A stretch of 32,000 nucleotides of DNA, from assembly GCF_008065095.1 (NCBI RefSeq), contig NZ_CP042911.1:7860001-7892000 (forward strand), given 5' to 3'. Below the pieces are notes generated by a model. That model had not been told where the DNA came from. It worked only from the letters and a program-made list of their open reading frames with translations, and did not search any database. Below are positions 1 to 32,000 of this stretch, one piece after another. How positions within the stretch are numbered: position 1 is the stretch's first letter; each line of letters opens with the position of its first letter. The position numbers and the translations under genes are program-made. Source of the stretch: Gemmata obscuriglobus. Lineage in GTDB: Bacteria; Planctomycetota; Planctomycetia; Gemmatales; Gemmataceae.

Positions 1-3000
1 CGCCCATTTGAGCGCCAGCCCGAACAGCGGCAGCGCGACCAGGAACGCCAGATCGAGCGCCGGGACCACCACGAACATCAGCGTTTCCAGCGACACGTGC
101 GGCTGCGCCGCCTCGAGCGCCGCGAACCACGTCACCACCAGCAGGAGCGGCGCCACCGGGAGGGCGAACCGCAGCAGCTCCCAGAACACGCGGTTCACGT
201 ACCGGACGCGCGACGGCCGGTGCGTCAGCCCGGCGTCGGCCTCGACGATCTCGCGCCGGGGCAGCTCGAACGGCGGCACCCCGAACCACGACGTGCCTGT
301 GGTCATGACGCGATCGTCGGCGACCGTACACACGCCGAGCAGCACGCCGTCCGGAACGTGCTGCCCGGCCGGTACGACCGCGTAGTTCCCGAGGAACACG
401 CCGGACCCGAGCGTCGTGCGCGCGAGCGTCACGGTCCCGCGGTGGACGTGCGGGGCGCCGAGGTAGATGCCGTCGGCGAAGAAGGTGCCCGGCCCGAGTT
501 CCACCAACTCCGGCACGGTATCGAAGATCGTGCTGACCTCGGTGTCGCGCCCGATCTTCATGCCCGCGCCGCGGAGCCACGCGCGCCACAGGAGCGTGCC
601 GTTGAGCCAGTCGTTCGCCCAGTCGAGGGTGTCGCGCTTGAGCAGCACGCGGGCGTAGGTGACGCCCCACCGGCTCACCACGCCCTCCGGGATCGCGCCC
701 ATCGCGCGCATCGAGACGCAGCGCGACACCAGCAGCACCGGGACGGACAGCACCGACAGAGCGACGCCGACGAGCAGTTCATCGGGTCCGAGGGTGGGGT
801 GGAGGAACCACCCGGTCGCGGCGGAGGTGTCGATCCCGGCGGCCCACGAGTACAGCACGGCGGCCAGGGCCAGCGGGAGCAACGTGAACGCGGCCAGCGC
901 GAGCTTCGCGCCACACAGCAGCAACCCGTGGGCGACCGGCGGCAGCCCCCGCGCCCCGGCCGGGAGCGGCGGCGCGGCGGGCGCGCGCCCGGCCGGAGCC
1001 GCCGGAACGCCCGACCACGTTTCGCCCGCCGGCACCGCGGCGCCGGGCACCAGGTACGCTTGTGCCGTCAGGTAGGCGTTTTCGCCGAGGCGCGTGTCGG
1101 GAGCCATACCCGACCGAATGTCCAGCGTCGCGCCGCTCCCGATCGCGACCGGGCCGACCACGATCTGCCCGTCTTCGAGGTCGACCAGCCGGAGCGTGGC
1201 GTCGCGGGCGATGCTCACGTTATCGCCGATCTCGAGCAGGTCCCAGCCGCCGTGAACGAGCGCCACGCCCTTGTGGATGTGAACCCCGCGGCCGACCTTC
1301 GCGCCGAGCAGCCGCAGCACGGCGCCGGTGAACACGGTGCCGTCGAGGAAGCTCCACGGGATCAGCCGCGCGGTCTGCTGGACGATCCAGTTGCGGACGT
1401 AGAAGCTGCCCCAGATCGGCGCGCGGGTCGGCCGGTAGCGGCCGATCAGCAGCCACTTCACGACCGCCGCGAAGAGCACCGAACCGACCGCGTACAGCGC
1501 GACCCCGGCCGCGTACAGCAGCGGGGCGGTGAGCAGAAACGGCGTCAGCCCGAGCCGCTCCGTCGCGTCGGGGACGATGTGGAACGCGAGCAGGTACACC
1601 AGCGGCCCGACCGTGAACACGCCGAGCAGCAGCCACAAGGTTTGGACCACGGTGGCGAACAGCGGGTGCGCACGAGGCGCGGGCGCGGCAGGCGCAGGTG
1701 CTTCGTGCGCCGGAGGCGGGGCCTGCCGGGCGCGCCGGGCCAGCCCTTCGACCGTCCGCGCCTCGTACAGGTCGCGCACCGCCAGCCCGGCGGTCAGCGG
1801 ATCGTCGCGGAGGGCGGAAACCAGCATCGCGGCGCGGAGCGAATCGCCGCCGAGGTCGTGGAAGAAGTCGTGATCGACCGACACACGCTCGGTCAGTCCC
1901 AACACCTGCCGGGCGGCGTCGGCGATGAGCCGCTCGGTCGGGTCGCGCGGCTCCACCACACGCTCGTGCGCTTCGGGAACGTGGGCCGCGAGTTCGGGCA
2001 GCGCCCGACGGTTCAGCTTCCCGCTCACCGACACCGGCAGCGCCGACAGCAGCCCAAAGTGGGCCGGAACCATGTACCCCGGGAGCTGCGCGCGGAGCGC
2101 CTCCTTGAGTGCGTCGAAGGGCGGCACGTTCGTGGAGTCGGCGGGTACGATGAACGCCGCGATCTGCTGCTGCGGCCCCTCGCCCTGCACGCGGCACGCG
2201 GCCGCGCGCACGCCGGGGCACGCGGCGAGGCGCGACTCGATCGCCTCCAGCTCGATCCGGTACCCGCGCACCTTCACCTGCGAGTCGATGCGGCCGTGGC
2301 AGACGTAGGTGCCATCGGCCGTTCGGTGGGCAAGGTCGCCGGTGCGGTAGATCCGACCGAGCCGCGCGTGAACTGGAAACTTGCGGGCGGTCAGCTCGGG
2401 GTCGTTCAGGTATCCCCGTGCGAGCCCGGCCCCGCCGAGGCACAGCTCGCCGGTTTCGCCGTCGGGCACCTCTTCGAGTTGCTCGTTCAGTACCCAGGCG
2501 CGAATCCCGGGGACGGGCGTCCCGATGTGAATGTTGTCGCCGGCGCCGACCGCCCCGCGCAGCGCCACCACGGCGCACTCGGTGGGGCCGTAGTCGTTCA
2601 CCAGCAGGCGCCCGGGCGCCCACCGGTCGGCGATGTCCTGCGGCAGCGGTTCGCCGCCGACGTGGATGCGAGCCAGCTCCGGCAGATCACGGCCCGGGTG
2701 CTCGCAGCCCGTTGCCCGGAGGAGCGTGGGGGGCGGGCAGAACACGGTTACGCCCTCGTCCCGCAGCCACGGAACGAGGTCCGGCCCGAGCCGGGCCGCG
2801 TCGTCGTCCATGACCACGAGCGTGGCCCCGGCCGCCAGCGCCATCCAGACCTCTTCCACCGACGAGTCGTAGGCGCACGAGGAGCTTTGGGCGACCCGGT
2901 CGCCGGGCGCGGCCGGGAAGGTGGCCAGGTCGCCGCGCACCAGGTTCGCGATGGCCCGGTGCTCGACCATCACGCCCTTCGGCCGACCGGTGGTGCCGGA

Positions 3001-3486
3001 CGTGTAGATCAGGTACGCCAGGCTCTCGGTAGTGAGCCAGGGGGCCGGCGCGAGTGGCGTGTGGGGGCCGAAGTGTTCGGCCGCGGTCGCGTCCAGCGCG
3101 CACGCCGGGGTGAGCCGACGCACGCGGGCCAGTCCCGGGCCGTCCGTTAGCACGGCGGCCGGGCGGGCGTCACCGAGGATGATGCCGAGTTGGGCGTCCG
3201 GGAACGCAGGATCGAGGCACACATACGCCGCCCCGGCCTTGAGCACGGCGAGCTGCGCGAGGTACACGTGTTCTGAGTTCCGCGGCAGCGCGACCGCGAC
3301 CACACACTCGCCAGCTACGAACTCGCGCAGCCGCGCGGCGAGGGCGTCGGAGCGGCGGTCGAGTTCGGCGTAGGTGACCGTGCGGCGTGCCGAACGGGCG
3401 GGGCACGGCGGGGCGTCAATGGCGACGTTCCCGGGCCACAACCGGGCCGCCCGGGTAAAGAAGTCGTTGAGCAGTCGCGGATTCAC
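1..3486 (-). CDS. Non-ribosomal peptide synthetase, single A-PCP module followed by tandem membrane-embedded C-terminal domains (Pls/PosA-like architecture); C-terminus lies beyond the left edge
   Basis: Absent from the ORF track because it has no stop inside the window. Found by hand-translating the minus frame whose codon first bases fall on coordinates divisible by 3. N-terminus is VNPRLLNDFFTRAARLWPGNVAID..TYAELDRRSDALAARL. AMP-binding core LAYLIYTSGTTGRPKGV lies at 2971-3021. Thiolation motif DFFHDLGGDSLRAAM has its Ser codon at 1840-1842. Hydrophobic helices follow (LWLLLGVFTVGPLVYLLAF). Two copies of a beta-helix-like module (VLRLLGAKVGRGVHIH..LVHGGWDLLEIGDNV and AWLRGAGMKIGRDTEV) are separated by more TM segments, and the frame is still open at base 1. 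GTG 3486 is preceded by GGGAG; an alternative GTG lies at 3537. Confidence 0.85.
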   Translation of the reverse strand, partial: MNPRLLNDFFTRAARLWPGNVAIDAPPCPARSARRTVTYAELDRRSDALAARLREFVAGECVVAVALPRNSEHVYLAQLAVLKAGAAYVCLDPAFPDAQLGIILGDARPAAVLTDGPGLARVRRLTPACALDATAAEHFGPHTPLAPAPWLTTESLAYLIYTSGTTGRPKGVMVEHRAIANLVRGDLATFPAAPGDRVAQSSSCAYDSSVEEVWMALAAGATLVVMDDDAARLGPDLVPWLRDEGVTVFCPPPTLLRATGCEHPGRDLPELARIHVGGEPLPQDIADRWAPGRLLVNDYGPTECAVVALRGAVGAGDNIHIGTPVPGIRAWVLNEQLEEVPDGETGELCLGGAGLARGYLNDPELTARKFPVHARLGRIYRTGDLAHRTADGTYVCHGRIDSQVKVRGYRIELEAIESRLAACPGVRAAACRVQGEGPQQQIAAFIVPADSTNVPPFDALKEALRAQLPGYMVPAHFGLLSALPVSVSGKLNRRALPELAAHVPEAHERVVEPRDPTERLIADAARQVLGLTERVSVDHDFFHDLGGDSLRAAMLVSALRDDPLTAGLAVRDLYEARTVEGLARRARQAPPPAHEAPAPAAPAPRAHPLFATVVQTLWLLLGVFTVGPLVYLLAFHIVPDATERLGLTPFLLTAPLLYAAGVALYAVGSVLFAAVVKWLLIGRYRPTRAPIWGSFYVRNWIVQQTARLIPWSFLDGTVFTGAVLRLLGAKVGRGVHIHKGVALVHGGWDLLEIGDNVSIARDATLRLVDLEDGQIVVGPVAIGSGATLDIRSGMAPDTRLGENAYLTAQAYLVPGAAVPAGETWSGVPAAPAGRAPAAPPLPAGARGLPPVAHGLLLCGAKLALAAFTLLPLALAAVLYSWAAGIDTSAATGWFLHPTLGPDELLVGVALSVLSVPVLLVSRCVSMRAMGAIPEGVVSRWGVTYARVLLKRDTLDWANDWLNGTLLWRAWLRGAGMKIGRDTEVSTIFDTVPELVELGPGTFFADGIYLGAPHVHRGTVTLARTTLGSGVFLGNYAVVPAGQHVPDGVLLGVCTVADDRVMTTGTSWFGVPPFELPRREIVEADAGLTHRPSRVRYVNRVFWELLRFALPVAPLLLVVTWFAALEAAQPHVSLETLMFVVVPALDLAFLVALPLFGLALKWA

Positions 3487-3782
3487 TCCGCTCCCGGCCG
3501 AGGGGCACGGATCGGTGAGAGAATGAGGAGAAATCACGGTGCTCGGCGTCTCGTCGGTGTTCGCTCGCCCGGTCGCGTCGGCCTGTGCCCGGCGGCCGCG
3601 CAACCTGCGCACCGAGGGAAAATGCCCGGGTTCCAACCCGGCGAGCCGGCAAAACGGTTACATCTGTTCCAATTCTTAACACACTCTACGCCGCGGGGTT
3701 TCTTTTCGCCACGAACCGACCGACCCATTAGTTCGTCGTTACGATCGAAATAATTGCCAAGCTCAAGCCGGTGTAAACCACG

Positions 3783-4466
3783 ATGCTCATCAATCGCCTC
3801 CACGACTGGCCCGCGAGCGAAGCCGAAGCGGTCGCGATCCAGCACGCGCTCCGCGAGCGCGTGGACGTTTCCGCGCCGCCCCCGGGTACGATCAGCTTGA
3901 TCGCGGGATGCGACATCGCGTACCACCTGACCGAGCCGCGGCTGTTCGCGGCGGTCGTTATCTTGAAGATGAACGATCTGTCGGTGGTCGAAGAGCTTAC
4001 GGTGTCGCGGGAAGTGACTTTCCCGTATGTTCCGGGCCTGCTGTCGTTCCGTGAGGTGCCGGCCCTGCTGGAACTGTTCGGCAATTTGCGCCACACCCCG
4101 GATGCAGTTATGCTCGACGGACAGGGGATCGCGCACCCGCGCCGGTTCGGGCTGGCCTGCCACCTCGGATTGTGGCTAGACTTGCCGTGCGTGGGGTGCG
4201 CGAAGAGCTGGCTGGTGGGCGATTACGCCGAGCCGGGCCGCACCGCTGGCGAGGCCTCGCCGCTGTCCGTTGACGGGGCAGAAGTCGGTGCTGTCGTCCG
4301 CTCCGCGACCGGCGTGAAACCGGTGTTCGTGTCGCCGGGGCACCGGATTGATGTCGCGTCGGCCACCCAGTTGGTTCGAGCGACATTGAGCGGCTATCGG
4401 CACCCGGCTCCGACCCGCGCGGCGCACATCGCCGCGGGACGGCTGCGAACCGCTGCGGGAGTTTAG
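3783..4466 (+). CDS. nfi: Endonuclease V (deoxyinosine 3' endonuclease)
   Basis: 227-aa ORF with the motifs FPYVPGLLSFREVPALL, MLDGQGIAHPRRFGLACHLG and VGCAKS, characteristic of the endonuclease V family. Amino-acid composition is normal. Confidence 0.93.
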   Translation: MLINRLHDWPASEAEAVAIQHALRERVDVSAPPPGTISLIAGCDIAYHLTEPRLFAAVVILKMNDLSVVEELTVSREVTFPYVPGLLSFREVPALLELFGNLRHTPDAVMLDGQGIAHPRRFGLACHLGLWLDLPCVGCAKSWLVGDYAEPGRTAGEASPLSVDGAEVGAVVRSATGVKPVFVSPGHRIDVASATQLVRATLSGYRHPAPTRAAHIAAGRLRTAAGV

Positions 4467-5029
4467 CGTTCGGGCCTGGTGTTTCGGATCGCGTGTCCGG
4501 TTTTGGGCCTGTTGACCCGTGCATTGATGCAACCGCCATGCGACCGATACGGATCACCGCCTCCTGAACGCGGCCCCCGGCGGGAGCTTGAGTTGATTCC
4601 GGCAAAGTGAACAGCGAACGGGGGCCGGGGCGACCGCGTGAGCCCCCCGCTGAGCACCACCCGAGTAACGAGCGCGCGACGACTCCTGAGGGCCAAAGGC
4701 GAGCAACCCAGTGCGCATTTTCCTGCGAGCGGTTGCGCGCGAACGACGATACACCTGCGTAGAATGGGACGCGGCTCACTGAACAGGTGAACCGTGTCCC
4801 GGTGGGCGGCGGATTCCGCTCTACGCAGGACCGAAACTGACGACCGCGGGGCCAGGATTCGGGCCCGCGACCGCCGGTTTGGACTGGACGTTCGGGGGCT
4901 CCGGCACCCGAGTTGCGCCGGTCCGGGAGAGGGTGAACCGCGTGCGTGAGGTGCCGCCCCGTCGGCGCCTGCGCACACCGACCGACTGCCGCACGGGTCC
5001 ACCCGCGCCGGCAGGGAGACGTTATTCCC

Positions 5030-5311
5030 ATGCGTGAGACTTCACCACGTGGCTGGCACCGCTGGCGCGTCGCCGTCGTTCAATCCGCCCCCGCGGCCCC
5101 GGCATTAGACCGGTTTACGCGGCGTAGCGGTTCGCCCGTGGCAGAACCGGCCCCAATAGTGCTGGCCGCGGAGGCGAAGAACTTGGACGGTATTCGGCAC
5201 GATTTGGTGGCCCGCGTTCGGCAACAGATTGCCGACGGCACCTACGACACAGAAGAAAAGTGGCTGCTGGCAGAGGAGGCGCTGTTGCGCCGGGCGGAAG
5301 GCCGGATCTGA
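5030..5311 (+). CDS. FlgM-like anti-sigma-28 factor family protein (tentative)
   Basis: The C-terminal segment IRHDLVARVRQQIADGTYDTEEKWLLAEEALLRR resembles the FlgM domain consensus (..kV..ik.aI..GtY.vd.eklA..ll). ATG 5030 is preceded by GGGAGA about 12 nt upstream. The track ORF opens at 4946, but that extension is Arg-rich. A hairpin terminator follows the gene. Confidence 0.45.
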   Translation: MRETSPRGWHRWRVAVVQSAPAAPALDRFTRRSGSPVAEPAPIVLAAEAKNLDGIRHDLVARVRQQIADGTYDTEEKWLLAEEALLRRAEGRI

Positions 5312-5335
5312 CCCCCGCCCTCGGTTCCGCTCCCG

Positions 5336-5362
5336 AAAGCCGACCCAGCGTGGGTCGGCTTT
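5336..5362 (+). terminator. Hairpin terminator candidate after the FlgM-like gene
   Basis: Perfect 12-bp stem AAAGCCGACCCA / TGGGTCGGCTTT with a 3-nt loop GCG, 25 nt after the stop. The downstream T tract is weak (TTTCTCGTCGTCTTC). Confidence 0.5.
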
Positions 5363-5452
5363 CTCGTCGTCTTCACGCAAGTTCTGATCGAATCGCACTA
5401 CAATTGGTGTCAGTATTGCTCGCGCCCGTTCGAGTTAGGGAGAGCGCACCTC

Positions 5453-5938
5453 GTGTCACTGCCAGCCATCGCGGTCTCTCAAACCCCGGAAGACAAGTTC
5501 CGGGAGTACCTCGCCAGCCGCCCCAAGCCGCAGCGGTTTACTGACCAGCAGCGGGAGTTGCTGGCGCACGTGTTCGCGCGGCACTCCCACTTCGACGCCG
5601 AGCAACTGATCGACAATCTGAAGACCGCGGGCAAGCGGGTGAGCCGAGCCACCGTCTACCGCACCCTGTCGAAGCTGGTGGACGCAGGGCTGTTGCGCCG
5701 GATCGAGTTAGGCGCTCGCACCGTGTTCGATCACGATTACGGCTACCCTGCCCACGATCACCTCGTGTGCGAGACGTGCCACTCGATGACCGAGTTCCAG
5801 AGCGCGGAACTGGAAGCGATTCTGGAGAAGGTTGCTCAGGAGCACCTATTCCGGGCGGAAGGGCACACGCTGGTGATCCGCGGCATCTGTACCGCGTGTA
5901 ACGCGGCGCGGTCCGCCAAGCCCCGACTCGTGATGTAG
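5453..5938 (+). CDS. Fur-family metalloregulator (Fur/Zur/PerR type not resolved)
   Basis: 161 aa. Winged-helix segment RVSRATVYRTLSKLVDAGLLRRIE. Metal-site residues HDHLVCETCHSMTEF and a CxxC (ICTACN) at the C-terminus. GTG start is preceded by AGGGAGAG. Confidence 0.88.
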   Translation: MSLPAIAVSQTPEDKFREYLASRPKPQRFTDQQRELLAHVFARHSHFDAEQLIDNLKTAGKRVSRATVYRTLSKLVDAGLLRRIELGARTVFDHDYGYPAHDHLVCETCHSMTEFQSAELEAILEKVAQEHLFRAEGHTLVIRGICTACNAARSAKPRLVM

Positions 5939-5957
5939 CCGCCCCTGGCACGGCGAA

Positions 5958-6209
5958 TCAATCTTTGCCTTTCAAACGCAATAGCGACTCCTGCACGAGC
6001 CCTTTCGCGTCCGCAAGAACCTCGCGAAGTGGCGCGAGGTCCGGCGGGGGCGAGTGCCTCTGCCCCTGTTCGAGCCGGTAGTACACCAAGTGCTGGTTCA
6101 GCGCGGTGATCGCGTCCGTGAGCGAATCGAGCACCAGCGCTAGGTTCCCGGCGTCGTGTCCCATTTGGAACCGGTAATCGTCGAGCCGCGTGGTGTCGGA
6201 AGGGTTCAT
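5958..6209 (-). CDS. Small hypothetical protein (83 aa)
   Basis: Balanced, non-shadow composition (MNPSDTTRLDDYRFQMGHDAGNLALVLDSLTDAITALNQHL..). Lies 54 nt downstream of cysE on the same strand. No family recognised. Confidence 0.45.
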   Translation of the reverse strand: MNPSDTTRLDDYRFQMGHDAGNLALVLDSLTDAITALNQHLVYYRLEQGQRHSPPPDLAPLREVLADAKGLVQESLLRLKGKD

Positions 6210-6263
6210 TCGTGGGTGCTCATTGATCGGGGACCGGACGAGAGTGATTCTTCGCCGCTGCCA

Positions 6264-7211
6264 TCAAATCTCATAGGTGAGGGGCTCGTTCACCGGCTTC
6301 GCGCCCTTCAACCTCAGCTTAGGCTTCTCCAGCACCACAGTCGTGTCCGGCGGGACGCTCTCCGTGAGCCACACGTTCGATCCGACCACCGCGCGCGCGC
6401 CGATCACAGTCTGCCCGCCCAGGATTGTGGCGTTCGCGTACACGATGACGTTGTCTTCGAGCGTGGGGTGCCGCTTGTAGGTGCCGTGCAGCAGTCCGCC
6501 TTCTTCGTCCTTTGTGAAACTGAGCGCACCGAGCGTCACGCCCTGGTACAGTTTCACGTTCTGGCCGAGGTGGCACGTTTCACCGATGACGACGCCGGTA
6601 CCGTGATCGATGAAGAACCCAGACCCGATGGTCGCGCCCGGGTGGATGTCGATGCCGGTTTTCGCGTGGGCAAGCTCCGTCATCATCCGCGGTATGAACG
6701 GCACGCCGAGTCGATGCAACTCGTGCGCAACGCGGTAAATCGTAATGGCCTCGAGCCCGGGATAGCAGAAGATGATCTCGTGGTGACTCCGGGCCGCCGG
6801 GTCGCCGCGGTATGCCGCGTCCACGTCCTGTTCCAGGGTTTTGCGCACCGCGGGCAGCCGGCGGAGCAGTTCGACGGCCTTCGGCTGGGCCATCTTCTCG
6901 CAGTCCGCGTGTGGGCTCTCGTGGCACAGTTCGTGGCGCAGCGCGCGTGCGATCTGTGTGGTGAGCTTGTCATGCAGCGCGTCGACTAGGCTGCCAACGT
7001 AGTACGCGATGTTACCGATGTGGAGGTTCTGACGCTTTCCGTAACCGGGGTACAGCACCTCGAAGAGGTCTTCGGCGATGTTGGCCACCGCGTCGCGGTT
7101 CGGCAGTGGTTCGTGCGCGAGGTGGTTGAGCCGGCTGCACTCGGTGTACGTCTCGACGAGTTCGTCCGTGATGCTGGGCAGCTCTTCCTTGAGTCGAACG
7201 TCCGTGGCCAT
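6264..7211 (-). CDS. cysE: Serine O-acetyltransferase, long (EpsC-like) form
   Basis: 315 aa. Hexapeptide-repeat core [62 protein letters not shown], preceded by [37 protein letters not shown], as in serine acetyltransferases. Confidence 0.92.
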
Positions 7212-7949
7212 GTGTGCTCCCGTTGAGCGTGTGAGAAGCGGCGCCGGGCGTCACACACGCTATTCCGATGTTACGGTCGGCAGCTACAGACCGTCAACGA
7301 CACGGAAAGTGGCCCAGAGGGGTCGAACGGCACGTGGATTACCACGAACTTTGTCGGAAGTGTCACAAGGCGCAGCAGTGGAGCATCTTCGCTGCCTGTG
7401 GCAATAGCAGCCATAAGAGGTAGGTGACCTCGAAGGGGGCCAAAATTCCATTAAAAACCGAGACACAAAGCAATATCCACAATCAACTTGCGACAAAAAT
7501 CCACGCACATGACGCATCCTTTCGCGACATTGGCACGCGTACTGCCATAGGTTTAGTAGCGAACCTGAAACTGAACAGCGAGTCGGGCAGAGGGGAGAGG
7601 CTGGCCGACCAACTGTTGAGGAAAGAAGGTTCTCGCTTAATACAACCGCTCGGGTATCTGGTCGAGGGGAGAGGCGACCAGTACCCGGGCGGTTCGTGTT
7701 TTTCTCGCTTCAACCAATTCGGGGCGGCGGATGTCGAGCGGCATTGCACATCGCTGACAATCGCAAGATAGCCTTACAGATCACAACAGTCACGTCCGCA
7801 CAGACAGGTATCAGCCACAGCCAGCACGTTTAAAACTACCGGATTCGGCATCGCCGGTGCCCCTGCTTCGCGCGTCGTCGCGTTTTCACTTCGGACTCTG
7901 TTTTGCTCCGTAGCATGACACCACGTTCCCTATCTGTGGAGTTCTCCTG

Positions 7950-9083
7950 ATGCTCAAACTGCGTTTGCTCTTGCCCGCCTTGGTGCTCACGGCAGCGACG
8001 GCACTGGTCCCTTCGTCCTCGCGCGCTCAGCCGAAAGATGACACACTGAAGGCGACCGTCGAGAAGGCCGCCGCGTACCTCAAGAAGTCGCAGAACGAGA
8101 ACGGGAGTTGGTCCGCCGAGCCGCAGAACCGCGGCGTCACCGGGATCGTGGTGACGGGGCTGATCCGCACCGGCACCGGGGCGGATGAGGAACCCGTCGC
8201 GAAGGGCATCAAGTTCATTGAGGGCCTCGTGAACGAGAAGGCCGGGCACATCGCCGGGAACGACTCGAAGGCCGGGCTCATCAACTACACCACCAGCATC
8301 AATATCCAGGCGCTCAGCGCCGCCAATAAGGCCGACAAGTACAAGGGCGTGATCGGCAACGCGGCCAAGTACCTCAAAGAGTACCAGTGGGACGAGAACC
8401 GCGGGAAGAAGGACGACAGCGACTACTACGGCGGCGCCGGGTACGCCGGCGACAAGTCCCGCCCCGACCTGTCCAACACCGCGTTCTTCCTCGAAGCCCT
8501 CAAGACCGCCGGCGTGCCGAAGGACGACCCCGCGTTTAAGAAGGCGCTGGTGTTTGTAAGCAAGTGCCAGAACCTGGAGAGCGAGTTCAACAAGGCGCCG
8601 TGGGCCGCGAAGGCCAACGACGGGAGTTTCATCTACACCGGCGCCAACGGCGGCGAGAACCGCCGCAGCGACGACACGAAGGGCGACACCGGCGGCTACG
8701 GCAGCATGACCTACGCGGGCGTAAAGAGCATGATCTACTGCGGGCTGTCGAAGGACGACAAACGGGTACAGAAAGCGCTGGAGTGGATCGGCAAGAACTA
8801 CACCCTCGACAGCAACCCCGGCATGCCCGAGGAGAACAGCCAGCGCGGGCTGTACTATTACTACCACACCTTCGCCAAAACGATGGACGCGTTGGGGGTC
8901 GACGAGTTCACCGACACAAAGGGCGTAAAGCACGACTGGCGCGCCGACCTGCTCGCCGCCATCACGAAGCGCCAGGAGGTCGACGGCAGCTTCGTGAACA
9001 AGAACGATCGCTGGATGGAAGGCGACAAGAACCTCGTCACGGGCTACGCCCTGATGGCGCTGAGCTACTGCAAGAAGAAATAA
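7950..9083 (+). CDS. Secreted prenyltransferase/squalene-oxidase-repeat (terpenoid cyclase-fold) protein
   Basis: 377 aa. Signal peptide MLKLRLLLPALVLTAATALVPSSSRAQ. Repeated alpha-alpha toroid-like segments (AAAYLKKSQNENGSWS, ALEWIGKNYT, KRQEVDGSFVN). GGAG lies 10 nt before the ATG. The family call is from memory of similar planctomycete proteins. Confidence 0.75.
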   Translation: MLKLRLLLPALVLTAATALVPSSSRAQPKDDTLKATVEKAAAYLKKSQNENGSWSAEPQNRGVTGIVVTGLIRTGTGADEEPVAKGIKFIEGLVNEKAGHIAGNDSKAGLINYTTSINIQALSAANKADKYKGVIGNAAKYLKEYQWDENRGKKDDSDYYGGAGYAGDKSRPDLSNTAFFLEALKTAGVPKDDPAFKKALVFVSKCQNLESEFNKAPWAAKANDGSFIYTGANGGENRRSDDTKGDTGGYGSMTYAGVKSMIYCGLSKDDKRVQKALEWIGKNYTLDSNPGMPEENSQRGLYYYYHTFAKTMDALGVDEFTDTKGVKHDWRADLLAAITKRQEVDGSFVNKNDRWMEGDKNLVTGYALMALSYCKKK

Positions 9084-9281
9084 CCGCCCTGAAGGAGGTA
9101 TGCCGATCATGCCCCCCGCACCGTGGCGACATTAGAACGGTTGGAAGCGGCCGACTGGTTCGCTGCGGTCGGGGTTCGTGACTCGGCCGTCGTCCTCTCG
9201 TCCTGGGAACGGAGGCGGGTGAGGGACAAATCCCCTCCCCCGCCCGCCACAGTATCGGCTGCGGCTACTGGCTTCGGCGCG

Positions 9282-10628
9282 TCAGATCTTCAGAACGCCG
9301 GTGCTGTCGCCGAACGCCTTGGCGGGCGCCCCCATCCGCTCGAACAGCGCCAAGTACAGGTTCGTTAGCGGGACATCGGAGCGTTTCGGGAACACGATGT
9401 GCCGCCCGCCGGTGATCGTACCGCCGCCCTTGCCCGCGAGCAGGATCGGCAGGTCGTCGTGGTTGTGCCGGTCCCCGTCGCCGATCCCGCTGCCGTACAC
9501 CAGCATCACGTTGTCCAGCAGGCAACTGCCGTTCGGCTCCTTCACGGCCTTCATCTTGCCGACGAGGTACGCGAACTGCTGCATGTGGAACGCGTTGATC
9601 TTCGCGATCTTCTCCAGCTTCTTCGGGTCGCGGCCGTGGTGCGACAGGTCGTGGTGCCCTTCCGGCACGTCGATCATCTTGTACGGGCGGTTGCTCCCGT
9701 CGTTGGCGAACGGCAGCGTGGCCACCCGGGTGAGGTCCGTCTGGAAGGCCAGCACCATCAGGTCGGCCATCAGCCGCATGTGGTCCTGGACCTCCTTCGG
9801 GATGCCGGTCGGGGCCGCCATGTCCGGCTTCGCGACCGGCTTCTTGTTCGCCTCGCGCGCCTTCTGGATCTGGAGTTCGACCTCGCGGACGCTGCTGAGG
9901 TACTCGTCGAGTTTCTTCTGGTCGCCGGAGCCGAGCGTCGCGTTCAGCCCCTTGGCGTCTTCCATCACGAAGTCGAGGACGCTCTTGTTGTACAGCTCGC
10001 GCTTGGCCCGCGCCTCAGCAAGCTCCTTTGGGTCGTTGCCGCTGAACAGCCGCTCGAACACGGCCTTGGGGTCGCACTCCTTGGCGTTGGGCGTCGATTC
10101 GCCGCGCCACGACAGGTTCGAGGAGTACGCGCAGGAGTAACCGGAGTCGCAGTTGCCGGCCTGCTGGCCCCGCTCGATGCCCAGTTCCAGCGACGGGAAC
10201 CGGGTCTGGTCGCCGATCACGCTCGCGACGTGCTGGTCGGCCGACATGCCGGCCCGGATGTCCGCGCCGTGGGTCTTGCGGGGCTGGCGGCCGGTGAGGA
10301 ACGCGGACATCGCCCGCGCGTGATCCCCGGGGCCGTCGCCGTTGGCCCGGGCCTTGTCGAGCGCCAGGCCCGAGATCACGTTCACGTACTCTTTATGCGC
10401 GTTGAGCGGCTCTAGGATGCCGGTCAGTTCCGACAGCGCGCCGGTCGCGGACGGCGTCCACTGGGACATGTTCACGCCGTTGGGCACGTACACGAACGCG
10501 AGCCGCTTGGGAGCAGCCGCGGCCACCGAAGACGCCGGCGCGGCTGAAGCGAACGATTCGAGGAACGGCAGCGCAATGGCCGTTCCCAGGCCCTTGAGTG
10601 CGGTCCGGCGGGAAATGGACTTCGGCAT
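9282..10628 (-). CDS. DUF1552 domain protein with twin-arginine signal
   Basis: 448 aa. N-terminus MPKSISRRTALKGLGTAIALPFLESF is the typical Tat-type start of DUF1552 proteins. Sits downstream of a DUF1592-type gene, the usual pairing. Confidence 0.9.
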   Translation of the reverse strand: MPKSISRRTALKGLGTAIALPFLESFASAAPASSVAAAAPKRLAFVYVPNGVNMSQWTPSATGALSELTGILEPLNAHKEYVNVISGLALDKARANGDGPGDHARAMSAFLTGRQPRKTHGADIRAGMSADQHVASVIGDQTRFPSLELGIERGQQAGNCDSGYSCAYSSNLSWRGESTPNAKECDPKAVFERLFSGNDPKELAEARAKRELYNKSVLDFVMEDAKGLNATLGSGDQKKLDEYLSSVREVELQIQKAREANKKPVAKPDMAAPTGIPKEVQDHMRLMADLMVLAFQTDLTRVATLPFANDGSNRPYKMIDVPEGHHDLSHHGRDPKKLEKIAKINAFHMQQFAYLVGKMKAVKEPNGSCLLDNVMLVYGSGIGDGDRHNHDDLPILLAGKGGGTITGGRHIVFPKRSDVPLTNLYLALFERMGAPAKAFGDSTGVLKI

Positions 10629-10761
10629 TGGCAGCTCGCTGTGAGGCGCCCCCGCCCTTGCGGGCGAGGTGATCGGTTTCGGGTGTGATTCGATCGTCGG
10701 TCGGCAGGTCGATCTCGGTGGCAGGTCGGGTTAACAACACAGTTCGTCGGTCGGCACCAGG

Positions 10762-13197
10762 TTATTCGCTCCGTTTGCCCTTCCGTTTCTGGAATGGGTC
10801 GGACTTCACGACCGCTAGCACCATGGCGGAGAACTTGTCCCCGCTCTCCTTCGACGCCTTCGTGATCTCGTCCAGAGCGCACTTATCGTAATACTCTAAC
10901 CCGCGGCCCAGGCCGAAGGTAAGCAATTTCTCCGCAAAGCACGTCCGGAACTGGTCCGCCTTGCCCAGCAACACCTTGCGCAGTTCGGCCGGGCCGTTGA
11001 ACTTCAGCCCGCCGGGCAGTTCGCCGCTCGCGTCCACCGGCTTCTTGTTGTCCAGGGCGCGCCAGCCGCCGATGCCGTCGAAGTTTTCCAGCCCGAACCC
11101 GAGCGGGTCGAGTTTGGCGTGGCAGGTGGCGCAGCTCGGGTTCGCCCGGTGCTGCTCCATCTGCTCGCGGAGCGTCCCCTTGAGTTGACCGGTCGGCGGC
11201 AGCTCGGGCACGTCGGGGGCGGCCGGCGGGGGCGGCGTGCCGAGCACGTTTTCGAGAATCCACTTCCCGCGCTTCACCGGGCTGGTGCGGGTCGGGTTCG
11301 AGGTCACGGTGAGGGTGCTGGCCATCGTGATGATGCCGCCGCGGCGGACGTCCGGCAACGTCACCTTGCGGAACTCGGCCCCCTTCACGTCCTTGAGGCC
11401 GTAGTGCTCCGCGAGCCGCCCGTTCACGAACGTGTAGTCCGCGTCGAGGAAGTCGAGCACCGGCCGGTCGTTCCGCACCACGTACTCGAAGAACGCCTCG
11501 ACCTCCCCCACCATCGCGTTCCGGAGCTGATCGTCCCAGCCCGGGAAGAAGCCCTTGTCCGGGGACAGCGTCTTCAGGTTCCGCAACTGGAGCCACTGCC
11601 CCGCGAAGTTCTCCGACAGCGCCTTCGCCTTCGGGTCCGTCAGCATCCGCTTGACCTGCGCCTCCAGGGTCGCGGGCTTCCGCAGCTCGCCCTTGGCCGC
11701 GAGCCGGAACAGCTCCTCGTCGGGCATGCTGGACCACAGGAAGTAGCTCAACCGGGTGGCGAACTCGAAGTCGTTGAGCGTGCGGACGTCGTTCGCGTTC
11801 TTGGGGTCGTCCTCAATGCGGTAGAGGAAGTGCGGGGACACCAGCACCGCCTTCATCGGGAGCTTGAGCGCGACGTGGAACGGCTCGCCCTGCTTGGTCG
11901 CGAGGTCGAACAGCTTCAGCAGCCGCGCCACCTCGTCGGGCTTCACCGGGCGGCGGTACGCGCGCCGTGTGAAGTTGGTCAGCACCGTCTCGGCCGCCGC
12001 ACGCGCGTCAACGCCGGCGCCGGGGCGGGCGATCAGGAGCTGCCTCACGGACGCCGAATCGGGCGGGGGGACCGGGTTGAACGGCCCTTCGATCTCGATC
12101 AGCTCCAGTCCGAACTCGCGGACCTTCTTCTCGTTCTTGTCCTCGAACCCGTTGGTGAAGGCGACCGCGACGCGCTTCTCGCCGGCCCGGACCTTTACCG
12201 GCGCTTCGTAGGTCTTGGCCTTGCCCGGTTCGCCGTCCACCGTGAACGTCTTCACGTCCTCACCGCCCACCCGCACGGTCACCTTGGGGTGGGCGCCGCC
12301 GACGTTCGAGCCCCACCCGCGGAACCGGACCAGGTACTCGCCCTCGGCGGAGAAGTTGAACTTCTCCAGGAACCCCTGCCCCTCCGACTTGAAGACGATC
12401 TTCACGCCCGGGTCCTTGGACTTCGCGTCGCGCGGGGTGGCGAGGATGTTCTGCGGGCGGTACGTCTGCTTCGCGCTCTTCGGGGGCTCGGGGATGTTGA
12501 GCGCGGTGCCGAGGATCTTCTCGGCCGCCGCGAGGTACTTCTCCAGCAAAATGGGCTGGAACGAGAGCACGTCGCCGATGTTATCGAACCCGTACCCAAC
12601 ATCGTCGGACGGGAACTCCTCGGCCGGCTTGAAGTCCACGCCGCACAGGTCGCGGATCGTGTTGTTGTACTCGGCGCGGTTCAGCCGCCGGATGGTGACC
12701 CGGCCCGGGTCCTTGGGCACGTCCGGCGAGCAGTTGACCCGCGTGAGCGAGGACGCGATCCACTCGACGACGAACTCTTTCTCGTCTTTCGTCGGCTGGG
12801 GCTTCTTCGACGCCTTCGGCGGCATCTCGCCGGAGGAGATGGTGTGCTGGATCGCGCTCCAGTTCTTGCGGTCCTTGCGTGCGGCGGCCTCGGACACGTA
12901 GCCGTCGAGCGCCAGACCGCCCTTGGCCTTCTCGCCCTTGTGGCAGTCGACGCAATACTTCTGGAGGAACGGGAGAACTTTGTCCTTGAACGCGGGGTCT
13001 TCGGGCTGGGCCGGCGGCGCGGCGCGGACGAACGCTTCGGCCCCGGCGAAACCATCAAGGTTGACCGGTTCGCGCACCGGGAGGGCGTCGCGGGCGGTAG
13101 CGCTCGCCTGTTCGCCGCGCGCGAGGAGCAACCCGGCGGCGAGACTGCCCGCGGTCGCGGTACCGAGCAGCGCGAGAAGAACGGGGCGCAGCACCAT
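10762..13197 (-). CDS. DUF1592/DUF1588/DUF1585-family protein with N-terminal cytochrome c (CXXCH) domain
   Basis: 811 aa. Signal/anchor MVLRPVLLALLGTATAGSLAAGLLLA. Heme-binding motif KYCVDCHKGEK. C-terminal CFAEKLLTFGLGRGLEYYD..VKSDPFQKR is typical of the DUF1585 end of this family. Confidence 0.9.
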   Translation of the reverse strand: MVLRPVLLALLGTATAGSLAAGLLLARGEQASATARDALPVREPVNLDGFAGAEAFVRAAPPAQPEDPAFKDKVLPFLQKYCVDCHKGEKAKGGLALDGYVSEAAARKDRKNWSAIQHTISSGEMPPKASKKPQPTKDEKEFVVEWIASSLTRVNCSPDVPKDPGRVTIRRLNRAEYNNTIRDLCGVDFKPAEEFPSDDVGYGFDNIGDVLSFQPILLEKYLAAAEKILGTALNIPEPPKSAKQTYRPQNILATPRDAKSKDPGVKIVFKSEGQGFLEKFNFSAEGEYLVRFRGWGSNVGGAHPKVTVRVGGEDVKTFTVDGEPGKAKTYEAPVKVRAGEKRVAVAFTNGFEDKNEKKVREFGLELIEIEGPFNPVPPPDSASVRQLLIARPGAGVDARAAAETVLTNFTRRAYRRPVKPDEVARLLKLFDLATKQGEPFHVALKLPMKAVLVSPHFLYRIEDDPKNANDVRTLNDFEFATRLSYFLWSSMPDEELFRLAAKGELRKPATLEAQVKRMLTDPKAKALSENFAGQWLQLRNLKTLSPDKGFFPGWDDQLRNAMVGEVEAFFEYVVRNDRPVLDFLDADYTFVNGRLAEHYGLKDVKGAEFRKVTLPDVRRGGIITMASTLTVTSNPTRTSPVKRGKWILENVLGTPPPPAAPDVPELPPTGQLKGTLREQMEQHRANPSCATCHAKLDPLGFGLENFDGIGGWRALDNKKPVDASGELPGGLKFNGPAELRKVLLGKADQFRTCFAEKLLTFGLGRGLEYYDKCALDEITKASKESGDKFSAMVLAVVKSDPFQKRKGKRSE

Positions 13198-13435
13198 CGA
13201 GGTCTCCCGGTCAGAAAGGCGTTCAGGCGGTGTGCGAGCGAATATTCGAGAGCAGTACCGGCCGGCGGGTTCTTTGAATCGGATTCTAGCGAAGCCGGTT
13301 CAAAAACTCAACGAGAAGGTCCGCCGTTCGCATCGGCTCGATTCGCCGGCCCGCGTAATTTCGAGGCCCATCACCAGTGCACATCTCGCGACCGCAACCG
13401 CGTGTCGCAAATTCGGCCACTTCGGGTTCACTGAC

Positions 13436-14503
13436 TAGGACTTACGCAGTTGCGCTGGCGCAGGATTTGCGCATGGTGTGTTGTTGGTCTATGATCGGGC
13501 CATGAACGCACCACGTGCGAGCGCCGAGGACTACATCCAATTCCTGATCGCCACCCCCAAGGTGGCGTCGGCCGCGGAAGCCGCGCGAGCCCAACCGGAC
13601 CATCCGACGGCGCCCGCGCATGATGCGTTCACCCGACTGCTGCACCGGCTGGAACCGGACCCAGCGGCGTTGTGGGACGAAGCCCGGTCGTCGGTCCGCC
13701 CGGGCGGTGCCGTGGTGCTCGACGACTCGGTGCTGGACAAGCCGTTCGCCCGGCACATGGGGCTGGTGCGCCGGTGCTGGTCCGGGCGGCACCGCCGGGT
13801 GGTGAGCGGGATCGGGCTGGTGACCCTGCTGTGGACCGACGGGGCCGCCCTGGTACCGTGTGATTACCGGCTCGCCGACCCGGCCCGAGCCGAGACCAAG
13901 AACGACCACTTCCGAGCCATGCTGGCGGTCGCCAAGGGACGGGACCTGTCGCCCCGGGTGGTACTGTTCGACACCTGGTACTCGGGCAAGGACAACCGGA
14001 AGGCGGTGCGGGCCCTGGGGTGGCACTTCCTGACCCGGGTGCGGAGCAACCGGCGGGTGAACCCGGATCGCACGGGCAATCGGGCCATCGAGGGGTGCCC
14101 GATCGGGGCCGCCGGTACGGTGGTGCACCTGGAGGGGTTCGGATTGGTGAAGGCGTTCCGGATCGCCACCGGTGATGGGGGCACGGAGCATTGGATCACC
14201 AACGACCTCGACATGGACGAGGCCACTCGTGCGGTTCTGGCCGGGCACGCGTGGGGCATCGAGGAGTATCACCGGGGCCTCAAGCAGCATTGCCACGTGG
14301 ACCGGTGCCAGGTGCGCATGAGCCGGGCCCAAGCGGTCCACATCGGGCTCGCGATCCGCGCGTTCCTGCGGCTCGAGTGGCACCGGCTCAAGTCCGGCGT
14401 CAGTTGGTTCGCGGCCAAGACGGCCATCGTGCGCGAAGCGGTGCGAACCTACCTCGCCGCACCTACATACCTACTTACCCAAAAGTCAACTACGTAAGTC
14501 CTA
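13436..14503 (+). mobile_element. Intact insertion sequence (DDE transposase, IS701/IS4-like), 1068 bp
   Basis: Terminal inverted repeats TAGGACTTACGCAGTTG (13436-13452) and CAACTACGTAAGTCCTA (14487-14503) match at 16/17 positions. They are flanked by the direct repeat ACTGAC at 13430-13435 and 14504-14509 (target-site duplication). A single transposase ORF fills the element. Confidence 0.88.
13502..14497 (+). CDS. DDE transposase (IS701-family-like)
   Basis: Motifs DYIQFLIATP, VLDDSVLDKPFARHMGLVRRCWSGRHRRVVSGIGLVTLLWTDG, VLFDTWYSGKDN and WGIEEYHRGLKQHCHVDRCQVR. ATG 13502 is preferred; the track start GTG 13478 is possible. The stop lies inside the right inverted repeat. Confidence 0.85.
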   Translation: MNAPRASAEDYIQFLIATPKVASAAEAARAQPDHPTAPAHDAFTRLLHRLEPDPAALWDEARSSVRPGGAVVLDDSVLDKPFARHMGLVRRCWSGRHRRVVSGIGLVTLLWTDGAALVPCDYRLADPARAETKNDHFRAMLAVAKGRDLSPRVVLFDTWYSGKDNRKAVRALGWHFLTRVRSNRRVNPDRTGNRAIEGCPIGAAGTVVHLEGFGLVKAFRIATGDGGTEHWITNDLDMDEATRAVLAGHAWGIEEYHRGLKQHCHVDRCQVRMSRAQAVHIGLAIRAFLRLEWHRLKSGVSWFAAKTAIVREAVRTYLAAPTYLLTQKSTT

Positions 14504-15305
14504 ACTGACAACTTGTGGCACCCACACTTTGTTATCCGCCGCTGAAGGCCACCCGAGGCGGTTGGTGCGTTGCGGATACCAGGCGGAAGCGGGAAAGATC
14601 CCTCCACACCTACCGAACTGCAGTCGTCACATCGGCATTTCCCACCTCTTTTTCCCCTCGTACCACGCTCAACCGAGCAACCGGCACCGGGTTTCGACCC
14701 GCACGGCGAACTCACACGCGCAAAACAACCGATCGCAAAACCCTACACAGTTGAAACTTACATCACATCAACCGACCGCGTCCGATTCCGGCGTCCGGCT
14801 CCGATCGGGCACCTTAGCCGAGTTCCAGGCGAGGATTCGTGGGTAGCGACTGCACCGCGAACCGTCAGCAAATTACCAGTCGGGCGGTAGCGAATGTCCA
14901 GTCCGTGCCCCGTCGGGTACTGGCAGTGCGTCGCTGTACCCCCGGTTACAGCGACGTGCTCTCGTTCCGGGGTTCGTATGGTTCTGGCCGTTGAGTGTGG
15001 CCTGCTCGCTCCGCGAGTGGTGCTGCGCACCTGATACCGAACGCGGTTGGTTTGTATCCACTCCGTGTTCTGTAGCCGGCCTCTCTTCAACCGAACCGCG
15101 AATCAAATCCGCTGTGCCCACCATGATCGTTCGGTAGCGCACACGCGCAGGCCGCACTCCAGACAGAACCACACACGAGCCCCGTAGCGAGAGCGGGTAA
15201 ACGGCTGATGTCAGCGACGGGTCGGAGCGGTGCGCAGGCGACATTGCGTGCTGCAAACCAACGCGGGCAACAGTGTTGGGAACGAGTGAACGAAAGTGAC
15301 GCGAT

Positions 15306-15342
15306 CAAAAACAAACGGCCCGGGGATTTCCCCGGGCCGTTT
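15306..15342 (-). terminator. Rho-independent terminator downstream of tRNA-Leu
   Basis: Perfect 13-bp stem AAACGGCCCGGGG / CCCCGGGCCGTTT (15313-15325 / 15330-15342) with a 4-nt loop. On the minus strand it is followed by GTTTTTG. Confidence 0.82.
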
Positions 15343-15352
15343 AGCGATTCAG

Positions 15353-15435
15353 TGCGGGAGACAGGACTTGAACCTGCACAGGATTGCTCCCGCCAGCCCC
15401 TCAAGCTGGTGCGTCTGCCATTCCGCCACTCCCGC
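15353..15435 (-). tRNA. tRNA-Leu (anticodon GAG), 83 nt, CCA not encoded
   Basis: The reverse complement folds as a class II cloverleaf. Acceptor GCGGGAG/CTCCCGC. Anticodon stem CCAGC/GCTGG with loop TTGAGGG. Long variable arm. T arm GCAGG-TTCAAGT-CCTGT. Discriminator A. Confidence 0.92.
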
Positions 15436-15501
15436 GGGGAACTGCTCTTGAGGAATTATTGCGGGTTAGGGACCGTTTTCAAGAGGGCGGTGTGAATCTC
15501 T

Positions 15502-16362
15502 TCATTCGGCCAGAAATGCCCGCACCGCGGCGGCCGTGGCCCCGGGGTGCGTGTACTGTGGGTAGTGGCCGCAATCTTGAAACTCCACCCGGCGCACGTC
15601 CCGCAATCCGCGTGCAAGAACCGCCTCGCAGCCCCACGGTACGATCCGGTCCCGGTCACCGCCGATCAGGAGCACGGGGGCGGCGATTGTAGGCAGCAGC
15701 GGGCGCAGGTCGAGCGAATCGAGTGCCACCGCCCGCCGGGCCGCGGCGCGGATCGGGGTCCGGCCGTTGCAGTCCAGGAACAGCGCGCGTGCCAGCGGCG
15801 AACACCCGCCCCAGGTCGCGGGGCAGGCGCGCCGCATCGCGAACTCGCGGAACGGGAGTTCGCACAGCCGCCCGTCCCAGTAGCGGCCCTGACGCGCCCC
15901 GAACCGCTCGTACCACCGCAGCGGGCGAAACGCGAACCCGCCCTTCAGCACACACTTCGTGAACCGCTCGGGGCGCTCGGCCAGCGCGCGCAACGCGACC
16001 GTCGTGCCGAACGACGACCCGAGCAGCGCCACGCGCCCCAACTTCAGGTGATCGAGCAGAGCGTAAAGGTCGGAGGTGAGGTCGCGGTGCCGGTACGCGC
16101 CGAGCCGCGCGCCGTCGTCGAGGCCGTTGGGCAGCTCGTAAGCCACGCAGGTGAAGTGCGGGGCGAGTTGGTGCATCACCATCGCGAACCCGCGCACCGC
16201 GTCCGACAGCCCGTGCAGGATCACGAGCGGCGGGCCGCTCCCCCAGACGGTCAACCGCAGGAGGTAACGGCCCGTGTCGAGCACCGCGTGGGCGCCCTCG
16301 TGCGCCAGCGCCCCCACCGCGTCGCGGCACCCGGCGTCGGTCACGTCGGGGCGGGCCGTCAC
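15502..16362 (-). CDS. Alpha/beta-fold hydrolase
   Basis: Motifs PLVILHGLSD and the nucleophile-elbow-like LLGSSFGTTVAL, plus C-terminal LLIGGDRDRIVP..DCGHYPQ. Start is placed at GTG 16362, which overlaps the upstream stop as GTGA (alternative GTG 16344). The track's longer version to 16653 overlaps the lectin gene and is Arg/Gly-rich. Confidence 0.8.
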   Translation of the reverse strand: MTARPDVTDAGCRDAVGALAHEGAHAVLDTGRYLLRLTVWGSGPPLVILHGLSDAVRGFAMVMHQLAPHFTCVAYELPNGLDDGARLGAYRHRDLTSDLYALLDHLKLGRVALLGSSFGTTVALRALAERPERFTKCVLKGGFAFRPLRWYERFGARQGRYWDGRLCELPFREFAMRRACPATWGGCSPLARALFLDCNGRTPIRAAARRAVALDSLDLRPLLPTIAAPVLLIGGDRDRIVPWGCEAVLARGLRDVRRVEFQDCGHYPQYTHPGATAAAVRAFLAE

Positions 16363-16838
16363 TTCACCGGTTCGATCTTCCACAACTGCTTCTTCGCCTT
16401 CGCGTCGGCTTTCTTCTGAATGATGCGACCCTCGTCGTCCACGTCCAGCACCAGCTCGCTCAATTTGCTCGTGATGCGGCGCTCCGCGTCCTTCTCCTCC
16501 CACGTCCAGCGCTGGTTGTCGGCGTCCTCGTCCTTCGCGTCCCAGACGATGATCTGCACGCCCTCGTCCTTCGACGCCTCGAACACGTCGAGCGCCTTGC
16601 CGCTCTTCACGTTCACCAGCGAGAAGGACTTCCCGTCCTTCTTGATCTCCCACTGCTGGGCCTTGTTGGCCGGATCGGTCTTGGCGAGCGCGGCGCGGGC
16701 GCCGGCCTCGTCGGAGTCGTCGACGACCGCGAGCACCTTGCCCGTTTCGACGTTCACGATCCGGACCTTTTCATCCGCGGCCAGGGCGGGAACCGCGAGC
16801 AGACCGCAGGCCGTGAGGGCACAGAGCGAACGCAACAT
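16359..16838 (-). CDS. Secreted ricin-type beta-trefoil lectin domain protein
   Basis: Start is placed at ATG 16838 (MLRSLCALTACGLLAVPALAADEK signal peptide), preceded by AAGGAGAA. Three QxW repeats are present (QQWEI, QRWTW, QLWKI). Confidence 0.8.
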   Translation of the reverse strand: MLRSLCALTACGLLAVPALAADEKVRIVNVETGKVLAVVDDSDEAGARAALAKTDPANKAQQWEIKKDGKSFSLVNVKSGKALDVFEASKDEGVQIIVWDAKDEDADNQRWTWEEKDAERRITSKLSELVLDVDDEGRIIQKKADAKAKKQLWKIEPVK

Positions 16839-17022
16839 GTGAGTTCTCCTTGTCAGCGTGTCCGAAGTGCGAGAGCGAACGCGCCGGGCCGAAAGTAAGA
16901 CGTGCAGCGTCGACCCGGGCGGTGGTGATTGTAGGACATCCGCGGAAGAGCGGTCAACGCGCCGGGAAGCGGCCCGGGCGAGTTTCACCGAAACGTCACT
17001 GAATTAAGAGTGTGAAGAGGGT

Positions 17023-17107
17023 TGGCCACAAAAAAGCACAAAGGGCACCAAGACACAAGCAGAACGAGAGCAGAAGAGAAATGGCCGCAAAAAAGCACAA
17101 AGGGCAC
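17023..17107. repeat. Two 26-nt direct repeats (25/26 identical) 59 bp apart in a low-GC spacer
   Basis: TGGCCACAAAAAAGCACAAAGGGCAC at 17023-17048 and TGGCCGCAAAAAAGCACAAAGGGCAC at 17082-17107. Confidence 0.9.
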
Positions 17108-17479
17108 AAAAGGAAACCGAAGACGAAGAGCTGTTCTGAAGGCGTGTGACTTCGCGTCCGTGCCCGAGGTACACTTCCCCGAGGAGATCAACTACGCCAC
17201 CGTGCACAAGGAACGGGCGAGCGGGGCGTGGTAAGGATCGAGGAGCGGATCGCGCGGGGCACGACGAAGGGCGTGGCCCAGACGAACGGCACCGGGGCGC
17301 GCCCGTTGGCGCGGCTGAGGTGCCGACGAGCGGGCGTGCGCCAAGCCGCCCCGACGGGTGGCCGAGACGATGCCCCGCTCGCGCCGAGCTGGCGCGGATC
17401 GCGCGCGCCGTCACCCGGCGGCCCGCGACCGACGCGAGAATGAGCGAGCCGTCGATCTGCGCGCGAGCGCGCGTCGGCC

Positions 17480-18418
17480 TCACTCCCCGTCGAGCAGGTC
17501 CGTCCACCGCGGCACGAGAATCGTGAGGTCGGTGGTGTCGAACGCCCCGAGCAGTCGGTCCGTGCGGAGCGACAGTCGGTGCCGCAGCGGAACGCTCGGG
17601 AGCGCCGCGGGGACCACCTGCACCCCGCTCCCGGCCGACACCGCGATCGCGTGCTCGCCGGCCCGGACGACGACCACGCGGCGGGTCGCCGCGGCGCCCG
17701 GCAGGCCCACCCACCGGGCCGCGTCCGCCAGGGCCAGCGGCCGGCCGCGCACCGCGATGAGCTCGCGGACGTGCTCGTCCGCGGCGGCGACCGGGCTGCC
17801 GACGGGCACATCGCACACCTCATCCACCGCCCCCACGGGCAGGCCCAGCGCCACCGCCCGCCCGTTCGGGCCGGGCACCTCCGTGCGGGCGAACGTGAGG
17901 AGCCGGTCGACCCCGCCCGTACCGCCGGACCGGCGCACCTCGGGTCGCGGGGCCGGCCGTGCCGGGGGGGGCGGCCCCGGCTCGTGGGCGGGGTCGAGCG
18001 CGTCCACGTTCAGAAGGCCCACCGGCCCGTGCCCCGACAGCACGACCCCGTGCAGCAGCCGCGCCGCGGCGGCGCCCAGGCCGGGCGGGGGCGGGACCAC
18101 CTCCCCGGCCGACACGCGGGCCACCGGCGCGACCCGGTCCACCAACAGCCCGAACCGCCCGCGCGGCGTCGCGACCAGGATCACCTGGCCGCCCGCCCGG
18201 GGGACGGTCGGCCCGCCGGAGAACCACCACGCCAGGGGGAACACCGGCACCCCGGCGCCGCGGACGACGAGCCGGCCCGGCTCGGTCTCGGTCGGGGCGG
18301 CGGCCAGTTGCTCACCCCGCTCGACCCCGACCACCTGGGCCAGGTCGATCCCGACGGACGCGTCACCGACCGCGCACCGGAGCCAGTTCACCGTGTGGCG
18401 CGCCTGCACTGCGACCAT
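17480..18418 (-). CDS. cheW: Tandem CheW-CheW coupling protein (ChpC position)
   Basis: Two CheW-like halves: WLRCAVGDASVGIDLAQVVGVER..VILVATPRGRFGLLVDRVAPVARV, and RLLTFARTEV..LGLPVGAVDEVCDV..LIAVRGRPLALAD..RVVVVRAGEHAIAVS. ATG 18418 sits 1 nt after the cheB stop and is preceded by GGGGAGAAG. Confidence 0.75.
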   Translation of the reverse strand: MVAVQARHTVNWLRCAVGDASVGIDLAQVVGVERGEQLAAAPTETEPGRLVVRGAGVPVFPLAWWFSGGPTVPRAGGQVILVATPRGRFGLLVDRVAPVARVSAGEVVPPPPGLGAAAARLLHGVVLSGHGPVGLLNVDALDPAHEPGPPPPARPAPRPEVRRSGGTGGVDRLLTFARTEVPGPNGRAVALGLPVGAVDEVCDVPVGSPVAAADEHVRELIAVRGRPLALADAARWVGLPGAAATRRVVVVRAGEHAIAVSAGSGVQVVPAALPSVPLRHRLSLRTDRLLGAFDTTDLTILVPRWTDLLDGE

Positions 18419-18419
18419 T

Positions 18420-19487
18420 CTAACTTCTCCCCGCCAGCCGGGCCGCGATCCCGGCCGGCGTGTCACACTCGTCCACGGCCCCGAGCTGAACGGCCCGGAG
18501 CGGCATCCCGTACACGGCCGACGAGTCCTCGTCCTGGGCGAACGTGCGCCCGCCGCCGGCGCGGATGGCGGCCAGCCCCCGCGCCCCGTCCTCGCCCATG
18601 CCGGTCAGCAGCACGCCGGTGGCGCGGCCCCGGAACGCCCGGGCCGCGGACTCCATCGCCACGTCGATGGACGGCCGGTGCCCGCTCACCGCCGGGCCGC
18701 CGTTCAACCGCACGCGGCCGTCGGCGCCCAGCACCGCGTGGCGGTCCCCCGGGGCCACCAGCACCGTGCCGGGCTCGAGCGCCTCGCCGTCCCCCGCCTC
18801 GCGGACGGGGAGCCCGGTCTGCCGGGCCAGCAGCTCGGCCAGCGACCGCGTGAACCGGGCCGGCAGGTGCTGCACCAGCAGCACGCCGAAGGGGGGCGGG
18901 GCGGGGAGCCCGGCGAGCAGCTCGCGCACCGCCGGCGGCCCGCCGGTGGACGCCCCGATGACCAGCACCGCCGGGGCGGCCCGGTCCAGGGCGGCCCGGT
19001 CCGGGGCGGGGCGGGACCGGGGGGCCGCCGGCACACCGGGCGCCCCGCCCACGGCGGGGCGAGGCGGCAGGGACCGCACCGTTTTGACCCCCGCCGCGGT
19101 CCGCACCTTGGCGACCAGCGCCCGGGCGAACTCGGCCGGGTCCGTGTCGTGCCCCGGCGCGTACTTGGTGAGCACGTCCACCGCCCCCAGCGCCAGCCCC
19201 TCCACCGTCTGCCCCGCCGCCCCGCGGCTCAGCCCGGAGAGGAGAAGCACCGGGGTCGGGCGGGTGGCCATGAGCCGCTCCAGGGCCGCCAGCCCGCCCA
19301 TCCCGGGCATGTCCAGGTCGAGCGTCACCACGTGCGGGAGCAGGCCGGTGAGCCGCGCGAGGGCGGCCTCGCCGGAGTGCGCGAGCCCGGCCACCTCGAT
19401 CCCCGGGGCGGCCGCGAGGTACGCGGCCAGCGCCCGGCACACGGTGGGCGAGTCGTCCACGATCAGGACGCGGATGGGCGGTGCCAT
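18420..19487 (-). CDS. cheB: Chemotaxis response regulator protein-glutamate methylesterase
   Basis: REC domain (VLIVDDSPTV, TLDLDMPGMGG) plus esterase triad context: VIGASTGGPPAV (Ser), LLVQHLPARFT (His), LTGMGEDGARG (Asp). Confidence 0.93.
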   Translation of the reverse strand: MAPPIRVLIVDDSPTVCRALAAYLAAAPGIEVAGLAHSGEAALARLTGLLPHVVTLDLDMPGMGGLAALERLMATRPTPVLLLSGLSRGAAGQTVEGLALGAVDVLTKYAPGHDTDPAEFARALVAKVRTAAGVKTVRSLPPRPAVGGAPGVPAAPRSRPAPDRAALDRAAPAVLVIGASTGGPPAVRELLAGLPAPPPFGVLLVQHLPARFTRSLAELLARQTGLPVREAGDGEALEPGTVLVAPGDRHAVLGADGRVRLNGGPAVSGHRPSIDVAMESAARAFRGRATGVLLTGMGEDGARGLAAIRAGGGRTFAQDEDSSAVYGMPLRAVQLGAVDECDTPAGIAARLAGRS

Positions 19488-19494
19488 GGGTGAC

Positions 19495-22400
19495 TCACGG
19501 GCGGGCGCCGGGCGCGGCCGCGGAGCGGGACACCTGGCGCAGGATGTCGAGCAGGTTCTGGTCCTGGTACGGCTTGACCACGTACGCCGAGGCCCCGAGC
19601 GCCAGGGCCTTCCGCCGGTGCTTGTCCGCCGCCCGCGAGGTGAGCACGGCCACCGGCAGGCGCGCCAGGTGCGCGTCCGCCCGGACGGCGGCGAGCAGCT
19701 CGTACCCGTCCATCCGCGGCATCTCGACGTCCGTGAGAACCACGTCCGGCAGCGCCCCGCCGCGCTGGAGCAGCTCGAGCGCCTCGAGCCCGTCCTTGGC
19801 GACCGCCACCTGCCACCCGGCCCCGCCCAGCAGGCCCGACACCACCCGGCGGACGCTGGGGGAGTCGTCCACGACGAGCACCGTGAGGCCCGCCTTGCCG
19901 GGGGCCGCGGCCGGGGCCGGCCCGCCGGCCCCGCGGGCGGCCGGGGCCGCGCCCCCGCGGACCAGGTCGGCCGGGCTGAGGATGAGCACCACGCTCCCGT
20001 CCCCGAGCAGCGTCGCCCCGGACACCCCGGGCAGCCGCCGGAGCTGCTGGCCGAGCGACTTCACCACCACCTCCCGGCCGCCGACGAGCTGGTCCACCGC
20101 CAGGGCGGCGCGCCGGCCGGCCACGTTCAGCACGACCACCGGGGACCGGGGCGCCGCCTCCTCGTCCGCCCCGCGCAGCCCGAGCGCGCGCGCCAGCGGG
20201 ACCAGCGGGACCACCGCGGCCCCCAGCCGCAGCACCGGCGCCCGGCCCACCCGGTCCACGTCCTCGTCCCGGGCCCGCATGATGTGCTCGACCGCCTCCA
20301 GCGGGAGGGCGTACGTCTGGCCGGCCGCCCGGACCAGCAACCCCCGGATCACCGCCAGGGTCATCGGGATGCGGATGGTGAACGTGGTGCCCCGGCCGAA
20401 CGCGGAGGCCACCGCGACCGTCCCCTTCAGCGCCTCCACCTTGGTCTTCACCACGTCCAGCCCGACGCCGCGCCCGGACAGCTCGGACACCTCCTCGCGG
20501 GTGCTGAACCCGGGCCGGAACAGGTACTCGGGGAGCTGCTCCTCGGTCAGCGCGGCGGCCTCCTCGGCGGTGACCAGCTCGCGCCGCACCAGCGCCTCGC
20601 GCACCCGCTCGAAGTCGATCCCGCGGCCGTCGTCGGCGACCGTGAGGGCCACGTTGTTGCCCTCGTGCGCGGCCCGCAGGGTGATCCGCCCGGCGGCCGG
20701 CTTGCCCAGCGCCAGCCGCACCTCGGCGGGCTCCAGCCCGTGGTCCACCGCGTTGCGGAGCAGGTGCATCAGCGGGTCGGCCAGCGCCTCCAGCACCGTC
20801 TTGTCCAGCCCCGTCCGCTCCCCCTCCAGCACCAGCTCGGCCGGCTTGTTGGCGGTGCGGGCGGCGGTGCGGACGGCGCGGTGCAGCTTGGCCGCGGCGG
20901 TGGCCAGGGGCACCATCCGGAGCCGCATCAGCTTGTCCTCGGTCTCGCTCGTCAGCCGCGCCTGGCGGGTGAGCTGGCCGTCGAACTCGGACAGCAGGTG
21001 CCCGAATTCGCCGAACACGGTCTGCACGTCGGTGCTGGTTTCGGCCAGCTCGCGGGTGAGCAGGTGGAACTCGGTGTACCGGTCGAGCTCCAGCGCGTCG
21101 AACCCGTCGCCGTCGCCGTACCCGTCGCCGTACCCGCCGCCCCCGCCCGCGCGGCTGCCGGCCAGCGCGCTGGCCTCGTACCCGATGCTGAGCCGGTCGG
21201 TGACGCGCCCCAGCCGGGCGGTGGCGGGCCGGGCCTCGCCCAGCAGGCGGGCGAACTCGGTCACCCGCTGCTCGAGGGCCGTGCGGGTGATCACCAGCTC
21301 GCCGATCAGCTTGGCCAGCTCGTCGAGCCGCCGGATCGGGACCCGGACGTACGCCTCGGCGGCCTCGCGCGCCTCCTGGGCCGCGACCGCCGGCTCCGGC
21401 TCCGGCTCCGGCTCGGCGGCCTCCGCGTCGGCGGCGGGCGCCGGCGCGGCCGGCGGGGGCGCGGCGGCGCCCAGGGCCGCCGTCAGCCGGGCGTGAAGGT
21501 CGGCGAACCCGCTCGGGGCGCCCGCCCCTTCGACCGACTCGGCGATCAGGTCCGCGCCGGCGATCAGCAGCTCGACCTCCCCGGCGGTGGCGACCCGCGC
21601 GCCTTCGTAGTACAGGTCGAGCAGGTCCTCCATGCGGTGCGCGAGCTGGGTCACCTGGTGCAGCCCGACCAGCCCGGCGGTGCCCTTGAGGCTGTGGGCG
21701 GCCCGGCGGATCGCCTGCCACCGCTCGCCGTCGGCCGGGTCCTCGCGCGCCTCGGGGAGCAGCGTCACCAGCGTCCGGATGTGGTCCTCGGACTCGGCCC
21801 GGAACACCGCCATCAGCTCGGGCGTGATGCCGGCGCGGCCGGCGCCGCGCGGCTCGGGGGCGGGGGCCGGCTTGACGACCGGGGCCGCCGCACCGAAGTC
21901 CGGCGGGGCCAGGTCCGCGCCGGGCCCCAAGGCCGCGAAGTCCGGCGGGGCCAGATCGGCGCCCGCGGGCGGTGCCCCGAAGTCCGGCACGTCCGGAGCC
22001 GGCCCGGGTGCGGTCTCAAAGTCCGGCGGGTCAAGGGCGCCCTCCGCCCACGGGGGGGCGGCGCCCGGTCCGGCCGGCGCGCCCTCCGGGGGGACGGCCG
22101 GGCGGTCCGGGCCGCGGCCCTCGTCCCCGGTGCGGCCGTCCGCGGCCGGCGCGGCGGGCGGCGGGGCCGGCGGGCCGGACCGGGTCCGCGACCGCAACTG
22201 CTGCGCGTGGCCCAGCGCGGCCGCGGCCAGTTCCGGCTGCCGGTCCGCCCCGCCCCGCGCCCCGGCGAGGTACGCTTCGATGTGGGCGATGCTGCCCTCG
22301 ATCCCGTCCAGCAGCTCCGGCGTGGCCTCGTCCGGCTCGTGCATCAGCAGCTCGACCACCTCCTCCAGCGCGAAGGCGAAGTGGCTCAGCTCGGCCAGGC

Positions 22401-22572
22401 CCACCATCGACGACGCGCCCTTGATGATGTGGACGCACCGGTACGCCTCGTGCAGCACCTCCGGGTCGCCCGGGCCGGCGCGCAGCGTCGCCACGCCGGC
22501 CCGGATGGCCGGCAGGTAGCCGGCCGCCTCGGCGACAAACCCCAGGATCAGCTCGCGGTTCAGTTGCGACAT
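19495..22572 (-). CDS. cheA: Hybrid CheA histidine kinase: Hpt-Hpt-dimerisation-HATPase-CheW-REC (ChpA-like)
   Basis: Hpt1 AYRCVHIIKGASSMVG. Hpt2 RRAAHSLKGTAGLVG. Dimerisation region VRVPIRRLDELAKLIGELVITR. N box HLLRNAVDHG. G1 ADDGRGID. G2 GRGVGLDVV. CheW-like domain LLVRAAGQTYALPLEAVEHI. C-terminal REC (VLVVDDSPSV, LTDVEMPRMDG, YVVKPY). Confidence 0.93.
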   Translation of the reverse strand: MSQLNRELILGFVAEAAGYLPAIRAGVATLRAGPGDPEVLHEAYRCVHIIKGASSMVGLAELSHFAFALEEVVELLMHEPDEATPELLDGIEGSIAHIEAYLAGARGGADRQPELAAAALGHAQQLRSRTRSGPPAPPPAAPAADGRTGDEGRGPDRPAVPPEGAPAGPGAAPPWAEGALDPPDFETAPGPAPDVPDFGAPPAGADLAPPDFAALGPGADLAPPDFGAAAPVVKPAPAPEPRGAGRAGITPELMAVFRAESEDHIRTLVTLLPEAREDPADGERWQAIRRAAHSLKGTAGLVGLHQVTQLAHRMEDLLDLYYEGARVATAGEVELLIAGADLIAESVEGAGAPSGFADLHARLTAALGAAAPPPAAPAPAADAEAAEPEPEPEPAVAAQEAREAAEAYVRVPIRRLDELAKLIGELVITRTALEQRVTEFARLLGEARPATARLGRVTDRLSIGYEASALAGSRAGGGGGYGDGYGDGDGFDALELDRYTEFHLLTRELAETSTDVQTVFGEFGHLLSEFDGQLTRQARLTSETEDKLMRLRMVPLATAAAKLHRAVRTAARTANKPAELVLEGERTGLDKTVLEALADPLMHLLRNAVDHGLEPAEVRLALGKPAAGRITLRAAHEGNNVALTVADDGRGIDFERVREALVRRELVTAEEAAALTEEQLPEYLFRPGFSTREEVSELSGRGVGLDVVKTKVEALKGTVAVASAFGRGTTFTIRIPMTLAVIRGLLVRAAGQTYALPLEAVEHIMRARDEDVDRVGRAPVLRLGAAVVPLVPLARALGLRGADEEAAPRSPVVVLNVAGRRAALAVDQLVGGREVVVKSLGQQLRRLPGVSGATLLGDGSVVLILSPADLVRGGAAPAARGAGGPAPAAAPGKAGLTVLVVDDSPSVRRVVSGLLGGAGWQVAVAKDGLEALELLQRGGALPDVVLTDVEMPRMDGYELLAAVRADAHLARLPVAVLTSRAADKHRRKALALGASAYVVKPYQDQNLLDILRQVSRSAAAPGARP

Positions 22573-22591
22573 CGCCCGTCTCTGTGTGTGC

Positions 22592-23416
22592 TCACGCGGT
22601 TCGGCGGTACAGCCAGGCGTCCGGCAGGCGGACCAGCTCCAGCCCCGGGGTGTCGAGCCCCAGCGCCTCGGCCGGCCCGAGCACCAAACAGCCCCCCGGG
22701 GCCAGGGCCGCGGTGAGGCGCCGCAGGATCTCGCCCCGCGCCTCGGGGCGGTAGTAGATCAACACGTTTTGGCAGAAGATCACGTCTTGGGGCGGCCGCG
22801 CCGGGCCGCCCCCGAGCAGGTCGCACGGCTCGAACCGGGTGACCGCCCGGAGGTCCGGCCCCACCCGGTACCCGGCCGGGGCCGCCTCGAAGAACCGGCG
22901 CAGCACCCCCGGGGGCACCGCCGCCAGCTCGTGCGCCCGGTAGCACCCGGCGCGGGCGCGCTCCAGCGCCGCGGGGCTCCGGTCCGTGCCCACCACCTCC
23001 ACCTGCCACCCGGCCAGCCCGGGGTCCGACAGGCAGGCGATCCCCAGCGAGTACGCCTCCGGGCCGGTCGAGCACCCGGCGCTCCACAGCGCGACCCGCG
23101 CGCCCCCCTCCCGCCGCCGCCGCTCGCGGGCCGCCGGCAGGGCGAACCCGGTGAGGGCCGCGAACGCGGCCGGGTCGCGGAAGAACCGGGTGTCCCCGTT
23201 CAGCAGCCCGTCGAGCAGCCGGTCCCACTCGGGGGCCGCCGGGCACGCCGCCAGGTGGCGCGCGTACTCGGCGGGCGCCGCGAACCCGCACGCCCGGGCC
23301 CGGGCGGCCGCCACCTCGCCCAGGACCCGGGCCCGCGCGCCGCCCAGGGACATCCCGGAGCGCTCCTCGACCGACTCGCGCCACCGGGCGAACTCCGCGT
23401 CGGTCAGCTCGACCAT
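22592..23416 (-). CDS. cheR: Chemotaxis protein methyltransferase
   Basis: Motifs FFRDPAAF, SAM-binding LWSAGCSTGPEAYSLG, and VIFCQNVLIYY. GGAGGG lies before the ATG. Confidence 0.92.
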   Translation of the reverse strand: MVELTDAEFARWRESVEERSGMSLGGARARVLGEVAAARARACGFAAPAEYARHLAACPAAPEWDRLLDGLLNGDTRFFRDPAAFAALTGFALPAARERRRREGGARVALWSAGCSTGPEAYSLGIACLSDPGLAGWQVEVVGTDRSPAALERARAGCYRAHELAAVPPGVLRRFFEAAPAGYRVGPDLRAVTRFEPCDLLGGGPARPPQDVIFCQNVLIYYRPEARGEILRRLTAALAPGGCLVLGPAEALGLDTPGLELVRLPDAWLYRRTA

Positions 23417-23437
23417 GACGCCCTCCGGGCGCGGCGG

Positions 23438-25744
23438 TTACGCGAGTTGCTTCTTCCGGGTCCCGTTCTTGCCCGCCGGGGCGGCCGGCTCGGCCTGCAC
23501 CATCATGTGCGCGGGGAGCCGGAACGCGCTGAGCGAGCCGCGCAGGTCGTCGGCCAGCCGGGCCAGCTCGTTCACCGCCTCCGCCGTCTGCTTGGTCCCG
23601 GCCGCCGTGCTCTGGGTGATCTGGCTGACGTCGGACATGGACCGGGCCAGCGACTCGGACCCGCGGGCCTGCTGCTTGGACGCCAGCGAGATGGACTGGA
23701 TCAGGTCGGCCAGTTTGGCCGCCACGTCCTCGATCTCGCCCAGCGACTGGCCGGCCTGGTTGGCCACCTTGGACCCGCCGACCACCTCCTGGATGCTCCG
23801 CTCCATCGCGGCCACGGCCTCGTTCGTTTCGCCCTGGATCGCCCGCACCAGCACGCTGATCTTCTTCGTCGCCTCGGTGGACCGCACGGCCAGCCGCTCG
23901 ACCTCCTCGGCGACCACCGCGAACCCGCGGCCCGCGTCGCCCGCCGCGGCGGCCTGGATCGACGCGTTCAGGGCCAGGATGCTGGTCCGGTCGGCGATGT
24001 CGTCGATGAGCTGGACGATCTGGCCGATCTCCTGCGAGGTCTCGCCCAGCCGCTTGATCCGCTTGGCCGTCTCCTGGGCCTGCTCGCGGATCCGGTTCAT
24101 GCTGTCGATGGTGTTGCGCACGGCGGTGTTGCCCTGCTTGGCGTTCTGGAGCGCCTGCTGGGCGACCGTGGTGGAGACGGCCGCGTTGTCGGACACCTGC
24201 TGGATGCTGGTGGCCATCTCGTCGATGGCCGCGGACATGTTCACGATCTGCTCGGCCTGGGTCTCGGACCCGCCGGCCAGGTGCTCGGCCGACGAGTGGA
24301 TCTCGGTCGCGGCGCTGGACACGTGGCGCGTGGCCGACTGCACCCGGCTGATGATCTTGCGGAGCTCCTCGACCGTGTAGTTGAACGAGTCGGCGATGGC
24401 CCCGGTGATGTCGGCGGACACCTCGACGTCCTTGGTCAGGTCGCCGGTGCCCACCCCGCTCACCTCGTCCAGCAGCTTCATGATGGACCGCTGGATCTCC
24501 TCCTTCTCGCCCCGCGACTGGATCAGCACCAGCGTGTTGTCGAGCATCTTGTTGAGCGAGCCGGCCATCGCCCCGAGCTCGTCCTCGGACGCGACCGCGA
24601 CGCGGGTCGTGTAGTCGCCCGCCTCGATCTTCGCGAACGTGGCGCTCAGCCCGTCGACCTGCCGGGTGATGCTGCGGGTCACGACGAGCACCACGACGCC
24701 CACGACCATGAGCCCGACCGCGATCCCGGCGATCGAGGTCCAGTTGGTGTACCGGTCCCGCGACACCCGCTCGGTCAGCAGTTCGACCAGGAGCGGATCG
24801 ATGGCGTCGAACAGCTTGTACGCGGCGGCGGCGGCGGCGTTCGCCTTGTCGTAGTACACGCCCTGCGACTGCTTCACGGTGTCCGCGCCGAGCAGCTCCT
24901 CGCGGACCAGAGCGACGTACGCGTCCACCTGCCGGGTGTGCTCGTCGAACGCGGGCCGGAGGGCGGCCGCCAGCCTCGGGTTGTACCGGACCGCGCTGTC
25001 GATCTGGCGGCGGATGTCGCTCCGGGCGTCGTCGATCTGGCTGAGCAGCACGGCCAGATAAATTCGCTCGTCGAGGGTCAGCGTGTTCTTCAGGTCGTTG
25101 TTGTTCGCTTGCGCGCGCAGGAGCACGGCGTTGGCCTTGCCGCGGATCTGGCTGATCGCGTCCGCCTCCGTGAGCGCCTGCTGCGTGAGGATGCTCTGCA
25201 GGTAGTAGGCGTCCACCTGAGAATCGAGGGCAAGGCCGGCGAGTTCGGCGATGTCCCGGCTCAGCTCGAACACCTTGGCGATCAGCGCGTTGTGCCGCTG
25301 GAAGCTGACCGCGTCCTCACCCACCTGGTAGCCGGCAACGGCGGCCCTCAGTGCGCCCCACTCGTCACGAACGGCGGCCACCCGCCCGGCCAACTTGAAC
25401 TCGTCCTTATCGGCAGCCAGGGCCGCGTCGAGTTCGTTGAGGCTTGCGTCAACGTCGGCCGCCGCCCGGTTCCGCTCGGCGGTCCGCTCGGCGGCCCCGT
25501 TGAGAATCTCGCGCGTGTTCGCCCGGTGCTGGGTGAGCTGCCGGCTCAACTGTTTGATCGGCCGGAGCATCTCCAGGGCCCGCAGCTCCCGCTTGGTGTT
25601 GTCGATCGCGTCGTTGCTCTTGCGGACCACGACCGAGGTGAGGAACACGATCGGGAACAAGAACGGGACGGCGATGAGGGCGCACTTCTGCCAGACCTTG
25701 AGGCGCCGGAAGCTCACCAGTTGGGGCAGTCGGATCTTGGCCAT
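23438..25744 (-). CDS. Methyl-accepting chemotaxis protein with a large helical periplasmic sensor (PilJ position)
   Basis: TM1 [19 protein letters not shown]. About 290-aa helical ectodomain. TM2 [23 protein letters not shown] domain ([24 protein letters not shown]). Conserved signalling tip [43 protein letters not shown]. Confidence 0.93.
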
Positions 25745-25832
25745 CGGTCGTCACCTCGAATGGGTTGCGGCGGGCGGGGGTGGCCCCAGGCGCCCGGGCT
25801 CGGAAGTAGTTCGTGTGGTTCGGGGGCGCCGG

Positions 25833-27617
25833 TCAGGCGGGCGCGGTCGTGTCGGCTTCCGCGGCGGCCAGCAGCTCCGCCGGCGCGAGGCGGTGGACCA
25901 GGCCGCCCGGGTCGACCGTGACGCCGGTCAGGAACCGCGCGAGGTGCGCGTCGGCTGGCGCGGCCGGCGCCGCGGCGTCCAGCGCCCGGATGCCGGCGAC
26001 CTCGTCCACCAGGAGGCCCAGCGGGCTGTCCCCGGCAGCGCCGTGCATCACGACCAGCCGGGCCGCGGTGCCCGCCGCGGGCAGGCCGAGCAGGCCGGCC
26101 AGGTCCGCCACGGTCACCACGTCCCCGCGGACGTTCGCGACCCCGGCGACCCACCCGGGCACCCCCGGGAGCGGGGTGAGCGGGAGCCGCTGGCGGACCT
26201 CGCGGACGCTCTCGATCGGCAGGGCGAGCGTGCGGCCGGCGGCCCGGACGACCAGGTGCCGGTCCCGGCCGGTGCGGCGGGCCGGCGCGGCCTCGGCGGC
26301 GCCGAAGCCGGCGCCCGGGGCGAGCGGGGCGGGGGCCAGCCCGGCGAGCAGCTCGGCCAGGGACGCCCCGGCCGCCGACCGGTTCACCTCGCAGGCGAGC
26401 GCGCGCTCGGCGGCGGCGGCGGGCGCGCCGGGAGCCGTGACCGCCGCCGTGAGCCGCAGCCGCCCGGGCGCGAACCCGGCCAGCCGGGCGGTCTGGCGCC
26501 ACGATCCGCCGGGCGGCAGGTCCGCGGCCGGCCACTCGACCCGGTCGCCGGCGATCGAGAGGGTGCCGCCGGCCGAGGCCGAGCGGAACAGCAGTTCGTC
26601 GGGCACCGAGAGGGTCACGCGCGCGCCGGCGGCGGGCGCGGCCCCGCGGTTCGTGACCAGCACCTCGAAGGTCGCCTCGTCGTCGGTCGCGATCCGGTCG
26701 GGGGCGCCGAGTTCGACCGCCAGTTCGACCGGCGGCGGCGCGACCTCAATGACCGCCCGGCCCGCGGGGCCGTCCGCGGCGGCCGCCTCCACCGCCCACC
26801 GGACCGGGTGCCCCGCCGCGGTCAGCAGCAGCTCGGCCGCCCGGGACTCGCCGGCGGCCAGCGGCGGCAGGGCGACTTCTGCGACGCACGGGCCGCCCGG
26901 CCCGTCGGGGCGTGCCCCCACCCGGACCTCGCCGCACGGGGCGGCGCCGGTGTTGGTCACGGTGAGCGGGAGCGCCGGGCGGCCGGCGGGGTCGAACGCG
27001 ACCGGGCCGCAGGACAGGGCGAGGGCAGGCGCCGGGACCGGGCGGAACGCGACCAGCGCGGTCCGCGGGGCCGCGACGAGCGGGGCCGTTTCGGGGGTGA
27101 TCGGGAACCGCACCGCGAGGGTGACGGCGGCGCCGGGCCGGAGCGCGCCCAGCTCCCAAACGAGCCCGGCGGCGGTGCGGCGCGACGGGCGCGTGGCCTG
27201 GACCCGCGGGACGCCCCGCGGCAGCGGGAACTCGACCCGGCACTCGTGGGCGACCGGGCCGGCGGGGGCCGTGACGGCGAACCGGTACAGCGCGTCGCCC
27301 GGCGGGTCCGTCGGGGCGTGTTGCACCGCGAGCGGGGAGACCGCCCAGTCGCGCGGCGCGGGGTCGCGCGGCGGCGGGGTCCGCACCGGCTGCGGCGTTT
27401 CGGTCAGGGCGGTGGGCGGCGCCGGCGGCTCGCCCGCGGTCGCCCCCGCGGGAGCGGCGGGCGGCGGGACCGGTTGCGGGCCGGGGTCCGCCGCGCCCGA
27501 CGGCGCGGCACCGGGATCGGTGGGATCGGACGGCAGGCCCGGCAGCGGCAGGCCCGCGAACAGCGGGAGGTCCGCGCCGGGGGCGGTCAGCCAATCCGGG
27601 AGATCGTTCGGCGTCAC
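25833..27617 (-). CDS. cheW: CheW-domain protein with about 450-aa N-terminal proline-rich and DUF11/CARDB-like repeat extension (PilI position)
   Basis: C-terminal residues about 452-590 form a CheW fold (HLVVRAAGRTLALPIESVREV..VAGVANVRGDVVTVADL..LGLLVDEVAGIR). Residues about 100-410 contain three Ig-like repeat candidates; the clearest is VELAVELGAPDRIATDDEATFEVLVTNRGAAPAAGARVTLSVPDELLF..GDRVEWPAADLPPGGSWRQTARL. GTG start. No signal peptide or TM helix is visible. Confidence 0.85.
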   Translation of the reverse strand: MTPNDLPDWLTAPGADLPLFAGLPLPGLPSDPTDPGAAPSGAADPGPQPVPPPAAPAGATAGEPPAPPTALTETPQPVRTPPPRDPAPRDWAVSPLAVQHAPTDPPGDALYRFAVTAPAGPVAHECRVEFPLPRGVPRVQATRPSRRTAAGLVWELGALRPGAAVTLAVRFPITPETAPLVAAPRTALVAFRPVPAPALALSCGPVAFDPAGRPALPLTVTNTGAAPCGEVRVGARPDGPGGPCVAEVALPPLAAGESRAAELLLTAAGHPVRWAVEAAAADGPAGRAVIEVAPPPVELAVELGAPDRIATDDEATFEVLVTNRGAAPAAGARVTLSVPDELLFRSASAGGTLSIAGDRVEWPAADLPPGGSWRQTARLAGFAPGRLRLTAAVTAPGAPAAAAERALACEVNRSAAGASLAELLAGLAPAPLAPGAGFGAAEAAPARRTGRDRHLVVRAAGRTLALPIESVREVRQRLPLTPLPGVPGWVAGVANVRGDVVTVADLAGLLGLPAAGTAARLVVMHGAAGDSPLGLLVDEVAGIRALDAAAPAAPADAHLARFLTGVTVDPGGLVHRLAPAELLAAAEADTTAPA

Positions 27618-27656
27618 GTGCGGCCCCGAGGGTTCGGCGGAAGGGTGCCCGGCCCC

Positions 27657-27686
27657 TTGATAATTATCGAATAGTAATTTTAAAAA
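27657..27686 (-). promoter_or_regulatory. AT-rich (4/30 G+C) intercistronic spacer with the perfect palindrome GATAATTATC; possible internal promoter or operator
   Basis: TTGATAATTATCGAATAGTAATTTTAAAAA lies directly between the cheY-like stop (27687-27689) and the GC-rich leader of the CheW-fusion gene. The palindrome is at 27659-27668. Confidence 0.3.
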
Positions 27687-28052
27687 TCAGTACAACCGAG
27701 TCACATTTGTGATCAACTCGTCGCTCGCGAACGGCTTGGTGAGGTACGCGTCGGCCCCCTGCTTCATGCCCCAGAACTTGTCCGCGTCCTGGTTCTTGGT
27801 GGTCAGCATGAGCACCTTGATGTGCTGCGTCTCGGGCGCGGACTTGAGCTGTCGGCACACCTGGTAGCCGTTCTTCTTGGGCATCACCACGTCCAGCACA
27901 ATCAGGCGGGGCTGCTCGCGCCCGGCCTTCTCGATGGCCTCGTCGCCGTCGGCCGCGGTGATCACGCGGTACCCCTTGGCCTGGAGCGCGGAAACCACCA
28001 CCCGCTGTTCGGTGGGGCTGTCGTCTACCACGAGGATCGTGTCGTTCGGCAT
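27687..28052 (-). CDS. cheY: Single-domain CheY-like response regulator (PilH position)
   Basis: Start is placed at ATG 28052 (MPNDTILVVDDSPTEQ), preceded by CCGGAGA. Phospho-acceptor context IVLDVVMPKKNG, then LMLTTKN and AYLTKPF. Confidence 0.9.
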   Translation of the reverse strand: MPNDTILVVDDSPTEQRVVVSALQAKGYRVITAADGDEAIEKAGREQPRLIVLDVVMPKKNGYQVCRQLKSAPETQHIKVLMLTTKNQDADKFWGMKQGADAYLTKPFASDELITNVTRLY

Positions 28053-28067
28053 CGAAGCATCTCCGGT

Positions 28068-28108
28068 TGAAAGAACAAAAGGCGGGTCGCCCGCGCCGGC
28101 CGTCCGCC
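28068..28108 (-). terminator. Terminator/attenuator-like GC hairpin plus T tract between the first and second operon genes
   Basis: The minus strand reads GGCGG-ACGGCCGGC-GCGGG-CGA-CCCGC-C followed by TTTTGTTCTTTC. Outer arms are 28104-28108 / 28081-85, with a nested GCGGG/CCCGC 5-bp stem. It lies 14 nt after the upstream stop and is immediately followed by the cheY RBS. Confidence 0.35.
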
Positions 28109-28121
28109 GGCGCGGCACGGG

Positions 28122-29402
28122 TCAGCCCGGCGGCGCCTTCGCGATCGGGGCCAGCCGGGTCACGGTTTCCAGCAGCTTGTCGGCCTCGAACGGCTTGGTC
28201 ACGTAGTCCGCGGCCCCGACCCAGCGGCCGTGGAGCTTGTTCAGCAGCCCCGTCTTGCCGGTCAGGAACACGACCGGCACGGTGGCCGTCTCGGCCGTGG
28301 CTCGCAAGAACTTGCACAGGCCGAACCCGTCGATCCCGGGCATGTTGATGTCGAGTATGAACAGCTGCGGCGGCCCCGAGTCGCGGACCAGCCGGGACGC
28401 CTCCTCGGCGCCGTGCGCGAGGACCACCGAGTACCCGGCGGCGGTGAGGAGGCTGGACACCATCATGCGCACCGTGGCGCTGTCGTCCACGACCATCACT
28501 TTGGGGCCGGGGGCGGGGGCCGGGGCCGGGGCGCTCTCGGCGCGGGCCGCGCCGGCGCCGGTCTCCCGCTGGGCACTGAGGAACCGGACCGCGTCGGCGC
28601 GCCACGGCGGCCCCGGCGGCGCGGCCTTTTGGACCGCCGCCTGAAGCGCCCGGACCGCGAAGTCGGTGTAGCCGAGGTTCAGGTAAGCGAGGCCCAGGGC
28701 GTGGGCCGTGTCGGCGCTGGGGTCCGTGGTCCAGGCGGCCTTGAGACGCCGGGCCGCGGCCTCAACGAGTGCCCGGTCGACCCCGGGGGCCGGGGCGTCG
28801 AACAGTTCGGGCCGGTCGAGGGCGGTCACCGCCCCGCACCCCGGGCAGGTGGTGGTGACGGTGTCGTCGGCCGCCGCGGAGTGCTCGCACAGCGGGCAGC
28901 GCCAGGGGGGGGCCGGGGCGGGCCCGAGCCGAGCCCGCAGCTTCGCCAGCCCGGCCTTGGCCTGGGCGCTGGCGGGGTTGCGCTTGAGCACCTGTTCGAG
29001 GAACGTGATCGCGGTGCCCGGGTCGTCGGTGACCCCGGCGCGCCACAGCCAGGCGGCCTCGTTGGTGGCGTCCAGTTCCGTCGCCTCGGTGAGCAGTCGC
29101 GCGGCCGCCGCCCGGTCGTTCGCCCGGGCGGCCTCCACCCCGGCCCGGAACACGGCCTGCGGCAGGGCCGCGAGGGCGGTCGGGTTGCTGGCGTTGAGGT
29201 TCAGCGTGGCCCGGATCCCGATCAGCGCGTCGACCGGCTTTTCCGCGGTGCTGGCGTACCAGAGCCAAGCGGCTTCGTTCCGGGGGTCCCGCTCAGTGAT
29301 TTCCCCGAACAGCGCGTGCGCGCGGGCCTTCTCGCCGCCGTGGGCGGCCTTCATGGCCTCGCGGAGCAAGTGGACCAGCTTTGGCGACATTGACGGCTGC
29401 AT
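28122..29402 (-). CDS. TPR-like repeats + CxxC..CxxC zinc ribbon + C-terminal REC response regulator (PilG position)
   Basis: 426 aa. Two DP(R/T)NEAAWLW TPR-like signatures. Zinc-ribbon motif WRCPLCEH..TTCPGCGA (28836-28898). Ala/Pro linker. REC domain at 28125-28502 (VMVVDDSATV, FILDINMPGIDG, VVFLTGK, YVTKPF). Confidence 0.88.
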   Translation of the reverse strand: MQPSMSPKLVHLLREAMKAAHGGEKARAHALFGEITERDPRNEAAWLWYASTAEKPVDALIGIRATLNLNASNPTALAALPQAVFRAGVEAARANDRAAAARLLTEATELDATNEAAWLWRAGVTDDPGTAITFLEQVLKRNPASAQAKAGLAKLRARLGPAPAPPWRCPLCEHSAAADDTVTTTCPGCGAVTALDRPELFDAPAPGVDRALVEAAARRLKAAWTTDPSADTAHALGLAYLNLGYTDFAVRALQAAVQKAAPPGPPWRADAVRFLSAQRETGAGAARAESAPAPAPAPGPKVMVVDDSATVRMMVSSLLTAAGYSVVLAHGAEEASRLVRDSGPPQLFILDINMPGIDGFGLCKFLRATAETATVPVVFLTGKTGLLNKLHGRWVGAADYVTKPFEADKLLETVTRLAPIAKAPPG

Positions 29403-29407
29403 AGCAA

Positions 29408-29486
29408 GTCAAATTCGTTTATTTTTTGTTTCAGACTGTCGGGAATACCGTAAGCATGCGGGACGAACCGAACGTGGTCAAATTCG
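29408..29486. repeat. Direct 10-bp repeat GTCAAATTCG x2 in the operon upstream region
   Basis: Copies at 29408-29417 and 29477-29486, 69 bp apart, inside the AT-richer stretch immediately upstream of the first operon gene. Confidence 0.6.
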
Positions 29487-29518
29487 CATGGGTGTTTATT
29501 GCCGGTCGAATTATGGCA

Positions 29519-29533
29519 GTGAAATAATTTCAC
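29519..29533. promoter_or_regulatory. Perfect 7-1-7 palindrome GTGAAAT-A-ATTTCAC; candidate operator
   Basis: Read directly from the sequence. Lies 117-131 bp upstream of the operon start codon (29402). Confidence 0.3.
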
Positions 29534-30120
29534 CTGTGGTCCGAGAGTGAGGTGTTACGCGATGTGGCGTTCTGCGCCCCGGAGCGCGGCACCGACACGA
29601 ACAGTCGCCGCGCGTGTCACTCGTGCCGCGGCGGCGGCCGCTCAAGGGCCTGCGGACCGGGCGCGCGGCGTTTTTGAGTTAGGCCGGGGGGCGAGCCGAC
29701 CGTCGTTACACGTCCCAAGGGCGGGAGCAAAACGTTGCCGTGAACGGGTTCGTGTTGCGCGCGAATTGGTGTTGGGTACGTTGCGGCGTGTGGATCCGTG
29801 CGCAGCTCTTCACGTTCGGAGCTGATCGGGGAGTTGGCGAGTGTCGGGTGACGTGACGGCCGTAACCAGTTCCGATCTCTCGGGCACGCGGCCGAGCGGG
29901 TCGAGGCGGGGGCACCCCGAGCTATCCCTGAGAACCTCTCGCTTCGACGCAACAACGCAATACCGATATGATATTATAAATAAATATTTATATACACGAT
30001 CGAAATGTAAAAATTATCTTACCATATCCAGTTAATCGACGGGGATGACTTCTCCCCCGATTCGGCGTGACGGCGCCCCAGAAGGCGCTCTCGCTCACAT
30101 CCCGCCCCAACAACCTCACG

Positions 30121-30438
30121 CTACCGTCCCCGAACCCGCACAGCAGCCCTCCCGGATGAACGATTGCGGGACTGGCGAGTCAGAGGGATGACGCCTACGG
30201 CAAGAAGGTCTGGGTCGACATTATTGCCAGCTACGTTCGGCCAAGCATCTTTATTCGCACCGGCGAAGTTGTGGGAGGCTCGCACCACTTGTTTGAGCGC
30301 GTTCGTGTTCCGCACTCGCTGAGCCGCTTCCCGGACCTTTTGAACGGCGGGCAGCAACAAAGCAAGGAGCATGGCCAGAATGGTAATTGCGATGAGCAAC
30401 TCAATCAGAGTAAATGCCGGCCTCAATTGACGAGCCAT
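30121..30438 (-). CDS. Truncated DUF1559 / prepilin-type N-terminal methylation-domain protein (probable gene fragment)
   Basis: N-terminus [36 protein letters not shown] matches the type IV pilin-like leader and helix of planctomycete DUF1559 proteins. The ORF is only 105 aa, versus about 300 expected, and ends in an Arg-rich tail. Confidence 0.6.
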
Positions 30439-30619
30439 TCCGATGGCACTCCCATAGAAGCCCTGGCAAAGCTACTGCGGCCGTCGCGCACCAGGTCCAT
30501 GGCCATCAATACCGAGAGTCGTCGGCACGTGAGTTTGGTGAAGCGGGAAGCCCGAACAGGCACGAGGTCGTGAGCGCCGGGTGGCAAACTCATGACGGCC
30601 GCCCGTGCGCCGCAGGTGC

Positions 30620-30867
30620 TTCAGCGCCCCTCACGCACCCGACCGCGGACGGTCACAGAATCGGCATCAGCCAGGCTCAGGGCGTTGGGCACGCTCCCCG
30701 CGCGCAGTTCCGCAACGATGCGGTTTGTACTCCGCGATCGATTCCGGGGAATTGTGCATTACGAGGTAAACAGTCCGGCGATTCCCGCCCATGGAAAAGC
30801 GGACATCGGCTTGGTCGGAAGGCTTGTGGTGGGCGTAGACGGGGACGGATTCTTTCTTCGGCGGCAT
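30620..30867 (-). pseudogene. Remnant of a tyrosine integrase N-terminus (frameshifted, truncated)
   Basis: MPPKKESVPVYAHHKPSDQADVRFSMGGNRRTVYLVMHNSPESIAEYK resembles the N-terminal arm of planctomycete phage-type integrases (..Y.HK.SG.A.V....R..YLG.YGSPES..EY). After a 1-nt shift near 30725 the reading continues as RIVAELRAGS... No catalytic domain follows. Lies 112 nt from the 3' end of tRNA-Lys. Confidence 0.5.
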
Positions 30868-30978
30868 GGCTCACTAGGGATACGGCGTAAGACTACGCCG
30901 CTTCCTGACTGATCCGGCCGCACTCCCGAACGTCGAGAGGTAAGCTTAACTGCTTCGGCAGAAAGGAATTACAAACAG

Positions 30979-31051
30979 TGCGCCCGCTCGGATTCGAACC
31001 GAGGACCAAGCGGTTAAAAGCCGCTTGCTCTACCAGCTGAGCTACAGGCGC
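30979..31051 (-). tRNA. tRNA-Lys (anticodon UUU), 73 nt, CCA not encoded
   Basis: The reverse complement is GCGCCTG-TA-GCTC-AGCTGGTA-GAGC-A-AGCGG-CTTTTAA-CCGCT-TGGTC-CTCGG-TTCGAAT-CCGAG-CGGGCGC-A. The cloverleaf is regular, with one G-U pair in the acceptor stem. Confidence 0.93.
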
Positions 31052-31335
31052 GTGAACAGCTTGCACGCATCTACGATAGGAACACCGGCAATAGTTTCCA
31101 GTTGTTCATCTCCGGTAACCTGCCATTTTTCCAGTTAGATCACGCCGCAGCTTTCGCGGCGCAGGTTGGACCGTGACCACATTCCGGGCCGTGTTCGCCC
31201 GGTTGCAGGCCGCTCACGTGCGCGTCGTCAGGAAGTTCTTCTGAGTTGTATCCAAGGCGACCGGTTCCGACTTCAATCGTGGACCGAGAGCGTTCACCAC
31301 GCCGGTGTGGTACCAGGGCCTTTCCTTGATTCACT

Positions 31336-32000
31336 CTACGTAACTCCGATAAGTCCCTTGGCCATTGCCGGGTCCATCTGGAGCCGCTCGATCGCCTCCG
31401 GGCAACTCACCGCCTTGACCTCACGCCACAGGTGCACCACGGCGTTCCGCAGCGCCGCCAGCACCTGTGGTGCGTGCCCCATGCGCACACGACACGCGTC
31501 CTCGCCCAGTGTCACGTCACGCACGTAATGCAGTTCGTTCTCGATGCGCCAGTGCGTCCGCACATGGTTCAGGAGTGTGGCCGCATCCGCCTTCTCGGCC
31601 GACAGGCTCGTGATGCCGAAATGCACTTCGACCGTCGTTTGGCCTCGGACCGTCCGCTCACGCGTCAACTGGAAGCCCTGCTTCACCCCCGCCCACGTCG
31701 GCGAGCACGTCAGAATCGAGGTCGTTTGCAGCGTCCGCTTCTCGATGCGGCCGTGACCCTTATCGACGGTCGTGGCGATGCGGCTCGGGGCGGGCGGAGG
31801 CCGATCCCCAGGGGGAAGTGGCCGCCGCGATCGATCGGGCGGCGGTCTCGAAGGCGAACCCGGCTCGGATGTCGATCCCCAATCCGGGTTGGTTGTCCTT
31901 CACCGTGAGCACGTAGTCGCCGCCGGCCCCGACCACCTCCTCGGCCAGGTCTCGCTGGCAGAACATGGCGTCGCCGACCACGACCTTCCCTCGCAGCGGC
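31336..32000 (-). pseudogene. ISAs1-family transposase, frameshifted; N-terminus beyond the right edge
   Basis: Two frames must be joined. The upstream frame reads GKVVVGDAMFCQRDLAEEVVGAGGDYVLTVKDNQPGL (31760-32000, open at the window edge). The downstream frame reads TVDKGHGRIEKRTL..THWRIENELHYVRDVTLGEDACRVRMGHAPQVLAALRN (to stop 31336). The frame change lies near 31790-31860. Confidence 0.85.

Follow-up and report, generated by a model that had tools for sequence, protein, structure and literature searches.

A cluster of eight genes in Gemmata obscuriglobus is, on balance, best explained as encoding a chemosensory pathway that is complete and probably functional, with adaptation by methylation. 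It follows the Pil-Chp/Tax layout, genes for two response regulators, one adaptor and one receptor preceding that of a multi-Hpt hybrid kinase, and a TPR–Zn-ribbon–REC protein would serve as output. The cluster appears to belong to a multi-phylum lineage comprising Planctomycetota, Acidobacteriota, some Chloroflexia and delta-type MAGs, with proteobacterial Pil-Chp systems as nearest relatives. Its assignment to the Tfp class is partly supported; that it controls type IV pili is drawn by analogy and is not a finding.

Gene organization of the locus

Within the window (the entire 32,000-nt stretch of DNA analysed), Pfam searches of the open reading frames located eight co-directional genes between positions 17480 and 29402, all on the minus strand, with the architectures given in the preliminary description of this DNA. 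Their products are 100% identical to G. obscuriglobus proteins, in line with the planctomycete origin proposed there.

28122–29402, minus strand: gene 1 (pilG position), TPR–Zn-ribbon–REC protein, 426 aa (Pfam, alignment, AF2, PDB folds)
27687–28052, minus strand: gene 2 (pilH position), stand-alone CheY-like receiver, 121 aa (Pfam Response_reg, 95 bits)
25833–27617, minus strand: gene 3 (pilI position), three Ig-like domains and CheW, 594 aa (Pfam, alignment, AF2, folds, hydropathy)
23438–25744, minus strand: gene 4 (pilJ position), transmembrane chemoreceptor, 768 aa (Pfam HAMP and MCPsignal, NCBIfam)
22592–23416, minus strand: gene 5 (pilK position), CheR methyltransferase, 274 aa (Pfam CheR, 154 bits)
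19495–22572, minus strand: gene 6 (chpA position), hybrid kinase, 1025 aa (Pfam, motifs, homologues, profile scoring)
18420–19487, minus strand: gene 7 (chpB position), CheB with receiver and methylesterase, 355 aa (Pfam, NCBIfam, motifs)
17480–18418, minus strand: gene 8 (chpC position), tandem CheW-CheW adaptor, 312 aa (Pfam, two CheW stretches)
29403–30120, no strand: upstream non-coding stretch of lower G+C without credible open reading frame, probable promoter region

From gene 1 to gene 8, the domain order is TPR–Zn-ribbon–REC, REC, (three Ig-like domains)–CheW, 40H MCP, CheR, Hpt-Hpt-CheA-CheW-REC, CheB, and CheW-CheW. The gaps of 69, 69, 88, 21, 19, 7 and 1 nt (1–88 nt, as compared to the 1–90 nt given previously) are consistent with an operon, and the catalytic residues of the encoded proteins are all intact. 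A chance product of high-GC open reading frames was rejected, because each gene has a strong domain match and same-order orthologues in other genomes. For gene 2, the mechanical open reading frame extends to position 28118; the length of 121 aa follows the gene calls of three assemblies.

The putative promoter region contains one weak sigma-70-like match (30011–29983, minus strand), which in itself does not indicate function. The predicted DUF1552, DUF1592/PSCyt and DUF1559 neighbours were recovered as flanking DUF1552 and PSD/PSCyt genes and a truncated N_methyl (DUF1559-type) gene. As already noted in the preliminary description, nothing within the window points to an output target.

Domain architecture of the gene products

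Pfam, alignments and AF2 models bear out that three of the proteins carry domain additions. The gene 1 product comprises TPR-like helical repeats (residues 7–158), a CxxC...CxxC zinc ribbon (residues 169–189, nt 28836–28898), further TPR-like helices (210–288) and a canonical receiver (301–417, with the Pfam match at 302–414; D306, D307, D351, T381, K403). In an alignment of 13 orthologues, C169, C172, C186 and C189 are invariant, as are the receiver residues, and the cysteines are at least 90% conserved among 70 remoter relatives; judged by sequence conservation, the zinc ribbon is genuine. The AF2 model has a pLDDT of 88.8, and fold matches in the PDB are generic TPR superhelices and receivers. 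The family comprises about 505 clusters; in 66 of the best 70, a receiver is fused to the TPR–Zn-ribbon module. Similar operons in Acidobacteriota are likewise headed by such proteins. The gene 2 receiver has a canonical active site, and its best matches beyond Gemmataceae are the second receivers of Pil-Chp-like loci.

The protein encoded by gene 3 starts with a Pro-rich, disordered region (residues 1–88) containing an invariant PDW motif, followed by three Ig-like beta-sandwich domains of the DUF11/CARDB type (residues 92–410, nt 26388–27344; Pfam DUF11/CARDB match at 307–395), a linker and a CheW domain (452–588; Pfam match at 454–586). Fold matches are generic tandem Ig-like structures; a hydropathy scan revealed neither a transmembrane segment nor a signal peptide. 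Orthologues in other Planctomycetota are 566–757 aa long.

In the gene 4 receptor, two hydrophobic segments (at about 20–40 and 330–360) flank a stretch of some 290 aa, the sensor region, which matches no Pfam family; the second segment is followed by a HAMP domain and a signalling domain of 40H length. In the NCBIfam comparison, residues 421–742 correspond to residues 236–557 of P. aeruginosa CtpM with length unchanged, as compared to 339 versus 312 residues in E. coli Tar. The C-terminus has no pentapeptide. PilJ is a 40H receptor as well (PMC13599512). The CheR protein encoded by gene 5 lacks a TPR extension.

In the kinase encoded by gene 6, Hpt1 (H48) is connected to Hpt2 (H293) by a linker rich in Pro and Ala, in which there are four PDF repeats (nt 21895–22026); an extended dimerisation domain, an HATPase domain with N, G1 and G2 boxes, a CheW/P5 domain and a receiver (D948) follow. 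The count of only two Hpt domains given earlier was correct. Pfam detected no P2 domain, and many homologues show faint FimL_C matches. The gene 7 CheB contains GASTGG, VQHL and GMGEDG motifs. In the gene 8 product, the first CheW domain is divergent. In all planctomycete-type clusters, even the short ones, a CheW-CheW gene lies 3' of the kinase gene, either next to it or with cheB in between.

Comparison with Pil-Chp and other chemosensory systems

The gene order had been equated with pilGHIJK-chpABC of P. aeruginosa, the Tfp prototype, and all eight domain families indeed occur there in identical order: the genuine Pseudomonas pilGHIJK-chpAB locus L066 runs REC, REC, CheW, MCP, CheR, CheA-REC, CheB, and the second CheW gene after chpB is seen in the related Pseudomonadales locus L036 (chpA, chpB, CheW). 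Both systems share two CheY-like receivers in the first positions, a 40H receptor, two CheW-type adaptors, CheR and CheB, and a multi-Hpt hybrid kinase with C-terminal receiver and without P2. In contrast to the Pseudomonas locus, which has many Hpt domains in a frame of about 2500 codons, the Gemmata kinase has two in 1025 aa; moreover, a 295-aa TPR–Zn-ribbon module is attached to the first receiver, three Ig-like domains precede CheW in the first adaptor, a CheW-CheW tandem forms the last adaptor, CheB is not ChpB-like, and no chpD/chpE, fimL, fimV, cyaB-like or pilus genes were found near the operon.

Absence of synteny from relatives, which the preliminary description had named as speaking against it, was not found: the whole operon including all three fusions is conserved in other Gemmataceae and also occurs on planctomycete-like contigs. 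The order REC, REC, CheW, MCP, (CheR), multi-Hpt CheA-REC, (CheB) recurs in beta/gamma-proteobacterial Pil-Chp loci (L066, L027), cyanobacteria (L045, L050), Chloroflexia (L014) and Acidobacteriota (L004, L005, L021). No pilB, pilT, pilC, pilM or pilQ-like gene was detected at up to 10 kb from the related loci of planctomycetes and acidobacteria. Systems of this kind are already catalogued in databases, albeit under conflicting names; IMG/KEGG-type annotation of the orthologues gives PilG and ChpA, whereas Prokka-type annotation gives the kinase the FrzE-derived name "Gliding motility regulatory protein". The literature search retrieved neither experimental work on such a system nor a characterised example of this kind.

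The MCP signalling domain, the Hpt domains and the receivers score far higher with Pil-Chp loci than with ACF-type or flagellar-type ones. Among the receptors sampled, median scores of the signalling domain were 282 bits for PilJ-type, 114 for ACF-type and 94 for F-type proteins; Hpt1 and Hpt2 (42 and 55 versus 26 and 26 bits) and the stand-alone receiver (108 versus 75 bits) likewise favoured Pil-Chp. Among sampled loci outside planctomycetes and acidobacteria, the receptor and the Hpt domains have their nearest relatives in Pil-Chp systems. Receivers of cyanobacterial loci score roughly as well as those of Pil-Chp, and so do flagellar-type kinases with respect to the kinase core (272 bits for Pil-Chp versus 207, and 275 for flagellar-type). 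In profile tests, the kinase core reached 431 bits with Pil-Chp, 370 with flagellar-type, and 290 and 234 with two ACF-type profiles, the latter being built from small sets (7 and 3 sequences) collected by similarity to the query. CheB scored 121–123 bits against F-type and ACF-type enzymes and 74 bits against the ChpB type, while CheR and the gene 3 CheW domain did not tell the classes apart. The kinase-core phylogeny was equivocal: deep nodes of the neighbor-joining tree lacked support, and planctomycete kinases grouped with Pil-Chp in 151 of 200 four-cluster bootstrap replicates, an outcome which reverses with the Azospirillum Che3-type group as ACF reference.

Curated class HMMs very probably label the gene 6 kinase ACF despite Pil-Chp being the nearest relatives. 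Berry et al. 2023 (PMC10782961) list, in the ACF section of their MiST-derived Table S2, GEMOB_RS25450 (977 aa, one Hpt) as the sole G. obscuriglobus kinase; we infer it to be, very probably, the gene 6 kinase shortened at a contig break of the draft assembly. All other planctomycete Hpt-Hpt-...-REC kinases in that section, among them those of F. ruber, Zavarzinella, Isosphaera and Paludisphaera, share the gene 6 architecture and the ACF label; this comparison covers the ACF rows of the table. An F or ACF assignment of kinase, CheB and CheR had been named as evidence against the Tfp class; because of the table entry, this probably applies to the kinase, and CheB is nearer to the F/ACF type. 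The Tfp assignment is supported by gene order, similarity of MCP, Hpt domains, receivers and kinase core, and the PilG/ChpA names; against it speak the ACF label, the kinase tree without support at its deep nodes, CheB, and the lack of pilus genes within 10 kb.

Synechocystis Tax1/Pix (pixG-pixH-pixI-pixJ-pixL) and cyanobacterial Tfp-type loci (L045, L050) also start with a receiver bearing a large N-terminal interaction domain and continue with a receiver lacking such an extension, then CheW, MCP and hybrid kinase. Tax1/Pix has two antagonistic regulators acting by pilus motor binding (10.1101/2021.06.11.447907; PMC11181946), and by analogy would be the best model for TPR-REC action. However, the cyanobacterial N-terminal domain is PATAN rather than TPR–Zn-ribbon, the recovered loci lack CheR and CheB, and their kinase cores are remote (233–246 bits). 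Myxococcus Frz resembles the Gemmata system in its hybrid CheA-CheY kinase and in control via protein-protein interactions at the cell poles, but differs in gene order and in its cytoplasmic receptor (FrzCD), CheR-TPR protein (FrzF) and dual-receiver protein (FrzZ), features that the Gemmata operon lacks.

Proposed signal transduction and alternative explanations

As read from the sequences, the pathway comprises a predicted two-pass 40H receptor, Ig3-CheW and CheW-CheW adaptors, CheR and CheB, two separate receivers, and a kinase that carries a receiver of its own and two Hpt domains, each with its histidine. By analogy to the prototypes, the receptor would control kinase autophosphorylation, phosphate would pass from the Hpt domains to the four receivers, the stand-alone receiver and that of the kinase might act as antagonist or phosphate sink like PilH/PixH, and CheB-REC would close the adaptation loop. 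The presumed output is the gene 1 protein, phosphorylation of which may alter the binding partners of its TPR scaffold. It lacks enzymatic and DNA-binding domains; as output, it would act by protein-protein contact rather than by transcription or enzyme activity. Models are PilG, which is linked through FimL to the TPR motif of FimV (10.1101/116954), and the PATAN-REC protein PixG, which binds the pilus motor (10.1101/2021.06.11.447907; PMC11181946). The most likely target is machinery at the cell pole or surface (type IV pili or fimbriae, or attachment/polarity), although the type IV pilus itself is less likely than not.

A possible, though less probable, explanation is an ACF-class system which merely shares the Pil-Chp gene order and, through the TPR-REC protein, controls a non-motility process such as aggregation/holdfast, budding-cycle or swarmer-sessile differentiation, or envelope/polysaccharide synthesis. 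It would account for the table labels, the CheB type, the FrzE-derived name and the lack of pilus genes nearby, and the ACF class, as listed in PMC10782961, also includes multi-Hpt kinases with REC. ACF systems (Azospirillum/Rhodospirillum Che3, CheR-TPR clusters, Wsp) share hybrid CheA-REC kinases, sometimes with two Hpt domains, and a similar CheB. However, the recovered ACF-type loci run CheW, CheR-TPR, CheW, MCP, CheA-REC, CheB, large REC protein; receptor, Hpt domains, receivers and kinase core of Gemmata are closer to Pil-Chp; the gene 1 output lacks the domains mentioned above; and ACF is a broad class, to which gene 6 is tied via the inferred identity with GEMOB_RS25450. An additional flagellar pathway steering the swarmer cells appears very improbable. 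Gemmata swarmer cells are flagellated, the kinase core is nearly as flagellar-like as Pil-Chp-like, and CheB and CheR are of ordinary type, but the hybrid kinase with two Hpt domains and C-terminal receiver lacks P2, the signalling domain is remote from the sampled F-type receptors, neither KEGG-type nor MiST-type labels give the F class, and no CheZ, CheC, CheX, CheD or flagellar gene lies near the operon.

Rather unlikely, but relevant to the weight of the gene order, is partial convergence of the eight-position match, an ancestral REC-REC-CheW-MCP-CheA core having gained CheR, CheB and the second CheW independently; the "exact order" would then be less telling about function than it looks. 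The occurrence of CheR and CheB varies among planctomycete clusters, and most loci from acidobacteria, cyanobacteria and beta-proteobacteria lack them; CheB is not of the ChpB type, and strong relatives of the CheW-CheW tandem were confined to Gemmataceae among the loci sampled. On the other hand, CheB and CheW occupy the same post-kinase positions in both lineages, and CheR is located between MCP and kinase also in the acidobacterial relative L002, which fits ancestry and repeated loss.

Structure and conservation of the operon

Strong and unambiguous Pfam matches were obtained for all eight minus-strand ORFs between positions 17480 and 29402; together with the intergenic gaps and motif positions, they bear out in every particular the genes, domains and gene order that the preliminary description had read from the sequence.

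Genes of the chemosensory operon (position, strand, product, basis)
28122-29402 (-), gene 1: TPR repeats and receiver, 426 aa (Pfam)
start 28052 (-), gene 2: plain receiver, 121 aa (Pfam and gene calls in three public assemblies)
25833-27617 (-), gene 3: DUF11/CARDB match and C-terminal CheW domain, 594 aa (Pfam)
23438-25744 (-), gene 4: HAMP and MCP signalling domain, 768 aa (Pfam)
22592-23416 (-), gene 5: CheR, no TPR (Pfam)
19495-22572 (-), gene 6: kinase, Hpt-Hpt-CheA-CheW-REC (Pfam, motifs)
18420-19487 (-), gene 7: receiver and CheB methylesterase (Pfam)
start 18418 (-), gene 8: two CheW domains, 312 aa (Pfam and public assembly gene calls)

With starts taken from public gene calls, the gaps from gene 1 to gene 8 are 69, 69, 88, 21, 19, 7, and 1 nt; promoter and terminator scans yielded nothing usable. 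The expected catalytic and phospho-acceptor residues are all present across the operon products, as judged from motif positions. The kinase, a hybrid with two Hpt domains, a C-terminal receiver and no P2 domain, has the Hpt histidines H48 and H293, the N, G1 and G2 boxes, and D948 in its receiver; the receivers keep the acidic pocket, the Thr and the Lys, and CheB keeps the motifs around Ser, His, and Asp. A hydropathy scan revealed two hydrophobic segments in the receptor, flanking a sensor region of about 290 residues, and none in the other operon proteins, which places the added domains of genes 1 and 3 in the cytoplasm. The sensor region matches no Pfam family, even at a permissive threshold.

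According to alignment, an AF2 model and a fold search, gene 3 codes for a Pro-rich disordered N-terminus followed by three beta-sandwich domains and CheW; its fold matches were generic tandem Ig-like domains and gave no functional lead. A PDW motif at residues 7-9 of the N-terminus (27344-27617, minus strand) is invariant across seven orthologues, while the rest of this segment is poorly conserved. DUF11-CheW fusions are known in other Planctomycetota, including an Isosphaera-related genome. Every planctomycete-type cluster has a CheW-CheW protein of the gene 8 type behind the kinase, either right next to it or with CheB in between; strong relatives of gene 8 among the loci fetched were confined to the Gemmataceae.

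The operon and the three domain fusions pointed out earlier are kept in relatives, in full in a Gemmata sp. MAG (locus L081), which has the same eight genes, and as partial sets in other contigs. The metagenome contig with the closest kinase (69% identity) has genes 1 to 7 at the least, up to the point where the contig stops, and two further planctomycete-like contigs comprise TPR-REC, REC, DUF11-CheW, MCP, kinase, and CheW-CheW genes, without CheR and CheB. Because they recur in this way, the fusions are lineage traits rather than accidents of one genome. In the more distant planctomycete-like versions of the operon, on the contigs of the kinase homologues P0020, P0035 and P0046 (L088, 3473-4015), an additional ORF of 180-209 aa without Pfam match occupies a conserved position between the TPR-REC and REC genes; the receptors on these contigs have dCache_1 or Tll0287-like sensors, not the unclassified sensor of Gemmata. 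The Gemmataceae MAG GCA_019636445.1 contains a short paralogous cluster (locus L083, 8539-13713) coding for an MCP of 470 aa, an Hpt-Hpt-CheA-CheW-REC kinase of 932 aa and a CheW-CheW protein of 305 aa; receivers, CheR and CheB are absent. The kinase of this cluster shares 52% identity with that of the window and forms a sister clade with 100% bootstrap support in a neighbor-joining (NJ) tree.

Affinities to known chemosensory classes

For comparison of gene order, 83 loci were scanned with the window's own domains; a scan of genome contigs with a single protein returned mostly generic receiver motif matches and few planctomycetes, but it supplied useful reference loci. The order REC, REC, CheW, MCP, [CheR], multi-Hpt CheA-REC, [CheB] was found in beta- and gamma-proteobacterial Pil-Chp loci, and likewise in cyanobacteria (L045, L050), a Chloroflexia MAG, and Acidobacteriota. 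The order pilGHIJK-chpABC claimed in the preliminary description holds from pilG to chpB, over which the Pseudomonas Pil-Chp locus (L066) is identical to the Gemmata operon. The neighbourhood typical of the type IV pilus (Tfp) class, in which the kinase gene is preceded by those for two CheY-like regulators, CheW and MCP, is present, as are the kinase traits of this class (hybrid, multiple Hpt domains, no P2, C-terminal receiver). However, kinases with multiple Hpt domains and a C-terminal receiver are not exclusive to the Tfp class, but also occur in the class of alternative cellular functions (ACF), according to a published survey (PMC10782961). The signalling domain of the receptor is of the 40H length register, equal to that of CtpM and 27 residues longer than that of the 36H receptor Tar. 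PilJ is a 40H receptor as well (PMC13599512), so that the Gemmata receptor matches the Tfp type in this respect, albeit with a sensor domain outside the Pfam families.

The 14 ACF-type loci show a different order and content, namely CheW, CheR-TPR, CheW, MCP, CheA-REC, and CheB, followed by a large REC protein, whereas the Gemmata CheR lacks TPR and the output protein is a TPR-REC fusion. The hallmarks of the flagellar (F) class, comprising a non-hybrid CheA with P2, a single motor CheY, accessory phosphatases and flagellar context, are not those of the Gemmata operon, and the window contains no CheZ, CheC, CheX or flagellar genes.

Median phmmer bit scores of operon domains (Pil-Chp; ACF-type; F-type)
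Kinase core: 272; 207; 275
Hpt1: 42; 26; 26
Hpt2: 55; 26; 31
Stand-alone receiver (gene 2): 108; 75; 48
MCP signalling domain: 282 (PilJ-type); 114; 94

Compared to group profiles, the kinase core scored 431 bits with beta/gamma Pil-Chp, 370 with F-like, 290 with CheR-TPR ACF, 246 with cyanobacterial and 234 with Azospirillum Che3-type ACF kinases. The catalytic domain of CheB, with 74 bits against the ChpB type and 121-123 bits against the F and ACF types, is by similarity not ChpB-like. Neither CheR nor the first CheW (gene 3) discriminated between the classes in similarity. In the kinase-core phylogeny, proposed beforehand as a check on class, an NJ tree placed a Planctomycetota–Acidobacteriota–Chloroflexia clade beside Pil-Chp, but its deep nodes are without bootstrap support. 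Four-cluster tests grouped Planctomycetota with Pil-Chp in 151 of 200 replicates when set against the CheR-TPR ACF group, a result that flipped (178/200) with the long-branched Azospirillum group as reference. As the deep branching is unsupported and the outcome depends on the reference group, tree and tests were rejected as a class assignment.

A published classification points elsewhere. Berry et al. (2023) tabulated MiST classes for 13,673 kinases (PMC10782961); of their Table S2, every row of the ACF section and the first rows of F1 are covered here. The ACF rows list one G. obscuriglobus kinase, GEMOB_RS25450 of 977 aa from the draft assembly GCF_000171775.1, with a single Hpt, dimerisation, ATPase, CheW, and REC domains (PMC10782961). 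The draft contig ABGO01000278.1 ends 121 codons into the window's kinase gene, and the genes on either side of the kinase belong to different RefSeq accession series, as would follow from two separate contigs. Because of this contig break and the split series, GEMOB_RS25450 is, within the rows covered, very likely the window's kinase, which would hence carry the ACF label; truncation at the 5' end by about 48 residues would remove Hpt1, in agreement with the single Hpt domain listed. No close G. obscuriglobus paralogue occurred among the best 120 kinase homologues. A search for exact matches to the C-terminal product of 977 aa found none, and the clustered records of the kinase have 1025, 831, 811 and 772 aa, none of them 977 aa. 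Kinases of the same architecture from Fimbriiglobus, Zavarzinella, Isosphaera and Paludisphaera also stand in the ACF rows (PMC10782961). Acidobacteriota are mentioned four times in these rows, the two entries shown being kinases without receiver (PMC10782961), so the hybrid kinases of Pyrinomonadaceae have apparently been classed elsewhere.

Over a distance of 10 kb, neither the window nor any of the planctomycete and acidobacterial loci showed a PilB, PilT, PilC, PilM, PilN or PilQ-like ORF, and queries with the E. coli Hof, YggR and PpdD proteins against related loci were negative except for one beta-proteobacterium. Only genes with a pilin signal (N_methyl), which are common in Planctomycetota, occur near the planctomycete and acidobacterial operons. 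The assignment to the Tfp class made in the preliminary description thus stands as regards gene order, the hybrid multi-Hpt architecture of the kinase, and the 40H receptor; it does not extend to CheB or to pilus genes within 10 kb, and for the kinase it is probably contradicted by the curated scheme, in whose ACF rows the same protein appears to be listed. It is reasonable to assume that the operon works like Pil-Chp, but membership of the Tfp class with control over pili is not established.

The putative output protein and a possible mode of action

The AlphaFold model of the gene 1 product is confident (pLDDT 88.8) and shows, in order, nine TPR-like helices, a zinc ribbon, four further helices, a linker, and the receiver. 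Fold matches in the PDB were generic TPR superhelices and receivers without functional lead, and a sequence search of the PDB retrieved receivers only. In an alignment of 13 orthologues, the four cysteines and both NEAAWLW motifs show no variation. When 1.84 billion representatives were scanned with the N-terminal 295 residues, 505 clusters matched at E ≤ 1e-10; 66 of the best 70 carry a receiver, and in these best 70 the zinc-ribbon cysteines and the receiver active site are ≥90% conserved. Pil-Chp-like operons of Pyrinomonadaceae are headed by longer versions of 830-930 aa; all three of those compared have the zinc ribbon, and two have the NE[SA]AWLW motifs. In CP025958.1 the gene is called as two ORFs (locus L085, 8217-9496), a TPR part of 191 aa and a REC part of 235 aa, which is due to a frameshift error or to a difference between strains; it is unbroken (426 aa) in the window, the draft assembly, and a Logan assembly.

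The linker between Hpt1 and Hpt2 of the kinase, which is predicted to be disordered, contains four PDF motifs (PPDF, VPDF, PPDF, PPDF) at residues 183-226 (21895-22026, minus strand), spaced by 13-14 residues. They hold all four Phe residues of the linker, a count reached in none of 2000 shuffles. P-x-F is enriched alike in the orthologues P0007, P0008, P0010, and P0046, but not in P0002 and P0020. The repeats may be docking motifs and could in this way stand in for the P2 domain that the kinase lacks.

As the sequences show, the parts of a receptor–adaptor–kinase array, a methylation adaptation loop and four phosphate-accepting receivers are all present and intact. By analogy with the prototypes, the receptor would modulate the kinase, and the stand-alone receiver and that of the kinase would act as sink or antagonist, like PilH or PixH. 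PixH has been described in such a role (PMC11181946). The TPR–Zn-ribbon–REC protein would be the output; having no DNA-binding or enzymatic domain, it would have to act through binding. TPR modules are peptide-binding scaffolds. In Pseudomonas, FimL couples PilG to the TPR motif of FimV (10.1101/116954), and in Synechocystis the pilus motor is contacted by the N-terminal PATAN domain of PixG (10.1101/2021.06.11.447907); both parallels are suggestive of how the TPR-REC output might act.

A more far-reaching reading, which we regard as rather unlikely, is that the operon represents a distinct chemosensory lineage, neither classical Tfp nor ACF, of Planctomycetota, Acidobacteriota and a few other groups, with the TPR–Zn-ribbon–receiver output as its hallmark. 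This protein would dock on short repeated motifs such as the PDF repeats of the kinase and the PDW motif of the Ig-CheW adaptor, in place of P2. Phosphorylation would release it towards a target for which no chemosensory control has yet been described, e.g., budding polarity or attachment. The Ig-like domains on CheW would give the array an unusual baseplate.

Annotation, significance and genomic context

The operon products are 100% identical to G. obscuriglobus proteins, and the region corresponds to 124-146 kb of CP025958.1. Public records name the kinase 'Gliding motility regulatory protein' (derived from FrzE), after CheA, or 'Hpt domain-containing protein'; the gene 1 product is called 'SphR' in one G. 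obscuriglobus record and the receptor PctC, and IMG names orthologues of genes 1 and 6 PilG and ChpA, respectively. One and the same kinase is thus ChpA-like, FrzE-like, ACF or "Hpt domain-containing" depending on the pipeline, and the output protein is mislabelled as SphR.

The operon clearly belongs to a signalling family that is well known: several public G. obscuriglobus genomes carry annotations of its genes, the kinase figures in MiST-based surveys and relatives have been named PilG and ChpA, so that the surprise is moderate. What is new is the recognition of a conserved multi-phylum variant, marked by its output protein and by the domains added to its adaptors, and of the clash of annotation schemes. 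In the literature searched, no description of a Pil-Chp-like system in Planctomycetota or of a TPR–Zn-ribbon–receiver protein was found, in agreement with the earlier statement that no characterised planctomycete system of this class is known. Non-flagellar chemosensory pathways are understood only in a handful of Proteobacteria, Myxococcus, and cyanobacteria; the operon offers a conserved example whose output protein is of another kind and whose adaptors bear odd additions, in an organism, G. obscuriglobus, which is genetically manipulable and whose budding cell cycle is unusual. The binding partner of the TPR–Zn-ribbon–REC protein, once found, would give a function to hundreds of related proteins of soil and freshwater bacteria.

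The flanks contain planctomycete-specific DUF1552 and PSD/PSCyt genes, two tRNA genes, and transposase genes or fragments. The tRNA genes bracket the operon together with two small neighbours, and transposase sequences lie on either side.

13478-14497 (+): DDE transposase
15352-15435 (-) and 30978-31051 (-): tRNA-Leu and tRNA-Lys
31336-31981 (-): transposase fragments

Two long overlapping candidate ORFs on opposite strands (97-3150, plus strand, 1017 aa; 1220-2623, minus strand, 467 aa), in a very G+C-rich stretch (0.73), have no Pfam match. A truncated N_methyl gene of the DUF1559/SBP_bac_10 type with a prepilin-type motif (30121-30438, minus strand) codes for 105 aa. In each of the three Gemmataceae loci compared (the window; L081, 1-448; L083, 6140-7905), an N_methyl gene precedes the cluster at a distance of 0.2-3 kb, and none was found near the more distant planctomycete clusters. 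Since DUF1559-type genes are very numerous in Gemmataceae genomes, they may stand beside the clusters by chance.

The G+C content of most operon genes is 0.74-0.82, as compared to 0.60-0.70 in the flanks. Horizontal transfer, suggested by this high G+C content, the IS elements and the tRNA genes, is not supported: GC3 is 0.93-0.98 in the operon and thus close to the 0.93 of neighbouring planctomycete-specific genes, and the excess lies at codon positions 1 and 2, because the proteins are rich in Ala, Pro, Gly, and Arg.

Follow-up and report, generated by a model that had tools for sequence, protein, structure and literature searches.

A planctomycete CheW coupling protein with three Ig-like domains and a conserved N-terminal motif that may act as a docking arm on the chemoreceptor array

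In Gemmata obscuriglobus we found a CheW coupling protein that, on balance, probably serves as a docking arm anchored in the chemoreceptor array. It is encoded on the minus strand at 25833..27617 of the window, by which we mean the whole 32,000-nucleotide stretch of DNA that was analysed; the open reading frame (ORF) has a GTG start, specifies 594 aa and is annotated as "CheW-like domain protein". An earlier sequence-only reading had drawn attention to 26265-27617, which is exactly residues 1-451 and therefore all of the sequence upstream of the CheW domain. In the mechanism that we propose, the CheW domain would insert into the receptor/CheA baseplate as any CheW does, and the upstream Ig rod and tether would keep a conserved N-terminal motif roughly 10-40 nm off the array (estimated from residue counts), where the arm might bind a partner or fasten the array to some other structure.

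The coding status of the extension was examined at the level of base composition and homology. The GC contents at the three codon positions of the ORF (0.85/0.65/0.96) were similar to those of adjoining genes, and orthologues with 45-58% identity could be aligned over their full length, N-terminus included, which confirmed that the ORF is genuine and neither a chance reading frame nor a late-start artefact. The region is 82% GC with several long shadow ORFs, the start codon is GTG and other in-frame GTG codons occur, for example at codon 411, all of which would suit an annotation artefact in which the true protein is an ordinary CheW of ~150 aa beginning at about residue 440 and the upstream part is non-coding or a spurious high-GC ORF. 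However, GC3 remained at 0.90-0.96 along the whole extension, full-length orthologues were found at 20-58% identity with a conserved motif right after the start, the extension contained confidently predicted folds (pLDDT 90-98) and its Pfam DUF11 match was above threshold. A late start or spurious ORF was rejected on these grounds, and we regard the explanation as effectively refuted, with a vanishingly small probability. The sequence-only reading had itself named a start near residue 440, or orthologues lacking the extension, as findings that would count against it; the orthologues instead retained both the extension and the motif.

The gene lies in a Pil-Chp-like (Tfp-class) chemosensory cluster, of which it is the only stand-alone CheW coupling protein (Table 1). 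[quoted passage not shown] The assignment of the gene to the PilI position, between the receiver genes and the MCP, was thus borne out, and the gene order was conserved in eight related loci (L001-L004, L006, L008, L009 and L040). No C-terminal xWxxF pentapeptide was present in the chemoreceptor and no P2 domain was matched by Pfam in the CheA, the inter-Hpt linker of which carried four xPDF motifs (residues 183-229). A faint FimL_C match was seen in the CheA of L040, and none of the window ORFs that were scanned with Pfam was recognised as a pilus gene.

Table 1. Features of the CheW protein and its gene cluster, with positions in the window.
Feature	Position	Strand	Residues	Basis
TPR-REC response regulator (PilG position), candidate motif partner	28122..29402	-		Pfam TPR_19, TPR_14, Response_reg
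Single-domain receiver (PilH position)	27687..28118	-		Pfam Response_reg E=3.5e-27; syntenic in related loci
Start codon and acidic-aromatic short linear motif DLPDWLT (consensus phi-P-x-W-L/M)	27573..27617	-	1-15	44-sequence alignment
Pro/Ala-rich disordered tether	27354..27572	-	16-88	Composition; pLDDT 31-50 in both models
Ig-like beta-sandwich domain 1 (degenerate DUF11/CLIPPER-like)	27030..27350	-	90-196	AF2 pLDDT 86-96
Ig-like beta-sandwich domain 2 (CARDB-like)	26730..27029	-	197-296	AF2 pLDDT 90-98
Ig-like domain 3, bona fide DUF11/CLIPPER (PF01345), isopeptide-free	26382..26729	-	297-412	Pfam; pLDDT 93-98
Short conserved helix (420-427, LAELLAG), then disordered linker	26265..26381	-	413-451	DSSP, AF2
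CheW domain and stop codon	25833..26264	-	452-594	Pfam, phmmer, family profile, Foldseek
Methyl-accepting chemoreceptor (PilJ position)	23438..25744	-		Pfam MCPsignal E=1e-42, HAMP; syntenic
CheR methyltransferase	22592..23416	-		Pfam CheR E=3.8e-45
ChpA-like CheA (Hpt x2, dimerisation, HATPase, CheW-like P5, C-terminal REC)	19495..22572	-		Pfam
CheB methylesterase	18420..19487	-		Pfam CheB_methylest E=1.3e-60 and Response_reg

Only the last ~140 of the 594 residues form a CheW fold, as the sequence-only reading had stated. Pfam CheW (PF01584) matched residues 454-586 with E=4.3e-27 and 94.9 bits against a cutoff of 23.5, and likewise matched all seven close homologues. Searches with phmmer returned the T. 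maritima and E. coli CheW structures, and the family profile matched 2HO9 and 1K0S with E=1e-24. In the AF2 prediction the CheW part (pLDDT 82-96) showed the two-subdomain SH3-like beta-barrel, which Foldseek superposed on 2CH4_W with a TM score of 0.85 and an rmsd of 1.8 Å, and on E. coli CheW in core signalling units (6S1K_C and 8C5V_E) with TM scores of 0.80-0.84 and an rmsd of ~2 Å. In the family alignment P484, W489, G492, N495, R497 and G498 were invariant, and the N495/R497/G498 block aligned with N-L-R-G of solved CheW structures.

We then considered residues ~100-410, which had been read as three Ig-like repeats, the third following the DUF11 pattern. AF2 predicted three confidently folded beta-sandwich domains, at residues 92-193, 199-292 and 299-410, with pLDDT of 80-90 when 7 sequences were used and about 90-98 with 44 sequences. 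All three are predicted to be beta-sandwiches, in keeping with the Ig-like (CnaA-like) sandwich of 7-9 strands that characterises DUF11/CLIPPER, and the Foldseek matches of this part were Ig-like E-set domains; the CLIPPER crystal structure 9IFR was not among the top 50 Foldseek matches of a whole-chain query. By sequence, one of the three repeats, Ig3, is a certified DUF11 domain, and Ig1 and Ig2 are Ig-like by fold. In a Pfam scan of the whole protein DUF11 was matched at 307-395 (E=2e-9, 38.2 bits, cutoff 24.6) and the CARDB match was weak. When the repeats were scanned alone, Ig3 was still above the cutoff (29.9 bits, E=7.5e-7), Ig1 gave a sub-threshold DUF11 match (15.2 bits, E=0.028) and Ig2 gave no DUF11 match, with weak CARDB/DUF4232 only. 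The description of the region as three DUF11/CARDB-like repeats therefore held for the fold of all three and for the DUF11 identity of Ig3, but Ig1 and Ig2 fell below the DUF11 threshold; the contrary outcome, a disordered region without Ig-like or DUF11 matches, was not what we found. Compared with PDB sequences as a single query, the Ig region had no match. The family profile alone reached, through Ig2, the uncharacterised-protein structures 3IDU and 2KL6 (E ~1e-7), which we take to be CARDB domains, and the C-terminal Ig domain of protein 4.2.

DUF11 is now named CLIPPER, an adhesin-stalk domain, a point absent from the sequence-only reading. CLIPPER is the stalk domain of secreted or surface fibrillar adhesins, and many, not all, of its members form an intramolecular Lys-Asn isopeptide bond; disulfides occur too (PMC12617251). 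We found no lysine anywhere in the Gemmata protein and no Ig-region alignment column with a conserved Lys across 44 members. Because of this lack of a conserved lysine, the Ig module is predicted to be incapable of forming a Lys-Asn isopeptide bond. The missing lysine, too, had gone unremarked in the earlier reading.

No export signal was detected in the protein. Its maximum Kyte-Doolittle hydropathy over 19 residues was 1.59, reached inside the CheW domain, and its first 30 residues contained no Lys/Arg and three Asp/Glu; the N-termini of all 58 family members were acidic. In a crude in-house test of hydropathy and charge (not SignalP), a signal peptide or TM helix was found in 0/58 members, whereas 29/59 giant DUF11 control proteins looked secreted. 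The absence of an export signal indicates that the whole protein, Ig repeats included, is very probably cytoplasmic, in line with the earlier statement that the repeats sit in the cytoplasm. CheW must contact the cytoplasmic receptor tip and the P5 domain of CheA, and in the family CheW was the only partner domain of the Ig module by Pfam. We also weighed non-classical export of the protein or its N-terminal part, with the DUF11/CLIPPER domains acting outside the cytoplasm as in adhesins and CheW moonlighting. [quoted passage not shown] It is contradicted by the 0/58 count and the uniformly acidic N-termini, by the missing isopeptide lysine, which is typical of mechanically stressed surface stalks, and by the position of the gene as the sole CheW of a conserved cytoplasmic signalling operon. 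A secreted protein was thus rejected as unlikely, and we consider export highly improbable.

The N-terminus carries a phi-P-x-W-L motif that is about as conserved as the CheW domain and more so than the Ig domains. On the conservation scale of the 44-sequence family alignment, W9 scored 0.96, P7 0.90 and L10 0.85, and the block means were 0.53 for the motif, 0.56 for CheW and 0.26 for the tether. The motif was present in ~45 of the 58 members and duplicated in some. Its conservation had not been mentioned in the sequence-only reading, which had described residues 1-95 as Pro/Ala-rich; we measured 31% Pro and 17% Ala there, and AF2 predicted residues 1-88 and 428-449 to be disordered. The tether proper (residues 16-88) was weakly conserved in sequence and variable in length among orthologues. 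Between Ig3 and CheW, DSSP assigned a helix to residues 420-427, with pLDDT of 57-65 around it and ~41 beyond it, and L420 was conserved in 89% of the family alignment. A tblastn match to the acidobacterial locus L005 began at residue 402, and the segment 413-451 is therefore conserved beyond planctomycetes.

An exhaustive HMM search found the same layout in about 60-80 protein clusters (50% identity), with three Ig domains in 64 members, two in 11 and one in 5. All members that could be placed taxonomically belonged to Planctomycetota, as judged from a genome scan with one narrow CheW pattern and from neighbouring planctomycete-type genes, and most members were metagenomic. Members with as little as 20-30% mutual identity kept distinct Ig1, Ig2 and Ig3 identities. 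Ig1 was absent from some members and Ig2 was lost or degenerate in P0003, P0111 and P0030, and an intact N-terminal motif could be accompanied by loss of Ig1, Ig2 or both; Ig3 was kept in all reduced members but two, P0134, which retains Ig1 and Ig2, and P0125, a fragment with partial Ig3. Longer members (P0046 with 1052 aa, P0137 with 775 aa and others) had no additional Pfam domains and gave no Rosetta-stone clue to function.

A related arrangement, absent from the sequence-only reading, was seen in acidobacterial clusters with TPR-REC, in which the N-terminus of CheW is extended by an acidic stretch and Ig domains are lacking. The CheW of L022 begins 'FLLPADWEDD', and that of L005 has an acidic extension without a clean P-x-W-L motif. 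Since the combination of motif and CheW also occurs in Acidobacteriota without any Ig domain, it seems to predate the Ig module. Given that the acidobacterial TPR-REC clusters have an extended CheW without Ig, the module in turn appears to have been inserted in planctomycetes into a tether that already existed. On this view it would form a semi-rigid spacer, specific to planctomycetes, within an ancestral motif-CheW tether.

The suggestion that the extension might be a tether, spacer or lattice element fits the conserved N-terminal motif and the variable Ig count, the function itself being inferred. The best candidate for the partner of a docking arm would be the TPR-REC response regulator, which is co-conserved and might dock at the array through its TPR domain, thereby standing in for the missing P2 domain of CheA. 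Wherever CheW was extended and the upstream sequence reached far enough (L001-L006, L009, L022 and L040), a homologue of the TPR part was found, and TPR-REC was absent from ~28 actinobacterial loci with a short CheW (150-190 aa, without the motif), a co-occurrence that is confounded by phylogeny (planctomycetes and acidobacteria versus actinobacteria) and is not special to TPR-REC, as REC, MCP and CheA were likewise always present. A P-[DE]-aromatic motif shared with CheA linkers may offer a weak lead, with four copies in Gemmata and an inconsistent presence elsewhere; several CheAs of planctomycetes, and the two of acidobacteria, lacked the CheA xPDF motifs. CheR or CheB was disfavoured as a universal partner, since L003, L004, L006, L009 and L040 keep the motif and have no cheR or cheB in the cluster. 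Binding of the motif to the protein's own Ig domains was disfavoured as well, given that L022 has the motif without Ig and P0030 has it with one Ig.

The latter observation bears on another explanation, in which the protein is a lattice or cross-linking element without an external partner: the Ig domains would self-associate or bind the N-terminal motif of a neighbour, so that CheW rings or core units would be cross-linked and the array reinforced or clustered. Homotypic contacts are often made by Ig-like domains in tandem, Ig1 has conserved surface candidates, and the occasional duplication of the motif would provide multivalency. CheW-like variants can organise arrays, as the ParP-AIF domain promotes array formation (PMC5706961). 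However, the persistence of the motif with no Ig (L022) or one Ig (P0030) makes an Ig domain an unlikely partner, and of all the folded parts the Ig domains show the lowest conservation, so that we consider cross-linking rather unlikely.

Conservation within the Ig domains was also examined. W154 (Ig1) was invariant in 44 sequences, N222 and G224 (Ig2) were ~90% conserved, and these three residues together with N323 were near-invariant in the family alignment. The conserved Ig1 positions, including the invariant Trp, would count against an inert spacer if they formed a binding surface; they could be the structural DUF11 signature or a specific binding surface. If the latter, the Ig-like domains might themselves do the specific binding or sensing, their target being a ligand or protein of the cytoplasm (for example the type IV pilus machinery, or a membrane coat or cytoskeletal element of the planctomycete cell), and would give the array its localisation or an input, with the motif secondary. 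The near-invariant residues, the distinct Ig1, Ig2 and Ig3 identities kept at 20-30% identity and fold matches that include partner-binding cytoplasmic Ig-like domains (protein 4.2, transglutaminase C-terminal domains and ciliary central-pair proteins) are consistent with such a role. Yet the conserved residues also fit the structural signature that DUF11/CARDB domains share in general (V-x-N-x-G, W-x-L-G), some lineages can dispense with Ig1 and Ig2, and the longer members bring no extra informative domains; a primary binding function of the Ig domains thus seems distinctly improbable.

Returning to the docking arm, a more specific version can be put forward tentatively and with considerable doubt. 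The isopeptide-free triple-Ig rod might act as a molecular ruler on the chemoreceptor array, in what would be the first described cytoplasmic use of CLIPPER/DUF11, presenting phi-P-x-W-L either to the TPR of the response regulator, in replacement of CheA P2, or to a membrane- or pilus-associated structure. If so, planctomycetes would have evolved a distinct wiring or positioning of Pil-Chp-like arrays in their invaginated cell plan. CheW is generally seen as a minimal adaptor of one domain, and here a lineage-wide variant carries a long structured arm ending in a putative docking motif; if the arm recruits a response regulator or anchors the array, it would represent a new solution to concentrating soluble partners or positioning arrays. 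Cytoplasmic, isopeptide-free copies would contradict the present view of DUF11/CLIPPER as belonging to the stalks of surface adhesins and point to the recruitment of an extracellular-type module into intracellular signalling. The sequence-only reading knew of no CheW with this architecture; no paper describing the CheW and DUF11 layout was found in the literature searched, but public databases already hold it with precomputed Pfam labels. The find settles no question of long standing. Tools for genetic work on planctomycetes are available.

Compared with canonical CheW and PilI (PF01584; T. maritima 2CH4/3UR1, E. coli 2HO9/6S1K, P. aeruginosa PilI), the Gemmata protein is alike in the sequence and fold of its C-terminal 140 residues, in the retained N-x-R-G motif and in the position of its gene between receiver genes and an MCP in a CheA-containing cluster. 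Canonical CheW, however, is a single domain of ~150-170 aa, and lacks the 450-residue N-terminal extension with its putative docking motif, Pro-rich tether, three Ig-like domains and helix. Among other array components, the C-terminal NWETF pentapeptide of MCPs tethers CheR and CheB, and the P2 domain of CheA docks CheY. The likeness to these would lie in an aromatic short motif on a flexible tether of an array component that raises the local concentration of a partner. In contrast to NWETF, phi-P-x-W-L is at the N-terminus of a CheW, behind a folded Ig rod, and persists in clusters without CheR or CheB, which makes these enzymes unlikely as universal partners.

With DUF11/CLIPPER (PF01345; PDB 9IFR) the protein shares an Ig3 above the Pfam threshold, and with DUF11/CLIPPER, CARDB and NPCBM_assoc E-set domains it shares three beta-sandwiches with a V-x-N-x-G signature; the giant tandem DUF11 proteins were its best non-CheW matches and aligned across all three Ig domains at once. 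Unlike surface CLIPPER, the Gemmata-type copies are predicted to be cytoplasmic, lack a conserved lysine, are fused to a signalling adaptor and number just 1-3 in the CheW family. Other multi-domain proteins of the CheW lineage, including CheV (CheW-REC), the tandem CheWs CheW.II/III and rare CheW fusions, have been surveyed and show that the CheW domain tolerates fusion, but their named partner domains are signalling domains and not adhesin-type Ig; the survey left out architectures with <40 sequences and does not mention DUF11 (bioRxiv 10.1101/2022.05.07.491035).

Vibrio ParP consists of an N-terminal ParC-interaction domain, a Pro-rich linker and a CheW-like AIF domain (PMC5706961). ParP lacks Ig domains and partners the ParA-like ParC, and ParP-AIF forms its own clade nearer to CheA-P5 and works beside a normal CheW, whereas the Gemmata protein is the only CheW of its cluster and carries at its N-terminus a short motif within a disordered stretch rather than a domain. 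Membership of the ParP family was rejected, as no ParA-type ATPase was found among the window ORFs scanned with Pfam and the N-terminal domain is missing. The analogy is one of design: in both proteins a C-terminal CheW-like module in the array is joined through a long Pro-rich linker to an N-terminal element that binds, or in Gemmata may bind, a partner (PMC5706961).

We found that the long CheW, the protein encoded at the PilI position of the chemosensory cluster, is a coupling protein whose adhesin-type arm is unusual, conserved and almost certainly cytoplasmic. Its ORF has a GTG start and encodes 594 aa that are 100% identical to the NCBI entry "CheW-like domain protein [Gemmata obscuriglobus]"; public databases already contain this protein together with its Pfam labels. 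The interval 26265–27617, under which the sequence-only reading had placed it, corresponds exactly to residues 1–451, all of the protein that precedes the CheW domain. GC content in the region is 74–82%, several long shadow ORFs are present, and GC1/2/3 of the called frame are 0.85/0.65/0.96, similar to neighbouring genes. The evidence effectively refutes both a spurious ORF and a late start, which that reading had named as a threat to the extension: homologues match at full length, confirming the frame, and a conserved motif at the extreme N-terminus settles the start codon. An AT-rich intergenic stretch, TTTTTAAAATTACTATTCGATAATTATCAA, separates the PilH-like gene from the long CheW gene in surroundings otherwise of 74–82% GC, and could be an internal promoter or regulatory site.

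The CheW fold was confined to the C-terminal part, as had been read from the sequence, and in Foldseek this part superimposed on 2CH4_W (TM 0.85, rmsd 1.8 Å) and on E. coli CheW in core signalling units 6S1K and 8C5V. Three beta-sandwich domains (Ig1–Ig3) were already visible in an AlphaFold2 model with 7 homologues, and enlarging the alignment to 44 family members raised the mean pLDDT to 83.6; residues 100–410, whose disorder would have spoken against the proposed repeats, were confidently folded. By sequence, the DUF11 assignment of the repeats held for the third, which was still a valid DUF11 domain when scanned alone; repeat 1 alone gave a weak DUF11 match (E=0.028) and repeat 2 a weak CARDB/DUF4232 match and nothing else. 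Pfam matches to CARDB and NPCBM_assoc were weak in the long CheW, TIGR01451 (NCBIfam) was below threshold and the Pro-rich N-terminus, scanned separately, matched no domain. For the Ig part, the Foldseek matches were generic modules of Ig-like domains in tandem, among them integrin leg domains, transglutaminase and protein 4.2 C-terminal domains, alpha-2-macroglobulin MG domains, ciliary central-pair proteins and RbmA. Two structures of uncharacterised proteins, 3IDU and 2KL6, also matched the family profile; we take both to be CARDB domains.

Features of the long CheW, of the window and of related chemosensory loci (L numbers)
Feature	Position	Strand	Support
Long CheW ORF	window 25833–27617	minus	
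Disordered N-terminus	residues 1–88		pLDDT 45–52 (44-member AlphaFold2)
Three Ig-like domains	residues 92–193, 199–292, 299–410		pLDDT 90–98 (44-member AlphaFold2)
DUF11	residues 307–395		Pfam, E=2e-9, 38.2 bits vs cutoff 24.6
Short helix	residues 420–427		pLDDT about 57–65 (44-member AlphaFold2)
Disordered linker	residues 428–449		pLDDT about 41 (44-member AlphaFold2)
CheW domain	residues 452–591		pLDDT 82–96 (44-member AlphaFold2)
CheW	residues 454–586		Pfam, E=4.3e-27
AT-rich stretch	window 27618–27686		
CheA	window 19495–22572	minus	
TPR-REC	window 28122–29402	minus	
DUF1552 and PSCyt/PSD pair	window 9282–13197	minus	
Alpha/beta-hydrolase ORF	window 15502–16988	minus	
Ricin-type lectin ORF	window 17004–17816	minus	
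P0003	L001 5956–7674		
Second CheW	L003 12026–12976		
Second CheW	L004 12508–13476		
Second CheW	L006 12580–13476		
Second CheW	L007 5794–6810		
Second CheW	L040 17531–18478		
Extra gene	L005 4128–4970		
Extra gene	L040 8715–9410		

An exhaustive profile search over 1.84 billion representative proteins returned many full-length, single-stretch matches of 500–730 aa, and local re-analysis put the number of proteins in which Ig domains precede a C-terminal CheW at about 60 by phmmer to 80 by domain HMMs. When GTDB genomes were scanned, full-length matches occurred in Planctomycetota only (Gemmata, Frigoriglobus, Gemmatales, a Gemmataceae isolate and MAGs labelled "Planctomycetaceae" or "Planctomycetota"), and actinobacterial matches were restricted to the CheW part. 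The order TPR-REC, REC, long CheW, MCP, (CheR), CheA-REC was kept in all of these loci and around a ~25%-identical member on a 411-kb metagenomic contig; cheR is present in the window and L001/L002, and cheB also in the window. The long CheW is the sole stand-alone CheW of the window cluster, where no second CheW was detected. Several related planctomycete clusters have a second CheW of about 300–340 aa directly 3′ of CheA. L005 and L040 have an extra gene, absent from the window, between TPR-REC and the single-domain REC. Judged by its sequence (MAIEGNLRDMSLPNIVQIL...), the L005 product resembles a PATAN/DUF4388 domain and would in that respect be reminiscent of cyanobacterial PixG/PilG-type systems.

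Genes near the cluster carry planctomycete-specific PSD/PSCyt and DUF1552 domains, among them a DUF1552 (HXXSHH) protein adjoining an 811-aa PSCyt/PSD2-5/CBM60 protein, a typical planctomycete pair that agrees with the taxonomic assignment. The chemosensory cluster is markedly richer in GC than upstream genes; GC steps from about 57–68% at 5–16 kb to 73–79% at 17–24 kb and peaks at 26–27 kb (82%). As listed, the alpha/beta-hydrolase and ricin-type lectin ORFs share about 295 nt, and one of their starts is probably mis-set. The 270-aa ORF directly downstream of cheB had no Pfam match.

At the extreme N-terminus we found a hydrophobic-P-x-W-L/M short linear motif (LPDWL, residues 6–10), which we infer to be a docking motif not noticed before. 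In an alignment of 44 sequences with a mean column identity of 25%, W9 and P7 were conserved at 0.96 and 0.90, and block conservation was 0.53 for the motif, 0.56 for the CheW domain, 0.36–0.40 for the Ig domains and 0.26 for the tether; divergent members have two motif copies and a subsequent [DE]-L-P-[DE]-F element. The number of Ig domains varies: 64 members have three, 11 have two and 5 have one, and Ig3 is retained in all reduced members except two. A Gemmata sp. orthologue, P0003, has Ala/Pro/Gly/Glu-rich low-complexity sequence and no beta-sandwich at the Ig2 position, and is a natural 'Ig2-deletion' variant inside the genus. It is possible that the Ig domains form a lattice or cross-linking element, but the motif is present where Ig domains are absent, and these are the least conserved folded part. 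They may instead bind a specific ligand or partner; against this, most of their conserved residues belong to the generic structural signature of DUF11/CARDB, and Ig1 and/or Ig2 are dispensable in some lineages, being missing from members with an intact motif (P0030, P0111).

The TPR part of TPR-REC has homologues in two Acidobacteriota loci of the same layout, whose CheW proteins have an acidic N-terminal extension without an Ig domain: that of L022 has 192 aa and starts "...FLLPADWEDD...", and that of L005 has 375 aa and a long acidic disordered N-terminus. About 28 actinobacterial loci are without TPR-REC and have a plain CheW of 150–190 aa without the motif. This distribution fits a scenario in which the older form of this CheW carried its N-terminal docking motif on a flexible tether. 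Planctomycetes would later have inserted between one and three Ig-like domains into this tether, domains that are homologous to the repeats arranged in tandem in giant DUF11 proteins.

The CheW domain would occupy the array baseplate, with the motif held away from it by the helix, Ig rod and Pro-rich tether. Allowing about 4 nm per Ig domain plus an 80-residue Pro-rich segment and a 40-residue linker, the geometric estimate of reach is roughly 10–40 nm, which would be comparable to the MCP cytoplasmic length (~25 nm, as estimated from ~330 post-HAMP residues). TPR domains typically bind short peptides. Because of this, and because no P2 docking domain was detectable in the cluster CheA by Pfam and its linker carries xPDF motifs, the TPR domain of the co-conserved TPR-REC is the best candidate partner of the motif; the co-occurrence of TPR-REC with extended CheW is confounded by phylogeny. 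CheA residues 183–229, in a disordered linker between two Hpt domains, contain four tandem xPPDF/VPDF motifs (LDPPDFET, PDVPDFGA, LAPPDFAA and LAPPDFGA) that share the Pro-Asp-aromatic flavour of LPDWL. In other CheAs such motifs were inconsistent: of 9 further planctomycete proteins 5 had one or two copies of a similar motif, and the 16 actinobacterial and 2 acidobacterial ones had none. TPR-REC has TPR-like repeats with an unusual common 'DPxNE.AW.WLA' signature and, between TPR blocks (residues ~166–195), a CxxC...CxxC zinc-ribbon-like insert (WRCPLCEH...CPGCGAV) kept in L001, L003 and acidobacterial L005 and L022. The design parallels that of Vibrio ParP, in which an N-terminal partner-binding region and a Pro-rich linker precede an array-integrating CheW-like domain (PMC5706961). 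Membership of the ParP family is unsupported, there being no ParC-like gene among the window ORFs scanned with Pfam and no N-terminal domain.

The absence of a signal peptide or TM helix, noted in the sequence-only reading, was corroborated by crude home-made hydropathy and charge tests. The highest KD19 of the long CheW (1.59) lies within CheW, no hydrophobic segment is of TM strength and the N-terminus is acidic, without any basic residue; likewise, all 58 family members tested had an acidic N-terminus free of basic residues and no TM-strength segment. As a positive control, the same test flagged 29 of 59 giant DUF11-repeat proteins from the same search as signal-peptide-like. CheW must touch the cytoplasmic receptor tip and CheA P5. 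These observations together indicate that the Ig-like domains are almost certainly cytoplasmic, and export is unlikely.

No description of a CheW–DUF11/Ig architecture was found in the searchable literature, and the systematic survey of CheW architectures left out rare ones and does not mention DUF11 (bioRxiv 10.1101/2022.05.07.491035). The long CheW is genuinely unusual; its mechanism is inferred, and it has no bearing on a major open question. Since 2025 DUF11 has been called CLIPPER; it is described as a CnaA-like domain that builds the stalks of surface fibrillar adhesins (PDB 9IFR), presented in the CLIPPER survey as a cell-surface domain and frequently locked by a Lys–Asn isopeptide bond (PMC12617251). 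The Gemmata protein contains zero lysines and the family has no conserved Lys column in the Ig region, and its Ig domains are thus, as judged from sequence, isopeptide-free CLIPPER copies. Whereas CLIPPER domains are described as adhesin stalks at the surface and are often isopeptide-locked, those of the long CheW are almost certainly cytoplasmic and are isopeptide-free.
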